Shown here one piece after another: positions 1 through 64,000 of a DNA stretch of 64,000 bases. The translations under genes were made by a program, and so were the position numbers. The DNA is from a phage. Position 1 is the first letter of the stretch. Every line of letters starts with the position of its first letter. The notes under the pieces are model-generated. The model saw only the letters and a list, made by a program, of their open reading frames with translations. It had not been told where the DNA came from and made no database searches. The stretch lies in the sequence record PZ386963.1, one strand, 5' to 3'.

Positions 1-216
1 AGTAACTATTCAGCTATTCGTGATTTACAGTCTGACATGAGATTGATTCAGCTAGGGATGGAGAACCAGAAAGTTCAGTTAGAGAATGTTAAGGGTGAAA
101 ACGCAAAACTTACCAAAACTCTTGATAAATTCTCTGACAGTGTAAATAATCTGGCTCAATCAGTATCAGCCTTGCAAGCTATTACTGAAAAGAACACAAA
201 GAATACTGAAAAATAA
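1..216 (+). CDS. 3' end of a CDS entering from upstream (72 codons, coiled-coil-like, stop TAA at 214-216)
   Basis: Frame-1 open from window edge to TAA; followed by hairpin terminator. Confidence 0.3.
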   Translation, partial: SNYSAIRDLQSDMRLIQLGMENQKVQLENVKGENAKLTKTLDKFSDSVNNLAQSVSALQAITEKNTKNTEK

Positions 217-223
217 AATTTTA

Positions 224-250
224 AGGCTCCTTTTTACGGGAGCCTTTTTT
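224..250. terminator. Bidirectional rho-independent terminator between convergent genes
   Basis: Stem GGCTCC/GGAGCC with T-run downstream and A-run upstream. Confidence 0.6.
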
Positions 251-254
251 GTTT

Positions 255-1154
255 CTACTTACCTACTGACAAAGGTGCTTCAATCTTTCCTGCATGTTGG
301 TAATTGTAAATGCCACCAATAAAATCACTTGCAGTGAGATGTTTTAAGTCACTTAAAGTGTTAAGTGGGATACCAATCTCAAAAGTTGGTGCATGGAACT
401 CTTCATTGTTCATCAGTTCATAAACCTGCTTCATATGATTCTGATAAATCTGAGTATCTCCAAAGACACCTATCAAGTACCGTGGAGTGTATCCAGTCAT
501 CTTACAAAGAACTTCCAGAATAAAACCATAAGATGCAATATTAAACGGGAGTCCTAAAAAGGTGTCTACTGAACGCTGATACCATTGTAAGTCAACTTCA
601 CCCTCGTTAGTGATATAAATCTGAAACAGAACATGACAAGGTGCTAAAGCCATCGAGTTGGATGCAATATCTGCTGCATTCCAAGCATTAACAAGCATGT
701 AGCGGTCTGTAATATCACCCTTCATCTTCGTTACTAAGGTCTCTAACTGGTCTACAACACAACCATTATGACCTTCAAAGTTTCTCCACTGAACCCCGTA
801 GATTCTCCCACCTGCGTCATCTAACCAGTCTTGTTCAGAAGAATAATTAGAGCTTAACCAGCGTTTAAAATCATCTGACCAGATAGTCCAGCGTTCTCCA
901 TCATTTTCATCCCAAGTGCGGTAACGGAGTTCACCCAGTTTATTCTCACCATTCAGGAACCATAAAGCTTCCCCAATAACTTGCCGTGTAAACACCTGTT
1001 TAGATGTTAAGAGCGGGAAACCAGTTCGCATATCAAAACGAAACTGAGGTGGAGCAAATGCAGAGATAACATCTCCAGTTCGTGTAGTACGCAGTTCACC
1101 AACGGATAAAACATGGTTCAGGATATTTTTGTAACTTGAATCTGCTTGTGACAT
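255..1154 (-). CDS. thyA: Thymidylate synthase (ThyA family)
   Basis: Motifs RTGTG-like, LAPCH, DLQWYQRSVDTFLGLPFNIASY typical of ThyA; 299 aa. Confidence 0.9.
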   Translation of the reverse strand: MSQADSSYKNILNHVLSVGELRTTRTGDVISAFAPPQFRFDMRTGFPLLTSKQVFTRQVIGEALWFLNGENKLGELRYRTWDENDGERWTIWSDDFKRWLSSNYSSEQDWLDDAGGRIYGVQWRNFEGHNGCVVDQLETLVTKMKGDITDRYMLVNAWNAADIASNSMALAPCHVLFQIYITNEGEVDLQWYQRSVDTFLGLPFNIASYGFILEVLCKMTGYTPRYLIGVFGDTQIYQNHMKQVYELMNNEEFHAPTFEIGIPLNTLSDLKHLTASDFIGGIYNYQHAGKIEAPLSVGK

Positions 1155-1155
1155 A

Positions 1156-1701
1156 TCAAAAGTGTCCTTTTACTTGTGGAACATAAATTTCAAAGGTTGC
1201 TTTACCATCTACTGATGGTTTTGACTGAATCTTAGCGAAAATTTGACGGTCATGCAACTTATCAAAGAAATTCTCAAAAGGTAGATGCACAGTTGCCTCT
1301 TCAGTCACTTCATGAAAAACTGTATGGAGCACTACATCAGCATACGGTAAAGCACTGACAAGAATACCTACACCACCAATTACATAAACATCTTCTTCAA
1401 TATTACTATCAAGATACTTTAAAAATGCTCCAAAAGAATCTTGATGAGCCTTAGCAAACATAACATCATCTTTGGTGAAGTCCATACCATAATAAGGCAC
1501 AGAATTTGTTAAGATGAGGTTTGTACGTTCTGGTAAAGGTTTACTGCCCAGAGTCTTAAAAGTCTCGTTACCCATAACTACTAAGTTGTCTTTAGTAAGT
1601 CTCTTAAACTCTTGCATATCCTGTTTATGTCGAGGCCACGGCATACCAGTTGGAGTACCAAACTCCCCATTTTCACCACTTGCAAAGATTAATTTAATCA
1701 T
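1156..1701 (-). CDS. Dihydrofolate reductase
   Basis: N-terminus MIKLIFA...GMPW, VVMGxxTFxxLG, PLPxRxNxILT motifs; 181 aa; adjacent to thyA. Confidence 0.8.
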   Translation of the reverse strand: MIKLIFASGENGEFGTPTGMPWPRHKQDMQEFKRLTKDNLVVMGNETFKTLGSKPLPERTNLILTNSVPYYGMDFTKDDVMFAKAHQDSFGAFLKYLDSNIEEDVYVIGGVGILVSALPYADVVLHTVFHEVTEEATVHLPFENFFDKLHDRQIFAKIQSKPSVDGKATFEIYVPQVKGHF

Positions 1702-1958
1702 TTTGTAAACCCTTTCTTAATGAACCAGTTGATAACATTCTTCACAACTTTACTACGATGGTGGATAAAATGTGGAGATGGTTGGTATGAACCATAAGCC
1801 CAGAAAGCGATAATTTCATTACACCCTGTGCATCGGGTACTTTCTTCAGCAATATGACCGTTGACTATTTCACTTACCTCACCTTGTAAGTCTGTACACC
1901 CACAATGTGGACATCGGATAGGTGTTCCATCAGACTCATAGCAGTGTTCAATTTTCAT
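1698..1958 (-). CDS. Hypothetical Cys-rich (zinc-ribbon-like) protein
   Basis: CPHCGC...CTGCNE pairs of CxxC. Confidence 0.4.
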   Translation of the reverse strand: MKIEHCYESDGTPIRCPHCGCTDLQGEVSEIVNGHIAEESTRCTGCNEIIAFWAYGSYQPSPHFIHHRSKVVKNVINWFIKKGFTK

Positions 1959-2474
1959 TTATTTAACCTCAAAAACTGGCTCAAGAACCAATATAAAGTC
2001 TACACAGTCATCTTCTTCATCCAGAATACCATCAAAGTTCTTAGGAACGAAGTCGAAGAGGCTCATAACAAAACAGTCAGAAGTGACCCTGATAGTACCT
2101 CCAATGTTCTCTACAGTCAACACTGTACGACTTTCTTTTACCTCCCTCAGAAGATTACTCACAAAGTCATCTAAGAAGTACTTCATCAGTGACTTAAAAC
2201 CTTTAGGGTAATCTGTACCAGAGTATGTTTCAATCTGAGGCACAAGCTTAACATTTATACTAGTCTTTGTTAAGAACGTGTTAGAGAACATACTATCAGG
2301 TAGCTTACAAACAGTCTTTCCAGTACCTTCATGTTCAATCTCAACAAAACCAGCTTCATCGCCACATGTAACTATTTTAAAAGATGCTTCATTCTCATAC
2401 TGTGAAGCCATAAACTTTTTAAGCATCTCTTTAAGGAAGTCTGCATGAGTATCTTGTAAGTAGATATCAATCAT
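1959..2474 (-). CDS. Hypothetical protein
   Basis: 171-aa ORF in tight minus-strand operon. Confidence 0.4.
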   Translation of the reverse strand: MIDIYLQDTHADFLKEMLKKFMASQYENEASFKIVTCGDEAGFVEIEHEGTGKTVCKLPDSMFSNTFLTKTSINVKLVPQIETYSGTDYPKGFKSLMKYFLDDFVSNLLREVKESRTVLTVENIGGTIRVTSDCFVMSLFDFVPKNFDGILDEEDDCVDFILVLEPVFEVK

Positions 2475-2487
2475 AGTTAATCACCTA

Positions 2488-2847
2488 TTATGGGAACAGA
2501 CACTTGATGTCATCGTTTTTAAAAACAAAACTTGTGTAGTTGTGACCATCAACATCCAGCCAAACAGCCTGAACATCTACACCATCAAGATTGTGGTAAA
2601 GCTCTTTGATGAAGTGGTCTTTCACAATCTGACTACTAGTTGTTTCCAACTTAATGTTCGAGATTGCTGAACCTACAGCCATATAACCCATGACACGTTT
2701 CTTCTCAGTATGCTTAATTTTACCATCTTTGTAAGCCATAATGAGATTGGAAAGAATCTTCACACCATAATACTTCTCAAGGTGAGTAGGTACGCCATAA
2801 AAACCTAATGCGAAGTTTTCAAAGTGGATAATGTTTTCACGTTTCAT
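2488..2847 (-). CDS. Hypothetical protein
   Basis: 119-aa ORF. Confidence 0.4.
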   Translation of the reverse strand: MKRENIIHFENFALGFYGVPTHLEKYYGVKILSNLIMAYKDGKIKHTEKKRVMGYMAVGSAISNIKLETTSSQIVKDHFIKELYHNLDGVDVQAVWLDVDGHNYTSFVFKNDDIKCLFP

Positions 2848-2848
2848 A

Positions 2849-3178
2849 TTAATCTGCCAACCTTAAATTGAGATTAACACCAAATTTTTCACACACTCCC
2901 AACATATACTCAAGGGAAACATTCCCAGTGAGGTGGATTATGTTGGATACACGAGCCTGAGAGATACCACAAATTTTAGCAACTTGTTCTTGAGAAAGAC
3001 CTCTGGATTTAATCTCTCTCTTAAAACGATGTGCAACGAAGTCCCTCATTTCGTCTACATCCATTGGACAAATATAACTCTCCATTTCAGCCTCTCTATC
3101 AGCCTCCCAATCATCTTGTGGAGCATAAGGGTCAAAAGCTTCATTCATCTTTCTTCTTCCGTTTGCGTGAAGTGTCAA
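2849..3178 (-). CDS. Helix-turn-helix DNA-binding protein
   Basis: LSQEQVAKICGISQARVSNIIH resembles XRE-type HTH. Confidence 0.45.
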   Translation of the reverse strand: MTLHANGRRKMNEAFDPYAPQDDWEADREAEMESYICPMDVDEMRDFVAHRFKREIKSRGLSQEQVAKICGISQARVSNIIHLTGNVSLEYMLGVCEKFGVNLNLRLAD

Positions 3179-3353
3179 TCAATGAATCTATGTTTGTAGC
3201 CCTAACCTTTTCACGTTCATCGTTAAGATAATCATCAAGAGCCTTTTCAATCTGTGAATCATCTTGACAGATAACTGTAAAGACTGTAAAGCCGTCTGTA
3301 TCGTCAATTATCTTACCATAACCGCTTCTGGGATGTAACTTTTTAAGAGCCAT
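3141..3353 (-). CDS. Hypothetical protein
   Basis: 70-aa ORF overlapping neighbour. Confidence 0.3.
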   Translation of the reverse strand: MALKKLHPRSGYGKIIDDTDGFTVFTVICQDDSQIEKALDDYLNDEREKVRATNIDSLIDTSRKRKKKDE

Positions 3354-3354
3354 A

Positions 3355-3738
3355 TCAAATACCTGTGCAGCTTCTGTTTTCTAAGAAATACTCAACACCA
3401 TACATAGCTTTTTGCATCAAATCTTCTTTAAACTGGATACGATGGTTGAGCATAGCCTGCACATCAATATCATCATGGTGCTTCTCTTTAATATTTGCAG
3501 ATTGCAGGAAATACTCTGCAAGAACACGATACTGGTAGTCAGTCACCTTATCGGTCATCTCTGTCAAAGACTCTTCAGAGATGGGTTTAAGTAACTCACC
3601 ATTAGCTAGAGCAACACCTTTTACAATCTGGCAAGTGTCTTCTGGAACACCTGATAAGTCCACATTTGGAAGTTCTGTTGCATTGACTGGTAAGTTCATT
3701 GCCATAACCATTGCAGCAGCTAATAAAATCTTTTTCAT
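3355..3738 (-). CDS. Secreted/periplasmic protein (signal peptide)
   Basis: N-terminus MKKILLAAAMVMAMNLPVNA looks like Sec signal peptide. Confidence 0.45.
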   Translation of the reverse strand: MKKILLAAAMVMAMNLPVNATELPNVDLSGVPEDTCQIVKGVALANGELLKPISEESLTEMTDKVTDYQYRVLAEYFLQSANIKEKHHDDIDVQAMLNHRIQFKEDLMQKAMYGVEYFLENRSCTGI

Positions 3739-3839
3739 AATGACCTCAAAGTTATATTAAATTTTGTATTACATTGAGTATAAAAATAAGCTATAACACC
3801 TGACTTGTCAACAGATTTTATAGCTTATTTGGCAGATTT

Positions 3840-4090
3840 TTTATAAGGCTACTGCCATCCTTCCATACCTTACCTTACCACACCTAACCATACCTAACCA
3901 AACTACACCATACAATACCTTGTTAAAAGACCCTCTTTAAAGACCTTTTAAAAAGGTGAGTCTCATTTTAATGTAGCTGAGACTAACTACCCTCACCAAA
4001 CCAGACCCAACCCAGCCCAGCCATACCAGACCATACCAAACCCAACCGAACCGAACCCTACCGAACATCACTTAAAAACCCTCTTAGAAG
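3840..4090. repeat. Strand-biased C/A-rich low-complexity repeat region (G/T-rich on the transcribed minus strand)
   Basis: Repeated CCTAACC, CCATACC, CCAGCCC, CCGAACC units; no ORF. Confidence 0.6.
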
Positions 4091-4158
4091 ACTCTTAAGT
4101 GATGCTGGTGAGTACCCGTTGGTTTATGCTGCTCAGTATACTCACCAAATTTTCTATG

Positions 4159-4347
4159 TCAACAACTTTCTAATAAAGTTTTATGAAGATTTTGCTTAAC
4201 GACCCGCCTAACATGCCTATGTTCTTTCTTAATAAAGAGTGACCTCTTCTTGATAGAGCGCCTATTCTTGTAAGTGTTGCTAGGATACTTATCATGAACC
4301 GGACAACAACTCCCCGGTTTTACAAACTTGATAATCTCTCTTTTCAC
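4159..4347 (-). CDS. Small basic hypothetical protein
   Basis: 62 aa, K/R-rich. Confidence 0.3.
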   Translation of the reverse strand: MKREIIKFVKPGSCCPVHDKYPSNTYKNRRSIKKRSLFIKKEHRHVRRVVKQNLHKTLLESC

Positions 4348-5447
4348 TATTCATAATCCCTAATAACGAGACCAACAGGGAACTGTAAAGAACCCTTACG
4401 AGTCATCTTCTGGAACTGAACCGTTAAAGGCTTCCCGATAAACTCTTCAGGGTGTTCAGCAAGATACTGTTTCTTCTCGTGTGTAGTTTTCCATGAGACA
4501 TCTACAAAGACGTTAGGAAGAGTCTCTACAACGAACTTGCCATGACCACGTTTATCGGTCTTTACACCAGTCACTTTAAACTCTTCAGTGTGCATCTTCT
4601 TGTGCTTAATCAAGAAGTATGAACGGTGACAACACTCATAGAAGGAGTCTTCAGAGATTGAACGGTACATTGCACCTTCAAACTTAGCTTCAACCCACTT
4701 ATCATGAGCTTCATCAAACTCTTCCCAAGAATTTACACGGATAGTTTGTACAGGAACCACTCTACAGGTATCCCCAAGCTCAACAATAGGTGAACTATCA
4801 ATAACTTCACGACGCTCAGGCCAAGATTTTGAATTGTCACAGATATCATACCAGTAGAATTTAAGAAGGTGACGGTCTGGATTGTCAGCATTCTTAATCA
4901 TGGATACAATATCTTCTAAGTCCCAACCATGAGCATAAATCTCTCCATCAAAGTCTTCAACTTGTGGATGTAATTTAAGCAACAAAAGCAAATCTGGAAT
5001 TAGTTCTGCTGGAACGTTGTAAACAGTATTCTCACGAGAATAAGCCGTGAAGCTAACTGAATCATCATCTCTTGAAATTCTACAACGGACACCATCAAGT
5101 TTTGGTTGAGCATCAGCAGGGAACTTCAGATACTTTGCATGGCTAACCTTTGCAGCATCATGAGCAAGCTGTACACCTACCTTCTCAGTATTCTGTGCAG
5201 ACTCTTTTGTGTAAGCATAACCTTTGCGGTCAACTTGTTTCTTGTACTTAGCAGAAACTTCAAAGAGAGCTTGCTGTTCAGCGTTACGCTCATTCTTTTT
5301 ACCGATGTTTTTAGGCTCTGCTGTGTACTCTTCAAACATCATCTTGCCATTTTCTTTACCATAGGTTGTAATAACTTTGTCACCTACAGCAACACATGAC
5401 CAGACGTTGAAAGAGCCATCTTTATTTTGTTTGTACAGTATTGTCAT
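4347..5447 (-). CDS. ATP-dependent DNA ligase
   Basis: KLDGVRC adenylation motif (KxDG), 366 aa, T7-ligase-like size; RBS GAGGA upstream. Confidence 0.8.
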   Translation of the reverse strand: MTILYKQNKDGSFNVWSCVAVGDKVITTYGKENGKMMFEEYTAEPKNIGKKNERNAEQQALFEVSAKYKKQVDRKGYAYTKESAQNTEKVGVQLAHDAAKVSHAKYLKFPADAQPKLDGVRCRISRDDDSVSFTAYSRENTVYNVPAELIPDLLLLLKLHPQVEDFDGEIYAHGWDLEDIVSMIKNADNPDRHLLKFYWYDICDNSKSWPERREVIDSSPIVELGDTCRVVPVQTIRVNSWEEFDEAHDKWVEAKFEGAMYRSISEDSFYECCHRSYFLIKHKKMHTEEFKVTGVKTDKRGHGKFVVETLPNVFVDVSWKTTHEKKQYLAEHPEEFIGKPLTVQFQKMTRKGSLQFPVGLVIRDYE

Positions 5448-5448
5448 T

Positions 5449-5640
5449 TTATTCCTCTGAGTGATACCAAGTATTGCAAGCGTTACATGCGTAAAGCTCT
5501 AAGTCATTTTTATCCGGTTTATGAAAGCAGTTTGCTCCGCAGTGACAACGGAATGGCTTTCCACCAACTGTCAGGGTGAATGATTGAACCTTCCCATCAG
5601 GAGTTCGTACAGCATTTTTATGCTTGTCTTCTTTGTTCAT
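5449..5640 (-). CDS. Small zinc-ribbon protein
   Basis: CHCGANC...CNACN cysteine pairs. Confidence 0.4.
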   Translation of the reverse strand: MNKEDKHKNAVRTPDGKVQSFTLTVGGKPFRCHCGANCFHKPDKNDLELYACNACNTWYHSEE

Positions 5641-5843
5641 TTTCTCTTACCACCAATCTCTACGTCGATAACTTGAACATCACCAGCAACATCAAACTTA
5701 TGAATGATGCTTTCCACAGTGTAAGTCCAACCCTCGATTCTAACCAACTCACCTTCTCGTGGGACGATTGGATTACGTTGAGCTACCGTTGTAGTGGAGT
5801 GAACAACATCATAACGGTAGATATAGTTTACTAAGACTTGCAT
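5637..5843 (-). CDS. Hypothetical protein
   Basis: 68-aa ORF. Confidence 0.35.
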   Translation of the reverse strand: MQVLVNYIYRYDVVHSTTTVAQRNPIVPREGELVRIEGWTYTVESIIHKFDVAGDVQVIDVEIGGKRK

Positions 5844-5852
5844 AGTTTCCCC

Positions 5853-6086
5853 TTAAAGATGTAAGTCAACATTAATACGTTCACCCTTAAGGACTCCTGT
5901 ACGGTCTCTTGCAATCTTACCGTCAACGATAAGGATATGCGCAGCCCTTAAAGCCTCACGATTAAAACCTTTTAAGAACTTACTAGGCATCACTACAATG
6001 GACATCTCCTGAATCAACTCTGGAGTATAGCAATTGTCGTGAAGTTGCTGAATAACGTCTGCAAGTGTCATTTTTGATGTCTCCAA
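5853..6086 (-). CDS. Hypothetical protein
   Basis: 77-aa ORF. Confidence 0.35.
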   Translation of the reverse strand: METSKMTLADVIQQLHDNCYTPELIQEMSIVVMPSKFLKGFNREALRAAHILIVDGKIARDRTGVLKGERINVDLHL

Positions 6087-6277
6087 TACTCAATGTCAAT
6101 AAGTTCTTGTGCAATGCTTTTCAGATTACCTTTCAAGAAAACCTTCTCAGAACCTGAAAGAGATGAATTGTCAATTAACCTGTTCATTCTCTCAAACAAC
6201 TTCTGCTTACGGTTCTTGATAGTTTCCTTTGAAGCACCTTTCATCATCGCTGCATGGGTTCTTCCACGGTGGCTCAT
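6068..6277 (-). CDS. Hypothetical protein
   Basis: 69-aa ORF. Confidence 0.3.
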   Translation of the reverse strand: MSHRGRTHAAMMKGASKETIKNRKQKLFERMNRLIDNSSLSGSEKVFLKGNLKSIAQELIDIEYWRHQK

Positions 6278-6328
6278 AAGCCCTCCTATACAAGATATAG
6301 TATAAGGTACTCTTCCCTGAGCACCTTG

Positions 6329-6856
6329 TCAACTTAGTTTTGCAAACTCTCCGTGGAGTTTTATAGCAGCTTCACAGTAAGCTTTATGGGCTTCTTCTGG
6401 TGTGTCATAGTAGCCTAATGACATCTTTTTACCTTTATAGCTTATTTGTGCAACCCACCTACCAGACTTCTTCTTCAGGCTTACACCCTTATAGCCTGAC
6501 TTATTGGTGGATAGTTTGCTTTTATTCCAAGCACTTTGGTAGTCATCTGCTTCTCTTAAGTTTGCAATCCTGTTATCAAGGGAGTCCCCATTAATATGGT
6601 CAATAACACCTTTCGGTAACCTACCATACACATACAGCCATGCGAGTCTGTGCGCTTTATGTGCTTTCTTGTCAAAATAGATAGTAATCTGTTTATGACC
6701 AGTTGAGTCAATCTGGATGCTCCCCGCTACCTGTCCTGCGTACTGAGTATTAAAAACTTTAACAGCCTTTGAGTCGCCCTCTCTACGAAGCCAAGTAAAG
6801 ACCCCTGTTTCGGGGTCATAGTGTAGTAGTTCCTTTAAACGTTCTTGTGTAATCAT
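6329..6856 (-). CDS. HNH homing endonuclease with AP2-type DNA-binding domain
   Basis: DHINGDSLDNRIANLR HNH motif plus YKGVS...RWVAQI...YDTPEEAHKAY AP2-like segment; likely start at internal MITQ. Confidence 0.7.
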   Translation of the reverse strand: MITQERLKELLHYDPETGVFTWLRREGDSKAVKVFNTQYAGQVAGSIQIDSTGHKQITIYFDKKAHKAHRLAWLYVYGRLPKGVIDHINGDSLDNRIANLREADDYQSAWNKSKLSTNKSGYKGVSLKKKSGRWVAQISYKGKKMSLGYYDTPEEAHKAYCEAAIKLHGEFAKLS

Positions 6857-6866
6857 TTTGTCACCA

Positions 6867-9566
6867 TTAATGCACTTCCAACCACGACTTACCAACCTTA
6901 CCAGTACCAGTTACCAGTGTTTCACTCTTTAGCCCTAAGTTCTTAGAGGCTTGTCCGTAATACCAATCAGTGACAGCCTTCACCTCTGCCGTCATACTTT
7001 CTGGACATTCCCAACTTGTCTCGTCGTGATAGGAGCACAATAAACGAGCACCTATGGCTGGTTTACGACCGTTCAACTTCATCAAACCTTCGTCAATCAT
7101 ACGACGGCAAGCAAGGTTAATTGCCTCGTTCTGAATCTGACTTTCCGAACCCATGAGCAAATAATTCAATAACTTATGTGGAGATTTACACCACAACCAA
7201 GCTCCAGCAACCTTTACAAAACCCCCTTTAGAGATTGCAGCAGTCTTACCAAACACCTCTTCAAGTGCCTTTTTAGTTGCTTTGTAGTCAGCTTCCAAGT
7301 CATCTAACAGCTTCTTAATTTTAGGCAAACGAATAAAGTAAGTCTGTTTAGTCAGCGCACCTTCCTGAGTAGTTGCAGCTTTAATCGTCTTAGCAAACTT
7401 CTCATCACCTGCACCGAACAGCAGTGCATAGATACCATTCTTAGCTTTCTTACGACCTTTGCTAATCTCATGGAGAAGATTCTCATCCTGAGTAGCTCGA
7501 CAAGTCAAGATGTCCTGCTCATCGTTCAAACTAAAGTAGATACTGTTCAGTGTATGCGCATCAGTCCCTGAATAGACAACGTACAGGTCATTCTCAGAGT
7601 CATAGCGAAGGTACTTATCAATCTCTGGGTTGAGGTACTCATCAAAGTGTTTGCAGTAATAGCGTCCATCTTCTTGACGAATGAACTCAATCTCTTCTTT
7701 ACCTTGCGTTACCGCTTTGGTGAAGTCTTTGTCACCCATAAAGTTACAAAGAAGAACTAGCTGGGCTGAGTTCATATCGACAGAGACAACGTTAGTACCT
7801 TCCTCACAAATCCACACTGCCCTCATCGGTTCTCCATAGACAGCAGCACCAGATGGTACGTTTACAATACCATATTGTGTCATACGTCCAGTTGAAGTAC
7901 CAAACACCATTGCACCAGCACTAAGGCGACCATCAGGACGAATCTGGTTCAACCAACCTTTTTCATCATCCTTTGAGTTCTCAATAGTTCTGCGTCGGTG
8001 CATCAAAGTATAGTACTTAGCAATCTTCTGTCCAAGTTCACCTTCAATCGTATCATAAGATGATTCAGTAAGTTTTGGTGAAGTACGGATTAAGCAAGGC
8101 TCAAGCAAGTCTGTGTATTTCTTCACAGACCAGTTATGCTCAATGTACTGTACACCTTCATGCTCAACATAGCTCAAACCACACCGCTCAACCATTTCCT
8201 GCCACTTAGGATGCTTTGTAATCATCTTTTTATTGTCTTTGAAACGACAAACTTTGACAGGGCGACCATCTGAGTCTTTCTTGTAGTTCCAGTCATCTGG
8301 AATCCAACCAACTGATTTCAAGTAGTCTTTAACAACTGCTACCTGAGTCATACGAGAAACTTCAAACTCAATTGGCGTATATGGTGCATCAATCAAACCT
8401 GTGTAGCGACTCGACTCAAGCTCAAAGTGGTTAACAACGTGACTGTTATAGTACTTCACAGTTTTAACTGTTTTTACTGGCTTCCAGTCTTTGCATTTCT
8501 TACCAATCTTTGCGTTCAACTCATTGCAAATTGCACGAGCATCCTTCATTGCTACAAACCCTTCCTTGTATTCTTCACCAGTTACAGTGTTGGTTGGTGT
8601 ATAGCAATTCCTTTTTTCAATGTTAAAAATCTTTGTAGTTGGCTTACCAAATGGCTTGATTTCATATGTTTGCATCTCACCATTACGTACCTGCTGACGA
8701 TACTTTGTCTTAGGGTACTTGGTAATTCTTTTCAGTCCATCTGCATGACCAAATGTTTCAACATACTCATTCCAAGCTTTTGCAAACTCTTCTCCAGTGA
8801 CTTTACCTTTGGTCTTAATAGTTGGAGGAAGATGTGGTTCAACCTCTGAAGCAAGCTCATTAGTCAATTTGTCAAGTTCCTTCACATGGAACTCCATAAG
8901 CTCTTTATCAGCTTTCCAGCCATTAATAGCTTGTTGACTCATCCAGAAAGATGTCTCTTTAGCTCGCATGTAAGTCTCATAAGTGTCTATACCACACTTC
9001 TTAAGCTTGAGATACTCGTTATCAAGTGCCCGTTTAGTTTTGGCGTTAATACGGATATCTTCTACAACACGAGTGAAGATTTCTGCATTCCACACACCCC
9101 AATGTTCAATCTCTGGTTTACGGACACCAACACGAGCACCCCATGCAGCCAAACCATGAGCACCTTTATAACCCTTTGGAGTTGGTCTATCCATCCACTG
9201 AACACGAGACTGGATAAGAGAATCCTGAAAGAAATTACTCCACGGCTTACATTTTGGATTATCAAAGTTCCATAAATCAGGTGCAATGTGATTGAAAACC
9301 CACCAGTCATAGCCGAGACCATTATGGATGCAAAGACGTTTTGCCTTTAACGCAAATTCAACACCTTCACGTAAGCCGCCCTTGATGTACTTGGTATACT
9401 TGTGACCGAGGATAGGCTCATCTGTAAAGACCCATACAGGAGGCTCTTCATCATCAGATTTATAGTCTGCAAAAGCCATTACGTGAACTTTAGTGAACTC
9501 AAGGAGTAAACCATCAGTCTCTGTATCACCAACTAAATGTAAGTTTTTAAAATCTACGTTTTCCAT
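6867..9566 (-). CDS. DNA polymerase, family A, with 3'-5' exonuclease domain
   Basis: DTETDGL exo motif, family-A palm motifs; start placed at second ATG (MENVDF) behind GAGGGAG RBS. Confidence 0.9.
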   Translation of the reverse strand: MENVDFKNLHLVGDTETDGLLLEFTKVHVMAFADYKSDDEEPPVWVFTDEPILGHKYTKYIKGGLREGVEFALKAKRLCIHNGLGYDWWVFNHIAPDLWNFDNPKCKPWSNFFQDSLIQSRVQWMDRPTPKGYKGAHGLAAWGARVGVRKPEIEHWGVWNAEIFTRVVEDIRINAKTKRALDNEYLKLKKCGIDTYETYMRAKETSFWMSQQAINGWKADKELMEFHVKELDKLTNELASEVEPHLPPTIKTKGKVTGEEFAKAWNEYVETFGHADGLKRITKYPKTKYRQQVRNGEMQTYEIKPFGKPTTKIFNIEKRNCYTPTNTVTGEEYKEGFVAMKDARAICNELNAKIGKKCKDWKPVKTVKTVKYYNSHVVNHFELESSRYTGLIDAPYTPIEFEVSRMTQVAVVKDYLKSVGWIPDDWNYKKDSDGRPVKVCRFKDNKKMITKHPKWQEMVERCGLSYVEHEGVQYIEHNWSVKKYTDLLEPCLIRTSPKLTESSYDTIEGELGQKIAKYYTLMHRRRTIENSKDDEKGWLNQIRPDGRLSAGAMVFGTSTGRMTQYGIVNVPSGAAVYGEPMRAVWICEEGTNVVSVDMNSAQLVLLCNFMGDKDFTKAVTQGKEEIEFIRQEDGRYYCKHFDEYLNPEIDKYLRYDSENDLYVVYSGTDAHTLNSIYFSLNDEQDILTCRATQDENLLHEISKGRKKAKNGIYALLFGAGDEKFAKTIKAATTQEGALTKQTYFIRLPKIKKLLDDLEADYKATKKALEEVFGKTAAISKGGFVKVAGAWLWCKSPHKLLNYLLMGSESQIQNEAINLACRRMIDEGLMKLNGRKPAIGARLLCSYHDETSWECPESMTAEVKAVTDWYYGQASKNLGLKSETLVTGTGKVGKSWLEVH

Positions 9567-9823
9567 TTTTACTCCCTCTAAAATCATTAACCTCATACAT
9601 TACTGCAAAAAATTATAAAAAGCAAGTTGACAATGCACTTGACAAGGTGTTAATCTTTGCGAAGTGGGTTTTTACTTAAAAGGTTACTTAACAGTTTAAC
9701 TATACAGATACTTTAAAACTCTTAAAAGATTATTTAATAGCTTTTAAAAAGCTTTAAAGTATAACGTATAGAATACGTTAAGATAAAAGATTAAAACTTA
9801 ATAGTTACTTAAAAGAGGCTTAC

Positions 9824-10246
9824 ATGCAGAAAATGTTTGTTCACCCAGACATAGCTGACTTTGTTAGAGCTTTGCAGAAGTTGGAAGAACTTGACATTGC
9901 TGCTCAACGGGAATATGCTCACCATCACAGGAGAATGGTTGATATACAACATGAAATAGAGTTATCTGAAAACTATGAAGATGACTTAAAATGCTCTGTG
10001 TTTGAGCATATGAAAGATGTTGCTACAGCGAGACGTAAAGCTAAAGACACAGTTGCTTTACTAGATTCTCTTAAAAAGAGGTTGCAAAGTGGTACAGACC
10101 TGTGTAATCTAGCGTCACTGATTAACGATGTTGAAACTTCTTGGGATAGGCACTATTATCCACGTTCTGAAAAGACACTTGACTTTTCTTCATCCGAAAA
10201 CTTAAAATGTTCTAGAAAGAAGCTTAACCAACTGAGAGAGAAATAA
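9824..10246 (+). CDS. Hypothetical protein
   Basis: 140-aa ORF, first gene of plus-strand block. Confidence 0.4.
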   Translation: MQKMFVHPDIADFVRALQKLEELDIAAQREYAHHHRRMVDIQHEIELSENYEDDLKCSVFEHMKDVATARRKAKDTVALLDSLKKRLQSGTDLCNLASLINDVETSWDRHYYPRSEKTLDFSSSENLKCSRKKLNQLREK

Positions 10247-10247
10247 T

Positions 10248-11048
10248 ATGAATATCGATGTAGAAAAGATGCTTGAAGAAAAAGGTATTGACGAAGCGTT
10301 CTTAATCAATGCCGTAGAAAGCATGGCTATGATTCTTCGTGGCAACAACTACACAGAACAGTTTATGCCTGCAAGTTATAACTTGCCTGAAGACAAGTCT
10401 GATAACGGTGCTTTTGCAGAACAGGTCAACATGATGCTTTGCGACAAAACACTCGCTTTAGCATCTATCGTTGTAGGTGTTGATGCTCTTGCAGAGTTCA
10501 TTTTTTATGAGATGCAGAAAAATGACTATATTGCCATGACCACTGAAGAAAAAGACTTGCTACTACTCGCAGGTAATGATGAACTAATTGACCTGTTAAT
10601 TTCATCAACAAGTGCTGTTATGGCTGCTCTTGAGAAGCGTATGGAAGAGAAACTTTCACGATATGAAAAACTTGATTGGGGCGTAGAAGAACTAAACCCA
10701 CGAATCAAGGAGATTATCCAGCAAACTAAAGAGTCTTTGGAAGAAGCTGTTGAAAATGACTCTGTAGCTGATATAGAACCACTTCAGGTGAAAGTTGCAC
10801 TGATGATTCCAGCTATCTCTACGATGATGAATATCGTTGCACTAATCCAGCTTTCACAGATGATGGGTGTGAGTATTGAGTTCATTGAGGAGATGACTGG
10901 CGGTGTTAGTATGCAAGCAATCAATGATGTTTTGGTGAACATTGGTGCTTCAATCATTGAAGAGAAACTACGCATTAACTTCGGTGATGATTTTGTGAAG
11001 CAACTCTCAGCTATGGCTGAAAAAGAGTCTGCTGAGCAACTGCACTAA
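10248..11048 (+). CDS. Hypothetical protein
   Basis: 266-aa ORF. Confidence 0.4.
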   Translation: MNIDVEKMLEEKGIDEAFLINAVESMAMILRGNNYTEQFMPASYNLPEDKSDNGAFAEQVNMMLCDKTLALASIVVGVDALAEFIFYEMQKNDYIAMTTEEKDLLLLAGNDELIDLLISSTSAVMAALEKRMEEKLSRYEKLDWGVEELNPRIKEIIQQTKESLEEAVENDSVADIEPLQVKVALMIPAISTMMNIVALIQLSQMMGVSIEFIEEMTGGVSMQAINDVLVNIGASIIEEKLRINFGDDFVKQLSAMAEKESAEQLH

Positions 11049-11109
11049 ATCTTTATAAATCTTACAAGCCTCCTTAGTTGGGGGCTTTTTAGTAATTAAG
11101 GGAGATAAA

Positions 11110-11853
11110 ATGAGTAATATTATCGCATTTACTGGAAAGGCACGTTCTGGAAAAGACACCTCATGTTCTATTGTGAAGAACATCTTAGAGGATGAGTACG
11201 GCTACAATGTTGCAGTAATGGCCTATGCAGACAACCTTAAGCTATCTGCATCAAAGATATTTGACCTGACTTGGAATGACCTGTATGGTGAAACTAAAGA
11301 GATTCCACAGGTTTTTGACTTATCATATCCTGAACTGATGTCAAAAGTTACAGAAGCTATGGAGTTTACCTTCAGAGATGAAGGTTACCATATGGACTTC
11401 AAGCTTATGTCAGAGTTAACCGGACGATTGATTATGGAGCTTAAGAAGGTCGCTAAACCAACTCTATTGACACGTCTGGGATTTAGCAAGAAGTATAAAT
11501 TCTCATCAAGACAAATTCAACAGATTTGGGGTACTGAAGTTATCCGTAAAGTTATGGGTGACAAATTCTGGGCTAAAGACCTTGAAAAAAGAATGGTTAG
11601 ATTCTATGAAATGTGCTCACTTAGAAATCAATATGGTTTTGTCTTAATCAGTGATTTAAGATTTGACTCTGAAGCTGAATGGCTGAGTAGATTTGCACAC
11701 CAAACTATTGAAGTAAAAAGAGACAATGTGGACAAAGTTTCATCACATGTTTCAGAAAATGGGATTTCTACAAAATATGAGCGTGACATTATTCATAATA
11801 ATGGTACTCTTGCAGACCTTGAGAACAAGCTAAGAGCCATCATTAAAGTTTAA
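11110..11853 (+). CDS. dnk: Deoxynucleoside monophosphate kinase
   Basis: N-terminal P-loop IIAFTGKARSGKDT as in T4/T5 dNMP kinases. Confidence 0.7.
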   Translation: MSNIIAFTGKARSGKDTSCSIVKNILEDEYGYNVAVMAYADNLKLSASKIFDLTWNDLYGETKEIPQVFDLSYPELMSKVTEAMEFTFRDEGYHMDFKLMSELTGRLIMELKKVAKPTLLTRLGFSKKYKFSSRQIQQIWGTEVIRKVMGDKFWAKDLEKRMVRFYEMCSLRNQYGFVLISDLRFDSEAEWLSRFAHQTIEVKRDNVDKVSSHVSENGISTKYERDIIHNNGTLADLENKLRAIIKV

Positions 11854-11861
11854 AAGAGAGA

Positions 11862-12062
11862 ATGAAGATGAGAGTAAAAGACAATTTTAAAGTTATTGAC
11901 CACCGTTTAGTGGAACTCTCATCTCTTTCCAATGAGGTAATGATTGAACGTCTTAAGAGAGTTGAATCACGAAGGAAAGAGATTGCAGATGAAATTCATG
12001 AACTGGACAAGATTGAAAATGGATTAAAAGCAGAACTACAACGAAGAGGTGCTAATGTCTAA
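11862..12062 (+). CDS. Hypothetical coiled-coil protein
   Basis: 66-aa ORF. Confidence 0.35.
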   Translation: MKMRVKDNFKVIDHRLVELSSLSNEVMIERLKRVESRRKEIADEIHELDKIENGLKAELQRRGANV

Positions 12063-14040
12063 AGGTCGTAAATTGAAAGAGGCTGGTCAGTTTATTGGTC
12101 ATTGTGCATGTCCACGTTGTGGTTCATCAGATGCTGGTTCAATCTATCATCATGACGATGATTCTTATTCGATGACTTGCTTTAGCTGTAACAAAGGTTT
12201 CCCAGAGTGGGATTTTGATAAAGGACAAATCGTGAGCACTTATTCTACTGGTTCAGACAATAAAAACCGTACTTTCCGTGGAATGGATTTAGTCGATGTA
12301 AAAGAAAACCTTGAAGCAATGGACTTGAAAGACAGGAAGATTCCTGCAAAAGTTCTTGAGCGTTTGGGTATTAAGGTTGACATTGACAGTGATGGTGAAA
12401 TTGATGCGCATTTCTATCCAACTTACAAACGTAATGAAGATGGTAAGCTAGAGCACGTCGGTTACCGTGTACGTCATCGTTATCCAGAAGACCATCCAAA
12501 AGAACACCTACGAGGTAAGCTAAAAGACTTTTCAGGTGGTGTTGGAGACATTAAAGGTGAACTGGCAATGTTCGGTTCATGGATTGCTCCAGAAGGTGGT
12601 AACCGTCTATTCATCTGGGAAGGTGAGATGGAATGTGCGACAGCAATTTATATGACTTCTCTTGCGATTAAGGACAAGTCTCGTCGTAAGAATTACTGTC
12701 ACGTATCTGTTCCATCAGGTGCAAACATTAAGTCTATCAAAGACAACTATCAGTACATTACATCATTTGATGAGATTTACTTGTGCTTTGATAACGATGA
12801 AGCAGGTGCTAAAGCTACCAAAGAGGCTGCTGGCATTCTCCCTATCGAGAAGGTTCGTTTATTCCAGTATCCAGAAGGCGTAAAAGACCTTAACGAATGG
12901 TGGACAAAGTTCTATAAAGAGAAAGATACAGTTCTGGAAGGATTTAAGCAGCGTATCTACAATGCACCTCGTTACTGTCCTGCTGGTATCAAGAACTTCG
13001 CAGATGGTTTTGAGGCAATGAAGAATCGTGGTCAGATTCCATTGATTCCTTTCCCAGAATCATTCGGAGATTTGAACAGACTGACTTATGGTGGTTATGG
13101 ACTAGGTGAGATTACAACTCTGGCAGCACCATCTTCAGTGGGTAAATCAGCATACACTCGTGAAATGATTTACACAGCTTGGAAAGAAACCGATTACAAT
13201 ATTGGTGTAATTCCTGTAGAAGATACCTATGAAGAGTTGATGGAGATGCTCTGTGCAATCCACCTGAGCAAGCAGATTTCTGAGATTCCTTATGACGAAC
13301 GTGATTGGGATGAATTGAAGGGAGCGCACGCAGAACTATCTAAAGGTCGTCGTATCCACATCGTAGACCATCAAGGGGCAATTGACCAAGATAACTTACT
13401 GGAGTTTGTTGACTATCTTGTTAATAGCTTAGACTGTAAGATTATTATTCTTGACCCTATTACGTTGGCTCTGTCACGTTCAGATACGGATGAAGAGGAA
13501 GTTTTGTCTGAGCTATTGCGTCGTTGCAAACGCTACCAGTATGCACAAGTGAACGTCTGTCACGTTCGTAAGAGTGCAGGTGGTCAGAAGGCTAACTCTG
13601 AAGGTGGGGATATCTCTGAAGAGGATATTAAAGGCTCTGGTGCGTATTTCCAGATTTCTATGAACAACATTCTGTTAATGCGTAACAAGGTTGACCCAGA
13701 CCCTGTTAAGAAAAACTTGACAAAAATCAAGCTAACTAAATGTCGTCGTCACGGTAAGTCAACGGGTATTGCTGGTCATACTTGGTACAATCCAGATACA
13801 GGACGCCTCATCAAAGCATCTGGTTGCGGAGTTGACATTGATGGTGCAGCAGAAAATATTCGCCAACAGTTTGGTATTGGTGAAGCTGAAGACCATTACG
13901 ATGACTCTTTGCCACATTATGAGGATGAAGTGTTTGACCGTGAGACTGGTGAAGTCTATACTGAAGAGCAGCGCCAAAGCTCAACGATTCCACCTGTATT
14001 AAGTGAGGATGCAGATGACTGCCCATTCGAAACTGAGTGA
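12055..14040 (+). CDS. Bifunctional DNA primase-helicase (T7 gp4-like)
   Basis: N-terminal zinc finger CPRCGS...CFSCNKG, TOPRIM-like DNDEAG, Walker A GLGEITTLAAPSSVGKS; ATG start at 12055. Confidence 0.85.
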   Translation: MSKGRKLKEAGQFIGHCACPRCGSSDAGSIYHHDDDSYSMTCFSCNKGFPEWDFDKGQIVSTYSTGSDNKNRTFRGMDLVDVKENLEAMDLKDRKIPAKVLERLGIKVDIDSDGEIDAHFYPTYKRNEDGKLEHVGYRVRHRYPEDHPKEHLRGKLKDFSGGVGDIKGELAMFGSWIAPEGGNRLFIWEGEMECATAIYMTSLAIKDKSRRKNYCHVSVPSGANIKSIKDNYQYITSFDEIYLCFDNDEAGAKATKEAAGILPIEKVRLFQYPEGVKDLNEWWTKFYKEKDTVLEGFKQRIYNAPRYCPAGIKNFADGFEAMKNRGQIPLIPFPESFGDLNRLTYGGYGLGEITTLAAPSSVGKSAYTREMIYTAWKETDYNIGVIPVEDTYEELMEMLCAIHLSKQISEIPYDERDWDELKGAHAELSKGRRIHIVDHQGAIDQDNLLEFVDYLVNSLDCKIIILDPITLALSRSDTDEEEVLSELLRRCKRYQYAQVNVCHVRKSAGGQKANSEGGDISEEDIKGSGAYFQISMNNILLMRNKVDPDPVKKNLTKIKLTKCRRHGKSTGIAGHTWYNPDTGRLIKASGCGVDIDGAAENIRQQFGIGEAEDHYDDSLPHYEDEVFDRETGEVYTEEQRQSSTIPPVLSEDADDCPFETE

Positions 14041-14292
14041 TAGTTATAAAAGAGAGGGGTTCACACCCTTCTTTGAAGAAAAAAGTTTAAATAAATTTCA
14101 GGAAGAGTGTTTGACAAAGATTGATAGGTTCTATAGAATGCTCCTTATGAAATGCGATGGGGAAGTTGAGATAAAAGAAGATTTCCACCAAAGCATGATT
14201 ACAGTCATCATTGCGCTGCCTCAGCATAATATTAGCTGGCTGTTTATAATTAAAGAAAATGTGTTTGAATATCAAGTATATCGGAGAATATC

Positions 14293-14442
14293 ATGAAACA
14301 CTCTAAAGCATTTGAAAAAGTTTTTGGGGATTCCTTAAAAGCCACTGCTGGAAAACCAGCAAAATACTATGAAGAGAAACGTGTAAGAACTGGAAAAACT
14401 GCACGTAAAGCAGCTTCTAAAGATAAGCACAACTTCCAGTAA
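14293..14442 (+). CDS. Small basic hypothetical protein (49 aa, below ORF-track cutoff)
   Basis: ATG at 14293, stop TAA 14440-14442. Confidence 0.25.
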   Translation: MKHSKAFEKVFGDSLKATAGKPAKYYEEKRVRTGKTARKAASKDKHNFQ

Positions 14443-14514
14443 TTAGTATTTGACAATAGAGTATCAACAAATTAGAATTGGTACTCTTCATAAATTGAGA
14501 TAGAGGTTTAAATA

Positions 14515-15372
14515 ATGTCTAAAGTTGTTAAAATGAAAGCTCCGGTAGAGAAGTACAACGGTACTGAACGTCAAACTCTGCGTTACCTGCTGAAAGATGT
14601 CTGGTTTTATTACCTGAACACTTCACCACGTCCGGGGAAAGGTAAGTCTATTGATAAAAAATTCCCAGGAAAAGATTGTAACTACAGCGTATCAATTCTG
14701 GCAGAGGACGGTAACAAACTGTTTAAAGAGTTTACTAAGTCTAAGAAAAATCCAGAAGGCTGGGATAAAGTTACTACTGAAGCAGTTGATGCAGATGACT
14801 TCGAAGAGAAGTTTGGTTGTAAACCACCTTTTGAAGCAGATACTTACTACATCTTGAAAGTAAGTCGTGCAGCAGCTTATAAAGATGGTGCTGTATGGAC
14901 AGCTAAACAGTCATTCCCTGTAATGCTGATTGAAGAAGTAAATGGTAAGCGTGTAGCTGTTAAGCAGCCGATGAAGAAAATCAAAGCTCAAGCATCTGAT
15001 AAACATGAAGATGACAAGAACTATGACGTAATTCATCCAGATATCGCAGTTGGTAACGGTTCTTTTGGTAGTGTGATTCTTTCTACTCACTTCTACACTT
15101 TTGAGAACAATGTTCTGACAAAACCTATTCAGGAACAGTTTATCATTGATACTCTTGTACCTTACACTGGTGGCAACGGTGCTAACGGTGAGCCTGAACT
15201 GGATGAAGATGAACTGGCTATGCTTGGTCTTGATGGTGTTGAAGATAACGGTGAAATCACTGAAGAAGACGCAACAGACCATAAATCTTCGAATGCTTCT
15301 GATGATGGTGATGATGAAGATTTGCCAGACCCAGATGACGAAGAAGATGAAGACTTCGATACAGAAGACTAA
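14515..15372 (+). CDS. Putative ssDNA-binding protein with acidic C-terminal tail
   Basis: C-terminus DDGDDEDLPDPDDEEDEDFDTED; sits between primase-helicase and flap endonuclease. Confidence 0.4.
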   Translation: MSKVVKMKAPVEKYNGTERQTLRYLLKDVWFYYLNTSPRPGKGKSIDKKFPGKDCNYSVSILAEDGNKLFKEFTKSKKNPEGWDKVTTEAVDADDFEEKFGCKPPFEADTYYILKVSRAAAYKDGAVWTAKQSFPVMLIEEVNGKRVAVKQPMKKIKAQASDKHEDDKNYDVIHPDIAVGNGSFGSVILSTHFYTFENNVLTKPIQEQFIIDTLVPYTGGNGANGEPELDEDELAMLGLDGVEDNGEITEEDATDHKSSNASDDGDDEDLPDPDDEEDEDFDTED

Positions 15373-15434
15373 TCTCTAAAAGTTACTTTAAAGCCCTGTA
15401 CTTAGTATGGGGCTTTTTCATATGGAGAGCCATA

Positions 15435-16475
15435 ATGGAGAAGTACACATTAACAAAACTTCCCGATTCAGTTACACATGTTTTTATTGACTCTGACAGC
15501 ATTGCCTATAAAGGTGCTTGTGTAGTTGAGAAAGCAAAATATAAATATGTCAATAAACTCACAGCAGAAGAATCTGATTCGTTTGATAATGCAAAAGATG
15601 CTGCAAGATGGTTAGCAGACCAGAGAATCCTTGTGGAAGAGCTTGGTCTGACATTTGATGAAGATGAATGGGAAAGACAGACTTGGAAAGAAGCTAAGAG
15701 TGAAAAAGAAGCTATCATGGCTACTCAACAGGTGCTTCAGGAATGGCTTAAGGTTGTTGGTAAAAAAAGAACTTGGGTAGGTTATTTAACAGAGAAAGGT
15801 GTGCATAAACATAAAGACGTTAAAGGTCTTGAGCACCAATATCAAGGCAACCGTAAAGATGCTGTCACACCAACACACCTAGTTGCTTGTCGTGAGTATC
15901 TTCTGTCAAGACCAGAGTTCAAACTCTTAAAGGGTGGCTTCGAAGCTGATTCAATCGTAATTGCTAAAGCTGAAAAGATGGGTAAGAAAGCCGCTCTTAT
16001 GAGTATTGACAAAGACCTTCGACAAGCTGAAGGGACTTATTGTATTGATATGACTTATGAAAAATCACCACTAATTTTTATTGCTGACAATAATGTTGGT
16101 GATATCTGGGATTGTCCTATCAAATCAAAACCAAAAGCTGCAAAAACAGTTGGTGTAGGTTTTAAATTCTTGTGTTATCAGGCTGTTGCTGGAGATAATG
16201 CAGACAACTACTTCGGCCTTAAGGGTGCTGGTAAAGTAGCTGTGATGAATGCTTTAGATGGTAAAGAGACCTATAAAGAGTGTCTTGACGCTATCTATGA
16301 ACTCTATGCTAAAAAAGACTCTTATACCTATGTGTCATGGGATGGACAGACTGTTACAAAGACACCGTTAGAGTTAATGGAACAGCATTTCTGGATAGCA
16401 TATCAAGAGAGAAATCCAAAAGATAATTTCTCTTTCAAGAAATATAATTGGGAGCCGTGTATGAATGAAGATTAA
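15435..16475 (+). CDS. 5'-3' exonuclease / flap endonuclease (FEN family)
   Basis: VFIDSDSIAY, GFEADSIVIA and GxxGxGxK H3TH-like motifs. Confidence 0.7.
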   Translation: MEKYTLTKLPDSVTHVFIDSDSIAYKGACVVEKAKYKYVNKLTAEESDSFDNAKDAARWLADQRILVEELGLTFDEDEWERQTWKEAKSEKEAIMATQQVLQEWLKVVGKKRTWVGYLTEKGVHKHKDVKGLEHQYQGNRKDAVTPTHLVACREYLLSRPEFKLLKGGFEADSIVIAKAEKMGKKAALMSIDKDLRQAEGTYCIDMTYEKSPLIFIADNNVGDIWDCPIKSKPKAAKTVGVGFKFLCYQAVAGDNADNYFGLKGAGKVAVMNALDGKETYKECLDAIYELYAKKDSYTYVSWDGQTVTKTPLELMEQHFWIAYQERNPKDNFSFKKYNWEPCMNED

Positions 16476-16962
16476 AGGATTTGGCAATTGTCCCACCTAC
16501 GGTCATTGGGTATCTTTATGTGGGGAAGTTGACCCCACTAAACATTTTGGCTTTGTCTATTTAGTACACTGTAAGAAGACTGGACAATATTATATCGGAA
16601 AGAAACAGCTTAACAGTGTGACCAAAAGAAAAGTTGCTGGGAAGACTCGGAAGAAGGTAGTCACTAAGGAAAGTGATTGGATGACTTACGAGACTTCTTC
16701 TGAGTATATTAAAAAAGATATTGAGAGCTTTGGAAAAGAATTTTTTGACTTTTACATTATCCAAACCTACTACACAAAAGGTGGCCTAGTTTATGGTGAA
16801 GCAAACCTTCAACATAAGTTCGATGTAATGACAAAAAGGATTGACTCGAAGCTCAGACTCTTCTACAATGCCAATATTGCAGCAATTAAGTTTATTACTA
16901 AAGAAACTTATGAAGATGCTGAAAAAAGAATCCATAAGGTAATGAAAGCAAATTGTGCTTGA
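16465..16962 (+). CDS. Hypothetical protein
   Basis: 165-aa ORF. Confidence 0.4.
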   Translation: MKIKGFGNCPTYGHWVSLCGEVDPTKHFGFVYLVHCKKTGQYYIGKKQLNSVTKRKVAGKTRKKVVTKESDWMTYETSSEYIKKDIESFGKEFFDFYIIQTYYTKGGLVYGEANLQHKFDVMTKRIDSKLRLFYNANIAAIKFITKETYEDAEKRIHKVMKANCA

Positions 16963-16983
16963 TAACTATTGAGAGAGAATAAA

Positions 16984-17232
16984 ATGTTTAACAAAAGTAA
17001 AGCTGTAAGTCATGTAGCAAAAGTTGACAGCAAGATTGAAGAACTTGAGCGCATTCTTGCAAATGCTAAAGAGTCAATCATTAAAGAAGTTGAAGCTGTT
17101 GAATCTCAAATGCAGCACCTGATGCTTAAACGTCAAGAGCTACGTGAGCACCTAGAATATATTGAAACACGAGAGCTAAAGGTTAACAAATATTTTAAGG
17201 AGTCCGAATGTTTAACTCAAGAGAATCAGTAA
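16984..17232 (+). CDS. Hypothetical coiled-coil protein
   Basis: ATG at 16984 behind GAGAGAG RBS. Confidence 0.35.
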   Translation: MFNKSKAVSHVAKVDSKIEELERILANAKESIIKEVEAVESQMQHLMLKRQELREHLEYIETRELKVNKYFKESECLTQENQ

Positions 17233-17963
17233 AAAACTGGAACCTTCGTTGTGGGAACACTCAAAAGCAACCTTACAGCAATGAGTATTGGGAATCTTTA
17301 AAATCTCAATCTCTGTGTATGCTTGAAGAAGCAAAAGAGCTTGTAAAAGCAATTGAAGAGAAAGACCCCATTGAGACACTGGATGCTCAGGCAGATTTGC
17401 AATATGTTCTTGATGGCTTGATTTATCTGTCACAACATGACCATAACGGTGCTATGAAAGCTGTTTGCCATAATAATGACCTGAAGTACACAGATGACTA
17501 TGAAGAAGCTTTAAAACGTCTTGCAGACATTGAAAAGCGTACTGGTCAAGAGTGTATTATCAGAATGTCAGTAGTTGATGGTAAAGAGTGGTATGCGATT
17601 GTTCGTGCAGCCGATGGGAAGATTATGAAGCAATCAAATATCCCTAAAGTACAGCTTGGTGAATACATTGTAGAACTTGAAAGCCAAGAACTTTTTGTGG
17701 TAGTATCTGAGACATGCGTTATCTGCAAAGGTATTGTAGGTAGCTTAAAGGATTTGGGTGTAGATGGTTTTGTAGAAGTTAATCCAATTACCTCTAAAGC
17801 AGATAAAGATTTCTGTAAAGAGAACGGACTATGGATTGCAGATATTGTCTACTATGATGGTGAGCAGTTCCATGTAACCTCATACCCGAAACTGAATTAT
17901 GATGCTAATAACCTGAAGTGCTGGTTAAAAGGGGTTGGTTATAATGGCTTCACAGAACATTAA
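17208..17963 (+). CDS. Hypothetical protein
   Basis: 251-aa ORF. Confidence 0.4.
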   Translation: MFNSRESVKNWNLRCGNTQKQPYSNEYWESLKSQSLCMLEEAKELVKAIEEKDPIETLDAQADLQYVLDGLIYLSQHDHNGAMKAVCHNNDLKYTDDYEEALKRLADIEKRTGQECIIRMSVVDGKEWYAIVRAADGKIMKQSNIPKVQLGEYIVELESQELFVVVSETCVICKGIVGSLKDLGVDGFVEVNPITSKADKDFCKENGLWIADIVYYDGEQFHVTSYPKLNYDANNLKCWLKGVGYNGFTEH

Positions 17964-18267
17964 TAAAGAGGGTGTGGCTCAGAAGAGCCACTTCTCAAAC
18001 TACAATATTTCTATGACGGTGTTTATGAATGACCCGTTACTTGAAAAGTATGGTGAGACTCCAGATACACTTCTGGATAATGAACAAGTTTTAAAAGCAG
18101 TCCTGTACAAATATGGGATTGATATTGAGAAAGAGTATTCCTTTGAAATCTGCCAACACAGGAACACTTTCGGTAAAGTTGTGATGGCTCCACTCTTTAT
18201 GGGTGTAGAAAGGACTGACTATGGTTGGTTGTATCTAAAAAGAAACTTGGAGAAATACCGTGTCTAA
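17935..18267 (+). CDS. Hypothetical protein
   Basis: 110-aa ORF. Confidence 0.35.
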   Translation: MVIMASQNINKEGVAQKSHFSNYNISMTVFMNDPLLEKYGETPDTLLDNEQVLKAVLYKYGIDIEKEYSFEICQHRNTFGKVVMAPLFMGVERTDYGWLYLKRNLEKYRV

Positions 18268-18595
18268 AGCAAAAAAGCTATCTTATGATGACATCATCTC
18301 AGGTGCTAAGTTAGGTGTTGACAGTATCGGACAAGATATCAAGCACGGAGACACAGTTATGTACTGTGATGACCGAAGAGGCAGAAGTGCAATCTTGTTT
18401 GGAAGAATTGTTTGCAAGATGAGAGGTAATTACGTTGTTGCAGACATGGATGTGAACGTTACACAAAAACTTGAAACAATTATGGATGCTAGCGCACCAT
18501 CATGGTTCCTAAATTGTATGCACACTTCTTCAGTCACAAAAGTAAGTGATAAGTTTTACGATATGTGGCAGAATGAGCAAATTTTCAAGATTTAA
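18260..18595 (+). CDS. Hypothetical protein (probable GTG start)
   Basis: 111-aa ORF, GGAGAAA RBS upstream. Confidence 0.35.
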   Translation: MSKAKKLSYDDIISGAKLGVDSIGQDIKHGDTVMYCDDRRGRSAILFGRIVCKMRGNYVVADMDVNVTQKLETIMDASAPSWFLNCMHTSSVTKVSDKFYDMWQNEQIFKI

Positions 18596-18600
18596 ACTAT

Positions 18601-18626
18601 GGAGCCTCTTCGGAGGCTCTTTTCAT
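18601..18626 (+). terminator. Rho-independent terminator
   Basis: GGAGCCTC-TTCG-GAGGCTC hairpin followed by T-run. Confidence 0.6.
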
Positions 18627-18641
18627 CTGTAGGATTCAAAA

Positions 18642-20876
18642 ATGATTAAGACAATTAAAAAATCAAACGGTACAGTAGTAAGCTTTGACCCAGAAAGACT
18701 GAACAAGTGGGCATCATGGGCAGATAAGCGTGGAATTATCTGGTCAGAAGTCACTATGGAAGCTATGAAACGTGTCTATGAAGGATGCACTACAAAAGAG
18801 ATGCACCAAGCCATGATTGATGTTTGTGTTGATAAACAAACTCAAGAGTACTCAGACATGGCTGGACGGCTACTTTTGGGTATTATCTACAAAGAAGCCT
18901 TTGGAGGCTTTACTAAGGTTCCTACACTGATTACCTTCGTTAAAAATATGGAGAGAGCAGGACTTTGGGAGAAGATGGACTATTCACAGGAAGAGCTTGA
19001 ATACCTGCAAGGTTACATCGTACACTCAAAAGATATCTCTTACGGTTATGCAGTCTTGAAACAGTTCAGAGACAAGTACGGTATCCGTGATATTAAAACT
19101 GGAAGACTTTTTGAGTCACCACAGTTTATGTTTATGGGTATGGCTATGAAAGCCTTTGAGAAGCAACCAAAGCACCGTAGACTGCAAGATGTTATCAAGC
19201 TGTACACTTACCTGTCTGACCTGAAGATTAATGCTCCTACACCTTATTTAAACGGTTTAAGAGCCACCAAGTCAGGCTATGCGTCATGCTGTTTGATTAA
19301 GGCAAATGATACTGCTGAGTCTCTCGGTATTGCTGCAAAGGTTGCTTATGATATGACCACAAAGCAAGCTGGTATTGGTATGCTGATGGAGACTCGCACT
19401 ATTGGTGATGGTATCCGTCAAAATACGATTGAGCACATGGGTAAACTACCTTATTACAAGCTTGTACGTTCATCTGTAGAGGCAAACAAACAGAAGAGCC
19501 GTGGTGGTTCAGCTAATAACTTTTACACTGCTCTAGACCCGCAGATTGAAGATTTACTGCGTTTGAAGCACCCTACAACGGTTCCTTCTAAACGTATTAA
19601 TGAGATGGACTACTCATTCGGCACAAACGATTATTTCTGGCAGTGTGTTCAGTATGACACAGATTGGTTGCTATTCTCTTACAAAGATGCACCAAAACTC
19701 TATGACATGTTCTACACAGCATCTGCTGATGAGTTTGCTATGGCAGTTGGTCACGCAGTACATTCAGGGGTTAAGCACAGACGAGTCAAGGCTCGTGAAA
19801 TTGCTAAGCTGTTTATTCAGCAGCGTTATGCTACAGGTCGTGTGTATCCATTCTTCACTAACAATGCAAACACACATACACCATTTAAAGAGCCTTTGAA
19901 GATGTCAAATCTTTGTATGGAAATTGTGTTGCCAGTGTATGGTTTTGAGAAAGAGACAGACCTTTACAGAGACGATGCTGTGAAAGAGGATGGTGAGGTG
20001 GCTCTTTGCTTCCTAGCTAGTTTGGTTGCAGGGAGAATTTCAGAAGATGAATACGCTGACGTTGCTTATTATGCTCTTGCAATGGTTGACTCCGTTATTG
20101 ACCTTATGGATTATCCGTATCCGTCGATGCGTAACCATGTTCAGAAGCGTCGTTCTGTTGGGATTGGCCTTACAAATGTGGCTCATTACCTTGCGAAGAA
20201 CTACGTGAACTACTCTTCACGAGCAGGTAAAACGAAACTTCATGAACTTGCAGAGATGCACTCTTACTATCTGCATGAAGCTTCTCTGAGACTTGCTAAA
20301 GAGCGTGGCGTTCCAGAGTACATGAAGTTCACTAAGTATCCTGAAGGCTGGGTTCCCCCAAAGACAGCTAACAAGAAGATTGATGAAAAGCATGATGCAA
20401 AACTACGGTATGATTGGGATGACTTAGCACAACGTATCAAAGAAAATGGTGGAATCCGAAACTCTGTATTAGAAGCTTACATGCCTAATGAGAGTTCCTC
20501 ACTAGCAACTAATACGACAAATGGCTTGTACCCAATTCGTGACTTTATTTTAACTAAAAAGTCTGCAACTGGTAACGTACTGTTTATTGTTCCAGATTAC
20601 GAAGAGTTGAAGTATGTCTATGAGATTGCTTGGGATATTGACACCTTTGATATGATTGATTGTTATGCAATTGTTCAAAAGTTCACTGGTCAAGCTATCT
20701 CTTCAGACTTCTATGTTGACTATGCAAAGTCTAAGAAGGTATCATTGGCTCAAGCTCTGAAGTACATGATTTATGCCAACTCGGTAGGTATGAAAACAAT
20801 GTACTACCTTAACAGTCGCATTGGTGTAGGTAAATCTGCACTGCAAGATGCTTATTGCGAGGGTTGTGGTGTTTAG
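18642..20876 (+). CDS. nrdA: Ribonucleotide reductase class I large subunit
   Basis: 744 aa, N-terminal ATP-cone, conserved catalytic-core motifs. Confidence 0.9.
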   Translation: MIKTIKKSNGTVVSFDPERLNKWASWADKRGIIWSEVTMEAMKRVYEGCTTKEMHQAMIDVCVDKQTQEYSDMAGRLLLGIIYKEAFGGFTKVPTLITFVKNMERAGLWEKMDYSQEELEYLQGYIVHSKDISYGYAVLKQFRDKYGIRDIKTGRLFESPQFMFMGMAMKAFEKQPKHRRLQDVIKLYTYLSDLKINAPTPYLNGLRATKSGYASCCLIKANDTAESLGIAAKVAYDMTTKQAGIGMLMETRTIGDGIRQNTIEHMGKLPYYKLVRSSVEANKQKSRGGSANNFYTALDPQIEDLLRLKHPTTVPSKRINEMDYSFGTNDYFWQCVQYDTDWLLFSYKDAPKLYDMFYTASADEFAMAVGHAVHSGVKHRRVKAREIAKLFIQQRYATGRVYPFFTNNANTHTPFKEPLKMSNLCMEIVLPVYGFEKETDLYRDDAVKEDGEVALCFLASLVAGRISEDEYADVAYYALAMVDSVIDLMDYPYPSMRNHVQKRRSVGIGLTNVAHYLAKNYVNYSSRAGKTKLHELAEMHSYYLHEASLRLAKERGVPEYMKFTKYPEGWVPPKTANKKIDEKHDAKLRYDWDDLAQRIKENGGIRNSVLEAYMPNESSSLATNTTNGLYPIRDFILTKKSATGNVLFIVPDYEELKYVYEIAWDIDTFDMIDCYAIVQKFTGQAISSDFYVDYAKSKKVSLAQALKYMIYANSVGMKTMYYLNSRIGVGKSALQDAYCEGCGV

Positions 20877-20931
20877 TTTTAACAACTATGAGGGTCGTAA
20901 AAGACCCTCTAAAAATAACTTTGGAGAGACC

Positions 20932-21189
20932 ATGAAAGATTTAATAGAAAAACATGAGCGACCTATATACTTGCTCCACAAGCCTCGGAAAACGATGTAC
21001 TATGTGAGTAGCACAGACATGATGATAAAACAAAATGATGACTCATGGGTTGCTGGTATCTCTTACATCTCTACAGCAGATGGTAAAATCTATGCAAGAC
21101 CTTATGAGATGTTTAACAAAGAAAATTGGGAAGTTTTAGACAGAAAACAAGCCTTAGAAATGATAAAGAAAGGAGAAATCACGCTATGA
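20932..21189 (+). CDS. Hypothetical protein between nrdA and nrdB
   Basis: ATG at 20932 after hairpin 20890-20910; stop overlaps nrdB start (ATGA). Confidence 0.35.
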   Translation: MKDLIEKHERPIYLLHKPRKTMYYVSSTDMMIKQNDDSWVAGISYISTADGKIYARPYEMFNKENWEVLDRKQALEMIKKGEITL

Positions 21190-22259
21190 TTAACCAGCAC
21201 CCAATCTTTTTAGGTGGTGAGAGAAAAACTTTTGACTCACTTAACAAGCACTACCCAAAAATCTTTGAACTTTATAAACAACAAAAAGCACAAGACTGGT
21301 CAGAAGATGAGTTCCCTTTTGAACAATCACGTCTTGATTTTGAGAGTGTCCCAGCATCAATGTCAGGTGTAATGCTTGAGATTCTTAAGTGGCAATGGGA
21401 AGCAGACACTCAAGTTGCTAAGAGTTTGGCATTTGCCTTTGCACCCTTTATCTCTGACGACATCTATGCAACTGCAATTATGAAGCAGTCTGAGATTGAA
21501 AACCTACATGCTCTTACTTACTCAGAGATTGTAAGACAATGTATTAAAAACCCTGAAACAATCTTAGACGAGATTAACCAGAATGTTGCTGTGCAAGACC
21601 GATTAAAAACGGTGAATCGTGTTCTTGAAGAATTACTGGATGAAGGTATAAACTATCGACTGAGTTATGTGCGTGACTCACTTCTGGACAAAGACCCTTT
21701 ACACTTCCATAAAGTGATTCTGAAAGGTCTATTTGCAGTGACTGCACTGGAAGGTATATCTTTTATGGCATCCTTTGCATGTACTTTTGCACTTGATGCT
21801 CAAGATAAATTTCAGGGTATTGCTCAAGCTGTGCAGAAGATTATGCTTGATGAAATCCTTCACACTAAAATTGATATTGAAGTTTTAAAAGAAACTTTAA
21901 GGGATGATGAGTGGCAGAAAGCTTTTCAACAAATTCTTCCAGAGATTAAAGTAATCTTAGATGAAGTAGTTGAAAGTGAAGAGAAATGGTCGTATTATAT
22001 CTTCTCCGAAGGACGTGCTGTAGTTGGCTTAAATACAAAGCTTCTTCATGAGTGGGTTTATTATAATGCTGCCCCACTGTATGATATGTTTGGCATTCCC
22101 AGAGATTTTGTAGCTCCTAAAGAACCACCTTTGAAGTACATGATTAAGAAGATGGAAATTGATAAAGAGCAGAATGCTAATCAGGAGCAACAGAACGGTG
22201 CGTACCTATTGAATACTGTTGTAGACGATTTGAATAGTGGATTTTTAGAGGTTCCTTAA
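21186..22259 (+). CDS. nrdB: Ribonucleotide reductase class I small subunit
   Basis: Ferritin-like di-iron protein; start at MINQHP behind AGGAGA RBS. Confidence 0.85.
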   Translation: MINQHPIFLGGERKTFDSLNKHYPKIFELYKQQKAQDWSEDEFPFEQSRLDFESVPASMSGVMLEILKWQWEADTQVAKSLAFAFAPFISDDIYATAIMKQSEIENLHALTYSEIVRQCIKNPETILDEINQNVAVQDRLKTVNRVLEELLDEGINYRLSYVRDSLLDKDPLHFHKVILKGLFAVTALEGISFMASFACTFALDAQDKFQGIAQAVQKIMLDEILHTKIDIEVLKETLRDDEWQKAFQQILPEIKVILDEVVESEEKWSYYIFSEGRAVVGLNTKLLHEWVYYNAAPLYDMFGIPRDFVAPKEPPLKYMIKKMEIDKEQNANQEQQNGAYLLNTVVDDLNSGFLEVP

Positions 22260-22501
22260 TGACTTATGTAATTTACTCCAAAACTGGATGCCCTCAGTGT
22301 GAGACTGCAAAGAATTTCGCAAAAGTTCGTGGTATTGACCATGTTGTGAGAATGTTAGGGCAGGACTATGAACTATCAGACCTGATGGATATTGCACAGA
22401 TGCCAGTTCGTCAGATGCCATTCATCATGAAAACTGATGGACAAAACCTAAAACCTGTTGGGACGCTACAGAATTTTATGGCAGAGGTGAATAATGCTTA
22501 A
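22259..22501 (+). CDS. Glutaredoxin/NrdH-like redoxin
   Basis: 80 aa, CPQC active-site motif near N-terminus. Confidence 0.6.
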   Translation: MTYVIYSKTGCPQCETAKNFAKVRGIDHVVRMLGQDYELSDLMDIAQMPVRQMPFIMKTDGQNLKPVGTLQNFMAEVNNA

Positions 22502-22700
22502 ACGCATTTGGGAAGGTTTGGTTGTTGATGCACCAGCTATTGTGATTGGTATGCTTATTGTTAACCTATTTACTGACTTTGAACAAGGTTCATTGTTTGG
22601 AGCCATGTTACTATGGGTTATCTTCGAGATATTAGAGATACAGTTAGGTATCACTGAAAAACTAAGAGAACTCTTTTCGAAGTTTTCTAAAAAGATTTAA
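22494..22700 (+). CDS. Small membrane protein
   Basis: 68 aa, hydrophobic core. Confidence 0.3.
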   Translation: MLKRIWEGLVVDAPAIVIGMLIVNLFTDFEQGSLFGAMLLWVIFEILEIQLGITEKLRELFSKFSKKI

Positions 22701-22748
22701 AATGAAAGGGTCTCTTCGGAGACCTTTTTAGCATGTAAAGGGGCAATA

Positions 22749-24893
22749 ATGAACAAAGTACAGATTATTAAAAAGAATGGCTCACTCGAAGAACCTGATA
22801 TCAAAAAAGTTTTAGCAGCAGTCACAAAGTCAGCTAATAGGGTTGGGTATAAAGAACTTCCACCAGATGTTACCCAAGCTCTTGAGTCAGCATTTATGAG
22901 GATTCTGGTAAAATCCACTAAGCAGAATAATTTACTCATTTCAGTAAATGATATTCACAGTATTGTTGAGGGTGCTTTGGCAGAAGTCAATCACGAGATT
23001 TATGAGTCTTACTCAACATATAGAAATTACCGTAAAGAAGTTGCTCAAAATTGGGATGAACTCTACCAGAAGACCAAAGATACACTCTTCTTAGGTGACA
23101 GAGAGAATGCTAACTTTGACAGCAGTTTAATTTCTACAAAAGGCTCAATTATTCGTGGTTACCTGACTAAAGAAATCTTTAAGCAGTACCATTTAACACC
23201 AGAGGAACTTGAAGCCATTGAAAAAGGGTTTATCTATATCCATGATTTAAGAGACCTGATTTTTGGTGGTATCAACTGTTGCCTGTTTGACATTGGTAAA
23301 GTGCTGAAAGGTGGCTTTGAAATGTCTGGCATTGAATACTGTGAACCAAAGTCTGTACTGTCAGCCTTACAGGTTATTGGTGATGTAGTTCTTTCAGCAA
23401 CTGCACAGCAATTTGGTGGCTTTACTTTAGCAGAGATTGATAAGGTACTTGTACCGTATGCTAAGAAGTCTCTATGTTACCATGCTGAAAAAGCAACAGC
23501 TTATGGTATTCCTAAAGAACATTACCACAACTATGTCATGGAGCAGCTACAGATTGAATTAACTCAAGGTTTTCAGTCTCTTGAAATGAAGCTCAATACT
23601 GTGCCTTGTAGCCGTGGTGATTTTGCATTCACAACTTTGACATTCGGGTTACTTGACTCAGATATGTCTAATGAAGATAACCGACTGCAATACATGATTG
23701 CGAGCACTCTCCTAGATGTTCGTATGAATGGACAAGGTAAGAGTAAGAAGCCTGTTGTATTCCCTAAACTGGTTTATATTTATGACCAGAAGAGACACAA
23801 TGAGAATATCTGTCAAGGCCACCTGTACAGTAAAGCTATTGAGTGTTGCTCTAAAGCTATGTATCCAGATTTCTTAAGTGTATCTGGACATGGTGCTGTA
23901 GCAGAGGCTTTTGAGCGTTCTGGTAAGGTAATTTCACCGATGGGTTGCAGAGCCTTCTTATCTCCATATTTTAACGAGAATGGGGAAGAGTTCTACGTTG
24001 GTCGTGCTAACATTGGTGCTGTATCTTTGAACTTACCAATGATTTACCAGTATTCTAAAGAGAATGGCTTAGATTTCTGGAAAGAGCTTGATAAGTACCT
24101 AGAAATGATTCGCAGCTTCCACAAGAAACGTTACGAAATGATTGCTAATATGCCAGCAAGTTCTAACCCTCTTGCATTCACACAAGGTGGTCTGTACAAA
24201 GGGAATAAGAAACCTACTGACAAGGTTGGCTGGGATATTGTGAAGTCCTTCACAGCTTCTTTTGGGGTTACTGCGCTTGATGAGTTATCTGTTCTTGCTG
24301 AAGGTAAACGACTTCATGAAGTTGGAAGCTGTAGTTTTGCATATGATGTTCTGGAATATATCAACATGAAGACTGAAGAGTTTAAAAATGAAGATGGATT
24401 CTTATATGCAGTCTATGGCACTCCAGCAGAATCACTTTGTGGAACTCAGCTAAAACAGTTCAGAGATATGTTTGGCGTTATCAAAGGCGTTTCTGACAAG
24501 GAATACTTTACAAACAGTTTCCATATGAATGTTGCAGCAGACATTACACCATTTGAGAAGCAGGACTTAGAAGAACCCTTCTTCCATATCTGTAGAGGCG
24601 GCAGAATCCAGTATGTAAGAGTGGCTAATCCAGAAAACTTATCAGCACTTAAGAGTTGTATTACAAGAGGGATGTTGAAAGGTTTCTATCAGGGACTTAA
24701 CTTTGACTTAGCAATCTGTGAACATTGTGGTAACAGACCAAAGGCTGATGTTGAAGAATGTGAGGTTTGCCATTCACATGATATCTCTGTGATTAACAGG
24801 GTATGTGGGTATCTCGGATGGACTAAGATTAAAGGTGAATCCCGAATGAATGATGCAAAAATCGCTGAGATTCGTGACAGGATTTCTATGTAA
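22749..24893 (+). CDS. nrdD: Anaerobic ribonucleotide reductase (class III)
   Basis: 714 aa, C-terminal glycyl-radical motif RVCGYLG, Cys-rich zinc site before it. Confidence 0.9.
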   Translation: MNKVQIIKKNGSLEEPDIKKVLAAVTKSANRVGYKELPPDVTQALESAFMRILVKSTKQNNLLISVNDIHSIVEGALAEVNHEIYESYSTYRNYRKEVAQNWDELYQKTKDTLFLGDRENANFDSSLISTKGSIIRGYLTKEIFKQYHLTPEELEAIEKGFIYIHDLRDLIFGGINCCLFDIGKVLKGGFEMSGIEYCEPKSVLSALQVIGDVVLSATAQQFGGFTLAEIDKVLVPYAKKSLCYHAEKATAYGIPKEHYHNYVMEQLQIELTQGFQSLEMKLNTVPCSRGDFAFTTLTFGLLDSDMSNEDNRLQYMIASTLLDVRMNGQGKSKKPVVFPKLVYIYDQKRHNENICQGHLYSKAIECCSKAMYPDFLSVSGHGAVAEAFERSGKVISPMGCRAFLSPYFNENGEEFYVGRANIGAVSLNLPMIYQYSKENGLDFWKELDKYLEMIRSFHKKRYEMIANMPASSNPLAFTQGGLYKGNKKPTDKVGWDIVKSFTASFGVTALDELSVLAEGKRLHEVGSCSFAYDVLEYINMKTEEFKNEDGFLYAVYGTPAESLCGTQLKQFRDMFGVIKGVSDKEYFTNSFHMNVAADITPFEKQDLEEPFFHICRGGRIQYVRVANPENLSALKSCITRGMLKGFYQGLNFDLAICEHCGNRPKADVEECEVCHSHDISVINRVCGYLGWTKIKGESRMNDAKIAEIRDRISM

Positions 24894-24955
24894 AACTTGA
24901 CAAGGTGATGTGGGTCTTGATAGGCTTACATCACCTTTTTATTTGGAGTTACACT

Positions 24956-25291
24956 ATGGACTTGTGGCTTTATGTAGCAGTTTGTGGGATTGTATGTCTG
25001 ATAATCTTATTTATTCTTGGAGTAATGCGATTTAGAGACATCATACAGTCAGATTTTTTGCCTGAGTTTGCCATGATAGTTGGGGTTATTACCCTTTGTG
25101 TCTTGGCAGTGTTCTATTCATACAAAACTGTGATATGGATGGAGGCAAACAATTGTGTAAAAACTCATCAGCATCGTGAGGTTACTCATTTTGTGAGTGT
25201 ACTTAGTGGTAGCACCACTATACTTGTCCCACAAACTTCTGTAGAGTATCTTTACACATGTGATAATGGTAAAACTATATGGTGGAATTAA
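24956..25291 (+). CDS. Membrane protein
   Basis: Two hydrophobic helices; start at MDLW. Confidence 0.35.
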   Translation: MDLWLYVAVCGIVCLIILFILGVMRFRDIIQSDFLPEFAMIVGVITLCVLAVFYSYKTVIWMEANNCVKTHQHREVTHFVSVLSGSTTILVPQTSVEYLYTCDNGKTIWWN

Positions 25292-25293
25292 CA

Positions 25294-25494
25294 ATGACAA
25301 CACTCTTAAAAGTATTGATACCCATACTACATATAGCAGTCTTCTTCTTTGGTGTTAGTGTTATGGTATGGGGATTTTCAGACCCACAATGGAGTTTCTC
25401 ATATCATGGTCAGATGGACTTATGGTCATGCTTCAAACCATTTTTAGGGTTAGCTATAGCATTCAGTGCATTACCAACTAAGGTGAAATTATGA
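25294..25494 (+). CDS. Small membrane protein
   Basis: 66 aa, hydrophobic. Confidence 0.3.
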   Translation: MTTLLKVLIPILHIAVFFFGVSVMVWGFSDPQWSFSYHGQMDLWSCFKPFLGLAIAFSALPTKVKL

Positions 25495-25886
25495 TTAAGT
25501 TGAGCCAAAAACAGTTAGAGTGGATTAAAGATTATGCCTCAGAGTGTGGCTCTTGCGAAAAGAATCACGTAAGATACTCAACATTCCACACGGTCTTCAC
25601 ATTGTATATTGGTGACAATGTTCTAAGTGATTCTGTAGAAGATAGTGTAGCATTACCTAATGAATTACTTGATAAACTAGCTGTAGTCTCTGGAACTTGG
25701 TCTGAAGAAGATGGTCACAAACTATCTGACGATGTTGTCTTCTACACCCTTGAAAACATCATGAATCCAGAGTACATTATGCTAATGACTTGCGCACAAG
25801 ATTGTGTACCATTACAAAACTTTATTAAAGAGCACTGTGAAGAGTTTATTACTAAACAGGTTCCTTGTCAGGTGGTGTTTGAATGA
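25491..25886 (+). CDS. Hypothetical protein
   Basis: 131-aa ORF. Confidence 0.35.
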   Translation: MIKLSQKQLEWIKDYASECGSCEKNHVRYSTFHTVFTLYIGDNVLSDSVEDSVALPNELLDKLAVVSGTWSEEDGHKLSDDVVFYTLENIMNPEYIMLMTCAQDCVPLQNFIKEHCEEFITKQVPCQVVFE

Positions 25887-26182
25887 GTAAAACAATTCGA
25901 AGAAAAGGTTTAAAGAACGTTCATGGGCTTTATGAGTGGAGAAATGAGGTACGTAACAGAGAAAACGCTTCAGATGTCTACTTCCATTCTGATATGATGT
26001 CCAGAAAAGGTGGCTCTTATGACTTTACAAGCCAACCTTGTAGAGAGATTAAGAAGGCTACTAAACGTCTTACAAGAACACAAATAAGGCAGCTTTCTAA
26101 GACATCTTTCTTAGATGAAGACTTTGACATTGATAGTAAGTCCCCAAAGAAAGCTGCTAAGAATACTTATATGTATTGGTGA
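25883..26182 (+). CDS. Hypothetical basic protein
   Basis: 99-aa ORF. Confidence 0.35.
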   Translation: MSKTIRRKGLKNVHGLYEWRNEVRNRENASDVYFHSDMMSRKGGSYDFTSQPCREIKKATKRLTRTQIRQLSKTSFLDEDFDIDSKSPKKAAKNTYMYW

Positions 26183-26191
26183 GGTAACTAG

Positions 26192-26677
26192 ATGAATTAC
26201 ATGGAGATTAGACCATTTGACACAGCTAATGGTGAAGGGGTTCGTGTAAGCCTCTTCGTAGCTGGTTGTAAGCATCACTGTGAAGGCTGCTTTAACAGGG
26301 AGTCTTGGAAGTTTAATGCTGGTAAAGTGTTCACTTATGCAAACCTATATGGAATCATCCAGTTAATGGGTGATGATGCTGTCAGTGGGTTGTCAATACT
26401 TGGTGGAGAACCTCTGGATGATAGAAATATTCAAGAGGTTACCGACATATGCAAACGTGTTAAAACTATTTATCCAGAGAAGTCTATATGGCTTTGGACA
26501 GGTTTTCAACTACACGAAAAAATTCACCTAGATGTAATGAAATATGTTGACGTGGTGATTGATGGTAAGTATGATTCATCTAAACCAACAGTTAAACCAT
26601 ATCGTGGTTCTGATAACCAAAACCTCTGGAGAAAAGAGTATGGATGGCAAGGCGATTGTCAATGGCGAGCAGAGTGA
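26192..26677 (+). CDS. nrdG: Anaerobic RNR activating enzyme (radical SAM)
   Basis: CKHHCEGC (CxxxCxxC) near N-terminus; 161 aa. Confidence 0.8.
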   Translation: MNYMEIRPFDTANGEGVRVSLFVAGCKHHCEGCFNRESWKFNAGKVFTYANLYGIIQLMGDDAVSGLSILGGEPLDDRNIQEVTDICKRVKTIYPEKSIWLWTGFQLHEKIHLDVMKYVDVVIDGKYDSSKPTVKPYRGSDNQNLWRKEYGWQGDCQWRAE

Positions 26678-26915
26678 TTATTCTGGCAAATGGACTTACG
26701 ACATCAACAAGTTAGATGCTTGGATGATTTATACGAGAGAAAAATTTGGTGCAAGTTCATTATGTGCTCTTGCAACGATGGTGAAGAACGTTACCTTTGA
26801 CATTCATGACTCAGATAAGTTTGGAGACTTCTACAGGATTCAAAACATCAGAGAAGGTATGACTCCAATTGGTATCACTGAAGAAGAACTTCATAAGTTC
26901 TGTATTAAACTTTAA
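26640..26915 (+). CDS. Hypothetical protein
   Basis: Start at MDGK overlapping nrdG end. Confidence 0.3.
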   Translation: MDGKAIVNGEQSDYSGKWTYDINKLDAWMIYTREKFGASSLCALATMVKNVTFDIHDSDKFGDFYRIQNIREGMTPIGITEEELHKFCIKL

Positions 26916-26930
26916 TGAGAGAGACTAAAA

Positions 26931-27197
26931 ATGGGAATTTTAGGTAATATGAAAGCTGGATTCTTGAAAGCACTGGCAAAAGCAGCAGCAATTGTTTCTA
27001 TGACTGGAAAGCAGGTCGGTGTAGATGCTTCAGCGGTTGCACAGATTCTTACAAGCCAAATTGAACAGCAGCCTTACATCTATGTAGGACGTGGTAAAGG
27101 TGGTAAGAAACAAGCCCACAGCCAGTCTGGTGCAGCAGCTATTAAACGAGCAGCTAAGAAAGCTCGTAACCGTAAACGTAACAAGAAGGCTAAATAA
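26931..27197 (+). CDS. Hypothetical protein with highly basic C-terminus
   Basis: AAKKARNRKRNKKAK tail. Confidence 0.35.
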   Translation: MGILGNMKAGFLKALAKAAAIVSMTGKQVGVDASAVAQILTSQIEQQPYIYVGRGKGGKKQAHSQSGAAAIKRAAKKARNRKRNKKAK

Positions 27198-27199
27198 CC

Positions 27200-27520
27200 A
27201 TGAGCAAAGTTTATAACACTCGCAAATTACAGATTTTCGTACTGTGCCAGTTTATGGCTAAAGAATATAACTTCTACTATTGTGGTACAGGTTTTATCAG
27301 CGATGATGATGGCTCATACCTCCCATTCAAAGAAGCTGTAAAGCTCTTTAATGAAGAGGAAAGCTCTAAGAAAGATATTGAAAAGGTTAAGCTAACCTAC
27401 AGCAAGAAAGATAAGAAGATTATCTGCCTAGATAACTTTGTAAAAGTTACTGGAGAAGCAAAAGAGTTTATGGATGAGAGTGAGATTTCATTCACAAGCA
27501 TCTTGAAAGTAGCTCAGTAA
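27200..27520 (+). CDS. Hypothetical protein
   Basis: 106-aa ORF. Confidence 0.35.
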   Translation: MSKVYNTRKLQIFVLCQFMAKEYNFYYCGTGFISDDDGSYLPFKEAVKLFNEEESSKKDIEKVKLTYSKKDKKIICLDNFVKVTGEAKEFMDESEISFTSILKVAQ

Positions 27521-27526
27521 ACAGAT

Positions 27527-27560
27527 ACTATAAGGGAACTGTAAAGGTTCCCTTTTTTAT
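27527..27560 (+). terminator. Rho-independent terminator
   Basis: GGGAAC...GTTCCC hairpin plus TTTTTT. Confidence 0.6.
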
Positions 27561-27572
27561 TTTGGAGATAAA

Positions 27573-28088
27573 ATGTATCTGTCAAACCTGAAACGTTCGG
27601 CTGCAATGTCAGTTCTAAGACTCAGCTTTGAGGAACGTCAAGAGTTCATTGACTCCCACCAATACGACCCTTCTAACTCGAATCACATGGTTCTTTGGAA
27701 TCGTGATAACTTCCGTGAAAGAGCACTTGTCCGTTATTACCCACACTACACAATAGATAACCTGTATGAATGGTGCGTTGTGAAGAACACTATTGCAACA
27801 CTGAACAATCTTTGCAGGTATACAGGTAAGCAAGCATTTACATTAGGCCACCACAAACCTGTTACAAAGGGTGGTGAGCATCACTGCGCAAACTGGTTTA
27901 TCCAGACTAAACTTGATAACCAGAAGCAAGGGGATAATCTTCTAAGCACACCTAAGATGACCTATGAAGAGCAAGAGAAATATATCAAAAATAATATGCC
28001 AGATGTGCTTGACAACAACTATACAGATTTGGCAATATCTCTCCTGTTGAAGTTCGAGACAGTTTATAGGGCAACTTACAATGGCTAA
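27573..28088 (+). CDS. Hypothetical protein with HNH-like His/Cys motif
   Basis: CRYTG...GHHKPVTKGGEHHCANW resembles HNH core (weak). Confidence 0.3.
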   Translation: MYLSNLKRSAAMSVLRLSFEERQEFIDSHQYDPSNSNHMVLWNRDNFRERALVRYYPHYTIDNLYEWCVVKNTIATLNNLCRYTGKQAFTLGHHKPVTKGGEHHCANWFIQTKLDNQKQGDNLLSTPKMTYEEQEKYIKNNMPDVLDNNYTDLAISLLLKFETVYRATYNG

Positions 28089-28359
28089 AGAGAAGTGGGA
28101 GATTTTACCATTAGTCAGTGAAGGTGGTAATGGTTGTGAAATGTACATGATACGTGGTCATGTTCCAGAACCAATTGCACTTGAGATGGTAAACAACTTT
28201 ACAGATGGTTCTTACAAAGACTTAGGAGAGCCAACTATAAAGCAGCAATGGGTAAAGCCTGTACCAGACAGCACAGGTAACTGTAGTGTACTTTATCACG
28301 TTGTAGACCCTGCAAAATGCAAATCTGCAATGGCAGTAACAAACGTAACTTTTGATTGA
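28081..28359 (+). CDS. Hypothetical protein
   Basis: 92-aa ORF. Confidence 0.35.
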   Translation: MAKEKWEILPLVSEGGNGCEMYMIRGHVPEPIALEMVNNFTDGSYKDLGEPTIKQQWVKPVPDSTGNCSVLYHVVDPAKCKSAMAVTNVTFD

Positions 28360-28370
28360 GAGAGAAAACT

Positions 28371-29252
28371 ATGAAAACTGTTATTGAAGCCGTCGTCACC
28401 GCACAAGAGAAATTCTTCCACACAGAAAAATTTAATATCATTCAATTCCCATCTGGAGAAATTGGTGGAAACTTCTCTGAAGATTTTGTTAAGTTTACTG
28501 AGCGTAATGCTGGTAAGATTGACAATGTTATACTTACTGTACAGGGATATGACAAAGATACACTGTTTGCATTAGCTTTGGCTAAGGATGCCGTTGACAG
28601 TCTTGTTCCCCAGAAATCAGCGATGAAAACCGTTGTTTTCGGGTTCTTACCAAATGCTCGATATGACCGCCACATGTTCAAAGGTGATGCAGCAGCACTG
28701 AAAGTCTTTGCCAACCTAGTTAATGCAATGGGCTTTGATGCAGTATGTGCTCTTGACCCTCACAGCAATGTTGCAGAAAACTTATTTAAGTGCTTTCAGA
28801 GCATGAAGCAAAAAGATGTGGCAGTACACTTTGCAAGTGACCCACGCATTGATTTCTTGGTAGCCCCAGATGCAGGTGCAGCTAAGAAGACTGAAGATGC
28901 CGCTAAAGAGGTGGATAAACCATATATCACAATGGCTAAGGTGCGAAACCTTAAGACTGGAGAAATCACTGGTATGCGAATCCTTGACGATGTTGATTTG
29001 ACCGATAAAACTGTCATGATTCTTGATGATATCTGTGATGGTGGTCGAACATTCGTAGAGGCAGCTAAACACCTACGTGAAGCAGGTGCAAAACGTGTGG
29101 AACTCTATGTAACTCATGGTATTTTCTCTAAAGGTGTTGAAAACTTACTTGACAATGGTATTGACCATATCTACACTACAAACACTTTAGGTGAAGCTAA
29201 AGACCGTGGCTTAACACATTACGGCCAAGTTACTGTAGCAACCATTGATTGA
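28371..29252 (+). CDS. Ribose-phosphate pyrophosphokinase (Prs)-like protein; candidate ADP-ribose pyrophosphate synthetase (Adps)
   Basis: PRPP-synthetase-type phosphoribosyl-binding loop VMILDDICDGGRTFVEAA; 293 aa. Confidence 0.7.
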   Translation: MKTVIEAVVTAQEKFFHTEKFNIIQFPSGEIGGNFSEDFVKFTERNAGKIDNVILTVQGYDKDTLFALALAKDAVDSLVPQKSAMKTVVFGFLPNARYDRHMFKGDAAALKVFANLVNAMGFDAVCALDPHSNVAENLFKCFQSMKQKDVAVHFASDPRIDFLVAPDAGAAKKTEDAAKEVDKPYITMAKVRNLKTGEITGMRILDDVDLTDKTVMILDDICDGGRTFVEAAKHLREAGAKRVELYVTHGIFSKGVENLLDNGIDHIYTTNTLGEAKDRGLTHYGQVTVATID

Positions 29253-29297
29253 AACTTTATAGGGGCTTGAAAGCCCCATTTTGAGAGAGATTAAAAG

Positions 29298-31079
29298 ATG
29301 ACTAAATCACTTTATGCAGTACCAGCAGGTTTAAACGCAGATGCTTACAAATCTGGTCATGTTTACCAGTATCCTAGTGCAACAGAGTACTTGATGTTCA
29401 ACCTGACACCACGTAGCGACAAATGGTTTAACAGCCCTTTAGCAATTGATGGTGTAGTGGCTTTTGGTATTCAACGTTTTGTTAAAGATTACTTGATAGA
29501 CCACTGGAACGCCACTTTCTTTGAACGTGATAAAAAAGAAGCAATTGACGAAATCTTAGAAGTCATGAATGGTGTTCTGGGTAAAGATACTATCGGTCGA
29601 GAGCATTGGGAAGCACTTCACGACTTAGGTTATCTGCCAGTTGAAGTATACGCTGTAGAAGAAGGCACAGTTGTCCCGATGCGTGTCCCAATGATTGTCT
29701 TCCAGAACACTGTTTCAGGTTTCCATTGGGTAGCAGGTTATCTGGAAGATGCTTTCTCTGCTGAGATTTGGAAGGCTTGCACCATTGCAACTATCGCATT
29801 GCACTACAAACGTATCTGTAAGAAGTGGGCTGACCTTACTTGCGACAACGACTTACATTTACCTTATCAGTGCCATGACTTTGCTATGCGTGGTATGTCC
29901 GGCTTTACTGATGACGCATTTAACGCTGTAGGCCACTTAACCAGCTTTAAAGGAACTGATAGCTTCCCTGCTGTATACACGGCTAAACGCATCTATGGAC
30001 AGTCTTACCCAATCTGTGATATTGGTAGCTCTGTACCAGCCACTGAACACTCTGTAATGTGTGCAAACATTGCTTGGGGAGGTGGTAATGAACTGATTGA
30101 AGAAGAAAGACGCTTTAAAGGTGAGTTACAAACCTTCCGTCGTTTCTTAACAGAAACTTACCCAACTGGTATTGCAAGTATTGTTTCAGATACTTATAAC
30201 TTCTGGAGAACTGTGTCAGAAATCTTACCAGCACTCCGTAAAGAAATTATGGAACGTGATGGCAAACTGGTAATTCGTCCTGACTCTGGAGACCCTGTAC
30301 ATATTGTCACAGGTTATAAAGCAATCCACTTAGAGTGTGCTAAGAAGGCTTATTATGAGCACCTAAGCAAGCTGGAAGCCAGTGACACAATGTTGAATGC
30401 TGTTCTGAACATGAAGCTTGAAAACATCAGCTATGGTATTGCTGGATGGCTACTGTCAGAAGGCTACGAAATGGTTGTTGACAGAGAAGACTTTGAAGCT
30501 GCTGATACAGTGATGTTGAAAAATGCTTATATGGTTGGTTCTGCAAACGTTGTAACACGCCCTGTAGCTGAGATTGATGGAGCTATTAAGACACTGTACA
30601 ACATCTTTGGGGGAACTATTAACTCTAAAGGGTTTAAGGTACTGGATGAGCACATCGGCCTTATCTATGGTGACTCTATCACGCTGGAACGTGCAAACGA
30701 AATCCTGAAGCGTCTGTATGAAATGGGTTTTGCAAGCTCTAACGTAGTGTTTGGTGTAGGTTCTTACACTTACCAGTACATGACTCGTGACACCTTTGCA
30801 TTTGCTGTCAAAGCAACTCTTGCAAGCATTGGTGGTAAAGAGATTATGCTTGCAAAAGACCCTAAAACAGATAGTGGTGTTAAGAAATCTGCCTTTGGTG
30901 GTGTAGCACCTATGTGGGATGGGGATAAGCTGAAAGCTGTAGATGGCTATGGATTCCAGAGTTTTGCAGATGCACTTGACCACCCAGCTTGTGCTTTACG
31001 TTTAGTCTTTAGCGACTCTGAGCAGTTCGGTTACACAACTCTTGGTGATATTCGAAATAATATTGACAAGCAGCTTTAA
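29298..31079 (+). CDS. Nicotinamide phosphoribosyltransferase (Nampt/NadV)-like protein; candidate Namat
   Basis: 593 aa; family assignment from overall Nampt-like sequence character, no single diagnostic motif picked out; immediately downstream of Prs-like gene. Confidence 0.65.
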   Translation: MTKSLYAVPAGLNADAYKSGHVYQYPSATEYLMFNLTPRSDKWFNSPLAIDGVVAFGIQRFVKDYLIDHWNATFFERDKKEAIDEILEVMNGVLGKDTIGREHWEALHDLGYLPVEVYAVEEGTVVPMRVPMIVFQNTVSGFHWVAGYLEDAFSAEIWKACTIATIALHYKRICKKWADLTCDNDLHLPYQCHDFAMRGMSGFTDDAFNAVGHLTSFKGTDSFPAVYTAKRIYGQSYPICDIGSSVPATEHSVMCANIAWGGGNELIEEERRFKGELQTFRRFLTETYPTGIASIVSDTYNFWRTVSEILPALRKEIMERDGKLVIRPDSGDPVHIVTGYKAIHLECAKKAYYEHLSKLEASDTMLNAVLNMKLENISYGIAGWLLSEGYEMVVDREDFEAADTVMLKNAYMVGSANVVTRPVAEIDGAIKTLYNIFGGTINSKGFKVLDEHIGLIYGDSITLERANEILKRLYEMGFASSNVVFGVGSYTYQYMTRDTFAFAVKATLASIGGKEIMLAKDPKTDSGVKKSAFGGVAPMWDGDKLKAVDGYGFQSFADALDHPACALRLVFSDSEQFGYTTLGDIRNNIDKQL

Positions 31080-31089
31080 AAGTATATGA

Positions 31090-31118
31090 TAAGAGGCTCC
31101 TACGGGAGCCTTTTTAAT
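31090..31118 (+). terminator. Rho-independent terminator
   Basis: GGCTCC-TACG-GGAGCC hairpin plus T-run. Confidence 0.6.
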
Positions 31119-31132
31119 TTCTGGAGAAAGAT

Positions 31133-31468
31133 ATGAAAATCAAAGAGATGAACATTAACGTTGTCCTAGAAGAACGTTGGGAAAACATTAAGAAACCTGA
31201 AGATGGTAAAAAGTTCCTTAACAAAATTTTAGTAGCAGCTAAAGAAGAACTGACTGGCAAGATTGCAGCAGCAATCACAATAAAAGTCTGTGTAAAAGGT
31301 CTTCCACAACATCACCAATTTGCACTTGACGAGTTTAAAGAAAGCTTCTACAATCCAAACAAACAGATACTTGAAAGTAACTTTGCAGTGTCTACAAGTA
31401 TCGTCCATGACAGAAGCTTTATCCTTTACAAAAACATGAGAGGTGAGTCATGCAAGCATATTGGATAG
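31133..31468 (+). CDS. Hypothetical protein
   Basis: 111-aa ORF. Confidence 0.35.
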   Translation: MKIKEMNINVVLEERWENIKKPEDGKKFLNKILVAAKEELTGKIAAAITIKVCVKGLPQHHQFALDEFKESFYNPNKQILESNFAVSTSIVHDRSFILYKNMRGESCKHIG

Positions 31469-31626
31469 AAATTTTACTGTCACTTGGTAGTGTAGCAGTA
31501 TTTGTTTACCTTCTTTGCAAGTACTATGCAGAGCACAAGAAGTGTGACTACTGTAACGGAGAAGGGTACACAAGAGCAGGCTGTTGCCCTATGTGTGGTG
31601 GTTCTGGTAAAATGTTTAATAAGTAA
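31450..31626 (+). CDS. Small membrane-anchored zinc-ribbon protein (58 aa, below ORF-track cutoff)
   Basis: Hydrophobic N-terminus then CDYCNGEG...CCPMCGGSG. Confidence 0.3.
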   Translation: MQAYWIEILLSLGSVAVFVYLLCKYYAEHKKCDYCNGEGYTRAGCCPMCGGSGKMFNK

Positions 31627-31654
31627 TTTAACAGTAAACTAAGAGGAAAGTATT

Positions 31655-34021
31655 ATGCGCATGGTAAATGACCACGCAGAAGTGATTAAGAGTTCAACTT
31701 CTTTGGAGACATCTCAAGCACAGATTACAATGACACCTGAAATGTTCAGCCTTCTGAGTTCTGGTGTATACACATTCAAAGAAAGGGCAGTGATTCGTGA
31801 ACTGTCATGTAATGCAGTAGATGCTCAGAAAGAAGCTGGAAAAGAGAACATCCCATTCCATGTGCATTTACCTACTCGATTTGAGCCTTACTTTGAAGTC
31901 CGTGACTTTGGAACTGGTTTAACCCATGACAAAGTAATGAGTTTGTACCTGAACTACGGGGCTTCTACGAAGAATGACTCTAATGATTACATTGGTGCAA
32001 TGGGTATCGGCTCAAAATCACCATTTGCAATTGCTCAGTCATTCACAGTGTCTAGCTATGTTGATGGTGTTGTTAATAAGTACTCTGTTTACCTTGAGAA
32101 TGGTATCCCTCAAGTAACTAAGCTTACTACTAACCCAACAAATGAACCTAATGGCTTAGCTGTACGTGTGGCAGTTGCTGACCACCGTATTTCAAAGTTC
32201 TTTGAAGAGGCTGGTCACGTATACTCATACTTTGCTGTAAAACCAGAAAGTAACATTGTATATGATGATGTGTTAGCAGATATGAACGTCATTGCTCGTG
32301 AAGAAGGTGTTTATGATGCCATGATTCATAAGCAAAGCTGGCGTTCTAGTGGTAACAGGACAGAGTTTAATGTGGTGATGGGTAATATTGCCTATCCAGT
32401 GAACATGGAAGCATTACTTGGTGATGATTTCTTCAAAGTCTTGCCAGAGTTTTTCCGTAGGAGCGTAGACCTTGTAAACATTTACATGCCTATTGGTTCA
32501 GTCGCTATTGCAGCTTCTCGTGAAGCATTGCAGATGAATGATACGACAAAAAATGTTATCATTGAGGCTACTAAAAAGATAACTGAAGCAATTACAAAGG
32601 ATGTTATCAAGAAAGTTAATAGCCAACCTACACTCATGGATGCTGCACAGGCTTATGCAGAGTTACGTTTGAACTCACGAGAAATGTTTAATGCTGTGTG
32701 TCCAAAGCTAGAGTGGGGAGGTGTTAAGCTTGATTCTCTGGAAGAAGAATTGCTAAACATTCGTCGTGGGATTATCTACGCAGAAGACGGCTCAGTCATT
32801 TATGAACGTGACGGTAAAGGTAATATCAAGGTTGATAGGAACGGGAACAATATCCCTAAAGTGGATTATCTTTATAATCCAGTTGCTTATGTCAAGTTCA
32901 ACTCTTTAGAGAGTAAGATTCGTGCAACAGCACTTTCCTACACTCAAGAGGCAAGTATGTTCAATATCTTTGGTGCAATGCGTAAAAGCCAAATTGAACA
33001 GTTTTTGTTCGTGATAAATGACCGTCGTAATAAAAATGGCACTGAGAAGACTGTAGGCCGCAATCAGATTCTGCGTGGTGCATGTCGAGATTACGCCAAT
33101 GAGTCAAATCTGTTTCACAGATACAATGGTATTGTGTTTGTATTCTCGACTGAAAAAGAGTTAGATGATTTAATCAACCTGCATAAACTTGATAAAAGTT
33201 TGTTAAAGATTGTGAAAATGTCTGATAAGGAGCACCATTACCAGCGTAAAGAATCTGTCAGGGGTGTTGTAAAACTCTGGAAAGCAGTTCCGGCAGAAGG
33301 TGTAGCCTCCTACAAAGAGGTGTCAGAAGACTTAGACACAATTGAAGAACCTCAGCTTTACATTAAGGCAGTTGGTGACACAGTTGATGGCGAATGTTTT
33401 TGCTCATCTCCAGAAGATGTAGCTAAGTCAGTTGCTAATGTTATAGGGAAGACAGTCTATGTTTTCCGAAAAGCAAATTGGAAAAAGATACCAGAAGACT
33501 GGATTGAAGTAGATGAGAAGCTTTTGAACGACAGCTTAACTGATGTTCATTGGATTAATCATAACAGGTATATGACACGCATCTACATGAATGGTGTTCT
33601 TGACCTTACAAGCAGTTGGATTATTGCCAGAAACTTTACATTCAATAACAGGAAGATTTCTCGTGGCTATTGCTATTCACGAGATACTAGCAAAACTATC
33701 TTCCTAGAAGGTAATGAAGAGGCTGTAGAGGCTATGTTCGGTAAAATCCAGTATGTTGCTGCACCGTTTGCATACACTTACACTATTAGTAGATTGCAAA
33801 CTTTGAAAGAATGCCTTGACAATGATACAAAACTGTACAAGAAAATTAAGAAAGCTGGTGACCGCATGGTCATTAAGGTGACAAACTACCTTTCAAAAAG
33901 AAAACAAGAGAACTTCTTGCTTTCTCATTTAGATTGGAATAAAGTGTCACCCATCGAAGTGAGTAAGTTCTTAGGCTTTGATGTGAAGTGTGTTCCAGAA
34001 GGGACTACAATTTACGATTAA
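31655..34021 (+). CDS. rIIA: rIIA-like protein with N-terminal GHKL (Hsp90/histidine-kinase-type) ATPase domain
   Basis: IRELSCNAVDA, DFGTGLTHD, IGAMGIGSKS match GHKL N, G1, G2 boxes; 788 aa followed by rIIB-sized gene. Confidence 0.6.
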   Translation: MRMVNDHAEVIKSSTSLETSQAQITMTPEMFSLLSSGVYTFKERAVIRELSCNAVDAQKEAGKENIPFHVHLPTRFEPYFEVRDFGTGLTHDKVMSLYLNYGASTKNDSNDYIGAMGIGSKSPFAIAQSFTVSSYVDGVVNKYSVYLENGIPQVTKLTTNPTNEPNGLAVRVAVADHRISKFFEEAGHVYSYFAVKPESNIVYDDVLADMNVIAREEGVYDAMIHKQSWRSSGNRTEFNVVMGNIAYPVNMEALLGDDFFKVLPEFFRRSVDLVNIYMPIGSVAIAASREALQMNDTTKNVIIEATKKITEAITKDVIKKVNSQPTLMDAAQAYAELRLNSREMFNAVCPKLEWGGVKLDSLEEELLNIRRGIIYAEDGSVIYERDGKGNIKVDRNGNNIPKVDYLYNPVAYVKFNSLESKIRATALSYTQEASMFNIFGAMRKSQIEQFLFVINDRRNKNGTEKTVGRNQILRGACRDYANESNLFHRYNGIVFVFSTEKELDDLINLHKLDKSLLKIVKMSDKEHHYQRKESVRGVVKLWKAVPAEGVASYKEVSEDLDTIEEPQLYIKAVGDTVDGECFCSSPEDVAKSVANVIGKTVYVFRKANWKKIPEDWIEVDEKLLNDSLTDVHWINHNRYMTRIYMNGVLDLTSSWIIARNFTFNNRKISRGYCYSRDTSKTIFLEGNEEAVEAMFGKIQYVAAPFAYTYTISRLQTLKECLDNDTKLYKKIKKAGDRMVIKVTNYLSKRKQENFLLSHLDWNKVSPIEVSKFLGFDVKCVPEGTTIYD

Positions 34022-34100
34022 AGTGTTTGACAAGGGGCTTCAAAGCCCCTTAGAATAGCCTTACAAAATGGTTTATTAACTAACAAGAGAGAGTAATAAG

Positions 34101-35231
34101 ATGACTACTAAAACTAAAGCACAGATTGACGCAGAAATTTACAAACTGGTTAAAGAAGGTAAGCTGACTAAAACAGCTATTGCACAGAAATTTAATACTT
34201 CAACCCGTTCAGTTGGTCGTGCTGTAGAGCGTCATGAAGCAACCTTAAAAGGTAATAAGAAGGCGACTTCTACACCAGCTACGAAGACTTTGAAACAAGT
34301 TGCTAAGACTTTGAAACAAGTTGCTAAGACTTTTAAAAAGAAATCTGGCAAACAAGTTGAAAAGGTCGTTAAAGATGCTGTACAGAAAGCTCCAGTAAAT
34401 AAACTGCATGAAGCTATGCAGAAAGATGACAAAATTGAGTACATGATTACTGGTGACTCTGTAATTATGACTTACGGTTCAGAGTCTGAAATTGTTGAAT
34501 CTACTCATCCGAACTATCAAGAGATTGTAGTTCATGTTGTGAAAGGTGAGTTCAAGAAAGCCTTTGAACTGATGAACATTCGTAAGTCTATCGAAAACTT
34601 CACTCAGGGTGCTATCACAATCAAAGGTGACAAGTTATTCTACGGTGCTGTTGAGATGCGCTCTACTCTGGTTGACCGTATTCTTCACATGATGAAGACT
34701 GGAGATAAAGGTTTTGAACGCCTTGTGATGTTCTTCGAAAAACTGATGGAAAACCCATCTAAAGACTCTGTAGAACAACTTTGGGGCTTTGTATCTCACC
34801 TTGATGTTGAAATTGATGAAGAAGGCTACATCATTGGTTGGAAGAAAGTCTCTACTCGTGAAGGTAAGCTGGTTGACTCCCACACCTACAGAGTACCTAA
34901 TGATTTGGGTAACATTGTAGAGATGCCACGTTGGATGGTTGATAATAACCGTAACGTAACTTGCTCTCAAGGTCTTCATGTTGGTGCTTGGGATTATGTT
35001 CGTTGCTTCTCAGGTGATACAATCCTGAAGGTTCGTGTCCATCCACGAGATGTTGTATCTGTTCCAACTGATTACAATGATATGAAGATGCGCTCGTCTC
35101 GTTATGAAGTTGCAGCAATCGTTGATAGTCAACGTAAAGTGCTGAAAGCATGGGATGGCAAGACTGACGCTTTACATGTCATCGTCGGTACTGCTGGAGA
35201 ACTTATCTCCCAACGTAAACGTGAAATCTAA
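34101..35231 (+). CDS. rIIB: rIIB-like protein (by position and size)
   Basis: 376 aa directly after rIIA-like gene; contains in-frame 21-bp tandem duplication (KTLKQVA x2). Confidence 0.4.
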   Translation: MTTKTKAQIDAEIYKLVKEGKLTKTAIAQKFNTSTRSVGRAVERHEATLKGNKKATSTPATKTLKQVAKTLKQVAKTFKKKSGKQVEKVVKDAVQKAPVNKLHEAMQKDDKIEYMITGDSVIMTYGSESEIVESTHPNYQEIVVHVVKGEFKKAFELMNIRKSIENFTQGAITIKGDKLFYGAVEMRSTLVDRILHMMKTGDKGFERLVMFFEKLMENPSKDSVEQLWGFVSHLDVEIDEEGYIIGWKKVSTREGKLVDSHTYRVPNDLGNIVEMPRWMVDNNRNVTCSQGLHVGAWDYVRCFSGDTILKVRVHPRDVVSVPTDYNDMKMRSSRYEVAAIVDSQRKVLKAWDGKTDALHVIVGTAGELISQRKREI

Positions 35232-35237
35232 TAAGTA

Positions 35238-35270
35238 ATTTCTTAAAAGGCTGCTTCGGCGGCCTTTTTT
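35238..35270 (+). terminator. Rho-independent terminator
   Basis: GGCTGC-TTCG-GCGGCC hairpin plus TTTTTT. Confidence 0.6.
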
Positions 35271-35331
35271 ATTTGTATTTTGTGCAGAGTGCTGTATAAT
35301 TGTTGTCACGATAAACTAAACAGGAGAACCA

Positions 35332-35880
35332 ATGAAGAAATTGATTCTAGGTTTGTGCTTAATGTTTACAGCACACTTATCTTATGCAGTTGACTGCCCA
35401 GAGCTATCAATTAGCCAAAAAGTAAACATGTTAAAAGCTTACCAGTATGGTGAGAATAACATGGGTAAAGGTTGGGGTATCACTCTAGCTGCTATAGCCT
35501 TACAAGAGTCAGAGTTAGGTCTGAAGGTAGAGAATAAAAAGACACATGATTATGGTATTTTCCAGAATCACTTGAAGACTGTTGTAAAGCGTAACAAAAT
35601 TAGCCCTAATGTGGCTAAAAAGAAACTCTTAAAAGACTTTGACTATGCTGCGAAGGAAACACACAAAGAACTTGAGTTTTGGACAAAGGTGCATGGTCAG
35701 CCAAAGTCAAAGAAGACTTTACAAAAAGTTTTAGCATCATATAATGCTGGGTATTCGTACAGAATCCCTAAAGCTAAGAAATATTCTCAAGATGTCTATA
35801 ACAATATGAAAGTAATCGCTCAATGTGAATTTGCAACAAACATTTCTAAGGTAAACCATGAAAAAATTAAGAAAGTCTGA
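35332..35880 (+). CDS. Secreted lytic transglycosylase (SLT-domain) protein
   Basis: Signal peptide MKKLILGLCLMFTAHLSYA; AIALQESELG and SYNAGYS motifs. Confidence 0.55.
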   Translation: MKKLILGLCLMFTAHLSYAVDCPELSISQKVNMLKAYQYGENNMGKGWGITLAAIALQESELGLKVENKKTHDYGIFQNHLKTVVKRNKISPNVAKKKLLKDFDYAAKETHKELEFWTKVHGQPKSKKTLQKVLASYNAGYSYRIPKAKKYSQDVYNNMKVIAQCEFATNISKVNHEKIKKV

Positions 35881-36553
35881 TGAAGTATTGTGCCATGCTT
35901 ATGACTTGCACCCTCATGAGTTAGGTCTTGATTCCTGTGTATGGACTCCAGAACAGTGCAGGGATTTTGAAGACACCGCAAGAGAAGTTGTATGTTCACT
36001 TGAAGAGTTCCACACATCAGAACCAATTGTGAACGTTGTGGACAAAAAGACTGGACAAGCTATAGGTGTAAGTCGTGATAGCTTAGTCATAGTCAATAAA
36101 GACCTTGTAGAAAAAGGGAATCTCATCTTAGCAGATATTGATGGTGTTCTTACAAATTTTAATCACGAAGATTGTTCAACGGAATTGACTGACGGTTCAT
36201 TCTCGCAGTATACCAATCTTCTTGATTCTGTAAGAGCAAAGCCGACGTATGTTTTCAATATCATTGATGCAATTGCTAATCATGCTGCTGTTGGACTCTT
36301 GACAGCGAGAGGCGAATCTCAGAGAATACCTACTGAGATGTTTTTAAGGCATAACACAGAGCATGACTACATGCTTTTTATGCGTGGTTTTGGGACTAAC
36401 TCTATAAGTGCAGAAAGTTTGAAAGTGAGGATGATTCAGTCTTGCATTCTGCCTTACTTTAATATAGTATGTTTTATAGAAGACACAGAGAAGAATGTGC
36501 AGAAGGTGAACAGAATCCTTCCACACATCAAAACCATGTTAGTTAAACATTGA
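35858..36553 (+). CDS. HAD-superfamily phosphatase-like protein (possible 5'-deoxynucleotidase)
   Basis: DIDGVLTNF resembles HAD motif I DxDG; start uncertain. Confidence 0.35.
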   Translation: MKKLRKSDEVLCHAYDLHPHELGLDSCVWTPEQCRDFEDTAREVVCSLEEFHTSEPIVNVVDKKTGQAIGVSRDSLVIVNKDLVEKGNLILADIDGVLTNFNHEDCSTELTDGSFSQYTNLLDSVRAKPTYVFNIIDAIANHAAVGLLTARGESQRIPTEMFLRHNTEHDYMLFMRGFGTNSISAESLKVRMIQSCILPYFNIVCFIEDTEKNVQKVNRILPHIKTMLVKH

Positions 36554-36563
36554 GAGAAAACTT

Positions 36564-37028
36564 ATGAACAATATCATTACGGTAGCACTGGACGTTACGG
36601 CAAACAAATCTGAAGTAGTTCGTAACATTATCAAGAGTAACTTTGAGGGTAAAATCTTCCGTGCTGTCAATGTAAAAGCAGACGGTAACATCCGAGAGTA
36701 TCGTGCTCTTTTGAATGTTAAGAAACACGTAAAGGGTTCTGGCTCAACGACAGCACACAAAGAAAACCTGATGACTATCTATGATATGGGTATGGCTTCA
36801 GAATTAGGTGCTGAAGGTATCGTTAAAGAAGGTGCTCCGTATCGCTCTTTCAATCTGGAAACTGCTCTTATGCTTTCCTTTACAAGTGGTTCTAAAACAA
36901 CTACTTATCTCTTTACTGATGCTGCAACGGTATCTGCTATCAAGGATAGCACTGTCAAAGCTGGGGTAGCTGCTGCTGCAAAAGCTTCTTCGATGGCTGC
37001 AAATGTCCTTGCTAAAGTCCTCGGTTAA
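36564..37028 (+). CDS. Hypothetical protein
   Basis: 154-aa ORF followed by terminator. Confidence 0.4.
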   Translation: MNNIITVALDVTANKSEVVRNIIKSNFEGKIFRAVNVKADGNIREYRALLNVKKHVKGSGSTTAHKENLMTIYDMGMASELGAEGIVKEGAPYRSFNLETALMLSFTSGSKTTTYLFTDAATVSAIKDSTVKAGVAAAAKASSMAANVLAKVLG

Positions 37029-37039
37029 GGTTAAGATAC

Positions 37040-37068
37040 AGGCTCCTTCGGGAGCCTTTTTCATTTTA
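37040..37068 (+). terminator. Rho-independent terminator
   Basis: GGCTCC-TTCG-GGAGCC hairpin plus T-run. Confidence 0.6.
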
Positions 37069-37080
37069 GGAGATTGTTAA

Positions 37081-37428
37081 ATGACATTTAAAGAGTTCTG
37101 TCAAGCTACTTTCATAATTGTTTTCTTAGTTGGTGCAGGTGTCTGGGGAGGATACTCTTACAGAGACTATCAAGTTGCTGAAACTGAGCTAAACAATCAA
37201 AAGCTCATAAGTGTTGCTAAAGATGCTTATCAGGAAGGATTAGTCACACTGAGCACCAATTACAAAAATGATTTGAAAGATGTACTTGCTAAGAATAAGC
37301 ATACAAAAGAGGTACTAACATATGAAAAAACTAAGCCAGAGTTTTATAATGTTTGTGTTACTGATAACTATGTCAGGGTGTTCAACGAACAAAGTGAACA
37401 GTACATTCAAAAACTCCCAAGTAAGTGA
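37081..37428 (+). CDS. Membrane-anchored hypothetical protein
   Basis: N-terminal hydrophobic helix. Confidence 0.35.
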   Translation: MTFKEFCQATFIIVFLVGAGVWGGYSYRDYQVAETELNNQKLISVAKDAYQEGLVTLSTNYKNDLKDVLAKNKHTKEVLTYEKTKPEFYNVCVTDNYVRVFNEQSEQYIQKLPSK

Positions 37429-37591
37429 GAGCGATAAGTACACTCAAGAAGAGTCACGGTATATCATCAAAGGTAACACAGGCAGTGATGTAGCAGCAGC
37501 CCTTGAGTTCTATCGTGACGGCTTTTACCAGTGTACAATCAAAGCTAATAACCTTATTGACATGATTTTATTAGGGAATAAGCAGCAATGA
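37322..37591 (+). CDS. Putative lipoprotein
   Basis: Signal peptide with lipobox-like LITMSGC; overlaps previous ORF in another frame. Confidence 0.4.
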   Translation: MKKLSQSFIMFVLLITMSGCSTNKVNSTFKNSQVSESDKYTQEESRYIIKGNTGSDVAAALEFYRDGFYQCTIKANNLIDMILLGNKQQ

Positions 37592-37857
37592 CAGAGAATC
37601 AAGATACTTTCTATGTAGAAGGTTACTTACTGTTACCACGACCAAAAGAAACTTATATGCGAATTGATTTCTCACCAACCATCATGGATAATGTGATGTG
37701 CCATATCTTTATGCAAGGTGTCACAGCACAACTTAAGCATGTTGGCAAAGAGTGCAAAATAAAGGTTGACACTCATCCAGAAATCAAAGAGAATCACTAC
37801 ACATGGTTCTTACCAGACTCTAAAGAAATCTTAGCAGTTCTTAAAACGAGGAAATGA
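37588..37857 (+). CDS. Hypothetical protein
   Basis: 89-aa ORF. Confidence 0.35.
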   Translation: MTENQDTFYVEGYLLLPRPKETYMRIDFSPTIMDNVMCHIFMQGVTAQLKHVGKECKIKVDTHPEIKENHYTWFLPDSKEILAVLKTRK

Positions 37858-38168
37858 TTATGCAATTCCAGCCAACAAATCGTGGATTTTCTTATGCAGA
37901 ATTTAAAGATGCTAAAGGGGAAATTTGTACTTTACAAGAGAGTTCATCATACGAACCATGTATCTGGTTAGGTGCTAAAGAGGTCTCTGTTCAGTACCTA
38001 GATAATGGCTGGAAAACACTTGATATCCCAGCATTAGTGGGCAAAGATTTTGTAGGTAACCAAAGAATGAAGCTCAATCAAGAACAGGTAAAAGAGTTGT
38101 TGCCGTACCTCCAATACTTTGCTGAAAATGGTGAATTACCAACAGAGGAACTTACAAATGCAGATTAA
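37854..38168 (+). CDS. Hypothetical protein
   Basis: 104-aa ORF. Confidence 0.35.
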   Translation: MIMQFQPTNRGFSYAEFKDAKGEICTLQESSSYEPCIWLGAKEVSVQYLDNGWKTLDIPALVGKDFVGNQRMKLNQEQVKELLPYLQYFAENGELPTEELTNAD

Positions 38169-38484
38169 TGGAAGAGACTTTGTAGCCGTTTACTACGAGA
38201 AAGGCAAAGAGGTTGGTGTAGCACAAGTAACTTATGGCAATGGTAAGTGGCTATATGGGACAATCGCAGTAGTAGGAACAAGAAGTGATACAAAAACTTT
38301 TAAAGATTGTGTTGACCTTCTTGAAGAATCCATCCAGAATCATTGGTGTCTGATATGGATGACTGATAACGAAGTGATGGAGCGTTTCAAAAAGATTGAT
38401 ATCAACATTGACAGTATTGAGCATGTTGATTTATATGAGCTAACTGAGAAGGTAAACTATGAAAGTAATACTAGCCAGAGATAA
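38159..38484 (+). CDS. Hypothetical protein
   Basis: Start at MQING behind AGAGGA RBS. Confidence 0.35.
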
Positions 38485-38686
38485 AAAGACACGAAAACTT
38501 ATCAGGTCAGCAGTGTTCATTGGACGAAATGAGGTCATCCCATTTACAGCAAATGATGTGATAGCTTACAGGAAGAACTTAGTATTCACTGACTGCTTAC
38601 GTGGCTTCATCTCTGAACCATTGGAAGACTTTAAAAGTCGTTGTGGTAAAGGTATCATCATTCAAGAGGCAATTATTCATGGCTGA
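38459..38686 (+). CDS. Hypothetical protein
   Basis: 75-aa ORF. Confidence 0.3.
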   Translation: MKVILARDKKTRKLIRSAVFIGRNEVIPFTANDVIAYRKNLVFTDCLRGFISEPLEDFKSRCGKGIIIQEAIIHG

Positions 38687-38879
38687 CTTCTGTAAAGACT
38701 GTTCTATCGAAATGTTCGGACGTGATACAGGTGACTTAAAAGGTCTTATCACTGAAGATGACTTTAAAGCTGGTTATGCAATGCCAGTAATCTGTGAAGG
38801 TTGTGGGTGCATCTGGGTAGACCATGAGGGGCAACGTGTAAAACCTTCAGAAGATAAAGAATCTTGGGAGAGATGTTAA
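38679..38879 (+). CDS. Small Cys-rich protein
   Basis: CKDCS...CEGCGC; start at MADF. Confidence 0.3.
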   Translation: MADFCKDCSIEMFGRDTGDLKGLITEDDFKAGYAMPVICEGCGCIWVDHEGQRVKPSEDKESWERC

Positions 38880-39665
38880 ATGGGTATTGTAAAAATCATC
38901 AATGGTGATATCTTTGCTGCATTTGATAAAGGTAAGTTTGACATCATTGGTCATGGTTGTAACTGTATGAACCTAATGGGTGCAGGTATCGCTGATAAGA
39001 TTTCTAAACTTTACCCAAAAGCATATGAGACCGATACAGAAGTTTATCTATATGCAGGTGGTATAGGCCACAAACCCTGTGAAAATTTACTGGGTAATTT
39101 CTCCGTAGCACGTTTAAAACAAGGTCGTATAGCTAACCTTTACACTCAGCTTAAGACTGGTAAAGATGCACGATACAGTGCTTTAGAGTCATCTTTGAAA
39201 CAGCTTAACAGATACTGTGAAGTTAACCAGTTGAAGAAGGTTGGTCTACCTATGATTGGTGCAGGTATCGGTGGACTTGACCCTCAAGCTGTCACAGTTA
39301 TCATCAATCAGGTGATGAAGGGTGTAGATGTTTATCTGTATGTCTATGAAGGAGAGATGTACCACAAGTTACGCTCAGGTTGGAAGAACTACTGTGAACC
39401 AGAATACTTTGCAGGTGTAGCAGTGTTCACAGATAACGCAGTTACCCTCTTCAGACGAAGAAAAGGTAAGATACATCAAAGTAACCCTCCGGTTGAAAAG
39501 ATGTCTCTAAGTAATGCTCTAGTTACCCACCTGTCGAAGAGCAATCACAGAATTGCTGTAACATTTGGTAGTGATGCAGAAGCTTATATCTATGCAAGAA
39601 CTGATGAGGATATCGAGGCAATCTTCTCTTCACCAGAAGTTACCTTCTTAGACGCAAAGAACTAA
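38880..39665 (+). CDS. Macrodomain protein, TARG1/OARD1-like (ADP-ribose binding/hydrolase)
   Basis: INGDIF...IIGHGCNCMNLMGAGIA matches the glycine-rich MGAGIA loop of TARG1-type macrodomains. Confidence 0.55.
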   Translation: MGIVKIINGDIFAAFDKGKFDIIGHGCNCMNLMGAGIADKISKLYPKAYETDTEVYLYAGGIGHKPCENLLGNFSVARLKQGRIANLYTQLKTGKDARYSALESSLKQLNRYCEVNQLKKVGLPMIGAGIGGLDPQAVTVIINQVMKGVDVYLYVYEGEMYHKLRSGWKNYCEPEYFAGVAVFTDNAVTLFRRRKGKIHQSNPPVEKMSLSNALVTHLSKSNHRIAVTFGSDAEAYIYARTDEDIEAIFSSPEVTFLDAKN

Positions 39666-39716
39666 GAAACTTCGTAGTATATTCACAATAGACTAAGCCT
39701 TTCTTATCTGGTAAAT

Positions 39717-39925
39717 TTTTCAGGTAAGGAGGGCTTTTTCATTTCAGATTTGTGCAGGTAAAGTTCTGTAGAGAAATCTATAGAGAAAATTTTGAACTCC
39801 AAAGAGAAAATTCATTTTCAAACTGTGCAGGTAATCTCCAAAGAGCTTTTTCATTTTCAAAACGTGCAGACCCCGCTCAGGTCGGGCAAGAAAAATCATT
39901 TTAGAATTGTGCAGGTAGGTGGGTG
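39717..39925. repeat. Four to five degenerate direct repeats (~TTTTTCATTTTCARAnTGTGCAGGTA) in ORF-free spacer
   Basis: Copies near 39735, 39807, 39845, 39891. Confidence 0.55.
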
Positions 39926-40092
39926 TAGGTGGGGCTGTCGCCATTTCTCACAAGGCTACCACATCTGAAAATAAAAGTCAACAGAAAAATTTGTAGCGGA
40001 TTGAAAAATAATTCTTGATTGTAGTTCTGTTTTGTGTTAGTCGTGCGCGCCCGTTTCATTCCATTTTTGCAAAAATATTTTTAAAATTCCTA

Positions 40093-40121
40093 TTGACTCT
40101 TTGAGTATGGTTATCTAATAT
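40093..40121 (+). promoter_or_regulatory. Sigma70-like promoter heading the small-gene array
   Basis: TTGACT - 17 bp - TAATAT. Confidence 0.5.
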
Positions 40122-40171
40122 TTGCATCAGACGGGCAATCAAGCCCACTTCCTAAACTGGAGAATCTAAAA

Positions 40172-40378
40172 ATGCTTTACAGTCGTGAATTGATGGTTAC
40201 AACTAACGTTAACACAAAGGTAAAACGTTTTTACATGCAAATTTGTGGCGTATGGTCTAGAATATCAGAGGCTGACTATTGCAACTATGTAGAAACAGCT
40301 ATAAACTCTAATTGCTACCTTACAAGAAATACTAAGAATTTTACAAGGCAAACAGCGATTTGCTATTACGATAAATAA
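40172..40378 (+). CDS. Cassette gene 1, hypothetical
   Basis: 68 aa; leader CTAAACTGGAGAATCTAAAAATG. Confidence 0.4.
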   Translation: MLYSRELMVTTNVNTKVKRFYMQICGVWSRISEADYCNYVETAINSNCYLTRNTKNFTRQTAICYYDK

Positions 40379-40380
40379 AA

Positions 40381-40465
40381 GTACTTTACATGGGGCTTAA
40401 AAGTCTGTAAAGTAAGCCCCAGATAAAGAGCTTTACCAACAACCTTAAACTAGGAGAATCTGAAA
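40381..40465 (+). promoter_or_regulatory. Cassette head type A: promoter-like TTTACA/TAAAGT + GGGGCTTA/TAAGCCCC stem-loop + conserved leader/RBS
   Basis: Stem-loop and AGATAAAGAGCTTTACC...TAAACTAGGAGA leader conserved across copies. Confidence 0.55.
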
Positions 40466-40846
40466 ATGGCATATCGCGCACCTAAATTCATCAACAAAGA
40501 CAACTTTCGCAACGCACTGGAGAAGTCACTTGATGAGGATTTTAAAGGCAATGTTATTGTTGTCCACGCATTCAATTTTAAGTATGATATTAACGGGAAC
40601 AGAATCAACCATTACACGGCAACAATGTTAGATGGCACACTTTCAAGTGAAAAAGCCATTATCAATGCACTTGCAGGACGTGGGAAAAACCTGATAAGAT
40701 GCGATAAGAGACGTTATCAAGGTGGCGCATATGGTTACGATGATGCTATCTATCATCTTGAGAATATGGGCTATCTAGTAGAAAAAGCGGGAGCGCCCCA
40801 AATTATTGGTAGTGATGGCTATGTAACAATTTTCAAAATTAACTAA
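40466..40846 (+). CDS. Cassette gene 2, hypothetical
   Basis: 126 aa. Confidence 0.45.
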   Translation: MAYRAPKFINKDNFRNALEKSLDEDFKGNVIVVHAFNFKYDINGNRINHYTATMLDGTLSSEKAIINALAGRGKNLIRCDKRRYQGGAYGYDDAIYHLENMGYLVEKAGAPQIIGSDGYVTIFKIN

Positions 40847-40850
40847 TAAA

Positions 40851-40934
40851 GTACTTTACAAGGGGCTTAGTAGTTGATACCTTAAGCCCCAGATAAAGAG
40901 CTTTACCACTAAATCCTAAATTGGAGATTCTAAA
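40851..40934 (+). promoter_or_regulatory. Cassette head type A
   Basis: Same stem-loop/leader as 40381. Confidence 0.55.
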
Positions 40935-41225
40935 ATGGCTATTATCAAAAACGTTGTAATTACTGCAAAAACTCGCGATGACGCTCGTGTTATGGCTAAA
41001 AAGTTATGCGGAAAAGTAGTTGACAACGGAAAACAATCTGCTGTAAGATGGGGCGTAAAGGTTGATAAACATTTAACCTTGAAACGCAGTTCAAATAACC
41101 TTTTTAAAGGTGTGGAAACACTCGGTAAAACAAACGTATACACTAAAAAATCATATATCAAACGCGTAGCCTTAACCTCCCCCATTCGAACAATCAGAGG
41201 CTATGCAAAACTGAAAATTAACTGA
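40935..41225 (+). CDS. Cassette gene 3, hypothetical basic protein
   Basis: 96 aa. Confidence 0.45.
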   Translation: MAIIKNVVITAKTRDDARVMAKKLCGKVVDNGKQSAVRWGVKVDKHLTLKRSSNNLFKGVETLGKTNVYTKKSYIKRVALTSPIRTIRGYAKLKIN

Positions 41226-41229
41226 TAAA

Positions 41230-41314
41230 GTACTTTACAGGGGGCTTAAAAGTTGATATCTTAAGCCCCAGATAAAGAGCTTTACCACTAAATCCTTAAA
41301 CTAGGAGATTCAAA
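41230..41314 (+). promoter_or_regulatory. Cassette head type A
   Basis: Same stem-loop/leader. Confidence 0.55.
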
Positions 41315-41827
41315 ATGAAAACTGTAGACGCTACTTTTGAAGTTGTAAAAGAAAAATTCACTATTATTTATGAAGCGGTAAATTGCTACGAAGCAAGCCA
41401 TAATCTTGATAATTGGAAGTTTACAGATGACCATCAAGGCGGCGTGACTGTTAAAAACCCTAACTGTCAGCGTAACGATTTTAAATATGCAATCCCTTTA
41501 AATTATAGCCTTAAACAGCTTTCTAGTGACTATGCAAAACAAGGCCGGGAAAATCCATCAAAAGAGGCTTACATCAGCTTACAGGAAGAACTAGAAAGAG
41601 ATTTAGAGGCTTCAGAATACAACCTTGCCGCGAAAGTTGTCGATGCAAATGGTCAAACAATTTTAGACAGTTTTTATATTGGTTACGCTTTCGATTGGTG
41701 CTATAGTGACGGTGATGATTTAGAGGATAGACTAAAAGAAGAGGTGAGCAATTCAGACGCAGAGACTGAAGTATTAGAACGTTTGGAATCATTAAAAGAT
41801 GCAGTGATGAATATCTTTAAAAACTAA
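41315..41827 (+). CDS. Cassette gene 4, hypothetical acidic protein
   Basis: 170 aa. Confidence 0.45.
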   Translation: MKTVDATFEVVKEKFTIIYEAVNCYEASHNLDNWKFTDDHQGGVTVKNPNCQRNDFKYAIPLNYSLKQLSSDYAKQGRENPSKEAYISLQEELERDLEASEYNLAAKVVDANGQTILDSFYIGYAFDWCYSDGDDLEDRLKEEVSNSDAETEVLERLESLKDAVMNIFKN

Positions 41828-41834
41828 ATAGATT

Positions 41835-41916
41835 TCTTTACACGGGGTTATCAAGCTGATAAGATAGCCCCAGATAAAGAGATTTACCACTAAATCCTTA
41901 AACTAGGAGATTCAAA
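41835..41916 (+). promoter_or_regulatory. Cassette head type A (variant stem)
   Basis: GGGGTTATC...GATAGCCCC stem-loop plus conserved leader. Confidence 0.5.
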
Positions 41917-42213
41917 ATGAAATTATCAAATAAAGTTAGGGAAAACCTTAGCAAATTACTCAATAAAATTGATTTTATCGAGACATCAAGAAATAGTCAT
42001 GATGTTATGGAATGGTTACACGGCAAAATAAAAGGCCGTCGTGTGGTGATTTGCTTATGGAATAGTTGCAGGGAGTATAAAAAACCTGTATTACAAGTTA
42101 ATATATACGATAATACTTTTAAAAGCCCTGTAAAGTCTAAAAGCGATTTATTAGAAGCCTATGAGATAACTGTAAGTGGCAAAGTATCACGTAAAGAGGA
42201 ATCACCATGCTAA
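41917..42213 (+). CDS. Cassette gene 5, hypothetical
   Basis: 98 aa. Confidence 0.45.
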   Translation: MKLSNKVRENLSKLLNKIDFIETSRNSHDVMEWLHGKIKGRRVVICLWNSCREYKKPVLQVNIYDNTFKSPVKSKSDLLEAYEITVSGKVSRKEESPC

Positions 42214-42539
42214 TGACTGGCATCACTGCAATTATAGCCATTTTCGCGCTCTATAAGGCATATAAAGCCTATAATTTAGCAGATAAGGCAATCACACAGC
42301 AGGTTAGCAATAACCTCGTAATGAGCTTTCTAGAGCGTTTAAGTGATGAGCAAATAAAGCGGCTAGAGATGAGCTTCAGATATAAAGCGAAAACCTATCA
42401 GATAAGTGACATCTTCAAAGATGATTTTCAGTTAGTTGATGATTATAATTCTCTGATAAATGCTTTAAATATCAGTGACTTAAAAGACTACTACGCTGTA
42501 ATTGTTCAAGAATTGAGCAAACGAAAACAAAGTGTTTGA
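42207..42539 (+). CDS. Cassette gene 6, membrane-anchored hypothetical (no own cassette head; overlaps gene 5)
   Basis: 110 aa, hydrophobic N-terminus. Confidence 0.4.
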   Translation: MLMTGITAIIAIFALYKAYKAYNLADKAITQQVSNNLVMSFLERLSDEQIKRLEMSFRYKAKTYQISDIFKDDFQLVDDYNSLINALNISDLKDYYAVIVQELSKRKQSV

Positions 42540-42629
42540 CACTGATTTTTAGATAGATTAAATTACACATCAACGGGGAGGGAATGACCTTCCCCACTAA
42601 ATAAAGTCCTTAAACTAGGAGATTCTAAA
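42536..42629 (+). promoter_or_regulatory. Cassette head type B: TTGACA-17-TAAATT promoter + GGGGAGGGAATGACCTTCCCC stem-loop + conserved leader
   Basis: Canonical -35/-10 spacing; stem-loop at transcript 5' end. Confidence 0.6.
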
Positions 42630-42902
42630 ATGTATACTACTAACAACGGTCGTACTTTAAATGTCACTCTACGTCACTATGTAGATGGTGTAATGTGCTT
42701 TGAGGATTTACGGGCTGAACAACACATCTTAGATTGGCAAGTAGCAGGACTCCAAAAAACTGCTACCGGATACGGTAAAAAGATTCCAACCAGTTGGAAA
42801 GTACACTACGAAGGGCGTTTGCGTAGAATTTATCAAGATGTTTGTAGCAATAGCGCATCGAGTTACATCATGGTAAAAGGTAAAAAGCTGCATTTAGTGT
42901 AA
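42630..42902 (+). CDS. Cassette gene 7, hypothetical
   Basis: 90 aa. Confidence 0.45.
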   Translation: MYTTNNGRTLNVTLRHYVDGVMCFEDLRAEQHILDWQVAGLQKTATGYGKKIPTSWKVHYEGRLRRIYQDVCSNSASSYIMVKGKKLHLV

Positions 42903-42988
42903 AGTACTTTACAAGGGGCTTATAGTTCGATAAAGTAAGCCCCAGATAAAGAGCTTTACCCCTAAATCCTAAATTGGAGAACTTAAAA
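42903..42988 (+). promoter_or_regulatory. Cassette head type A
   Basis: Same stem-loop/leader. Confidence 0.55.
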
Positions 42989-43393
42989 ATGGCTATTAAT
43001 AACCGTGAGTTATCAATCTTAAAAGCACGTTTGACCGTTAACCGGATTAATGTTATCACGTCATCAGCGCCTGATGAGACATTGCACAACATTATCGGGA
43101 AGATTCAAAGCGTTATCTTAGACGTTGAAAACGTAAAAAAATCATTGGCTGACGTTGCAGCAGGTATCACGCTAGACGGCGCACAATATGAAATGTCCGA
43201 CATGTTAGGCAAATCAAAGGTAATGAATAAAGAATTAGACTTGAAAATGTTTCGATTTGCTGTCAAAGTGTGGCTATCTGTCGAGTATGACGCTAATTTT
43301 GCAATCGCTGATTTCTTTGCCACTTGGTTACAACGTAATTTGACAAATCACGATTTTCGTGATGTCTGTGATGCAATTTATGCAGAACTCTAA
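42989..43393 (+). CDS. Cassette gene 8, hypothetical
   Basis: Start at MAINN behind GGAGA RBS. Confidence 0.45.
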   Translation: MAINNRELSILKARLTVNRINVITSSAPDETLHNIIGKIQSVILDVENVKKSLADVAAGITLDGAQYEMSDMLGKSKVMNKELDLKMFRFAVKVWLSVEYDANFAIADFFATWLQRNLTNHDFRDVCDAIYAEL

Positions 43394-43402
43394 AAAATTT
43401 TG

Positions 43403-43497
43403 TTGACACTGGTTTTTAGATAGATTAAATTACACATCAACGGGGAGGGAATGACCTTCCCCACTAAATAAAGTCCTTAAACTAGGAGATTCTAAAA
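43403..43497 (+). promoter_or_regulatory. Cassette head type B
   Basis: Near-identical to 42536-42629. Confidence 0.6.
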
Positions 43498-43701
43498 ATG
43501 GCTATTATCAACGGCTTACACATTGAAACAACTCACATCAAAGATATTAAAGTTGGTGATGTAGTCCTTTCCCACGGCGTAGAGAAAACTGTCACTGCAA
43601 AGGATATCAAAGAGGATTCTTTCATGGGTAGGACTCTCTTCGGTGATTCTTATTGCTTAGGGTATCTTGCAGTTTTAAAAGTTGTCAAAAATAACAAATA
43701 A
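43498..43701 (+). CDS. Cassette gene 9, hypothetical
   Basis: 67 aa. Confidence 0.4.
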   Translation: MAIINGLHIETTHIKDIKVGDVVLSHGVEKTVTAKDIKEDSFMGRTLFGDSYCLGYLAVLKVVKNNK

Positions 43702-43787
43702 AGTACTTTACAAGGGGCTTAAAAGTTGTTACCTTAAGCCCCAGATAAAGAGCTTTACCACTAAATCCTAAACTGGAGATTCAAAAA
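43702..43787 (+). promoter_or_regulatory. Cassette head type A
   Basis: Same stem-loop/leader. Confidence 0.55.
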
Positions 43788-44333
43788 ATGAAATGCTTTC
43801 ACGGTACTACTCAAGAAAACTTTATCAACCTGATTAATAATGGTGATAAGCCATCAGGTGCATGGAATTGTTCGGATATGGATGGCAATTTTTACGTATA
43901 CCCAGAAAATAAAATCTATGGTGACGATGAGGAAGAGATAGTATCCGAAGGTATTCAACAGGCGTTAGGAAATGCCACTATCACGGCAGCTTTCCAGATG
44001 AAAACCCAAAACATTGTTATCTTGGAACTTGATATTCCAGAGGATGAATTAAATGATGATTATTCTTGTGATAATATGTCTGGCGTAGCAAGTTTTACAG
44101 AATACTTCGATTTAAATTGGATTAAAAAGGTTTACGTAACCGAGTTTAATGCGATGTTTTCGCCTTTTTGTCTTCCTTCATTGGATAACCCAAATTTAAA
44201 CTATCTTGATGAGTCTCTGGAGCTTCTTGCTAAAAGCGTTCAACAGTCGGACAGTATTCAGGTTTTTTGTGACATCATGGATACACTGGCAGGAAACATC
44301 GCAGAAGAGGATTTAAAGAGCTTTTTTTTTTAA
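43788..44333 (+). CDS. Cassette gene 10, hypothetical acidic protein
   Basis: 181 aa. Confidence 0.45.
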   Translation: MKCFHGTTQENFINLINNGDKPSGAWNCSDMDGNFYVYPENKIYGDDEEEIVSEGIQQALGNATITAAFQMKTQNIVILELDIPEDELNDDYSCDNMSGVASFTEYFDLNWIKKVYVTEFNAMFSPFCLPSLDNPNLNYLDESLELLAKSVQQSDSIQVFCDIMDTLAGNIAEEDLKSFFF

Positions 44334-44399
44334 AAACCTATGCAATCACCTTATAAACACTAATCAGCCCCTTGTAGGGGCTTTTAGAGGGCTTAAATC

Positions 44400-44633
44400 A
44401 TGCTAACAACCGTTTATCTCATCCTCTCAATTTGTAATGGCCATTCATGTGACTTTAAAGGGCTTGAAGAGTTTACAGGAAGTAAAGAAAATGCCATTCA
44501 GGTGTGCCAGATAGCAAGGCAAGACTATCCCGCCAGTGATGACATTCAATGTTACTTTAAGACAGAAGATAACGACGGAATCTACTTCGATAGTGTTGAT
44601 GGTCAATATGAAATTATCATTGAAAAAGACTAG
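44400..44633 (+). CDS. Cassette gene 11, small hypothetical protein
   Basis: 77 aa; preceded by a different hairpin CCCCTTGTAGGGGC. Confidence 0.4.
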   Translation: MLTTVYLILSICNGHSCDFKGLEEFTGSKENAIQVCQIARQDYPASDDIQCYFKTEDNDGIYFDSVDGQYEIIIEKD

Positions 44634-44724
44634 ACAAGCCTGATAAAAGTCTGTAAATTGTCAATCAACGGGGAGGGAATGACCTTCCCCACTGAATAAA
44701 GTCCTTAAACTAGGAGATTCTAAA
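44631..44724 (+). promoter_or_regulatory. Cassette head type B
   Basis: TAGACA-17-TAAATT, GGGGAGGGAATGACCTTCCCC stem-loop, conserved leader. Confidence 0.55.
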
Positions 44725-45066
44725 ATGGCTTATGTAACCGTAATTACCGATAAAGCTGGCGCATCTTGGTCAACTCAGGTTAGTGATAAGATGACACCTA
44801 TGCAGTGCCTAAAATACTTTGAACAGTGGAACAAAGGTGAGGATACAAGCCCCTTTCAAGTGATGCAAATTATCCATATAGACAATGAAGGGAAGAAAAC
44901 AACTCTGAATAGTGAGTACTACGCAAGCCGTTTTGAAACGAGAAGTAAAGCAATGAAGCTCTTACGTGAGGCCGGATATGGTCACATTGCCGCGATAATC
45001 TGGGATGACCTTCTAAAAAGTCAGCGTATCAGCTATGTAAAACCTGAAAAAATATTCATCAGTTAA
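44725..45066 (+). CDS. Cassette gene 12, hypothetical
   Basis: 113 aa. Confidence 0.45.
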   Translation: MAYVTVITDKAGASWSTQVSDKMTPMQCLKYFEQWNKGEDTSPFQVMQIIHIDNEGKKTTLNSEYYASRFETRSKAMKLLREAGYGHIAAIIWDDLLKSQRISYVKPEKIFIS

Positions 45067-45196
45067 TCAATAACTTACAAAAAACTTTTAAAAAAGTGTT
45101 GACAATACCCCTTGACATTGGTAACTTTGTTCGAGGGGGTTTATCTAAAAGGGATTCACTTAAAAGATTCTTTATAGATAAGCTTAAAAAATTGCT

Positions 45197-45285
45197 TGCA
45201 ATCAGCTATCAAAACAAGTAAATTAATAATCAACGGGAGGGATGACCTCCCCACTAAATAAAATCCTTAAACTAGGAGAGTCAAA
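45197..45285 (+). promoter_or_regulatory. Cassette head type B (variant)
   Basis: TTGCAA-17-TAAATT, GGGAGGGATGACCTCCCC stem-loop, conserved leader. Confidence 0.5.
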
Positions 45286-45816
45286 ATGAACAAGTTTAAA
45301 GCTATCAACTACATTCGTTCAAATGCTGTAATGTCTAAGCCTGTTAAAGACACATATGAGTTCCGTTGTAATGGGGTACACTTTGCAACCATCACCAAAT
45401 CAGAAAACGGGGCTTATTATATCCATCGTCGTAATGTTGCAACCGTTGCAGTCTCTCACTTTATGCAAGCTGTAGCGGAATTATTACCGTTATTCTTAGA
45501 GATTTACTTAGATGAGTGTAAAAACGTTCGTAACCACGTTAAAAACCTTTTAAACGGTTATAAAATGGCTTATGAACGTTCTATCAAGTCCTTAAACAAG
45601 TTTTATAAAGCCCCTGTAAATACTGTTTCAATGGCTTACAGTGTAAGCGGTGAGTTGGTTAGCCTCTTCGAAGTGGAAGAAATCGAACTCTATGACTCAC
45701 GTCCTAGCGGTTACTCTAAGACACTGGGAGAAGGCTTAACGTTCAATATCAAGAACTTAGAAAAAACTTTAAAAGATATTGAAAAAGATATTGACGAAAC
45801 AATCAAAAGTCTGTAA
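45286..45816 (+). CDS. Cassette gene 13, hypothetical
   Basis: 176 aa. Confidence 0.45.
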   Translation: MNKFKAINYIRSNAVMSKPVKDTYEFRCNGVHFATITKSENGAYYIHRRNVATVAVSHFMQAVAELLPLFLEIYLDECKNVRNHVKNLLNGYKMAYERSIKSLNKFYKAPVNTVSMAYSVSGELVSLFEVEEIELYDSRPSGYSKTLGEGLTFNIKNLEKTLKDIEKDIDETIKSL

Positions 45817-45895
45817 ATTGTCAATCAACGGGGAGGGAATGACCTTCCCCACTAAATAAAACCCTTAATCAACTTCCTAAACTGGAGATTCTAAA
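45791..45895 (+). promoter_or_regulatory. Cassette head type B
   Basis: TTGACG-17-TAAATT inside 3' end of upstream gene; stem-loop plus leader. Confidence 0.55.
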
Positions 45896-46144
45896 ATGGC
45901 TACTATCCGCGCAACTGTTAACGAATTTGGCTTCTACTCTCTGGACGTTAAATTTGACCTTGTAGGTACTGATAACGCCTTTGAAATGGTGAAAGGCCTT
46001 ATCAGTCAGACCATCAGTGACTACAACCCCTCCGATGAATTCTGGGAGGAAACAAAACAGGAAGTTCTTACGCATGGTCACACTTATCACTATTGGGGAG
46101 AAAAAATCGTCTCCCTGTACTACGACAAAGAAGGCACTAACTAA
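45896..46144 (+). CDS. Cassette gene 14, hypothetical
   Basis: 82 aa; followed by hairpin GGGGCTAAATAGCCCC. Confidence 0.45.
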   Translation: MATIRATVNEFGFYSLDVKFDLVGTDNAFEMVKGLISQTISDYNPSDEFWEETKQEVLTHGHTYHYWGEKIVSLYYDKEGTN

Positions 46145-46229
46145 ACGCCGCAACGGGGCTAAATAGCCCCAGATACCTTTACAGCCCCTTAAATGGGGCT
46201 TTTTTACGTCTATCGAATCCTTATACAAC

Positions 46230-47800
46230 CCCTTTCCTTCTCCTTTCTAGAATCTTATCAGACCTTAAAAGCAATAACTCTATAGTCTACTCTATAGCCT
46301 TTTATCAAATCAGTTTAAATATAAGCCCATAACCCGAAAGGGAAGGGCAACCACTAAAACGCTCTATAACGCCCTATAACAGCCTTATCAACCTAACTTA
46401 AGGTATTGCATTACCTCACCCTTAAAAGCCCTTTATAGAGCTTCTTAGAGCCTTAAAAGAATCTTATAAGTGTGTAAGCTTTATCATCTCGTTAGTATTC
46501 TTGTGAACTACTATAAAGGACTTGTTAGTGTCTTAAAAGTATGTTATAGGGGCTGTTAAGTTACTTTGAAGTAGCTTAAAAGTTACGTAAAAGAGGCTAT
46601 GAAGTTACGTAAATGCTAGCCCCCTTAACATTTTCTTAACAATTTCTTAACAAACCCTACATAGTTATGCTTGTTAGCCCCTTGTTAAATCTCTGTTAAG
46701 ACCACGTAAAAGCTTTGTAAGAGTCTTTGGCATAGCCTTAAAAGCTCCTGTAAAGCCATATAAAGAGCTATCTGTACAGTTGGGGTGTAACTACTAGGAA
46801 GAGACTTAAAAGAGCCTATACAGAGCTATAGAGAGCTTTTAAAAGGTATGTTTAAGGAATCACTAAGAAAGGAAAGGGAACGATAAGAAAGAAGAGTTGT
46901 GTTTGTAAACAACCACTGTGACCATGTTAATAGCTTGTTAAAAAGATTAAACACTTGTTAGGAACTTGTTAATTATCTTAACAAAATAACTCTTAAAAAT
47001 TAACTTGTTAGCTCTTGTTAGTCATCTGTTAAGCCTCTGTAAAGACTATTCAGCACTTGTTAGGAAACTGTTACACCCTTGTTAGTTCTGTTAAGAAACT
47101 GTTAAGACCTTTGAAGAGTTGTTAATAAGATGTGAGAACTGTTAAGAGATTGTTAAGGATATTTTAAAATTTTGCAAAGTACTTGTAAGGGAGCTGTTAA
47201 GGGCTACCAAGCAGATATACATCCTAGACAGATATTTTTCAGTTCCTTCAAAGACCCTAAAAAATGACTTGACAGTCCTATTTTATAAAAATTTTAAAAT
47301 TCTGAATAATTACCTATACAGTCTTTTAAAAATACAGGTAGAAACAGGCTTATAAGATACCTTGTTAGTACCGTGTTAGACCTTGTGAGATAAGGTCTGT
47401 AAAGATATTCCTGTTAAGTTTGTTAAAACAGTCTATATAGAGGCTTAGTAATACCTAGTGAACACCTATAGAGGTGTATCATAGCTGACATAGAGATTAA
47501 GAGGTGTATAGGAGCTTCTAAGAGGGTGTAGAGGGATGGTTAAGGTAATTGTATAGGTTGTTAAGAAGGCTTGTTAGAAGAGTGTTTAGAAGGCTTGTTA
47601 GAGGGCTAGTTAGAAGGGTTATACAGAGGGGCTATTAAGACCACTAGATAGATACTAAGATACTATATAGTACTATATAACTATATAGAGAGTAAGATTA
47701 AGAAGATTGTTAAGAAGGATAGATATTTTGTTCACATATGATGGTGACCCAGAGGTTGGGACAACCGATAAAATTTTATAAAAATTAAAAAGCCCCCAAT
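46230..47800. repeat. About 1.6 kb ORF-free region saturated with short degenerate repeats (CTTGTTAG / CTGTTAAG / CTTAAAAG / CTGTAAAG families, both orientations)
   Basis: Dozens of 7-9-mer copies; no ORF of 60 aa or more on either strand; sits between convergent gene blocks. Confidence 0.7.
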
Positions 47801-47821
47801 TAAGGAGGCTCTTAAGATATT

Positions 47822-48427
47822 TTAAATCAGATTTTCTAAAACTGCTTTTAGTGATGACTTAGTTGTCTGATAAAAATGAGTGAATCCATTGTTGTTATCA
47901 AATATCTGCATCATGATATCATCTCCCTTGATTGGATACACTCGGATATCATAGTGAAACCCATTAAAGACAGCAGAACCATTACAGAATACACTAAAAT
48001 CACTTGCTGAGATATACTCTTCATGACCTGTGATTTTTATACAGACACCTTTACTCGGTCTCTTAGGGTTGATATCTTCCATCACAGACATACTCTGCCC
48101 ACCAAGAGATACCATCGTGACCACTTTACGGTTCTTCTGTTTAAAGTACATTTTAACTTTCTGTAAAGTGTCTTCATAGAACGGATAAGACTTCTCTACA
48201 AAGATTCCTTCCAATGGCTCTTTACCATTTTCAACTTCTCTGTTATGCCGTACTGCAAAGATAATTTGTTCGAACCAGTCAAGATTTTCTTCGGAGAGTG
48301 CTTCTCGAATATCACTCCAGTCAAGGACTAGGTAGTTACCTTCAACTTCTTTTAAGTTATCTTTTTCCATAGCTATCACACCATTATCGTAAGACTTGGT
48401 AATCTGGTACTGCAAACTTGTTGTCAT
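47822..48427 (-). CDS. Hypothetical protein
   Basis: 201-aa ORF (start may be internal Met). Confidence 0.4.
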   Translation of the reverse strand: MTTSLQYQITKSYDNGVIAMEKDNLKEVEGNYLVLDWSDIREALSEENLDWFEQIIFAVRHNREVENGKEPLEGIFVEKSYPFYEDTLQKVKMYFKQKNRKVVTMVSLGGQSMSVMEDINPKRPSKGVCIKITGHEEYISASDFSVFCNGSAVFNGFHYDIRVYPIKGDDIMMQIFDNNNGFTHFYQTTKSSLKAVLENLI

Positions 48428-48848
48428 TGTTTTTAATGAGGTCTTCTTCTGTCACTAAGAATGTAAGACCACACAAGTGCGTATAGCAGCTATCATACTC
48501 AAATATTTTAAGTAAGTATTTACCATCATGATAGACAGACTCTACTACACCTTTTGCAACAATCTTTCCAGTCTTGAAGTCTTTAAGACGGTATACATTA
48601 CCAACTTTAGGGACTGTTTTCACTTCAGGCTCTTTTAGTTTCTCACCAGCTTCTACATCACCTAGCAAGTTAGAACTTTCAAACGCTACATATTGCATAT
48701 AAGCTTCTGAGCATTCCCAGATAAAACAGTGTACAAGAACCTTAGCAGCATGTCTTGAGCAATTCAGCTTATCACAAATCTCTTTGTACATGTCATCTTT
48801 AGTTGAGTTGTCAAGCATTGCTTTTTGAACGACTTCTTTAATTTTCAT
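48384..48848 (-). CDS. Hypothetical protein
   Basis: 154-aa ORF. Confidence 0.4.
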   Translation of the reverse strand: MKIKEVVQKAMLDNSTKDDMYKEICDKLNCSRHAAKVLVHCFIWECSEAYMQYVAFESSNLLGDVEAGEKLKEPEVKTVPKVGNVYRLKDFKTGKIVAKGVVESVYHDGKYLLKIFEYDSCYTHLCGLTFLVTEEDLIKNNDNKFAVPDYQVLR

Positions 48849-49260
48849 AAGCTCTCCGAATAACCCTATTAAGCATCTCTAAAGTCAGCTTTCCAGATTC
48901 TAAATGTGGCATAACAAGCTTTAAAGCTTTTTCAACATCATGCACAACATCTATTATACCTTCTACATAGGCTTCCACAAGGATATCTTTTACACCAATA
49001 TAGTTTTCATTGATGAGGATTTGCATATCAAAATCTTTTGGATTCCGGTTTAATTTACCTCTCCAATACCCATCTACATTAAAAGATATGACTTCACGCT
49101 CATGAAAGTCTACACCATCTGCACTAAATGGGTTAAGTATTGTGCATTGGATTGGATATTCTACACCAGTGGTGTCAACATCAAAGACCTTCACAGAAGT
49201 GAGTGGTTTCTTTGTTTTAGAGCAGTAAACTGTCAGTCTTTTACCAATAAGCTCTTTCAT
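48838..49260 (-). CDS. Hypothetical protein
   Basis: 140-aa ORF. Confidence 0.4.
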   Translation of the reverse strand: MKELIGKRLTVYCSKTKKPLTSVKVFDVDTTGVEYPIQCTILNPFSADGVDFHEREVISFNVDGYWRGKLNRNPKDFDMQILINENYIGVKDILVEAYVEGIIDVVHDVEKALKLVMPHLESGKLTLEMLNRVIRRAYEN

Positions 49261-49313
49261 TTCGCTACCTTCTAAGTTTCTACAAAGGGGCTATCAAGTA
49301 ACCCCTCAAACTA

Positions 49314-49538
49314 TTACTCAGACTTTTCAGTCTTCTTATCGGATTTCTTGCTAGTCTTCTTCTCAGCTTTCTGTTCAGGCTCCTTCTCAGGAGTTGCCTT
49401 GATAACCATATCAAGAAGCTCTGATAAGTCACTCTTCAGCAAAGTAACAGGCTGCTCGTTGTAGAAGTTTTTGTCAAGATAAACTTTAAACTCTTCTATA
49501 GAAGGAAATCCAAAAATTGGTACAGGTGTCTTAATCAT
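49314..49538 (-). CDS. Hypothetical protein with Lys-rich C-terminus
   Basis: 74 aa. Confidence 0.35.
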   Translation of the reverse strand: MIKTPVPIFGFPSIEEFKVYLDKNFYNEQPVTLLKSDLSELLDMVIKATPEKEPEQKAEKKTSKKSDKKTEKSE

Positions 49539-49614
49539 TACTTAGTCTCTCCATAGGCATCTTTTAAGATTGCCTTGTTAATCATTTCAGCGATTGCAAA
49601 ACGAACACATACAG

Positions 49615-50148
49615 CTATAATTGTAGGTTGCATTCTTTACTTACCTCTTCAAGTTTAACCTCAGAGTCCTTAAGTCGTTTCTTATGAACTCTGAATCTTA
49701 TTAGTGAGATGATAATACCAGCTAAAGGAACAGCATACAAGTACCAGATATCGTGTATCTTTGTAGTAATCTGTGTAATTGTCAAATCTTGAGCTATGCA
49801 GCTAATTGCTGATACTGCCAGTAGCATTGCTAAGAAGAACGCAAGTACCATAACAATACTTAGGCAACCTCTGGCATGGTGTTCATGCTTAATACACTTA
49901 TTCTTTTCGTCAACAACTCTGTTGTAGTCATTTGCAAAGTCTCTGTAGAAAGCTTTCAGGTATTCTTGAGTGTAGCCTTCAAAGCAACCTGTACCATACC
50001 AATAATCACCACCGAAATGTGCTATGATACCAGTCTCTCCATTTGGTTTCGTCACTCTTAAAGAAGTGTGATGGCGAGTATCCTGAAAATCTATCTTGTA
50101 TCTTTCTTCGTAAATCATTTTCCAACCCCTCTCAATCGTTTGTTCCAC
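49615..50148 (-). CDS. Membrane protein
   Basis: Predicted TM helices in C-terminal half. Confidence 0.4.
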   Translation of the reverse strand: MEQTIERGWKMIYEERYKIDFQDTRHHTSLRVTKPNGETGIIAHFGGDYWYGTGCFEGYTQEYLKAFYRDFANDYNRVVDEKNKCIKHEHHARGCLSIVMVLAFFLAMLLAVSAISCIAQDLTITQITTKIHDIWYLYAVPLAGIIISLIRFRVHKKRLKDSEVKLEEVSKECNLQL

Positions 50149-50333
50149 TCAAGGTCAACAAGTCTTTGCAGGACTTTCCCTCTAGGTGTTACACCTTTTA
50201 AATCTGCATCATAGCAACGGTAAAAGTCACCTTCAGCGTGTTTACCATAGCATTTTATGATATTCTGGCTTCTGCGATACTGCTCTAATAGGGACAGTTT
50301 GTAGTAATCTTCAACTGTAGTTAACTTTTTCAT
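50115..50333 (-). CDS. Hypothetical protein
   Basis: 72 aa. Confidence 0.3.
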   Translation of the reverse strand: MKKLTTVEDYYKLSLLEQYRRSQNIIKCYGKHAEGDFYRCYDADLKGVTPRGKVLQRLVDLEWNKRLRGVGK

Positions 50334-50875
50334 TCTTTCACCATAGCATTTCTGAACTGGCGTTGTGTTTCTCTTGTAATTTCGTTTGGAGTAAACCCTG
50401 CTTTTAGCATATCTCTGAAAAGAGCTTCTAAGTGGTTCCTCTCAATGATGTAAATGGCATTCTGAATAGCTGTTTTACGCTCCTTCAAGTCACTGCTAAT
50501 CTCTTCACACTTACTGGTAAGCTCTGTATCAACTCTCTTAAAGGGTGGTATAATATGTGTATGACCACCTTTAGCAGCATCCATGAAAAATTTAAAAGAT
50601 TCTTCAGAGTCCTTTAGAGCAATCCCTATAAAGTTTTTGTAAGCACCTGTGAAAGATAAGGAATCAATCTCAGCAGTTGAGTATACAGTCCCTGCACACA
50701 GTCTTGCAGAAGTACTAAATGTGTGGTTTGGTGTTGTGTCAAAGTCTAAGTTCTTCAGTGGTCGAAAATAAACTGTACCATTGTGTGAGACATATGTCAC
50801 AACAGCCTCCACACTCTTTGAAGGATTCTGTTTAACATACAAAATAATTTTATCGTGTTCTTTCACTTTAGCCAT
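50330..50875 (-). CDS. Hypothetical protein
   Basis: 181 aa. Confidence 0.4.
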   Translation of the reverse strand: MAKVKEHDKIILYVKQNPSKSVEAVVTYVSHNGTVYFRPLKNLDFDTTPNHTFSTSARLCAGTVYSTAEIDSLSFTGAYKNFIGIALKDSEESFKFFMDAAKGGHTHIIPPFKRVDTELTSKCEEISSDLKERKTAIQNAIYIIERNHLEALFRDMLKAGFTPNEITRETQRQFRNAMVKE

Positions 50876-50947
50876 ATCTATTCTCCAGAAACTAAAAAGG
50901 GAACTACCTCTCGATAGCTCCCATCATAATCAATATTGTATACTTGG

Positions 50948-51529
50948 TCAAGAGTATTTTTTAGGCAGTAATGCACTGCGCTTGTTACTCTCTTCACTCA
51001 ACAGTGCAATGAAATCATCACTTTTACCTTTCCACGGGCTGAATGAAGGGATATGTTCACGGATAGCCTCAATAACCGTCTTAAGTGCTGTGTTCTTCAT
51101 CCACCAATCAGAATCTGCTGATGCTACCACGTAGTATCCACCGTCATCAGTTAAAATTGGCTCTGAAATACATGGTGAAATCAAAGTGGTGATGATTGAA
51201 CCGTTGTTCATGTAGTATGTACGCTTCATAACCTTTTCAAGAAGCTTGTGAAGGTCACCAAACAGTGTTACAAGTTCTTTGTGGTCGATGTCTTTTTCGA
51301 GATTTGCTCGGTACTTCAATAGTGCAGCATCAACCTCTCTGTCATTAAACTTGAAGTACTGAACTTCATCAACAAGGCAAACACTGATGTTGTTAACATT
51401 CATAGTCAGCTTGCAAACTTTTGCAGGAGAGTTGATGCTTGGTTGAAAAAGTGCTACACACCCTTCAATATTTCCAAAGTGTTGTACAAGTGTTACTTGT
51501 GGAATGATATCCTGTTGCTCTTCGGACAT
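50948..51529 (-). CDS. Hypothetical protein
   Basis: 193 aa. Confidence 0.4.
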   Translation of the reverse strand: MSEEQQDIIPQVTLVQHFGNIEGCVALFQPSINSPAKVCKLTMNVNNISVCLVDEVQYFKFNDREVDAALLKYRANLEKDIDHKELVTLFGDLHKLLEKVMKRTYYMNNGSIITTLISPCISEPILTDDGGYYVVASADSDWWMKNTALKTVIEAIREHIPSFSPWKGKSDDFIALLSEESNKRSALLPKKYS

Positions 51530-51873
51530 TACAGTTTCCTCATTAAATACTTTTTAAGTTGTGTGTTAGGTTTCTCAAAAACTTCTATAGAAGATATCTT
51601 GACAGCTTCACCACGCATACCTGTATGTTTGAATATGTAATACTCTAACATTCCTATGTACTTTGCTGGTAAGTCATATTTGACATACACCGCCACAGAA
51701 TCTTCAAATTCAACAACCTTTGTACCATCTTTATAGTTAAACTCTTTAGGATGGTTGTAGTTGTCTATGTCGTACATTAAAAAGAGTCTTTTACGTTGTA
51801 AGTCAAGCTTATTTGTTAAAGACTCTTTGATATCTGAGAAGTTTTTGTAAACTGTGACATGGAGCTTACTCAT
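51529..51873 (-). CDS. Hypothetical protein
   Basis: 114 aa. Confidence 0.4.
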   Translation of the reverse strand: MSKLHVTVYKNFSDIKESLTNKLDLQRKRLFLMYDIDNYNHPKEFNYKDGTKVVEFEDSVAVYVKYDLPAKYIGMLEYYIFKHTGMRGEAVKISSIEVFEKPNTQLKKYLMRKL

Positions 51874-52159
51874 CGTTAAACTCTCTGACGAAGAAATAGT
51901 TGACTTTGTTATTACCTACCATAAGGTCAAAGCAGGTATTCTCAAAAGGTTTGTTGTAGGCATCATAAGAAGTATATGAGTCAGCTACTTGTTTAGTATT
52001 GAGCTTTTTACTTGATGGGTTTAAGAGGCCACCATACAGCTTCTTGATAGCCTCTTCTACAACAGACCAGATAATTTCGTCAGTAATTTCTTCGTACAGG
52101 TCAAGTTCACGCTCTAGTGAGAAGTCACAAATAGGGAAAACAACCTGTACTTTACTCAT
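51866..52159 (-). CDS. Hypothetical protein
   Basis: 97 aa. Confidence 0.35.
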   Translation of the reverse strand: MSKVQVVFPICDFSLERELDLYEEITDEIIWSVVEEAIKKLYGGLLNPSSKKLNTKQVADSYTSYDAYNKPFENTCFDLMVGNNKVNYFFVREFNDE

Positions 52160-52548
52160 TAACGAATAACCTGTGAGACTTGAATTGCTTCAGTTACTGA
52201 CAAGTCACCTACTTTCTCTTCTTTGATAAAAGTGAAGGTGAGTTCAACAGGTTCTTGCTCTTCTTGCTCAACTGGAATACCGTTAAGCTCATCACGGATT
52301 GATTGAGTTGTCCAATCTTCCCCACCATCTGGATAATGGATTGCATAAAGTGGGAACTCCATGTCATACCAACCAAATACAGGGCAGCCATCTGCATCAT
52401 CTCGCACTCTGCGAAGGGTGCTACCTGAGTCTGTAAAACGAAGACTAATATTACCGTTACACTCAAAAATTATTGCATCAGCGAGACCGATATCTTCTCG
52501 ACCATCATGAGCAAAAGTGTCAACTTTTACTTGAATCTCTTTATTCAT
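52159..52548 (-). CDS. Hypothetical protein
   Basis: 129 aa. Confidence 0.4.
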   Translation of the reverse strand: MNKEIQVKVDTFAHDGREDIGLADAIIFECNGNISLRFTDSGSTLRRVRDDADGCPVFGWYDMEFPLYAIHYPDGGEDWTTQSIRDELNGIPVEQEEQEPVELTFTFIKEEKVGDLSVTEAIQVSQVIR

Positions 52549-52939
52549 AAAAACCTCTCTCTGCTTGTTCGATTTTTGCTCTTAAAGTTTCGCAATGCTG
52601 TAAATGGTAGTTAGCTTCTTGTTCATGTGTTGCTAACTGCCTTTCCAGAACAGTTTTATAGTAACCTGCAAGTTGCTCTTTTGTCAATGGGTGCTCTGAA
52701 ATAATATCAAGTCCACTTTCACCAAGAGGGCTGAATTGTCCATGTTCGTTGACATTGTAAGTCTCAAACTTGAACAGGCCATTGTTCACAGACTCAATAG
52801 GTGACAGTTCAACAAGTTCTACAGTAAACCGTGTATACACCCTGTCGCCTCTTGAAACCACATTGTTTCCGACAATGCGTACAAGCGAGCCATTACGAGT
52901 GTACTTAAAAGTTCCAAAGTCACTAGCCCAAAGTTTCAT
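52541..52939 (-). CDS. Hypothetical protein
   Basis: 132 aa. Confidence 0.4.
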   Translation of the reverse strand: MKLWASDFGTFKYTRNGSLVRIVGNNVVSRGDRVYTRFTVELVELSPIESVNNGLFKFETYNVNEHGQFSPLGESGLDIISEHPLTKEQLAGYYKTVLERQLATHEQEANYHLQHCETLRAKIEQAERGFYE

Positions 52940-52952
52940 AGTTTTCTCCTTA

Positions 52953-52980
52953 GAAAATAAAAAAGGCTCCCGAAGGAGCC
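52953..52980 (-). terminator. Rho-independent terminator downstream of lysozyme gene
   Basis: GGCTCC-TTCG-GGAGCC hairpin with T-run on minus strand. Confidence 0.55.
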
Positions 52981-52990
52981 TATGAAGATA

Positions 52991-53455
52991 TTACTTTGGA
53001 TATAGATTGTCAAGATAAATGGCAGCTTCCATTCTACGTCTGTTTTTCAGGCCGTTTGAAGTGACCTTCTTACCTTTGACTGTAACCTTGTTCCACCACT
53101 GCATAGCTTCTGCACAACCTACCTTATTACCAGCATTGTGACGCTTGATAAATGTAGAGTCCTGCATGGCTGTGATGCCAATGTTGTATGTTTCACTTAC
53201 AAGTGCATCAAACTCGTTCTGAGAAGTTGGAACCTTGATGGCTTTGTTAACTGCTGCAACGAACTTTTCAACATCTGCGAGAAGGTACTGTTCAGCTTGT
53301 TCAGCGGTAATCTTCATACCCATCTTAACAGGCTTACCAGCAATGCGGATTGTCCCATACCCAATTGTTGGGATTCCAGCAGAATCTTCGTAAGCCTCTA
53401 GCTTAAGACCTTCAAAGAACTTAATAGCTTCTAAACCTTTTCTTGAGAGTTGCAT
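52991..53455 (-). CDS. Endolysin, T4-type lysozyme (glycoside hydrolase family 24)
   Basis: FEGLKLEAYEDSAGIPTIGYG aligns with the T4 lysozyme Glu/Asp/Thr catalytic region. Confidence 0.75.
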   Translation of the reverse strand: MQLSRKGLEAIKFFEGLKLEAYEDSAGIPTIGYGTIRIAGKPVKMGMKITAEQAEQYLLADVEKFVAAVNKAIKVPTSQNEFDALVSETYNIGITAMQDSTFIKRHNAGNKVGCAEAMQWWNKVTVKGKKVTSNGLKNRRRMEAAIYLDNLYPK

Positions 53456-54588
53456 TATGCCTCCCCTGCTGGGTTAACAGTAACTGTTGCTGCATTAGAT
53501 GTTACAGAGCCACCTGCACCAGTAACTACACAGGTGTAGCTTCCTGCATCAGCAGCGGTTGCACCTTCTTTGGTGTAAGTTGCAGTAGTTGCATCGAGGA
53601 TGTCTTCCTCACCTTTCTTCCACTGGTAGCCTGTTGCACCTGTTGCCACAACATCCAGCGTTAAGGTATCACCTTCATTGATTTCTTGATTGGTTGGCTG
53701 TTGAGTAATTACTGGAAGTGCGTTCACAGTTACTACAGCAGCATTAGATGTCACTGCACCACCTGCACCTGTTACAACGCAAGTGTATGAACCTGCATCT
53801 GCTGGCAGAGCACCAGACTTGCTATAGGTGGCATCTGTAGCCGAAGGAATGTCAGAGCCATCTTTCTTCCACTGATAACCTGTTGCACCTGTTGCAGCCA
53901 CTTCCAAGTTGATGTTTCCACCCTCATTGATGGTCTGGTTAGAAGGTTGCTGTGTAATCACAGGCAGTGCGTTGACAGTAACTGTTGCCGCATCTGAGGT
54001 AACACTTGTCCCAGCCTCTCCAGATACAACACAAGTGTATGAACCTGCATCAGAAGGTAATACAGACTGTTTTGTGTAGGTTGCAGATGTGGCACTAGTG
54101 ATATCCTCACCACCCTTTTTCCACTGATATCCAGTGGCATTCGTTGCAACAACGCTTAGGGTAAGCGTACCACCTTCATTTACTGTTTGATTGGTTGGCT
54201 GCTGAGTGATTGCTGGCGGCTTGATAGCATCCTTCAACTTAGCATTCAACATTGAGAATGGTTTAACTCTTGCCAGCCATTCACAATAAATTGTATCAAC
54301 GTCTTTACCATTGATAATTGCATATTGTAAGTCCATGAAGAAGTCAGAAGTTCTCATTTGAGCACCGATGCTGTAAAGCAACTCATCACTAAATGGAACT
54401 TTGTAGTCTGGTTTGTAGTCAAACTCCTCAACTTCTGCAATATCAGCTTCAGGCCAATATGAGCTATAGGTGAGTGGTAAAATAGCCTCTTGATATGTTC
54501 TAAAATCATATCTCTTACCAGCCTTTACATTTGCAATGAAGCCCTTCACAAACTCTTTGAAGTCTGGGTAAGTCTTTGCTTTAATCAT
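53455..54588 (-). CDS. Protein with N-terminal domain paralogous to 54585-54956 product plus three tandem Ig-like repeats
   Basis: ~85-aa unit ITQQP(S/T)NQT(I/V)NEGG...GYQWKK...GSYTCVV...TV(N) repeated three times. Confidence 0.5.
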   Translation of the reverse strand: MIKAKTYPDFKEFVKGFIANVKAGKRYDFRTYQEAILPLTYSSYWPEADIAEVEEFDYKPDYKVPFSDELLYSIGAQMRTSDFFMDLQYAIINGKDVDTIYCEWLARVKPFSMLNAKLKDAIKPPAITQQPTNQTVNEGGTLTLSVVATNATGYQWKKGGEDITSATSATYTKQSVLPSDAGSYTCVVSGEAGTSVTSDAATVTVNALPVITQQPSNQTINEGGNINLEVAATGATGYQWKKDGSDIPSATDATYSKSGALPADAGSYTCVVTGAGGAVTSNAAVVTVNALPVITQQPTNQEINEGDTLTLDVVATGATGYQWKKGEEDILDATTATYTKEGATAADAGSYTCVVTGAGGSVTSNAATVTVNPAGEA

Positions 54589-54956
54589 TTCTTTTTAGCC
54601 TCTAAATGTGCGTTTAGTCTAAAATAACCTTTGTGATGCGGAGATACATCACCAACAACAATACCTTTAACCTTATAACCTTTACCAATTACATACTGGA
54701 TATCCATAAGGAATCTTCCAAGACCAACAATATGGAACATTGGATATAATAGATTCTCAGAATCTGGAATATTGATTTCAGGTTTGTAGGTACGCTGTTC
54801 GCTTGTTGGTGTAATATCTTCTTCAGGCCACTTACTGAGTCTCCATGTCAAAGGTGTTGGGATAACATCATTAAGGTTGTACCTTTCACCATTTTGCACG
54901 GAATTGATATAGGATTGTAGGAAGCAATAAAAGTCTTTTGCACTCTTAGCTTTCAT
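54585..54956 (-). CDS. Hypothetical protein, paralogue of N-terminal domain of 53455-54588 product
   Basis: Shared MxKAKxxxDF...YINxVxxGxRY and FLMDIQY(V/A)I motifs. Confidence 0.45.
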   Translation of the reverse strand: MKAKSAKDFYCFLQSYINSVQNGERYNLNDVIPTPLTWRLSKWPEEDITPTSEQRTYKPEINIPDSENLLYPMFHIVGLGRFLMDIQYVIGKGYKVKGIVVGDVSPHHKGYFRLNAHLEAKKK

Positions 54957-55003
54957 TAAATATCCTTATAAATAGTTAAAGGGGCATCAGCCCCTATTCA
55001 CAC

Positions 55004-55594
55004 TTAAGCTTTGGTCTTAAGTAGGTTCTTAAGTTTTTTAAGATTCATACTCTCATCAAACTTAAAACCAAATCCATTGACATAATCAATGAACTCGGAT
55101 TTCTTACTAAGTGACAATGCGTAACTCATATCAAAGTTCTTACTTGTTTCTGCGTCTGGACTAGAGTTCACATCAAATGAAATTTCTGTAGGCTCTTGCT
55201 TACTTTTTCTCATATTATCAACCAACAAACATGTATAGTTTGCTGGATAGAAGTTTACACTACCATCAACGTAGCTGTACTTATTATTATGGATAAGGTT
55301 GGAAAATACCTTAAGAAATGTTTCTGAGTCGTGGCAAACAAGTTTGAATTGGCTGCTCTCTCCAAGCGCAACTAATGAGTACGGACTTTCACTATCAAAG
55401 TCATAATTTGGATTCGATGCCGTCACTGTTACACGCATCAAGTTATTAGCAATAGTCTTCTGTTTAAAAGAATTTTGAACATAGTGAAGACCTCTATCAC
55501 ACTGATTGACTAGCTCTTTAAGTAGGTCATTTGCATATGGTGAATTAATTGATACAGAGCCATCACTATTGTAATTAAAACTTACTGTTAACAT
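55004..55594 (-). CDS. Hypothetical protein
   Basis: 196 aa. Confidence 0.4.
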   Translation of the reverse strand: MLTVSFNYNSDGSVSINSPYANDLLKELVNQCDRGLHYVQNSFKQKTIANNLMRVTVTASNPNYDFDSESPYSLVALGESSQFKLVCHDSETFLKVFSNLIHNNKYSYVDGSVNFYPANYTCLLVDNMRKSKQEPTEISFDVNSSPDAETSKNFDMSYALSLSKKSEFIDYVNGFGFKFDESMNLKKLKNLLKTKA

Positions 55595-55821
55595 TTTTCA
55601 GTTCTCCTGCGATTTATAATTTTGCTGCAATAGAGAAACGAAGTAAACTCACTGGAAGAAACCATTAAGTGTTGTTCACTAGATTGAGCCATTGCCCTGA
55701 AATACATTCCAGTCAAAGCATCATAGTGACTATTCTTTCCAATTGAGGTTATATAGCCATGACTCTTTGCAGTTTGATATAAATCTATAATATCTGCGAT
55801 TTCTAATTGGGAACTACACAT
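55588..55821 (-). CDS. Hypothetical protein
   Basis: 77 aa. Confidence 0.3.
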   Translation of the reverse strand: MCSSQLEIADIIDLYQTAKSHGYITSIGKNSHYDALTGMYFRAMAQSSEQHLMVSSSEFTSFLYCSKIINRRRTEKC

Positions 55822-56213
55822 AGATAATCCTCTTGTCTTCTGTAATTTTGAAAGAACAGGTACAGACCAATTTCAGAGGATGAATAGTAGAGTAACTCTA
55901 CCCTTTTTGATTCCTTACAGTGATTGGTATTTTTACCTTTCTTCGGGTTGTTTGATTTTCTCATTAAGTCTCCTTTGTAGAACAAGGCAGACCTACAGCT
56001 TTAAGTAAGATGGTACAGTAATCCATACAACAAGTCAAGAACTATTGCAAGTTAAAAAAGTTGTTGACAAAGTACTTGACAAGGTGTAGGCTTATAAATA
56101 CTTAGAAGATAACTTAAAAGGTTCCTCTAAAAAGGCTATTTAAACAGATATCTTTCTGGATATCTATCTTTTATCTTAAAAGCCTTTTAAGAGGTCTTAT
56201 AAGAGGCATACCA

Positions 56214-56585
56214 ATGAAAAACAGAACAAACAAAGGCCAGTTTAAAAAAGGCCAGTCTGGAAACCCATCTGGAAGACCGAAAGGCTCACGTAACAAAAGT
56301 TCTCTCGTAAAAGCTCAACTGACCATTGATAATTCTGCTGAGTTTGCTGCAAAGTTGTTTGAAGCAATTGTTACAAGGGATGCTGCTAAGCTTGCAGAGT
56401 TCGGGTTAAACACAGACGACGTAACCATCAAGAGCATGATTGAGGTCGGTAAAACTATCATGACTCACTCAGCAGGTGAGATGAAAGCCATTGCAGCAGA
56501 CACTAAGAAGACTCCTGATAACGGTGGTCAGTCTCAGACAGATAACAAACCAACGTTCTCTGCTGTAGCGACTCTCAAAAAATAA
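56214..56585 (+). CDS. Hypothetical protein with N-terminal GQSGNPSGRPKG motif
   Basis: Basic Gly/Pro-rich N-terminal signature recalled as recurring at phage protein N-termini. Confidence 0.4.
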   Translation: MKNRTNKGQFKKGQSGNPSGRPKGSRNKSSLVKAQLTIDNSAEFAAKLFEAIVTRDAAKLAEFGLNTDDVTIKSMIEVGKTIMTHSAGEMKAIAADTKKTPDNGGQSQTDNKPTFSAVATLKK

Positions 56586-56666
56586 TTTTAAAAGGTGTTG
56601 ACAGACTCTACAAAGTTGCTCTAAAGTCTGTCACATCAAACAACAAATGAGAGAAGAGAGTAAAAT

Positions 56667-58082
56667 ATGAGCGAATTATTTAAACATGCGCACCTTCATG
56701 CAGGTCGAACTGAAAATGGTGCTGTAAACCATACTTCATCAATGTCTGCTCTTGTAGACTTTTACAAAGCTGCTGGTTCAAGCCGTAGCAACGTAGAAAT
56801 CTTACCAGACCTGTTCTATAAAGCTTTGCGTGAGGATGTTGATGTTGCAGTTCGTATTTTACTGCATATGCGAGATGTACGAGAAGGTATGGGTGAGCGT
56901 AAAGCCTTCAGAACTGTTTTGCTTCAAGCAATTGAAGATAAAGTTTTAGAGCCTACACAGGTTCTTCGCATTATGGATAAGATTGCAGAACTTGGTCGTT
57001 TTGATGACTTCAAAATCTTCGCAGGTACTCGTTTCGAGACAGATGCCTTCAAACATTTAGAAGCAGCATTACTAGACCCTGCAACAGCAGGTTTGGCAGC
57101 CAAGTGGTTACCACGAGTCAAACCACGTCACAAACAGTTTGTAAAACGTTTCTGCAAGTTTGCCAACTTGAGTGAGAAAGAGTACCGCACACTGTTGTCT
57201 GCACTATCTGATACAGTTGAGCAAAAAATCTCTGCTAATGAGTTTGGTAAGATTGATTACAGTAAGATTCCTTCACTTGCTGCTGCACGTTACCAAAAGC
57301 TGTTTAACCGCAAAGATGGAGAACGCTACAAAGCTTACATCGAGTCTTTATCAAAGGGTGAGACTAAGATTAATGCTGGTGCTGTTTACCCATACGATGT
57401 GATTAAGTCTGTTAAGTATGGTAATGCAGATGTTGCTAATGAGCAATGGAAAGCACTACCAAACTGGATGGCAGAGGGTGAAAACATTCTATGTATGTCT
57501 GATGTTTCATGTTCAATGTCTTGGGTGAATTTTGGCTCCATTACTGCTCTGGATATTGGTGTATCACTTGCATTGTATGTAGCAGAACGCAATACAGGTT
57601 GCTTTAAAAATGAGTTGATGGTTTATTCAACAAACCCTCACTTCATCGAACTGAGTGGTGATTTACGAAATCGCCATCGTCAGGTGATGCGACACGTTGA
57701 ATATGGTTCAACTAACTTACAAGCAGCTTTTGACCGTATTCTTGAGACAGGTAAAAGAAACAACTTGACTCAGAAAGATATGCCAAGTAAGCTTATCATC
57801 TTCTCCGATATGGAGTTCAATCAGGTTGATGGAGCTAACGGTCGTACAAACTTTGAAGCAATTCAGAGTAAGTACAAAAAAGCTGGATATGAGATGCCAC
57901 AACTGGTATTCTGGTACTTAGCAAACCGTAATGGTACTTGCGAAGTATCTGTTAAGGATAACGGTGTAGCAATGGTATCTGGTTTCTCCCCAGCCACTTT
58001 AAAAGCTCTGCTTGGTGGTGAGAAGTTTGACCCAATCAGCGTAATGCTCAAAGCAGTAATGATTGACCGTTATATCTGGTAA
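56667..58082 (+). CDS. vWA-domain protein with N-terminal helical domain (TROVE/Ro60-like or DUF2828-like architecture)
   Basis: MIDAS-like DVSCSMS (DxSxS) with downstream conserved Thr/Asp positions; 471 aa; directly upstream of tRNA cluster. Confidence 0.5.
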   Translation: MSELFKHAHLHAGRTENGAVNHTSSMSALVDFYKAAGSSRSNVEILPDLFYKALREDVDVAVRILLHMRDVREGMGERKAFRTVLLQAIEDKVLEPTQVLRIMDKIAELGRFDDFKIFAGTRFETDAFKHLEAALLDPATAGLAAKWLPRVKPRHKQFVKRFCKFANLSEKEYRTLLSALSDTVEQKISANEFGKIDYSKIPSLAAARYQKLFNRKDGERYKAYIESLSKGETKINAGAVYPYDVIKSVKYGNADVANEQWKALPNWMAEGENILCMSDVSCSMSWVNFGSITALDIGVSLALYVAERNTGCFKNELMVYSTNPHFIELSGDLRNRHRQVMRHVEYGSTNLQAAFDRILETGKRNNLTQKDMPSKLIIFSDMEFNQVDGANGRTNFEAIQSKYKKAGYEMPQLVFWYLANRNGTCEVSVKDNGVAMVSGFSPATLKALLGGEKFDPISVMLKAVMIDRYIW

Positions 58083-58101
58083 AAAAGTTTTAAAAAGGGT
58101 A

Positions 58102-58130
58102 TTGACAATATGTTTGATACCCTTTAATAT
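58102..58130 (+). promoter_or_regulatory. Sigma70-like promoter flanked by an 8-bp perfect inverted repeat
   Basis: TTGACA-17-TAATAT; AAGGGTAT...ATACCCTT straddles the -35 and spacer. Confidence 0.5.
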
Positions 58131-58192
58131 GTTCTACATAGAAACGAAACGAGAGCTTTTCTAAGATACTGAAAAATATTTTAAAAAAGTTC

Positions 58193-58222
58193 TTGACAAC
58201 CACTAAAAAATAATGTTAAAGT
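58193..58222 (+). promoter_or_regulatory. Sigma70-like promoter ~27 nt upstream of first tRNA
   Basis: TTGACA-18-TAAAGT. Confidence 0.45.
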
Positions 58223-58248
58223 GGTTACATAGAGTTTGAAAAGTTTAT

Positions 58249-58325
58249 CTCTGTTTAGCTCAGCTTGGTAGAGCGTTCCGTTTGGGGCGGTAAGGCCGGA
58301 GGTTCAAGTCCTCCAACAGAGACCA
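58249..58325 (+). tRNA. tRNA-Pro (anticodon TGG), CCA encoded
   Basis: Cloverleaf by eye: acceptor CTCTGTT/AACAGAG, D-arm GCTC/GAGC, loop TTTGGGG, T-loop TTCAAGT. Confidence 0.7.
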
Positions 58326-58332
58326 AATTAAT

Positions 58333-58410
58333 GTTCCAGTAGACAAAATGGTAAAGTCACCACTCTTTCAAAGTGGATATCTGAGGGTTCAAATCCCTTC
58401 TGGAACGCCA
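58333..58410 (+). tRNA. tRNA-Glu (anticodon TTC), CCA encoded
   Basis: Acceptor GTTCCAG/CTGGAAC, anticodon stem CCACT/AGTGG, loop CTTTCAA. Confidence 0.65.
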
Positions 58411-58416
58411 GTTTTG

Positions 58417-58492
58417 ACAGAAGACCAATTACAGCAAACTTAATCTTATTCATCTGAAGGTAAATCGGACAAAGAAGAGATTTGGTCTGGTC
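58417..58492 (+). ncRNA. Conserved inter-tRNA hairpin element, copy 1 (candidate small RNA or processing signal)
   Basis: ACAGAAGACCAATTACAGCAA at 5' end pairs with TTGGTCTGG at 3' end. Confidence 0.35.
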
Positions 58493-58502
58493 ATTAAGAA
58501 TT

Positions 58503-58578
58503 GCGGGTATAGAGAAAGGGCGTCTCACATGTCTCATTAGCATGGTATCGGCAGGTTCGACTCCTGCACCCGCCTCCA
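58503..58578 (+). tRNA. tRNA-Met/Ile2 (anticodon CAT) with unpaired position 1-72
   Basis: D-stem GAGA/TCTC, anticodon stem CATGT/GCATG, loop CTCATTA, T-arm GCAGG/CCTGC. Confidence 0.55.
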
Positions 58579-58583
58579 AATTT

Positions 58584-58650
58584 ACAGAAGACCGTTTACA
58601 GCAATATTTATTAAATTTTTAGCGGAAAAATTGAAAGATACGGTCTGGTA
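58584..58650 (+). ncRNA. Conserved inter-tRNA hairpin element, copy 2
   Basis: ACAGAAGACCGTTTACAGCAA ... ACGGTCTGG. Confidence 0.35.
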
Positions 58651-58661
58651 ATACTAAACAT

Positions 58662-58738
58662 GGTTAGGAAGCACATAAGGTATGTGCGGTCGCCTGTTAA
58701 GCGAATGGCACAGGGTTCGAATCCCTGACTAACCGCCA
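58662..58738 (+). tRNA. tRNA-Asn (anticodon GTT)
   Basis: D-stem GCAC/GTGC, loop CTGTTAA, T-arm CAGGG/CCCTG, 3' end ACTAACC-G-CCA. Confidence 0.65.
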
Positions 58739-58807
58739 AATTTAGGAGAGAAGCGATTGCTCACCGATTTGTAAGGTGCAAGTCCTTAGCCTGAATAGAA
58801 ATTAAAT

Positions 58808-58895
58808 GTGTCGTTATCCCGTAGATGGTAGCGGTGGGGACTGTAAATCCCTTGTCATTGAGACTCGGTAGGTTCGACTCCTACACGGCACACCA
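58808..58895 (+). tRNA. tRNA-Tyr (anticodon GTA), long variable arm
   Basis: Acceptor GTGTCGT/ACGGCAC, loop CTGTAAA, 15-nt variable arm, T-loop TTCGACT. Confidence 0.65.
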
Positions 58896-58900
58896 ATAAA

Positions 58901-58978
58901 GGTTATGTAGTTTAATTTGGTTAAAATACTCCCCTGTCACGGGAGATGATGAGGGTTCAAATCCCTTCGTAACCGCCA
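58901..58978 (+). tRNA. tRNA-Asp (anticodon GTC)
   Basis: Acceptor GGTTATG/CGTAACC, anticodon stem CTCCC/GGGAG, loop CTGTCAC. Confidence 0.65.
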
Positions 58979-59038
58979 ATTTTGAGAGGGCTATTTAGCC
59001 CCTCCCTTAAAGAGTTCTTACGAGTATTCTTTAAAGGA

Positions 59039-59113
59039 GCAGAAGACCAAATACAGCAAGTTACTTAAAATTTCAAGCCAATTTAATTTTGAAAAATTTA
59101 AAACTTGGTCTGG
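59039..59113 (+). ncRNA. Conserved inter-tRNA hairpin element, copy 3
   Basis: CAGAAGACCAAATACAGCAA ... TTGGTCTGG. Confidence 0.35.
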
Positions 59114-59125
59114 CTCAACAAATTT

Positions 59126-59258
59126 ACAGAAGACCGTTTACAGCAAAACTTAAACAATCTATTTCTCGGTAAAGAAAAGGTGAAGGTTCGATTCCTTCAC
59201 TCGGCAGATGTCGAGTTGGTGTAATGGTAGCACTTAAGATGATAAACAACGTTCTGGT
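59126..59258 (+). ncRNA. Conserved element copy 4 containing tRNA-like T-arm and D-arm fragments
   Basis: ACAGAAGACCGTTTACAGCAA ... GAAGGTTCGATTCCTTC ... GTTGGTGTAATGGTAGCAC ... AACGTTCTGG. Confidence 0.3.
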
Positions 59259-59402
59259 AATTATCTTTGTAGATAAGTTATTAAGCTTACCTGTGAGTAT
59301 GCGACCACAAAGGGTGAAAGGGTAAATTCTAGATTTAAACCCAAAAAGGCACATCGCTACAGACCTTAAGCAAGTCTGGGTAGCTTATCTACAAAGATAA
59401 TT
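59257..59402 (+). ncRNA. Candidate structured RNA closed by a 17-bp long-range inverted repeat
   Basis: TTATCTTTGTAGATAAG (59261-59277) is the exact reverse complement of CTTATCTACAAAGATAA (59386-59402), enclosing ~108 nt. Confidence 0.35.
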
Positions 59403-59406
59403 TAAT

Positions 59407-59482
59407 GGAAGTGTAGCAGAATGGTGATGCGGCAGACTTTTAATCTGACAGGCGATGGGTTCGAATCCCTCCACTTCTACCA
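59407..59482 (+). tRNA. tRNA-Lys (anticodon TTT), weak T-stem
   Basis: Acceptor GGAAGTG/CACTTCT, loop CTTTTAA, T-loop TTCGAAT; two T-stem mismatches. Confidence 0.55.
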
Positions 59483-59486
59483 AAAT

Positions 59487-59563
59487 GGTTCAGTCGCAGA
59501 TAAGGTAATGCAAGGGTCTCATAAGCCCTATGAATGTGGGTTCGAATCCCATCTGAACCTCCA
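59487..59563 (+). tRNA. tRNA-Met/Ile2 (anticodon CAT)
   Basis: Acceptor GGTTCAG/CTGAACC, anticodon stem AGGGT/GCCCT, loop CTCATAA. Confidence 0.65.
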
Positions 59564-59565
59564 AT

Positions 59566-59640
59566 TGTGGGTTAGCATAAATGGTAATGCAAACGGCTGA
59601 TAACCGTTAGAAGAGGGTTCGATACCCTCACCTACAACCA
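59566..59640 (+). tRNA. tRNA-Ile (anticodon GAT)
   Basis: Acceptor TGTGGGT/ACCTACA, anticodon stem AACGG/CCGTT, loop CTGATAA. Confidence 0.6.
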
Positions 59641-59655
59641 ATTTCAATAAAGTTG

Positions 59656-59684
59656 TTGACATTGAAATGTGACTACTTTATAGT
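59656..59684 (+). promoter_or_regulatory. Sigma70-like promoter inside the tRNA cluster
   Basis: TTGACA-17-TATAGT; flanked by ATTTCAA/TTGAAAT inverted repeat. Confidence 0.5.
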
Positions 59685-59977
59685 AACTAAAATACTTCAT
59701 AATATGTATAATTCAAACACCAATACATGAGCGTTAGACGTAACACAATGTGGGGAAATTTGTTGTACATATTCTGAATAGTTTTCGTTGCGTAGCGTCT
59801 ATTTTGCAAATTTAAAATAAATGCAAACGACAATGTTTTTCTGGCAGTAGCTTGATAGGCTAAACACCAGTGAGGTCTTCCAATCCCTCATCAAAGAATT
59901 TGGCGTACTCGCCCACGGTATGATTAATAAGGTGGGCATCTTTAAGGGCTTTCTAAGAGAGTCTTTAAAGATAATTA

Positions 59978-60059
59978 CGGGGCGTATCTCAGCGGTCTTC
60001 TAAACCGCCGTTAACCGAGTAAGTGGAGTATGCGGGTTCGAGTCCTGCCGCCTCGACCA
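59978..60059 (+). tRNA. Atypical tRNA-like gene (possible Arg, anticodon TCT); D-arm not resolvable
   Basis: Acceptor CGGGGCG/CGCCTCG, stem-loop GCGGT-CTTCTAA-ACCGC, T-arm GCGGG/CCTGC, CCA encoded. Confidence 0.4.
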
Positions 60060-60202
60060 ATTTAGTTAGCAGATTACTTAGACGACCTAAGCGGGTCTTC
60101 CTGTAGGGAGGTGGTCTGTATCTCATGTTTTCCAGAACATGTAAATAATCTGAGAAGGGGCTTTACAGTGTTGAGATAATACGGTAAGCTTCGAATTATA
60201 GT

Positions 60203-60285
60203 ATGGGACGATGTTAAGACTCTAAGGCATGAGCAACGGCCTCCAAAACCGTTTCAAAGGGGTTCAACTCCTCCGTCCCATGCCA
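60203..60285 (+). tRNA. Atypical tRNA-like gene with Trp anticodon arm (CCA); ~7 extra nt between acceptor and D-arm
   Basis: Perfect acceptor ATGGGAC/GTCCCAT, D-arm CTC/GAG, loop CTCCAAA, T-loop TTCAACT. Confidence 0.45.
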
Positions 60286-60298
60286 AAGTCTTATTATG

Positions 60299-60388
60299 GG
60301 TAGGTAGCGGCTAATGGTAGCCAAACTGTCTTGAAAACAGTTGCCACTGTAGAGATACGGTGAGGGTTCGACTCCTTTACTTACCGCC
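60299..60388 (+). tRNA. tRNA-Ser (anticodon TGA), long variable arm
   Basis: Acceptor GGTAGGT/ACTTACC, anticodon stem ACTGT/ACAGT, loop CTTGAAA, 20-nt variable arm. Confidence 0.65.
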
Positions 60389-60543
60389 TAATAAGATTTT
60401 AAAGCCAAGCTTCATTCGGATGTTGCTTTGGTATCCCTCGTGTATTGTCGTACACACTGATAAAGCACCTAGTAGGTGTCACGGAGAAGAGATAATATCA
60501 AGCTCTCCAAAGGTTCTAGTCACCGGATTAAACAAGACTATGC

Positions 60544-60566
60544 AAAGACCTTTTTAGGTCTTTTTA
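60544..60566 (+). terminator. Rho-independent terminator-like hairpin within tRNA cluster
   Basis: AGACC-TTTTTA-GGTCT followed by TTTTT. Confidence 0.5.
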
Positions 60567-60644
60567 GAGGGCTTCTAAGGTTATTACAGCTTGTTGTGGA
60601 ACCTTGTTGCTTAGGTTCTTAGAAGTTCTCTAAAAAGATTTAAT

Positions 60645-60722
60645 GGGAGATTGATGGTAATTGGTAAACCTACCATCCTTAGAAGTTGGTGTTTGAGGGT
60701 TCGAATCCCTTGTCTCCTACCA
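60645..60722 (+). tRNA. Atypical tRNA (possibly Leu, anticodon TAG; short variable arm)
   Basis: Acceptor GGGAGAT/GTCTCCT with wobble ends, loop CTTAGAA, T-arm GAGGG/CCCTT; D-arm irregular. Confidence 0.45.
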
Positions 60723-60729
60723 AATTAAT

Positions 60730-60805
60730 GCAGGTGTAGCAAAATGGTTATGCGGCTGACTCTTAATCAGTAAGACGACGGGTTCAATTCCCTCCACCTG
60801 TACCA
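60730..60805 (+). tRNA. tRNA-Lys (anticodon CTT)
   Basis: Acceptor GCAGGTG/CACCTGT, D-stem GCA/TGC, anticodon stem GCTGA/TCAGT, loop CTCTTAA. Confidence 0.6.
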
Positions 60806-60811
60806 GACATT

Positions 60812-60887
60812 GGGGTCATAGTTTATATGGTTAAAATTCGAGTTTTGCAAACTTGGGAACTGAGTTCAATTCTCAGTGACTCCACCA
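60812..60887 (+). tRNA. tRNA-Ala (anticodon TGC)
   Basis: Acceptor GGGGTCA/TGACTCC with G3:U70 pair, loop TTTGCAA, T-arm CTGAG/CTCAG. Confidence 0.7.
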
Positions 60888-60893
60888 ATTAGT

Positions 60894-60968
60894 GCATCCA
60901 TAGTTTAAACGGGAAAATTACAGTCTTCCAAACTGAGGTTGAGGGTTCGATTCCCTCTGGATGCTCCA
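60894..60968 (+). tRNA. tRNA-Gly (anticodon TCC)
   Basis: Acceptor GCATCCA/TGGATGC, loop CTTCCAA, T-arm GAGGG/CCCTC. Confidence 0.65.
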
Positions 60969-60974
60969 AACAAT

Positions 60975-61051
60975 GCTGCTTTCGTATAATTGGCTATTAC
61001 ACATCCCTTGTAAGGATGGAGATGCGGGTTCAAGTCCTGTGAGCAGCACCA
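60975..61051 (+). tRNA. tRNA-Thr (anticodon TGT)
   Basis: Acceptor GCTGCTT/GAGCAGC, anticodon stem CATCC/GGATG, loop CTTGTAA. Confidence 0.65.
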
Positions 61052-61146
61052 ATTCAGAGGTCAAGTGAAAGACCGCTGGTGTCAACTGAAGACCGTAACA
61101 AATTCCACGGAGTTGAGTTAGCGGCACAACTTCAGACCTCTTTCAC
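61052..61146 (+). ncRNA. Inter-tRNA spacer with long-range inverted repeat (candidate structured RNA)
   Basis: AGAGGTC (61056-61062) pairs with GACCTCT (61134-61140). Confidence 0.3.
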
Positions 61147-61221
61147 ACTCGCTTAGTTTATATGGTAAAACATCACCCTTACAAGATGAAGAAAAAGGTT
61201 CAAGTCCTTTAGTGAGTACCA
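61147..61221 (+). tRNA. tRNA-Val (anticodon TAC)
   Basis: Acceptor ACTCGCT/AGTGAGT, D-stem GTTT/AAAC, loop CTTACAA, T-arm AAAGG/CCTTT. Confidence 0.6.
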
Positions 61222-61222
61222 T

Positions 61223-61300
61223 GTTCCAGTATCCCAATTGGCAGAGGATGCAAGCTCAAACCTTGTATTAGTGACGGTTCGAATCCGTCTTGGAACACCA
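61223..61300 (+). tRNA. tRNA with anticodon CAA (Leu) but short variable arm
   Basis: Acceptor GTTCCAG/TTGGAAC, anticodon stem GCAAG/CTTGT, loop CTCAAAC, T-arm GACGG/CCGTC. Confidence 0.5.
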
Positions 61301-61305
61301 ATTTT

Positions 61306-61381
61306 GCAGGATTAGTTCAAATGGATAGAGCAACAGTCTACGAAACTGTTAATAGGGGTTCGAATCCCTTATCCTGCGCCA
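61306..61381 (+). tRNA. tRNA-Arg (anticodon ACG)
   Basis: Acceptor GCAGGAT/ATCCTGC, D-arm GTTC/GAGC, anticodon stem ACAGT/ACTGT, loop CTACGAA. Confidence 0.7.
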
Positions 61382-61399
61382 GATAAGCAAGAGGAATTT

Positions 61400-61642
61400 A
61401 TGCAAACATTAACCGTCGTTGAACATGAAAATTCCAATAGTATTGAGTTTGTAAGGGTTCCCACTATAGATACCCACATTTTCTTAAAAGTCGGATGGGA
61501 ATGCGACCCAATAAAAGTAGAAAGATTTATTGGTCATTGCTTTGGTGGAAGACAACTTAAAAGTATCAATTTTGAGACAATGTTACCAGAAAGCTCAGAA
61601 ACAAATAATAATGCTTACCTCCTTACGAGGGTTAGACAATGA
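61400..61642 (+). CDS. Hypothetical protein embedded in tRNA cluster
   Basis: 80 aa behind AAGAGGA RBS. Confidence 0.45.
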   Translation: MQTLTVVEHENSNSIEFVRVPTIDTHIFLKVGWECDPIKVERFIGHCFGGRQLKSINFETMLPESSETNNNAYLLTRVRQ

Positions 61643-62196
61643 GATACTTAAAATATGCTTCATGGATTTTCTTAGCTTTACTAGACCCAATTGCAGCAAT
61701 CCTAGCAGTTATCTTAGCACCTTTCGTAGTTCCATTCTACAGTGAGAAGAAAGGGCATCTACCTTTTGGATTCAGATGGATGGAGACCTATGACAACCCA
61801 ATTGATGGTGATGAAGGTCACGTTAAAAGATGGGCTAAGGTTAGAAAGATTGGTAAGCTGGGTGTCTACATGCAGAGAGTCGGATGGCTCTGGAGAAACA
61901 AAGCTTATAACTTCTCTTACCATGTATTAGGAAGAGATGTAAAAGATGTTACTAAGTGGAAAGGTAATATCAACGTAAGTTCTGACCCTGAAGATAATCA
62001 GACAGGTTATCTCCTAATGTGGAACAACAATGCTTGGGGATTATTCGCTTTTATTCCGTCAATTAAAGTCTTTGGTAAACAGTTTTACTGGAGAATCTAT
62101 GTTGGATGGAAACTAAAAAGTGTTGTCCCAGAAGAAAGAGCATTCTCAAGGGAAAGAGTTATGTTGGCATTCTTTATTCATCCACTGAGAAAGTAA
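61639..62196 (+). CDS. Membrane-anchored hypothetical protein embedded in tRNA cluster
   Basis: 185 aa, hydrophobic N-terminal ~30 aa, Trp-rich; ATGA overlap with previous gene. Confidence 0.45.
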   Translation: MRYLKYASWIFLALLDPIAAILAVILAPFVVPFYSEKKGHLPFGFRWMETYDNPIDGDEGHVKRWAKVRKIGKLGVYMQRVGWLWRNKAYNFSYHVLGRDVKDVTKWKGNINVSSDPEDNQTGYLLMWNNNAWGLFAFIPSIKVFGKQFYWRIYVGWKLKSVVPEERAFSRERVMLAFFIHPLRK

Positions 62197-62204
62197 AGAT
62201 TTAA

Positions 62205-62280
62205 AGGGGATTAGTTTACAAGGTTAAAACCTCGGTCTTTGAAATCGAAGAAGTTGGTTCAATTCCAACATCCCCCGCCA
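62205..62280 (+). tRNA. tRNA-Gln (anticodon TTG), position 1-72 unpaired
   Basis: D-stem GTTT/AAAC, anticodon stem TCGGT/ATCGA, loop CTTTGAA, T-arm GTTGG/CCAAC. Confidence 0.6.
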
Positions 62281-62282
62281 AT

Positions 62283-62361
62283 GCTCCATTACTCCAATTG
62301 GCAGAGAGGCCAGACTTAAAATCTGTGTTATGTATCGGTTCGAATCCGATATGGAGTACCA
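62283..62361 (+). tRNA. tRNA with anticodon TAA (Leu), short variable arm
   Basis: Acceptor GCTCCAT/ATGGAGT, loop CTTAAAA, T-arm ATCGG/CCGAT. Confidence 0.5.
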
Positions 62362-62366
62362 AATTT

Positions 62367-62442
62367 AGCGGTATAGCATAACTGGCAATGCAGCAGTCTC
62401 TGAAGCTGTCCTATTAAGGTTCAAATCCTTATGCCGCTGCCA
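62367..62442 (+). tRNA. tRNA-Gln (anticodon CTG)
   Basis: Acceptor AGCGGTA/TGCCGCT, D-arm GCAT/ATGC, loop CTCTGAA, T-arm TAAGG/CCTTA. Confidence 0.6.
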
Positions 62443-62473
62443 CTTCTAAGGGTTCTTACGAGAGTCCTTAAAT

Positions 62474-62549
62474 GTGGCCTTATCATAAATGGTAATGACC
62501 CATGCTGTGAACATGGTCTATACGGGTTCAAATCCCGTAGGTCACCCCA
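62474..62549 (+). tRNA. tRNA-His (anticodon GTG), discriminator C
   Basis: Acceptor GTGGCCT/AGGTCAC, D-arm TCAT/ATGA, anticodon stem CCATG/CATGG, loop CTGTGAA. Confidence 0.7.
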
Positions 62550-62554
62550 ATTTA

Positions 62555-62631
62555 TAGTCCAAGTAGCTTATATGGTTAAAGCGCGTGTCTGAAAAACATG
62601 AGAAGAGGGTTCAAATCCCACTGGACTACCA
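62555..62631 (+). tRNA. tRNA-Phe (anticodon GAA), irregular acceptor-to-D-arm spacing
   Basis: Acceptor TAGTCCA/TGGACTA, D-stem GCTT/AAGC, loop CTGAAAA, T-loop TTCAAAT. Confidence 0.55.
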
Positions 62632-62647
62632 ATTTCAAAGGTGCTTA

Positions 62648-63382
62648 ATGAAAGAGATGACAGAACAAGGTAAGGAGATTTTTAATCTCTTAAAAACCGG
62701 TAAAGGGTTTTCTAACCCACTTATTACTGGTGCAGCAGTTCTCGGTGGAACCGTAGCTGCCTCTACATCACTTGTAAGCTCTATTAGCTCTGTAACAGAC
62801 CCTACAATGAAGGAGAAGCTTGTTGCTGCTGGACTTACAACAGTCCTTCTAAACAGCTTTACAACAAGCCTGACAAGCACTACAGCAACTACTAAGACCC
62901 TAACAGACTATGGTCAAAAGTCTATTGATGAGTTTTCATCACGTATGCAGGTAGCAAAGGGGTACTCCAATGTTATGGGTGCAGCAGGAGAACAAGTTGG
63001 TTGTACACCATTCAGTGGTATTATGGGTGTTGCTACAGAGTACGGTCAGCAAGCTATTGGCATGATTAACAGCACACTAGACAGTGTTAACGGTGTGTTA
63101 AGTGATTTACAAGACGCTATTGATGAGGGTCTTGATACTGTTTCTGATTTAGCTAATCAGGCTGTTAGTAAGATTAATGAAGGTATCTCAAAGATTACAG
63201 CTTATGCAGATGAAGTTGTGCAGATGATTGAAGAAGAAGCTGCCCTTATTGCAGAGTACCTTAAAACGAATATCAATGGGTTCTTAGCAGGTATCTTACC
63301 AGACTGGTTTGATGATGCTTGTAAAACTGGTGTAATTGACACCATTGCAACACCAGAAATGAAGAGCGCATTACAGAAATAA
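62648..63382 (+). CDS. Ser/Thr-rich hypothetical protein embedded in tRNA cluster
   Basis: ATG at 62648 just after tRNA-Phe; 244 aa with low-complexity S/T segment. Confidence 0.45.
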   Translation: MKEMTEQGKEIFNLLKTGKGFSNPLITGAAVLGGTVAASTSLVSSISSVTDPTMKEKLVAAGLTTVLLNSFTTSLTSTTATTKTLTDYGQKSIDEFSSRMQVAKGYSNVMGAAGEQVGCTPFSGIMGVATEYGQQAIGMINSTLDSVNGVLSDLQDAIDEGLDTVSDLANQAVSKINEGISKITAYADEVVQMIEEEAALIAEYLKTNINGFLAGILPDWFDDACKTGVIDTIATPEMKSALQK

Positions 63383-63383
63383 T

Positions 63384-63476
63384 GGAAGATTAACCCTAAA
63401 AGGTAAGGGAGCAGTTTGCTAAACTGCCAGTAGCTGAGAAATCGGTGTACCAGTTCAAGTCTGGTATCTTCCTCCA
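63384..63476 (+). tRNA. tRNA-Ser (anticodon GCT), long variable arm
   Basis: Acceptor GGAAGAT/ATCTTCC, anticodon stem GCAGT/ACTGC, loop TTGCTAA, T-arm ACCAG/CTGGT. Confidence 0.65.
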
Positions 63477-63480
63477 ATCT

Positions 63481-63556
63481 GAATCCGTGACAGAAATGGA
63501 TATGTGCCTGTCTGCAAAACAGGTTTATAAGGGTTCGAGTCCCTTCGGATTCTCCA
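63481..63556 (+). tRNA. tRNA-Cys (anticodon GCA)
   Basis: Acceptor GAATCCG/CGGATTC, anticodon stem CCTGT/ACAGG, loop CTGCAAA, T-arm AAGGG/CCCTT. Confidence 0.65.
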
Positions 63557-63594
63557 AGTTATTTTACTCTCTCTCAATTAAAATAATAATAATG

Positions 63595-63655
63595 CCCTGC
63601 TATAAGTATTCTTCCTTTCGCTACCGAAGAGTATTTTTAGACAGGGCTTTTTTAC
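63595..63655 (+). terminator. Terminator-like compound hairpin ending the tRNA cluster
   Basis: GCCCTG ... CAGGGC followed by TTTTTT. Confidence 0.4.
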
Positions 63656-63778
63656 AGAGTTATACTTTATAGGAAGACTTATACAGTATGTCTCTGACGT
63701 ACATTGTGGTTTCTCCTTGACGGTCTCTGTGCCGTCTTTTTTAAGGGGAAACAAGATTTATTATTTGGAGAAAACATA

Positions 63779-63979
63779 ATGAGCGAGAACGTTTATAAAG
63801 AACTTTATGAAGCTAACAAGAAGTTAGAGTTTATGCAGAATACTATCATGGCAATTGCAGATAGATTATCTGTAGCAACAGGTATTGATATTAAAGAAGC
63901 ATCTATGGATGCACTTCTTGATGCTGTTGATGTAAAGTTCGAAGTTAAGAAAGAAGAGACTGCTACAGACTCTGAATAA
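63779..63979 (+). CDS. Hypothetical protein
   Basis: Start at MSENVYKE behind GGAG RBS; preceded by GACGG...CCGTC-TTTTTT hairpin. Confidence 0.4.
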   Translation: MSENVYKELYEANKKLEFMQNTIMAIADRLSVATGIDIKEASMDALLDAVDVKFEVKKEETATDSE

Positions 63980-64000
63980 TTCTATTTGCGGAGGCGCTTA

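What the first reader, a model, noticed from the sequence alone, without database searches (positions are those of the whole stretch)
39717..39925. Direct-repeat array in the spacer between the macrodomain gene and the cassette array
Four to five copies of a ~25-bp unit (consensus about TTTTTCATTTTCARAnTGTGCAGGTA) spaced 40-55 bp apart lie in a 450-bp ORF-free region (39.67-40.17 kb) that ends in the first cassette promoter. Regularly spaced direct repeats next to a strong early promoter suggest iterated protein-binding sites, for example a transcription factor, H-NS-like silencing or an origin-like iteron set.
Basis: seen in the sequence. Interest (0 to 1): 0.5.

Follow-up and report, generated by a model that had tools for sequence, protein, structure and literature searches.

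The report
Conserved four-site DNA repeat array
Four same-direction copies of an 18-bp two-part motif sit in a gene-free gap of a Felix O1-like phage; they occur nowhere else in the genome and are conserved across at least three phage genera, so they are very probably docking sites for a DNA-binding protein (my best guess is the replication origin), though no study I could find describes or tests them.

Summary
The window is a Felixounavirus (Felix O1-like) genome. Four co-oriented copies of TCATTT-N7-GTGCA lie at 39739-39913, between the macrodomain gene terminator and the first early promoter.

- **Uniqueness:** a weight matrix trained only on relatives scores the four sites 36-39 bits. The next best site in 64 kb scores 11 bits, which is chance level. 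A complete relative genome has exactly four exact core matches, all in this array.
- **Conservation:** the array is present in Felixounavirus, Mooglevirus, Kolesnikvirus and a further metagenomic lineage. The two half-sites evolve about as slowly as non-synonymous codon positions, while the N7 and the linkers drift.
- **Spacing:** the spacer to the next conserved block is 59 bp in two unrelated sequence alleles.
- **Excluded:** sigma-70-like promoters, structured RNA, a conserved ORF, the genome terminus (about 6.7 kb away), and any copy in host genomes or plasmids.

Best reading: iteron-like sites for a probably phage-encoded protein, most likely a replication origin (about 0.3). A polar transcription boundary or regulator of the early promoter is nearly as likely.

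No specific role is shown. I found no description of the array in the searchable literature.

The parts
38880..39665 (+). Macrodomain ('phosphatase') gene, last gene of the long + strand operon; upstream neighbour of the array in every lineage examined
   Evidence: ORF list; Pfam Macro PF01661, E 1e-7; annotated phosphatase/macro domain/O-acetyl-ADP-ribose deacetylase in relatives
39695..39739 (+). Intrinsic terminator of the macrodomain gene: 17-pair hairpin 39695-39736, then a T-run (39735-39739) that is also the T-tract of repeat copy 1. The 3' arm holds the half-unit TTTTTCAGGTAAGG (39716-39729).
   Evidence: Terminator scan; the 3' arm CAGGTAAGGAGGGCTTTTT is nearly invariant while the 5' arm changes with compensation (finno/EcoM2 allele)
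39734..39760 (+). Repeat copy 1: CTTTT-TCATTT-CAGATTT-GTGCA-GGTA (core 39739-39756)
   Evidence: 38.9 bits
39765..39788 (+). Small tandem TCTGTAGAGAAA / TCTATAGAGAAA inside the long first spacer
   Evidence: family D13; conserved in the Felixounavirus alignment
39797..39833 (+). Repeat copy 2: linker CTCCAAAGAG, A-tract, core TCATTTTCAAACTGTGCA (39812-39829), GGTA
   Evidence: 37.7 bits
39836..39869 (+). Repeat copy 3: linker CTCCAAAGAG, T-tract, core TCATTTTCAAAACGTGCA (39851-39868)
   Evidence: 35.8 bits
39881..39917 (+). Repeat copy 4: GTCGGGCAAG, A-tract, core TCATTTTAGAATTGTGCA (39896-39913), GGTA
   Evidence: 36.3 bits
39914..39972 (.). Length-conserved, sequence-variable spacer (59 bp from the last core to the next conserved block). 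The window carries the G-rich allele. Other Felixounaviruses and Mooglevirus carry an unrelated C-rich polypyrimidine allele that is a canonical G-quadruplex motif on the minus strand.
39973..40030 (.). Conserved A+T-rich block AAAAGTCAACAGAAAAATTTGTAGCGGATTGAAAAATAATTCTTGA..., shared with Mooglevirus. It contains a degenerate fifth unit (about 40003-40030). Candidate unwinding or architectural element.
   Evidence: (D3); AT fraction 0.73
40093..40121 (+). First early promoter of the cassette region (TTGACT-17-TAATAT), preceded by an A/T-rich UP-like stretch; 179 bp downstream of the last core
40172..40378 (+). First small early cassette gene (68 aa, phrog_5293, unknown function)

Best explanation
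The array is a genome-unique cluster of four co-oriented, bipartite recognition sites (W5-TCATTT-N7-GTGCA-G/T) for a sequence-specific DNA-binding protein. The binder is most likely encoded by the phage and common to the Ounavirinae lineages examined.

Each site offers two different half-sites about 12.5 bp apart centre to centre. That fits one asymmetric protein, or a two-domain monomer, per site, as with iteron-binding initiators.

Four bound sites would form a nucleoprotein complex at a fixed distance: 59 bp from a conserved A+T-rich block and about 180 bp from a strong rightward early promoter. My committed reading is that this complex marks the replication origin. Under that reading, iteron binding plus transcription from the adjacent promoter would open the neighbouring A+T-rich block so that the phage's T7-like primase-helicase and PolA-type polymerase can load.

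**Shown:** the repeats, their uniqueness, their selective constraint and their fixed geometry.
**Inferred:** protein binding, the identity of the binder, and the origin function.
For: 1. **Real and non-random.**
2. **Unique.** A PWM trained on relatives gives 35.8-38.9 bits for the four sites. The next best site in the window scores 11.4 bits, within the range of shuffles. The complete UAB_Phi87 genome has exactly four exact cores, all here.
3. **Selection.** Across Felixounavirus plus Mooglevirus, pairwise diversity is 0.016 in the half-sites, 0.22 in N7 and 0.17 in the linkers. Within Felixounavirus it is 0.0225 (cores) and 0.005 (W-tract), against 0.133 at macro-gene third codon positions and 0.017-0.028 at positions 1-2.
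4. **Deep conservation.** Four copies are found in 27 of 29 IMG/VR loci recovered with the macrodomain protein, in Mordin (Mooglevirus) and in Erwinia phage M7 (Kolesnikvirus). All Erwinia phage rows listed match the 601-bp query only over the array, at 39811-39913 or 39847-39913. A more distant 88-kb lineage has about 5 copies. Copies keep position-specific N7 and W-tract signatures, so each is maintained individually.
5. **Survives flank replacement.** Where the macro gene 3' end and terminator are replaced by a different allele, copy 1 is retained in place (finno, EcoM2).
6. **Fixed geometry.** The distance from the last core to the AAAAGTCAA block is 59 bp in both unrelated spacer alleles. 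The distance from the last core to the -35 is 176-181 bp.
7. **Origin-like composition.** Direct repeats, then a GC-rich/G4-prone tract, then an A+T-rich conserved block, then a strong promoter.
8. **Replisome type.** Annotated as T7-like: primase/helicase, DNA polymerase and a helicase loader.
9. **Phage-specific.** Absent from bacterial genomes of the hosts, from plasmids and from E. coli, so it does not copy a host locus.
Against: - **No initiator nearby.** No initiator-like or DNA-binding gene was recognised among the eight upstream ORFs, the macro gene or the first downstream cassette genes by Pfam/PHROGs. Replication genes lie 20-30 kb away.
- **HTH protein is a poor candidate.** The one recognisable HTH protein in the window (2852-3148, minus strand) is of the XRE type, which as far as I know usually binds palindromes. 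It was not detected in the Erwinia phages that carry the array.
- **Atypical spacing.** Site spacing is 37-77 bp, and differs between genera. From my own knowledge, classical iterons have a period of about 22 bp.
- **Weak DUE evidence.** The flanking DNA is not among the least stable in the window. The least stable stretches are at about 9.7 kb (the divergent replication-gene promoters) and 47.3-47.7 kb (the terminal repeat cluster). Both are rival origin candidates.
- **GC skew unhelpful.** It falls rather than rises across the array on the + strand and is dominated by transcription.
- **No experimental data** on replication, binding or essentiality of this region were found.
Confidence: 0.3

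Rival explanations
1. Polar transcription boundary or regulator of the first early promoter. A protein bound to the four co-oriented sites just downstream of the macrodomain terminator acts as a roadblock. It reinforces termination of the roughly 30-kb upstream operon and insulates the terminal early-cassette region. Alternatively it acts at a distance on the promoter 180 bp downstream, for example in temporal shut-off or activation.
For: - Copy 1 is fused to the terminator T-tract in Felixounavirus, Mooglevirus and the finno-type allele.
- All sites have the same polarity as transcription.
- The array lies exactly at the inner border of the region holding the promoter-hairpin modules found by BLAST (eleven at 40.38-45.87 kb; none seen outside that span).
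- The distance from the last core to the -35 is conserved at 176-181 bp, and about 200-220 bp in M7 and L061.
- The Felix O1 paper notes that temporal control of transcription in this phage is unexplained.
Against: - Other terminator/promoter junctions in the genome carry no such sites. Why only this one would need them is unclear.
- In M7 and L061 copy 1 is not fused to a terminator.
- 180-380 bp upstream is far for a sigma-70 promoter regulator.
- Conservation as strong as at non-synonymous sites across genera suggests something less dispensable than an insulator.
Confidence: 0.25
2. Binding sites for a conserved host protein of Enterobacterales, such as DnaA at non-consensus boxes, an AraC/MarA-type two-HTH protein, or the RNA polymerase alpha-CTD at UP-like A/T tracts. 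The phage would recruit this host protein.
For: - In Kolesnikvirus M7 the reverse complement of the 3' half-site reads CTATGCACA or TTATGCACG, one mismatch from the DnaA box TTWTNCACA in all four copies (sequence; consensus as quoted).
- L061 has CTATGCACA and CTATCCACG.
- The A-tract versions of the unit (AAAATTCATTTTCAAAA) resemble the UP-element consensus as I recall it.
- The motif is conserved in phages of four host genera, which a conserved host factor would explain.
Against: - In Felixounavirus and Mooglevirus the same positions read ACCTGCACA or GTCTGCACG, which is 3 mismatches. These positions are strictly conserved in that form, so DnaA-box quality is not what selection keeps.
- The part common to all lineages (TCATTT-N7-GTGCA) matches no host consensus I tried by eye (IHF, CRP, PhoB, MarA box, sigma-54).
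- No array of this motif exists in any Enterobacterales genome among 185,579 species representatives or in E. coli genomes.
Confidence: 0.1
3. DNA-entry pause site, analogous to the phage T5 injection stop signal. The genome end next to the early cassettes enters first. Entry stalls at the array, about 7-8% of the genome inside. The cassette genes are expressed, and then transfer resumes.
For: - The physical ends map to window about 46.5-47.2 kb. The array therefore lies about 6.7-7.2 kb, roughly 8% of an 87-88-kb genome, from that end.
- In M7 the array lies about 6.7-7.7 kb upstream of the same type of terminal TGTTAAG cluster. In L046 and a Moogle-like contig the distance is about 5-6 kb.
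- The strong-promoter cassettes found lie between the array and that end.
- The T5 first-step transfer is 7.9% of the genome and stops in a conserved non-coding repeat region.
- The sites are polar.
Against: - I know of no evidence that Felix O1-like phages inject in two steps, nor of which end enters first.
- The T5 region is built of inverted repeats, palindromes and paired DnaA boxes. This array has none of these.
- The roughly 8% figure may be coincidence.
Confidence: 0.06
4. Functionless relic. Tandem duplications of the terminator tail (…GCTTTTTCATTT…) persist by descent and hitch-hiking in a recombination-prone intergenic region.
For: - Units resemble the terminator 3' tail.
- Linkers share AAAGAGCTTT with cassette spacer modules.
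- The region borders a mosaic, hyperplastic zone.
Against: - Diversity in the half-sites is about 10-14 times lower than in the 7-bp gap or the linkers of the same units. It is also about 6 times lower than at third codon positions of the adjacent gene.
- The array survives replacement of both flanks.
- It is retained across genera whose macro proteins are only 64-70% identical.
Confidence: 0.04
5. Packaging or terminus element (pac site or terminal-repeat boundary), or an RNA-level or coding element (sRNA, protein sponge, small ORF).
For: - Five assemblies end 50-110 bp after copy 4: IMG/VR contigs L008, L009, L014 and L029, and the TH10 record.
- Some annotators call small ORFs here.
Against: - The assembly breaks coincide with the C-rich G-quadruplex-prone tract. 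One contig ends in a Nextera adapter, which points to an assembly or sequencing artefact.
- The Bal31-sensitive SpeI fragments of UAB_Phi87 (4322 + 2819 bp; PMC4837284) fit only the 6568-bp fragment at record 13014-19582, not the 40-kb fragment holding the array.
- The H12 and BPS15Q2 records start at window 46605-46619.
- RNA folding z-scores are +0.61 and -0.66, and there is no Rfam hit.
- No open frame is conserved across lineages, and unit spacing of 37 bp in M7 breaks any frame.
Confidence: 0.03

Closest known systems
Iteron-type replication origins (phage lambda ori with four O-protein iterons; P1 oriR, RK2 oriV, pPS10/R6K plasmid origins). Comparison from my own knowledge of these systems.
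   Same: Several direct, co-oriented repeats of about 18-22 bp in one unique locus. Asymmetric sites suited to monomer binding. Neighbouring GC-rich and A+T-rich segments, and a nearby promoter.
   Different: - Spacing is 37-77 bp rather than about 22 bp, and is not helically phased.
- No initiator gene was recognised overlapping or next to the repeats.
- The flanking A+T-rich block is not an outstanding stability minimum.
- No replication data exist.
Phage T5 injection stop signal / Repeat Region 3 of the left terminal repeat (Davison, bioRxiv 10.1101/866236)
   Same: A conserved non-coding repeat region at about 8% of the genome from a physical end. It lies at the inner border of a block of strongly transcribed immediate-early genes. 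It is better conserved than the neighbouring ORFs.
   Different: - The T5 region is 1.2 kb of nested inverted repeats, palindromes and paired DnaA boxes, and lies inside a 10-kb terminal repeat.
- Here there are four simple direct repeats outside a terminal repeat of about 0.6 kb.
- Two-step transfer is not known for Felix O1-like phages.
Polar protein-DNA barriers placed after transcription units (Tus-Ter sites; TTF-I 'Sal box' repeats downstream of rRNA genes; repressor or DnaA roadblocks). Comparison from my own knowledge.
   Same: Several asymmetric sites in one orientation, directly downstream of the end of a long transcription unit. Copy 1 overlaps the terminator T-tract.
   Different: No barrier protein is known. 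There is no sequence similarity to Ter or to other known barrier sites. The function is untested.
Repeated promoter modules of early regions in related phages (41-nt sigma-70 promoter repeats of PAK_P1-like phages, PMC4309531; 57-bp promoter-hairpin repeats of Felix O1, PMC3185647)
   Same: Short conserved intergenic repeats associated with the early, variable region of Felix O1-related myoviruses.
   Different: - Those repeats contain clear -35/-10 hexamers and are dispersed, one in front of each cassette.
- The array units have no -10 or -35 match on either strand.
- The array units are clustered at one place, with no gene behind each copy.

Membership tests
Iteron-type replication origin | Three or more direct, co-oriented repeats of about 17-22 bp at a single locus | tested here: met
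   Four co-oriented 18-bp cores (27-37 bp with flanks), unique in the window and in a complete relative genome
Iteron-type replication origin | Adjacent, easily melted A+T-rich unwinding element | tested here: inconclusive
   A conserved 73% A+T block lies 59 bp downstream. The 60-bp stability minimum in the gap (40063) is in the top 0.3%, but it is the promoter UP region. At 100-150 bp scale the gap ranks only at the 96-98th percentile. The least stable DNA is at 9.7 kb and 47.3-47.7 kb.
Iteron-type replication origin | Cognate initiator protein, usually encoded next to or across the iterons | tested here: not met
   The eight upstream ORFs, the macro gene and the first downstream genes have no DNA-binding or initiator domain in Pfam or PHROGs. 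The only HTH protein found in the window is about 37 kb away and was not detected in Erwinia phages that carry the array.
Iteron-type replication origin | Regular spacing of about two helical turns between repeats | tested here: not met
   Spacing is 73/39/45 bp here, 75/41/45 bp in Mooglevirus and 37/37/39 bp in Kolesnikvirus
Iteron-type replication origin | Replication initiates there | not testable with these tools
   Needs marker-frequency sequencing, 2D gels or origin-cloning assays
Sigma-70 promoter cluster | -35 and -10 hexamers with 16-18 bp spacing | tested here: not met
   No promoter-like site on either strand within 39700-39930 at 9 of 12 matches
DnaA-box cluster | Matches to TTWTNCACA with at most 1 mismatch | tested here: not met
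   In the window the best registers are ACCTGCACA and GTCTGCACG, with 3 mismatches. M7 copies have 1 mismatch, so the resemblance is lineage-specific.
Genome terminus / terminal repeat / pac site | Coincides with the physical DNA ends | tested here: not met
   The ends map to window about 46.5-47.2 kb. This rests on an in-silico SpeI digest compared with published Bal31 fragments and on the start of the H12 and BPS15Q2 records at 46605-46619.
T5-type injection stop signal | Non-coding repeat region at about 8% from the first-entering end, inside which the immediate-early genes lie | tested here: inconclusive
   The geometry fits: 6.7-7.2 kb of about 87-88 kb, with the promoter cassettes between the array and the end. 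Which end enters first is unknown.
T5-type injection stop signal | Inverted repeats, palindromes and paired DnaA boxes | tested here: not met
   The array contains only direct repeats. The inverted-repeat pairs reported in the array region are imperfect, 70-86% complementary. T5 features are as described.
T5-type injection stop signal | Two-step DNA transfer | not testable with these tools
   Needs infection experiments
Structured non-coding RNA | Stable or conserved secondary structure, or a known family match | tested here: not met
   Folding z-scores are +0.61 (+ strand) and -0.66 (- strand). There is no Rfam hit better than E 0.1.

The most novel reading that the evidence does not exclude
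Felix O1-like myoviruses deliver their DNA in two steps, like the siphovirus T5. The four-site array, about 8% in from the physical end that carries the strong-promoter early cassettes, would be the cis-acting stop signal. A host or virion protein would grip the incoming DNA there until the early proteins release it.
Probability: 0.06. Interest if true: 0.75.

Novelty: new member of a known kind. Interest (0 to 1): 0.42.

Why it matters
Felix O1 and its relatives are classical diagnostic phages and common components of therapeutic and biocontrol cocktails. Yet their replication origin, the control of their early transcription and their DNA-entry mode are unknown. The Felix O1 genome paper says so explicitly for transcription.

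A genome-unique, deeply conserved four-site array gives a concrete handle on these questions.
- It is a defined bait for finding the binding protein.
- It is a defined target for scrambling by phage engineering.
- It is a marker for locating the origin or boundary in every lineage that carries it.

For genome engineering it also flags a short non-coding stretch that should not be treated as a neutral insertion site.

Tried and rejected
- **Terminus or pac site.** Suggested by five assemblies ending just after copy 4. Rejected for three reasons: the breaks fall in a G-quadruplex-prone C-tract, one with adapter sequence; the published Bal31/SpeI data fit a different fragment; and two records start at window about 46.6 kb.
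- **UAB_Phi87 record ends.** I first read the 542-bp identical ends of this record (which map to window 61864-62405 in the tRNA region) as the terminal repeat. The in-silico SpeI digest contradicts this.
- **Promoters.** None on either strand.
- **Dispersed regulatory motif (middle or late promoter).** Rejected because there are no further sites anywhere in 87 kb.
- **Structured RNA or Rfam family.** Negative.
- **Coding repeat.** No conserved frame.
- **Host-derived sequence, or a copy in plasmids or E. coli.** None. The 18 bacterial hits are unrelated satellite or coding repeats in non-enterobacterial genomes, mostly MAGs. About ten of the 40 IMG/VR pattern hits are likewise coding repeats.
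- **Host-factor consensus sequences.** DnaA, IHF, CRP, PhoB, MarA box and sigma-54, compared by eye from memory. Only the lineage-restricted DnaA resemblance was noteworthy.
- **Inversion of the post-array segment between alleles.** Only a 10-nt shared word (GGTGGGGCTG) was found, so this is not an inversion.
- **Neighbouring genes as binder.** No DNA-binding domains. The 66-aa Cys-rich neighbour has no M7 counterpart. The XRE-type HTH protein is absent from Erwinia phages at E 1e-5.
- **GC skew as an origin indicator.** Uninformative because it is dominated by transcription.
- **PhageMaP (Bas63) paper.** No data for this intergenic region in the text, and no supplements held.
- **Literature searches.** No description of the array.

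Full report
**Identity of the window.** Megablast of 38800-41300 finds 257 phage records, nearly all Felixounavirus (Felix O1-like myoviruses of Escherichia, Salmonella, Shigella and Citrobacter). Of these, 152 cover at least 80% of the query, mostly at 90-95% identity. In the Felix O1 gene order the finding lies about 7.7-8.2 kb downstream of rIIA. It sits between the macrodomain 'phosphatase' gene and the first of many small early genes. Pfam confirms the Macro domain.

**The observation.** The repeat finder returns a four-copy direct family.
- The exact bipartite core TCATTT-N7-GTGCA occurs at 39739, 39812, 39851 and 39896, always on the + strand, and nowhere else in 64 kb. One-mismatch hits elsewhere are at the chance rate.
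- The 22-nt consensus has 2 hits at up to 3 mismatches against 0.01 expected.
- Spacing is 73, 39 and 45 bp.
The terminator's T-run doubles as the T-tract of copy 1.
- The full unit is about 37-40 bp: a linker (CTCCAAAGAG), a 5-nt T- or A-tract, TCATTT, seven loosely constrained bases (YMRAWNY), GTGCA, and then GGTA in three of the four copies.

**Uniqueness.**
- A weight matrix built only from relatives scores the four sites 35.8-38.9 bits. The next best site in the window scores 11.4 bits, and ten shuffles reach up to 12.5 bits.
- The complete genome of UAB_Phi87 (87.6 kb) has exactly four exact cores on either strand, all in the homologous array.
- The motif is therefore not a dispersed promoter or operator. 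It marks one locus.

**Conservation.**
- The macrodomain protein retrieved 29 IMG/VR loci. Of these, 27 carry the array. Most have four exact cores, and a few have a single-base change in one core.
- Mooglevirus (Mordin) has four copies spaced 75/41/45 bp. Kolesnikvirus (Erwinia phage M7) has four copies spaced 37/37/39 bp with the variant TTTTTCATTTTCAATTTGTGCATAG.
- In the 601-bp blastn, all Erwinia phage rows listed match only over the array, at window 39811-39913 or 39847-39913.
- A pattern scan of IMG/VR found the array only in 84-94-kb Ounavirinae-like contigs. The other hits were coding repeats.
- One more distant lineage (L061) has about five copies of AAAATTCATTTTAAAAACGTGCATAG, again just downstream of a macrodomain gene.
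- Three-copy variants exist: finno, EcoM2, L046 and L077. There the macro 3' end and the terminator are a different allele, yet copy 1 is still in place.

**Selection.** I defined the cores from within-genome repetition and tested them on between-genome alignments.
- Across Felixounavirus plus Mooglevirus, pairwise diversity is 0.016 in the half-sites, 0.22 in N7 and 0.17 in the linkers.
- Within Felixounavirus, diversity is 0.0225 (cores) and 0.005 (W-tracts). At macro-gene codon positions it is 0.133 (third) and 0.028/0.017 (first/second).
- Each copy keeps its own N7 and tract signature within a genus and partly across genera. The copies are therefore old and individually maintained, not homogenised.

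**What it is not.**
- *Promoters:* none on either strand.
- *Structured RNA:* folding z-scores are +0.61 and -0.66, and there is no Rfam match.
- *Coding:* no frame is conserved, and the 37-bp spacing in M7 breaks any frame.
- *Host-derived:* no array in 185,579 bacterial species genomes, and no similarity in plasmids or in E. coli genomes.
- *The genome terminus:* see the next section.

**Where the physical ends are.**
- The UAB_Phi87 paper reports 608-bp direct terminal repeats and Bal31-sensitive SpeI fragments of 4322 and 2819 bp.
- My in-silico digest shows that these sizes fit only the 6568-bp fragment at record 13014-19582. This places the repeat in a non-coding stretch that corresponds to window about 46.5-47.1 kb. 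The array lies in the 40-kb fragment.
- The record of phage H12, from a genome announcement that ran PhageTerm and reported direct terminal repeats, begins and ends at window 46619/46618. BPS15Q2 begins at 46605.
- The array is therefore about 6.7 kb upstream of the terminal repeat, roughly 7.2 kb or 8% from the right physical end.
- Five assemblies that stop 50-110 bp after copy 4 do so in a C-rich tract, one of them with Nextera adapter sequence. I read these as assembly artefacts.

**Architecture of the gap.**
1. After copy 4 comes a spacer that exists in two unrelated alleles. The window has the G-rich one. Other Felixounaviruses and Mooglevirus have a polypyrimidine tract whose complement, GGGGAGAGGGGGAGTAAGAGGGGGAGAGGGG, is one of only two G3+ quadruplex motifs in the whole UAB_Phi87 genome.
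2. Despite this, the distance from the last core to the next conserved block (AAAAGTCAA...) is exactly 59 bp in both Felixounavirus alleles and 55 bp in Mooglevirus.
3. The distance from the last core to the -35 of the first early promoter is 176-181 bp.
4. The conserved block is 73% A+T and contains a degenerate fifth unit.
5. It is followed by TTGACT-17-TAATAT with an A/T-rich upstream stretch.
6. The fixed spacing across unrelated sequence argues that the array works together with what lies downstream.

**Mechanism.**
- Two different half-sites about 12.5 bp apart, repeated four times in one orientation, are what one expects for monomers of an asymmetric or two-domain DNA-binding protein. 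Iteron-binding initiators are the textbook case (my own knowledge).
- The composite of repeats, a GC-rich/G4-prone tract, an A+T-rich block and a strong promoter resembles an origin. The phage has a T7-like replisome: primase-helicase, PolA-type polymerase and a helicase loader.
- I therefore commit to a replication origin as the single most likely role, at about 0.3.
- Against it: no initiator gene is recognisable nearby. The spacing is wide and variable. The flanks are not the least stable DNA, and two other non-coding regions (9.7 kb and 47.3-47.7 kb) are better unwinding candidates.
- A polar transcription boundary or promoter regulator is almost as likely (0.25). Copy 1 is fused to the terminator in three lineages, and the array lies exactly at the inner edge of the region holding the promoter-hairpin cassettes.
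- A host factor is possible (0.1). The M7 and L061 variants are one mismatch from DnaA boxes, but the Felixounavirus and Mooglevirus variants are three mismatches away and conserved as such.
- The most novel surviving reading is a T5-like DNA-entry stop at about 8% of the genome, which I put at about 0.06.

**Novelty.**
- Searches of the paper library for Felix O1/Ounavirinae origins, iterons or early-gene transcriptomes found nothing.
- The Felix O1 genome paper lists direct repeats of 24 bp or more but not this array. It states that temporal control of transcription is unknown.
- The element is thus, as far as I could search, an undescribed member of a familiar kind: clustered iterated binding sites in a phage intergenic region. 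It would not astonish a specialist, but it is a clean, testable handle on open questions in a widely used phage group.

Noticed in passing
window 46300-47800: A roughly 1.5-kb ORF-poor region packed with 11-bp-period YTGTTAR repeats (CTTGTTAG/CTGTTAAG; about 30-40 matches). They are inverted (TTAACA) at 46622-46661 and direct from 46670 onward. The region holds two of the least stable 60-bp duplex stretches in the window (47274, 47645). The physical genome ends and the roughly 0.6-kb terminal repeat map here. The same repeat type ends the Erwinia phage M7 record and follows the array directly in lineage L061. It is a candidate terminase-recognition or origin region.
   Followed up: partly
window 40378-45868 (e.g. 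40378-40434): About eleven repeated 70-110-bp spacer modules between the small early genes. Each is a 22-nt inverted repeat enclosing a promoter-like TTTACA-17-TAAAGT that reads the same on both strands. This matches the 57-bp repeat noted in the Felix O1 paper and resembles, from my memory, the promoter-early stem-loops of T4-type phages. All lie between the array and the terminal repeat.
   Followed up: partly
window 39914-39972; UAB_Phi87 record 22097-22127: The spacer after the array has two unrelated alleles of identical length. The C-rich allele is a textbook G-quadruplex motif on the minus strand and one of only two such motifs in an 87-kb genome. Four IMG/VR contigs and the TH10 record break at or just beyond this segment, and one contig ends in Nextera adapter sequence.
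   Followed up: partly
GenBank JN225449 (L036/L037); maps to window 61864-62405: The UAB_Phi87 record has 542 identical bases at both ends, in the tRNA region. The published Bal31/SpeI fragment sizes place the real terminal repeat about 15 kb away in that record. The record ends therefore look like an assembly overlap, not the physical termini.
   Followed up: yes
window 9600-9800: The least stable 100-150-bp DNA in the window. It has a 27-nt near-palindrome (9708-9762) and a 23-nt direct repeat, and lies in the divergent region between the DNA polymerase block and the primase-helicase block. It is an alternative candidate for an origin or for the main early promoters.
   Followed up: no
window 2852-3148 (- strand): A 99-aa XRE/Cro-type helix-turn-helix protein (HTH_3, phrog_1373 'transcriptional regulator') in the DNA polymerase operon. 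It is present in 259 Felixounavirus/Mooglevirus-type records but was not detected in the Erwinia Kolesnikviruses.
   Followed up: partly
window 38679-38879 (+): A 66-aa Cys-rich protein (CxxC...CxxCxC, phrog_2210) immediately upstream of the macrodomain gene. It is possibly zinc-binding. No counterpart was found at the same position in Erwinia phage M7.
   Followed up: partly
window 58249-63556: A cluster of 25 tRNA genes on the + strand (ARAGORN), 24 of which are also found by Rfam. This is typical of Felix O1-like phages.
   Followed up: no
GenBank GU169904.1 (Staphylococcus phage SA1) and MG065664.1 (Campylobacter phage A132): Records labelled as Staphylococcus and Campylobacter phages contain Felixounavirus sequence at 91-93% identity. 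SA1 contains this intergenic region itself. The records are probably contaminated or chimeric.
   Followed up: no

Follow-up and report, generated by a model that had tools for sequence, protein, structure and literature searches.

Genes and boundaries of the array

The stretch of DNA analysed here, a 64-kb window, comes from a Felix O1-type myovirus (Felixounavirus, Ounavirinae) and not from a phage with a T5-like backbone, as had been proposed from the letters alone. Between positions 40172 and 46144 (~6 kb) it carries an array of 14 + strand ORFs of 67-181 aa, whose products fall in separate BLAST families and separate PHROGs and are thus mutually unrelated, as first described. The occurrence of each gene was followed in 29 related arrays.

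40172-40378, + strand: w2, 68 aa; phrog_5293; accessory, in 17/29 arrays
40466-40846, + strand: w3, 126 aa; phrog_4495
40935-41225, + strand: w4, 96 aa, basic, pI 10.7; phrog_5089
41315-41827, + strand: w5, 170 aa, acidic; phrog_4190; accessory, missing from 6/29 arrays
41917-42213, + strand: w6, 98 aa; phrog_4401; in 29/29 arrays
42207-42539, + strand: w7, 110 aa, hydrophobic N-terminus; no head; 7-nt overlap with the end of w6
42630-42902, + strand: w8, 90 aa; phrog_3436; in 29/29 arrays
42989-43393, + strand: w9, 134 aa; phrog_4327; in 29/29 arrays
43498-43701, + strand: w10, 67 aa; accessory, in 18/29 arrays
43788-44333, + strand: w11, 181 aa, acidic
44400-44633, + strand: w12, 77 aa; no head, no recognisable promoter; in 28/29 arrays
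44725-45066, + strand: w13, 113 aa; phrog_4318; in 29/29 arrays
45286-45816, + strand: w14, 176 aa; phrog_4725
45896-46144, + strand: w15, 82 aa; in 29/29 arrays

A TTG at 42974 was rejected as the start of w9 in favour of the ATG at 42989. Among relatives, w4 occurs as alleles of 96/97 aa and 85 aa, w15 has alleles of two classes, one with about 90% identity and the other with about 55-60%, and Mooglevirus and Suspvirus have an unrelated 82-aa gene in place of w10. With 0 Pfam matches among the array ORFs, PHROGs that are every one of unknown function and a single fold, that of w11, predicted to be ADP-ribosyltransferase-like, the anti-defence content suggested for such a region is unproven.

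Nearly every small ORF is linked to the next by a composite cassette of 85-105 bp, here called a head. Two repeat families were recognised, with consensus sequences essentially as previously quoted: six copies of type A and five of type B, where pattern searches in shuffled sequence gave 0.00 expected matches. A twelfth head, a distinct first promoter and hairpin at 40093-40171, belongs to neither family and falls outside the original two-module account. Heads therefore precede 12 of the 14 ORFs and not 13, those without one being 42207-42539 (w7) and 44400-44633 (w12). The repeat unit had also been drawn too short, as it takes in the stop codon that lies upstream and for several genes also covers the first 4-5 codons (ATGGCTATTAT; family D10). 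The claimed -35/-10 pair with 17-nt spacing is kept in every head copy of the window, and the leader with its GGAG ribosome site, common to both types as stated, occurs 12 times in the 64 kb, in the array only.

Four further elements bound or punctuate the region:

39695-39744, + strand: intrinsic terminator ending the upstream unit (17-pair hairpin and T-run); upstream bound of the array region
44366-44386, + strand: internal terminator-like hairpin, GCCCC-TTGTA-GGGGC and TTTT, 14 nt 5' of the w12 start
45098-45126, + strand: extra near-consensus promoter, TTGACA-17-TAACTT, within the conserved 219-nt spacer 45067-45285
46155-46206, + strand: two array-end hairpins, GGGGCTAAATAGCCCC, then AGCCCCTTAAATGGGGCT and TTTTTT (intrinsic terminator)

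The first of these comes after a macro-domain 'phosphatase' gene (38880-39665), has the sequence of Felix O1 terminator t13 and is annotated as a terminator in AYO145A too, while the array-end intrinsic terminator is the counterpart of Felix O1 t23. The hairpin at 44366-44386 is kept in most of the 29 arrays, and no promoter was recognised there. Spacer 45067-45285 holds no sizeable ORF, and the 98 nt downstream of its promoter fold at -20 kcal/mol (z -3.4). Since w12 has no head, its expression must come by read-through; w7 is probably translationally coupled, and the w6/w7 spacing is -6 in every genome.

Type A heads

40379-40465, + strand: type A head 1; -35 TTTACA 40385-40390, -10 TAAAGT 40408-40413, extended hairpin; 82.2 bits
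40847-40934, + strand: type A head 2; TTTACA-17-TGA-TACCTT; covariance model 87.1 bits
41226-41314, + strand: type A head 3; TTTACA-17-TGA-TATCTT; covariance model 89.8 bits
41828-41916, + strand: type A head 4, variant with compensatory changes GGGGTTATC/GATAGCCCC; covariance model 76.9 bits
42903-42988, + strand: type A head 5; TTTACA-17-TAAAGT; covariance model 83.1 bits
43702-43787, + strand: type A head 6; TTTACA-17-TGT-TACCTT; covariance model 88.9 bits

A type A head runs from a stop codon through an AT-rich tract to a -35 TTTACA, 17 nt and an extended -10, (TGn)TAnnnT, followed by a start predicted at the A in CCCC-AGA, an unstructured leader of ~47 nt, a GGAG SD and the ATG. The promoter spacer and the -10 are enclosed by an imperfect hairpin of ~20 bp, in which a G/C top stem of 9 bp is separated by a 3x3 internal loop from a lower stem of 11-12 bp. 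A covariance model, the check suggested with the sequence-only reading, scored the six copies at 77-90 bits and everything else on the + strand of the 64 kb at 21 bits or less; the folds reach -24 to -28 kcal/mol (z -3.1 to -6.0). The lower stem of head 4, AGATTTCTTTA/TAAAGAGATTT, forms 12 contiguous pairs (-27.6 kcal/mol, z -5.97), with pair 10-60 changed from GC to UA.

For counts of conservation and pairing, 61 distinct heads of type A were used, drawn from 14 genomes in four genera. Pairing is kept in 97.9% of cells, compared with 31-58% after shifting the partner by 1-3 columns. Compensatory GC-to-UA changes affect pair 10-60 in eight sequences and pair 23-47 in six, from Erwinia phages, and three pairs use G·U that is valid on the + strand only (25-45 UG in 27/61, 11-59 UG in 55/61, 8-62 GU in 9/61). 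CTTTACA is invariant in the 61 heads, including C18 and A19, both unpaired in the fold, and the promoter spacer is 17 nt without exception. In the hairpin loop, sigma70-read positions are strongly conserved (G35 92%, T37 100%, A38 100%, T42 98%) and the three that separate them are near random; the sole other strongly conserved position is A30 (93%). Two of the six heads in the window have weak -10 hexamers (TACCTT) and rely on the TGn motif, and the conservation of CTTTA could in part come from pairing instead of -35 function.

Because the hairpin sits between the -35 and the predicted start, it is absent from the transcript of its own cassette and can form in read-through RNA only. The structured 5' end once ascribed to every gene is thus not found in type A, though it holds for type B, and the notion of each gene as an independent unit is wrong for type A as well as for the headless w7 and w12.

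The flanks of the type A hairpin might instead be operators, 12-bp palindromes TAAAGTACTTTA (overlapping the -35) and TAAAGAGCTTTA (about +5 to +16) at which a dimeric phage or host repressor would shut off or time the type A promoters. The window contains 11 copies of TAAAGNNCTTTA, where 0.24 would be expected; nine of them lie in type A heads and bracket the core promoter, 45-47 bp start to start, and the copy on the 5' side is perfectly palindromic. Different regulation of A and B genes would also fit the mixed timing in Felix O1, where RT-PCR, in an end-point and crude timing, assigned array ORFs 16, 20, 21 and 22 to 5 min and ORFs 17, 19 and 23 to 25 min; no transcriptome of any Ounavirinae phage was found in the literature. 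However, the mutual complementarity of the two sites through G·U breaks DNA symmetry (U·G at pair 11-59 in 55/61), and their outer halves vary in a compensatory manner, retaining no single half-site consensus. The motif is missing from type B and other promoters, its two copies outside the array fall within coding sequence, and a candidate repressor was not identified. We regard operators as rather improbable, although they could coexist with the promoter cassettes favoured below.

Type B heads, the first head and termination

40093-40171, + strand: first head, P0; TTGACT-17-TAATAT (40093-40121), hairpin, leader CCTAAACTGGAGAATCTAAAA, ATG
42536-42629, + strand: type B head 1; TTGACA (overlaps w7 stop TGA)-17-TAAATT, 10 nt, hairpin, leader, SD
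43394-43497, + strand: type B head 2; AT-rich tract, TTGACA 43403-17-TAAATT 43431, hairpin 43442-43462
44631-44724, + strand: type B head 3; TAGACA (TAG = w12 stop)-17-TAAATT, hairpin 44670-44690
45196-45285, + strand: type B head 4, variant; TTGCAA-17-TAAATT, hairpin GGGAGG-GATGA-CCTCCC
45791-45895, + strand: type B head 5; TTGACG (within w14 coding end)-17-TAAATT (TAA = w14 stop), hairpin 45830-45850

In type B, the -35, which often overlaps the stop codon of the upstream ORF, is followed by 17 nt, the -10 TAAATT, 10 nt, a G-rich hairpin of 4-8 bp, and a leader and SD as in type A. The stems vary in sequence and keep their pairing (GGGGAGGG/CCTTCCCC, GGGAGG/CCTCCC, GGGGC/GCCCC, GGGA/TCCC, GGGC/GCCC); the hairpin of head 1 (42575-42595) reads GGGGAGGG-AATGA-CCTTCCCC, and the leader of head 5 has an 11-nt insertion. 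Several -35 and spacer alleles occur among type B heads, with -35/17/-10 kept and the gap from -10 to hairpin fixed at 10-11 nt. By prediction, 2-4 nt separate the hairpin from the 5' end of the mRNA, and two type B promoters carry promoter annotation in the AYO145A record. P0 has a small hairpin at 40133-40146 (GGGC-AATCAA-GCCC); in relatives without the first gene, its promoter is joined to the hairpin and leader of type B, the junction falling between ...GCATCA and ACGGGG.

In PeSL cassettes of T4-type phages, a stop codon in AT-rich surroundings is followed by a sigma70-type promoter with a stem-loop, an SD and an ATG; the stem-loop, GGGG...CCCC, sits between the promoter boxes, overlaps them or comes just 3' of the -10, and the cassettes occupy a variable region made up of ORFans (PMC2839356). 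The resemblance noted earlier stands, as the Felix O1-type heads agree in every architectural feature testable by sequence. No U-tract follows the A or B hairpins in the window, which makes a terminator role doubtful, whereas such a role was shown for the T4-type stem-loops, which cut lacZ read-through as strongly as rrnB T1 (PMC2839356). That precedent, and a 'terminator' in the KhF1 record under the match to a type B head query, speak for hairpins that are mere intrinsic terminators insulating each gene, as annotated in some database records. We consider this very unlikely: a + strand scan flags 39695 and 46183 only, an efficient terminator in the type B position, 3' of its own promoter, would abort its gene, and w12 and w7 need read-through.

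A single operon, read from its first promoter at 40093 as far as the 46183 terminator, would fit the missing U-tracts. Its repeats would be RNA-level signals, that is, processing or stability hairpins and a translation-initiation leader, and the promoter-like hexamers would be incidental. The type A hairpin does behave as an RNA structure, by covariation and + strand-only G·U pairs, and in upstream RNA only; w7 and w12 lack promoters of their own, and a region-wide promoter scan is weakly above shuffles (33 sites vs 22.8 ± 4.4). Yet the sigma70-read TGn-TA---T is among the few strongly conserved loop positions, at a constant 17 nt from TTTACA, itself invariant and with its final two bases unpaired, and an RNA loop has no obvious reason for such conservation. 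Type B, moreover, has a near-consensus TTGACA-17-TAAATT, AT-rich upstream tracts and several -35/spacer alleles in one geometry, and array genes peak at different times in Felix O1. A single operon is therefore unlikely.

Plasticity in relatives and the proposed working of the cassettes

The 29 related arrays span 4.4-8.0 kb and comprise 32 gene families in 26 arrangement strings, with head-classification noise behind some of the differences. The variation expected between relatives is seen in gene content more than in order, which is mostly conserved overall and largely so within Felixounavirus, so that shuffling is real but modest; in Erwinia phages the order is rearranged. As whole-gene insertions and deletions must fall between genes anyway, only chimeric or empty heads and moved genes argue specifically for head-mediated exchange. 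Felix O1, which lacks w3-w4 and w10-w12, has one chimeric head at each site, its 5' part corresponding to one flanking head of the window and its 3' part to the other. Five genomes without w5 retain the w4-side head, and empty heads occur in Mordin and in L034, where the next CTTTACA is fused to the ATG. Gene x5 is found at two different positions, and gene x2 follows a type A head in one genome and a type B head in another. The idea that heads offer homology for cassette exchange is thus upheld, to a modest extent, by gain, loss and replacement with junctions inside heads. Head identity is 85.5% within one genome, 82.3% at the same position across genera and 82.0% at different positions across genera, and a GGTG/CACC double change is common to all Erwinia type A copies; the heads evolve in concert.

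The attC core sites of integrons are RYYYAAC/GTTRRRY. Imperfect palindromes of ~60 nt with internal loops, set between small, unrelated, co-oriented ORFs of variable content, bear a superficial likeness to an integron-like cassette array, in which a site-specific recombinase would act on attC-like sites. Such an origin is most improbable, since crossovers lie at varied places within heads and paralogous heads are homogenised, which fits general homologous recombination; by inspection no match to the attC core sites was seen, no integrase or recombinase is annotated in or beside the array in the related records examined, and each cassette has its own promoter, unlike integron cassettes.

The best reading of the sequence is that the heads are PeSL-type regulatory and recombination cassettes, analogous and not homologous to those of T4-type phages. 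The RT-PCR timing in Felix O1, crude as it is, also counts in favour of this reading. Host sigma70 RNA polymerase would start at each head soon after injection, giving nested, co-directional RNAs that end at the terminator 46183-46206. The type B hairpin, close to the predicted mRNA 5' end, may act as a 5'-terminal stabiliser, while the type A hairpin would form in RNA from upstream and serve as an attenuator, 3'-end protector or processing site. Read-through is obligatory for the promoter-less w7 and w12, which weakens the picture of transcriptionally insulated cassettes; with the covarying type A hairpin, these ORFs indicate that read-through transcripts exist and matter. The common leader and SD would supply a standard translation start to any inserted ORF. 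Heads are near-identical, and each covers exactly the interval between a stop codon and the next ATG; homologous recombination from head to head could therefore delete, insert or replace whole ORFs with the neighbours unharmed, homogenising the heads as well.

Taken as a whole, PeSL-like cassettes with predicted promoters at the heads are a likely explanation, in which the array would be an early, variable ('hyperplastic') gene region of a Felix O1-type myovirus and the head modules most likely drive early gene expression and allow genes to be gained, lost and swapped.

Setting of the array in a Felix O1-like genome

To a megablast comparison of the region 40000-46300 with 50,697 phage records, 257 records responded, the best at approximately 91-92% identity, and their names are typical of Felix O1-like phages of Escherichia, Salmonella, Shigella and Citrobacter. 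The taxonomy of the matching records that were opened is Ounavirinae throughout (genera Felixounavirus, Mooglevirus, Suspvirus and Kolesnikvirus), except for PMBT37, which is filed as Caudoviricetes only; the whole array was also matched at 91.5% by SA1, which belongs with the single 'Staphylococcus' and 'Campylobacter' records. These matches show that the backbone is Felix O1-like and not T5-like, as the sequence-only reading had described it. The counterpart of the array in Felix O1 is genes 14-23, between terminators t13 and t23, and in the window the array is bounded by the following features:

38880-39665, upstream of the array: macro-domain 'phosphatase' gene (Pfam Macro)
39695-39736, + strand: terminator upstream of the array, a G/C hairpin with a U-run
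46183-46206, + strand: terminator closing the array, with hairpin and U-run at 46183-46200

The array itself holds 14 ORFs of 67-181 aa, all on the + strand (w2 to w15, in order). Thirteen of them had been described as each lying behind one of two conserved promoter, hairpin and leader modules, here called heads. The two repeat families stand, with six type A and five type B heads and with the consensus sequences as first given; the count, however, comes to 12 of 14, including the first array ORF, which has a head of its own (TTGACT-17-TAATAT and a small GGGC/GCCC hairpin). The remaining two are w7 (42207-42539), which has no head and overlaps the preceding ORF, and w12 (44400-44633), which lies downstream of a terminator-like hairpin and has no recognisable promoter.

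All 11 A and B heads are confined to 40.1-46.2 kb. The 3' edge of each head reads ...GGAG-N7-9-ATG, and the leader C(C)TAAAyT(A)GGAG-N-ATG has 12 sites in 64 kb, every one of them in the array; neither the leader nor the type B hairpin is expected in shuffled sequence (0.00 each). With a covariance model trained on 61 distinct type A heads, a check that the sequence-only reading had proposed, the six type A copies of the window scored 77-90 bits, on the + strand only, and the next + strand match in the window scored 21 bits. An Rfam scan of the whole window at gathering thresholds returned 24 tRNAs only, none in the array. Outside the array, the candidate operator motif TAAAGNNCTTTA has two copies, each within coding sequence.

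The weak covariance-model match at 34014-34079 was rejected as a type A head, having a different promoter with the hairpin in its spacer. This promoter (34020-34062; TAA-AGTGT-TTGACA-AGGGGCTTCAAAGCCCCT-TAGAAT; 21 bits), the only weak match of the model outside the array, sits between ORFs of 788 and 376 aa that correspond by position relative to Felix O1 to rIIA/rIIB.

Four unrelated array genes have their first codons in common (ATGGCTATTAT..., giving MAII, MAIN or MATI), and the repeat unit or a recombination junction seems to extend a few codons into the ORFs at these sites:

40932-40948: shared first-codon site
42986-43002: shared first-codon site
43495-43511: shared first-codon site
45893-45909: shared first-codon site

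Several observations were made around the array. A 500-nt non-coding stretch from the upstream terminator to the first array promoter contains four direct repeats of about 35-40 nt (...CTCCAAAGAG-N-TTTTTCATTTTCAAAnnGTGCAGGT) at 39730-39914, which are kept in Mooglevirus and Suspvirus and may be iterons or regulator sites. On the 3' side, a 1.6-kb non-coding region (46230-47800) is dense in short repeats: it has 11 copies of TGTTAAG, compared with 16 in the remaining 62 kb, and near 46625-46650 the motif stands in reversed orientation as CTTAACA. At the equivalent place two related records have repeat_region features, and a replication origin or a genome-end/packaging region may be located here. 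Four IMG/VR contigs of related phages (L015, L016, L021 and L036) end 300-415 nt past the macro-domain gene, before the first array promoter, and a fifth (L014) ends about 1.4 kb past that gene, within the array. These ends may reflect a physical genome end (terminal repeat) beside the array, in which case the array genes would be the first into the cell. The window also carries 24 tRNA genes clustered on the + strand (58249-63553), as is expected of a Felix O1-type genome.

Anatomy of the two head types and proposed roles of their hairpins

Heads of both types contain the putative sigma70-like -35/-10 pair with 17-nt spacing that had been noticed earlier. The type A head starts at the upstream stop codon (TAA-AGTACTTTACA...), and its promoter, TTTACA-17-(TGn)TAnnnT, usually with the TGn, is found in 61/61 distinct heads. 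Its stem arms, GGGGCTTA...TAAGCCCC, lie between the -35 and the predicted start, so that the -10 falls within the loop and the 3' arm. CTTTACA is invariant (100%) across the 61 aligned sequences; C18 and A19, the final two bases of the -35, are invariant though unpaired in the fold, and in the loop G35 is conserved at 92%, T37 and A38 at 100% and T42 at 98%, with columns 39-41 almost random. As read from the alignment, information is distributed here as in an extended -10 element, TGnTAnnnT, a pattern hard to explain by an RNA loop.

Folding of this 68-nt stretch gives, at -24 to -28 kcal/mol (z -3.1 to -6.0), an extended hairpin with a G/C stem of 9 bp at the top and a 3x3 internal loop below it; the lower stem has 5 bp, one 1x1 mismatch and then 5-6 bp, and in one type A lineage it consists of 12 contiguous pairs. 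Over the in-register columns, which include the upper stem up to its sixth pair (MAFFT placed a 1-nt length difference in the 3' arm), 97.9% of alignment cells are paired; sliding the 3' partner by 1-3 columns lowers this to 31-58%. Pair 10-60 (8 sequences) and pair 23-47 (6 sequences, the Erwinia GGTG/CACC form) show compensatory GC-to-UA changes, and G·U pairs, which hold on the + strand only, are seen at pairs 25-45 (27/61), 11-59 (55/61) and 8-62 (9/61). This covariation represents few independent events, perhaps three or four, in related sequences, and is supportive rather than decisive.

Since the -35 box supplies the 5' half of this lower stem, and transcription is predicted to start at the A right after the 3' arm (CCCC-AGA), the type A hairpin is absent from the predicted transcript of its own cassette and can only form in sense RNA coming from upstream. 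The earlier proposal that each gene has a structured 5' end thus does not extend to type A, where the hairpin is upstream of the predicted start.

The type B head is arranged differently, with a -35 (TTGACA, TAGACA, TTGCAA or TTGACG), 17 nt and TAAATT. Its boxes often overlap the upstream stop: TGA lies in TTGACA at 42537, TAG starts TAGACA at 44631, and at 45814 the TAA stop starts TAAATT, the -35 of that head being inside the preceding coding sequence. The hairpin, GGGGAGGG...CCTTCCCC, begins a constant 10-11 nt past the -10 (...ATCAAC), and its stem varies with pairing kept (GGGGAGGG/CCTTCCCC, GGGAGG/CCTCCC, GGGGAGG/CTTCCCC, GGGGC/GCCCC, GGGA/TCCC and GGGC/GCCC). Assuming a start 7-8 nt after the -10, the stem would stand 2-4 nt from the predicted mRNA 5' end. 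A 5'-terminal stem-loop at such a position protects mRNA from 5'-end-dependent RNase E decay, and the stem-loop of the E. coli ompA 5' UTR was reportedly described as an mRNA stabiliser by Emory, Bouvet and Belasco in 1992. Taking into consideration this predicted position and the ompA precedent, with which type B shares a hairpin near a 5' end that here is predicted, we infer that the type B hairpin may act as an mRNA stabiliser.

An extra promoter, TTGACA-17-TAACTT, near-consensus, is present at 45098-45126 in a conserved 219-nt spacer (45067-45285) that has no sizeable ORF. Its predicted transcript folds as a long hairpin (-20 kcal/mol, z -3.4) and could represent a small RNA or else a structured leader; the equivalent of this spacer in Mooglevirus contains a 46-aa ORF.

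If the hairpins were terminators of the Rho-independent kind, a G/C hairpin followed by a U-run would be expected, and none of the A and B hairpins has this form. On the + strand, U-run hairpins are found only at 39695-39736 and 46183-46200, and the hairpin at 44366-44382 has just four T. As no U-run follows them, the A and B hairpins are not canonical terminators, and strong termination at these sites is doubtful on sequence grounds.

For type A, there is a parallel in shape with the hairpins R0.3-R1.3 of T7, which are RNase III processing hairpins separating the T7 early genes and have no promoters inside. The T7-type shape (9 bp, 3x3 loop, 11-12 bp, with covariation) is present in type A, which likewise is repeated between genes in an early co-directional run and has an upper stem, an internal loop and a lower stem amounting to about two helical turns. 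However, type A contains a promoter, and the resemblance is one of shape only. RNase III-type cleavage at type A would provide the upstream mRNA with a protective 3' hairpin.

One could go further and propose that type A is dual-coded, being an extended -10 promoter as DNA and a T7-like processed hairpin as RNA, so as to yield equivalent monocistronic mRNAs; we regard this as unlikely. In RNA initiated upstream, the 68 nt of type A would form the T7-like two-stem hairpin. Cleavage in the invariant 3' strand of the internal loop (A-G-A, straight after CCCC), for example by RNase III, would leave the upstream message with a protective 3' hairpin and the downstream message with a 5' end (AGAUAAAGAG...) that is also the 5' end of promoter-initiated RNA. 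Each gene would then be carried on an equivalent monocistronic mRNA irrespective of the promoter of origin. Other annotators have called the macro-domain protein encoded just upstream of the array YmdB-like (RNase III inhibitor), a label that would hint at phage control of the type A processing step.

Variation among relatives and comparison with known cassette systems

In blastn searches, one type A head was found at 1,428 places in 288 records, including 29 Erwinia phages, and one type B head at 1,335 places in 248 records. The comparison covered 29 complete arrays, taken from GenBank and IMG/VR, which measure 4.4-8.0 kb and comprise 32 gene families in a largely collinear order with variable content. 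They fall into 26 arrangement strings, some of the differences reflecting noise in head classification. Six genes are present in 29/29 arrays, while w5 is absent from 6/29, w10 from 11/29 and w2 from 12/29, and x1, a gene extra to the set of the window, occurs in 15/29. The flanked ORFs therefore differ among relatives, as the sequence-only reading had anticipated, and the repeats are not accompanied by identical gene content and order. Within the genus Felixounavirus the shuffling is mostly a matter of presence or absence and not of reordering; in the Erwinia phages the order of the array is different.

The junctions are informative about the units that are gained and lost. Felix O1 is without w3-w4 and w10-w12, and each deletion is marked by a single head that corresponds in its 5' part to the left-hand window head and in its 3' part to the right-hand one; in w5-less genomes (n=5) the w4-side head is retained at the deletion. 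Empty heads were also seen: in Mordin (L003 3631-3760) type A heads stand in tandem with no gene between them, and in a related contig (L034) an empty type A head lies between two w4 copies, its ATG fused straight to the next CTTTACA. Such empty tandem heads look like scars or intermediates of cassette excision. Among the other genes extra to the window, x2 either substitutes for w10 between B and A heads or comes as an addition together with an A head, and x5 opens the array in three genomes of Felixounavirus and in Mooglevirus stands between w12 and x6, another such gene. Promoter, hairpin and leader sub-modules occur in differing combinations at one position among phages. Paralogous heads within a genome are 85.5% identical, head identity across genera is 82.3% at orthologous versus 82.0% at non-orthologous positions, and a compensatory double change is common to all Erwinia type A copies; judged from these comparisons, the heads evolve in concert.

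Arrays of exchangeable cassettes are also known from integrons, which have attC core sites, an adjacent IntI integrase and promoter-less cassettes. This model was rejected: by eye the heads do not fit the core-site consensus, and the cassettes carry promoters. No integrase was found among the genes annotated in or beside the array in the related records fetched.

The elements that the heads resemble most are the promoter-early stem-loop (PeSL) cassettes of the T4-type phages RB49/phi1, PST/T4 and nt-1/KVP40, a heterogeneous class with about 50 members per genome (Arbiol et al. 2010, PMC2839356; Comeau et al. 2014, PMC4122927). The description of PeSLs includes strong promoter and terminator/attenuator activity and cassette mini-circles during infection (Arbiol et al. 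2010, PMC2839356). In its sequence features the published definition fits both head types, as had been suspected. In both systems an upstream stop in AT-rich DNA and sigma70-like boxes are followed by an SD and ATG, a GGGG...CCCC stem-loop with G·U (G-T) pairs in the stem lies between the boxes, over the -10 or just past it, the elements are concentrated in a variable (hyperplastic) region ahead of ORFans, and relatives differ by cassette-bounded indels. The junctions that characterise PeSLs were found here as the chimeric heads of Felix O1 and of the w5 deletions, the empty heads, and the insertions or replacements involving x1 and x2.

There are also differences. The heads reside in Ounavirinae and have no homology to the RB49/phi1 elements; they form two tightly conserved families with a fixed geometry and one leader/SD common to all, and type A has an extra covarying lower stem, which makes a hairpin of about 20 bp that swallows the -35. 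When both heads were searched against the 50,697 phage records (blastn, word size 11), none was found outside Felix O1-like names; by record name the matches are Escherichia, Salmonella, Shigella, Citrobacter and Erwinia phages, with single 'Staphylococcus' and 'Campylobacter' records. This limitation to Ounavirinae-type records argues that the heads are analogues of PeSLs and not homologues, and the authors of the PeSL work use 'PeSL-like' for elements without T4-type residence or homology (PMC2839356). A further difference is that the heads are without U-tracts and two array genes without promoters, for which reason insulation by the heads is probably weak.

Two other systems share part of this architecture. 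The 'morons' of lambdoid phages are single accessory genes with their own promoter and hairpin, like the head-bearing array genes here; morons have no conserved flanking homology and their insertion is thought to be illegitimate (Hendrix et al. 2000, discussed in PMC2839356), whereas the flanks here are the repeated element itself. Halovirus HF2 likewise has two classes of repeated intergenic sequence, with promoters identified by reporter assays, but it is an archaeal virus with archaeal promoters, and the abstract is silent on a hairpin or shared leader (PMC8707807).

We therefore consider it likely that the heads are promoter-bearing cassettes that also mediate modular exchange, with the PeSL analogy as the best available explanation; the RNA roles of the type A and type B hairpins we infer.

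Array genes, earlier descriptions and implications

No Pfam match was obtained for the 14 array proteins, and in PHROG each array ORF belongs to its own family, all of unknown function. The acidic 181-aa product of w11 (43788-44333), a predicted ADP-ribosyltransferase-like (ART-like) protein, was modelled with AlphaFold from 14 homologues (pLDDT 72.6, pTM 0.71). In the model, the conserved residues H5, Y36/Y38 and E80 are placed on successive strands, and a Foldseek comparison with viral structures gave weak matches (TM 0.35-0.4). These predicted features would be compatible with a host-takeover role, as a lead and not a proof.

The invariant GGAG in the SDs, together with the annotation 'T4 endoribonuclease RegB' in Erwinia phage phiEa104, prompted us to consider RegB-type early mRNA shut-off. 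The idea was dropped: the window homologue (35332-35880) is without a RegB domain and has a signal-peptide-like N-terminus. This homologue gives a weak, sub-threshold Pfam match to SLT transglycosylase. The phiEa104 gene (L010 48-560), labelled 'predicted T4 endoribonuclease RegB', resembles a secreted SLT-type transglycosylase, and the label is probably an annotation error.

The 2010 Felix O1 genome paper lists the heads merely as '57-bp and 39-bp direct repeats' and states that the progress of transcription around the terminators and its timing 'is not known'. In the RT-PCR table of that paper the 5-min ORFs of the array are 16, 20, 21 and 22, and the 25-min ones are 17, 19 and 23; these data are crude, and their timing fits early expression from more than one unit. 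The Mordin record has 14-bp repeat_region features directly 5' of ribosome-binding sites, apparently part of the leader, and individual related records annotate two promoters and a 'terminator' at heads. For a Felix O1-like transcriptome or a description of the heads, the searchable literature yielded only generic promoter/terminator counts, 'direct repeats' and record annotations.

Felix O1-type phages are used as typing and biocontrol agents for Salmonella and E. coli. Reading the heads as cassettes gives a testable early-transcription map for the whole subfamily, with 12 predicted starts in 6 kb, and a mechanism for differences in accessory early genes among near-identical phages. The prophage defence GiPD474 acts on Felix O1 and Alf5, which are sensitive, and not on VpaE1 (PMC12724215); VpaE1 appears to have five array genes absent from Felix O1, if the IMG/VR contig L018 is VpaE1. 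For phage engineering, the heads would be compact, ready-made expression and insertion sites. A PeSL-style architecture would have arisen outside the T4 group, and such an origin would support the view that large lytic phages generally evolve in modules by way of repeated regulatory linkers.

Follow-up and report, generated by a model that had tools for sequence, protein, structure and literature searches.

The 64,000-nucleotide stretch of phage DNA analyzed here (the window) contains, at positions 46230-47820, a region that encodes no sizable protein and is crowded with short repeats. What does a phage use such a region for? An earlier note on this DNA, made from the sequence alone, proposed four roles: an origin of replication or array of iterons, an array of sites bound by a phage DNA-binding protein, a zone of transcription termination or insulation, and a site of small RNA genes. 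These proposals missed the key fact about the gap, which is that, by homology, it carries a direct terminal repeat (DTR) and hence the ends of the virion DNA.

Genomic setting of the gap

There is no ORF of 60 aa or more within 46230-47820, and the largest ORFs inside it encode 42, 31 and 30 aa. The plus-strand gene block ends at 46144 and the minus-strand block begins at 47822, indicating that the gap lies at a convergent gene-block junction. The earlier note had described both features correctly. A 1.68-kb query around the gap matched 257 phage records, nearly all of them from Felixounavirus, the genus of Felix O1-like myoviruses with Salmonella, E. coli and Shigella as hosts. The best database match to this query has 93.8% identity, and at least 80% of the query is covered in 191 records. 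The gene content of the window includes DNA polymerase A, a primase-helicase, ribonucleotide reductases, a probable rIIA homologue and an array of 25 tRNA genes, in agreement with the published Felix O1 map (PMC3185647). By its sequence, then, the 64-kb window is a Felixounavirus genome.

Directly upstream of the tRNA array (58249-63556) lies a gene at 56667-58082 for a DUF2828/DUF7788 protein (PHROG annotation "RNA-binding protein"); in Bas63, the protein encoded at the corresponding place before the tRNA genes is described as Ro60-like in the PhageMaP preprint. One additional tRNA-like sequence, at 59978-60056, is recognized by Rfam and has no ARAGORN call.

All annotated relatives have, at the homologous place, a gene-free region of 1.6-1.75 kb that separates a rightward block of small genes from a leftward one and has annotated terminators at both of its borders. 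When spacer synteny and length are compared among relatives, as the earlier note had suggested, the gene-free gap is found to be kept at 1.44-1.75 kb across four genera, along with its sequence. In the window, an intrinsic terminator at 46183-46207 on the plus strand (AGCCCCTTAAATGGGGCT followed by a T-run) marks the end of the rightward block and is annotated at the homologous place in phages AYO145A and Barry. A second intrinsic terminator at 47788-47813 on the minus strand marks the end of the leftward block and is annotated as a terminator in AYO145A and wV8. These two terminators shut transcription of both converging blocks out of the gap, so that the proposed termination and insulation zone holds for termination at the two borders.

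Some deposited records depart from this picture. Differing "hypothetical proteins" of 25-66 aa are annotated in the homologous gaps of UAB_69, SeKF_63, pEC-M719-6WT.1, P219 and Michonne, inconsistently between genomes, and they are probably gene-caller artefacts in a terminal repeat region. Felixounavirus-like sequence also occurs in two records with unexpected names. Staphylococcus phage SA1 (GU169904.1) has Felixounavirus-like DTR and DNA polymerase sequence at 135884-136463 and 95982-98467, and Campylobacter phage A132 (MG065664.1) has Felixounavirus-like sequence at 35231-38225 despite its unrelated host name. The matches of these two records to the Felixounavirus DTR and DNA polymerase are 88-91% identical, and both are probably chimeric or contaminated deposits.

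A terminal repeat within the gap

In Salmonella phage UAB_69, a 618-bp "DTR" is annotated inside the homologous gap. Exact duplications are present at both genome ends of Ro111lw (613 bp), SeKF_63 (613 bp) and NBEco005 (651 bp), and all three duplications have GCCCCCTTAACATTTTC as their first letters and GTTAAGGGCTACC as their last. Since both of these sequences are located in the window, the repeat can be placed at 46619-47208 (590 bp, ±2 nt), with boundaries transferred by homology from the relatives. The limits of the UAB_69 DTR correspond to window positions 46617-47210, which is 2 nt wider on each side. Besides UAB_69 and the records with exact duplications, at least eight others have termini at the DTR boundaries, among them several that begin (or end, on the other strand) exactly at query position 470, which is window position 46619. 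Erwinia phage MM7, of the genus Kolesnikvirus, has an exact 444-bp terminal duplication with homologous boundary sequences in a 1.44-kb gene-free junction. Both boundary sequences are nearly invariant in 13 genomes from three genera and are recognizable in a fourth. Among relatives, Bal31 digestion and run-off sequencing gave a DTR of 608 bp for UAB_Phi87 (PMC4837284), and PhageTerm gave one of 581 bp for Pr103Blw (PMC8303462).

The relatives' terminal duplications, together with the conserved boundary sequences in the window, show by homology that the gap is the Felixounavirus concatemer junction and holds one copy of a DTR of about 590 bp, that is, the physical ends of the virion DNA. Only a single copy is seen in the window because assembly collapses the repeat. 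The identical boundary sequences in homologues lead us to infer that the DTR stands at both ends of this phage's own virion DNA. As an explanation of the gap, a genome end is an ordinary one, and a DTR is already known for the genus.

The layout of the junction is right-end unique DNA (46145-46618), the DTR, and left-end unique DNA (47209-47821), so that about 470 bp of non-coding DNA lies to the left of the DTR and about 610 bp to its right. The left flank (46230-46618, plus strand) is unique non-coding DNA that in the virion would adjoin the right-hand DTR copy on its inner side. CTTAAAAG occurs in it at 46264, 46421, 46452, 46532 and 46575, together with words of the CTNTATAG type, and directly against the DTR boundary lies a direct repeat of 22 bp, AAGTTACGTAAA(A/T)G. 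In the left flank of Erwinia phage MM7, these flank words are replaced by TTCTAAG (about 14 copies), with the TGTTAAG word retained.

On the other side, a deeply conserved block at 47209-47260 (AAGCAGATATACATCCTAGACAGATATTTTTCAG) lies just outside the right DTR boundary and is recognizable even in MM7. About 70 bp to the right of the DTR is a conserved block of 90% A+T (47279-47318), which might help to unwind or bend the DNA or might act as a weak promoter. The right flank (47361-47714, plus strand), which would lie just inside the left-hand DTR copy in the virion, has TGTTA cores at 47363-47421, 47559-47596 and 47708, a 12-bp-period array of TTGTTAGAAGGC (4.9 copies) at 47558-47617, and palindromic CTATATAG words at 47433, 47663 and 47681. 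The palindromic words include a cluster of three copies of ACTATATAG at 47650-47689, in keeping with the TATAGTACTATATAACTATATAG cluster that the earlier note had seen near 47660. Tandem Repeats Finder and a second repeat finder independently detect 11-bp and 12-bp arrays and this same cluster.

The CTTAAAAG word is common beyond the gap, with 32 copies in the whole window versus 5.2 ± 2.2 expected; further examples are at 40396, 41245 and 43718. The copies are co-oriented with transcription, and about half of them lie in the scarce intergenic DNA, where some fall in two divergent regulatory regions and others in the stems of a terminator element that recurs between cassette genes. Their presence in the two divergent regions agrees with the earlier note and is accounted for by copies at 9675, 9721 and 9808 and at 56113, 56175 and 56184. 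The word may belong to a regulatory or terminator module of the phage.

Density, phase and conservation of the TGTTA cores

We compared the motif content of the gap to that of 2000 dinucleotide-preserving shuffles. The five 8-mers named in the earlier note occur 30 times in the gap versus 0.86 ± 0.91 expected (maximum 6), an excess of about 35-fold, indicating that the reported packing of the gap with this 8-mer family is real and is not that of a shuffled background. The note had also reported reverse complements of these motifs. The 8-mers are indeed abundant, but all 30 exact matches are on the plus strand, and reverse-orientation copies are limited to TTAACA cores at 46624-46653 and 46977. 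The TGTTA core occurs 30 times in the gap versus 3.6 ± 1.8 expected, and the dominant words built on it are CTTGTTAG, CTGTTAAG and TTGTTAA. There are 10 copies of CTTGTTAG in the gap versus 3 in the other 62 kb, and a 300-bp stretch contains up to 16 copies of TGTTA[AG] in the gap but no more than 4 anywhere else in the window. As a candidate motif family, CTNNNNAG retains only a 4-fold density excess; its strand counts are uninformative because the pattern is self-complementary.

Several groups of cores can be distinguished within the DTR. Three reverse TGTTAAG-type cores (CTTAACA, 11 bp apart) lie on the minus strand at 46624-46653, just inside the left boundary. Three forward cores (CTTGTTAG, CTTGTTAA and CTGTTAAG), likewise 11 bp apart, follow on the plus strand at 46670-46700, and their copy number differs between genomes in steps of 11 or 22 bp. 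The main array, 18 TGT[TA]A cores on the plus strand at 46925-47201, ends 8 nt before the right boundary.

The cores are not loosely spaced at "often 10-25 bp", as had been thought, but are sharply periodic. Successive TGTTA cores lie 11 bp apart, or 9-10 or 20-22 bp, and the pair distances of the motif peak at 11, 20-22, 31-33, 42-44, 51-53 and 62-64 bp. In a Rayleigh scan, the 18 cores of the main array have a best period of 10.32 bp (R = 0.83; null 99th percentile, 0.65) and all 25 DTR cores have a best period of 10.40 bp (R = 0.72), with both values above all 500 random-position nulls. The cores of FelixO1, wV8, Michonne and SUSP1 have phase periods of 10.40-10.44 bp, also above every random-position null. 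The helical repeat of B-DNA is 10.4-10.5 bp. With a core period equal to this repeat, the sites stay on a single face of the double helix for hundreds of base pairs.

The two ends of the DTR are related by inversion. The left end, with its three reverse cores, matches 47140-47167 in inverted orientation (28 nt, 86% complementary, z = 8.6 versus shuffles), and the DTR ends of MM7 form an inverted repeat as well (z = 10.6), so that the arrangement is found in both Felixounavirus and Kolesnikvirus. When the sequence is read directly inward from each virion terminus, TAGCCC(CC)-TTAACA-N5-TTAACA is encountered at both ends. The symmetry is imperfect, since the two ends are cut at positions that differ by about 4 nt with respect to TAGCCC, the word they share. 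Phased cores abut both DTR boundaries in inverted orientation, in the manner of the repeated recognition sites around the cleavage positions of a pac or cos site.

Comparison across genera points to selection on the gap, which is 77-79% identical to its counterparts in Mooglevirus and Suspvirus; the values are 53-67% for three flanking genes and 84-87% for DNA polymerase. The gap's mismatches are spread evenly over the three phases, whereas the flanking genes have the expected excess at third positions. Within the arrays, TGTTA positions are conserved at 0.71-0.84 in the distant genera and the spacers at 0.55-0.65. The TGTTAAG word is kept even in Erwinia phages with flanking genes just 41-49% identical.

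Among 13 genomes, all nine DTR indels of at least 5 bp measure 11, 21, 22 or 33 bp, whereas indels outside the DTR have arbitrary lengths. Two of the 21-22-bp DTR indels resemble small palindromic insertions and not copies of the 11-bp unit. A 21-bp DTR insertion at 46896-46916 is private to the window and keeps the helical register. The register is also kept by a 22-bp palindromic element, ATTGGTATTGTTACCAATCCCT, found at the equivalents of window position 46980 in Barry and wV8 and of position 47005 in UAB_69.

Candidate functions of the array

Given that the motifs are helically phased and that their cores are conserved, they are best read as a putative protein-binding array, and the binding-site array for a phage DNA-binding protein is the role proposed in the earlier note that these data favor. 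Tandem 11-bp direct-repeat operators are known from Pho boxes and from parC of plasmid R1, where they are bound head-to-tail by winged-helix or ribbon-helix-helix proteins. Like those operators, the window array combines a core of 7-8 bp with a spacer of 3-4 bp into a repeat of about 11 bp in one orientation. By analogy, the array may be bound cooperatively, head to tail, along a single face of the DNA. The operators differ from the window array in that there is no sequence identity between them and in that the context here is a virion terminus and not a promoter or a centromere.

Short recognition words also flank the cleavage sites of other phages, as in pacL and pacR of SPP1, the pac hexamers of P1 and the R sites in cosB of lambda, and in pac regions phasing or bending lets an oligomeric recognition protein wrap the DNA. 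The likeness to the window lies in multiple short, phased words beside a cleavage site. The differences are that those phages have headful packaging or cohesive ends and far fewer sites, whereas the window has about 25-30 sites over about 590 bp and an exact DTR.

The concatemer junction of T7 is, as an analogy, the closest mechanistic counterpart of the window array. It contains short-repeat arrays named SRL and SRR. When we checked the T7 sequence directly (NC_001604), we found [CA][CA]TAAAG heptamers, 17 of 17 on one strand and spaced by 13 bp, inside the 160-bp terminal repeat and on both sides of it. The two junctions thus share an exact short DTR and one-strand arrays of a short word in non-coding DNA by the ends. 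However, the T7 word is CCTAAAG at 13 bp and the window word is TGTTA(A/G) at 10.4 bp, the T7 arrays lie mostly outside the repeat, and T7 has a phage RNA polymerase promoter, a junction pause and the small terminase gp18, none of which is seen here. Since word, spacing and placement all differ, the likeness is one of analogy and not of homology. The DTRs of UAB_Phi87, UAB_69, Pr103Blw and MM7, by contrast, share with the window the same homologous locus, the boundary sequences and a similar length. The papers searched on Felixounavirus and other Ounavirinae DTRs give the repeat length only. In the papers searched, which dealt with Felix O1, UAB_Phi87, VpaE1, Michonne, Danish wastewater and PhageMaP, we found no account of phased arrays, of inverted DTR ends, of indels limited to whole turns or of a gap better conserved between genera than its flanking genes.

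With moderate confidence, we propose that the array is a one-face scaffold for protein binding that directs terminase to cut at the boundaries of the DTR. Motifs with the TGTTA(A/G) core would be binding sites for a phage protein, most plausibly an unrecognized small terminase or terminase accessory factor, which would polymerize on the one-face DTR scaffold or wrap it, and the scaffold would recruit the packaging nuclease to both boundaries. Duplication of a T7-type terminal repeat by strand-displacement synthesis needs nicks in opposite strands at its two boundaries. Because the same site is inverted at the two DTR ends, a complex of a single geometry could nick the two boundaries on different strands, the top one at the first and the bottom one at the second. 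In T7, packaging specificity maps to the terminal 5% of the genome, and recognition involves gp18 and gp19 (PMC3276506).

In Felixounavirus, only a large terminase (TerL) has been recognized, and it falls in a DTR cluster (PMC4837284). By synteny with SeKF_63, TerL starts just past the end of the window. We could not recognize a small terminase near TerL, next to the gap or elsewhere in the window; Pfam and PHROGs searches with ten ORFs flanking the gap and with the ORFs upstream of TerL returned only families of unknown function. Immediately upstream of the TerL start, at 63779-63979, is an ORF for an acidic, helix-rich protein of 66 aa that has no match in Pfam or in a PDB sequence search.

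The array might instead serve binding at the termini that is unrelated to cutting, such as protection from exonucleases, synapsis of ends to form concatemers, or interaction with the portal or tail in ejection. The injection-stop region of T5 is also repeat-rich. The two DTR ends are inverted-symmetric and the arrays within the DTR are present at both termini, so that both virion ends present the same inward-reading array and could bind a phage or host protein after ejection; in addition, a Chi site is absent, so there is no other attenuation of RecBCD. Nevertheless, the arrays reach outside the DTR on both sides, which fits recognition of a concatemer junction better, and end binding appeals to the same facts as terminase binding and has no candidate protein. 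We consider it unlikely. Distinctly unlikely, in our judgment, is a replication origin with iteron-like repeats and an adjoining A+T-rich unwinding element, even though the gap is highly conserved non-coding DNA with dense direct repeats and contains the 90% A+T block at 47279-47318. Iterons of plasmid and phage origins measure 17-22 bp, whereas the cores here are 5-8 bp long and lie one helical turn apart. DnaA boxes and IHF cores are absent from the gap, no initiator gene adjoins it, and the neighboring proteins lack replication domains. The genes for DNA polymerase and the primase-helicase flank a different region at 9.6-9.8 kb, about 37 kb away. The cumulative GC skew has its minimum at that region and its maximum at the gap, although skew is confounded with the direction of transcription and is for this reason a weak argument. 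The origin or iteron array of the earlier note thus finds no support. The divergent non-coding region at 9600-9830, between DNA polymerase on the minus strand and the primase-helicase block on the plus strand, coincides with the skew minimum and is a better origin candidate than the gap.

Could the repeats be filler, gathered by slippage at gene-free ends whose function is limited to the cut sites? The copy number of the 11-bp unit does differ between genomes, and slippage of an 11-bp tandem unit would by itself account both for cores 11 bp apart and for indels of that length. In T7, most positions of the genome ends accept single insertions, the exception being the vicinity of the left repeat's inner edge (bioRxiv 10.1101/2024.10.10.617714), and this tolerance across ends that hold arrays suggests that such arrays may be redundant or accessory. 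The long-range phase of 10.4 bp and the two 21-22-bp indels that are not copies of the unit count against slippage alone, in a way that is suggestive and not decisive. The filler explanation also has to contend with a gap that keeps its length and sequence across four genera and is far more conserved than the neighboring genes, with cores more conserved than their spacers, and with the retention of TGTTAAG in the Erwinia phages, and we regard it as very unlikely. To small RNAs or micro-proteins encoded in the gap we give hardly any credence. Tiny CDSs are annotated here in some records, and 11 of 13 genomes keep open a 26-aa ORF that crosses the right-hand limit of the DTR, but the annotated CDSs vary from record to record, an ORF spanning the boundary would be split at one end of the virion DNA, and the mismatches in the gap lack codon periodicity. 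Genomes share no ORF of at least 25 aa in the gap except ones of 26-29 aa that are explained by sequence conservation, which gives no sign of hidden genes or of frameshifted ORFs in homologues. The small RNA genes of the earlier note fare no better. Rfam finds none at the gathering score and, at E ≤ 1, only noise at a terminator; matches to sigma-70 promoters (7 versus 6.4 expected) are not above the shuffle background; and the best fold (z of about -3.5, at 46540-46660) lies in the least conserved segment of the gap, where most relatives have 11- or 33-bp deletions.

Felix O1-like phages are widely used in diagnostics and biocontrol of Salmonella and E. coli, and their engineering is under way, for example in Bas63. 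Knowing the chromosome ends matters for annotation, given how many deposited records start the genome at another position or contain spurious mini-genes within the gap, and it is useful in designing packageable vectors and synthetic genomes. As a defined cis-element, the phased array can serve as bait for the DNA-recognition subunit missing so far from the packaging machinery of this subfamily, and it is a cleaner system than T7 for asking what short-repeat arrays do at DTR junctions. A more specific version of the scaffold proposal, which we put forward tentatively and with more doubt than belief, is that the Ounavirinae DTR is a nucleoprotein scaffold of about 0.6 kb in which selection holds about 25-30 TGTTA sites on one face in a 10.4-bp register, only whole-turn indels are tolerated, the binder replaces a canonical small terminase, and identical inverted arrays stand at both ends. 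If true, this scaffold would represent a distinct way to define and duplicate exact terminal repeats.
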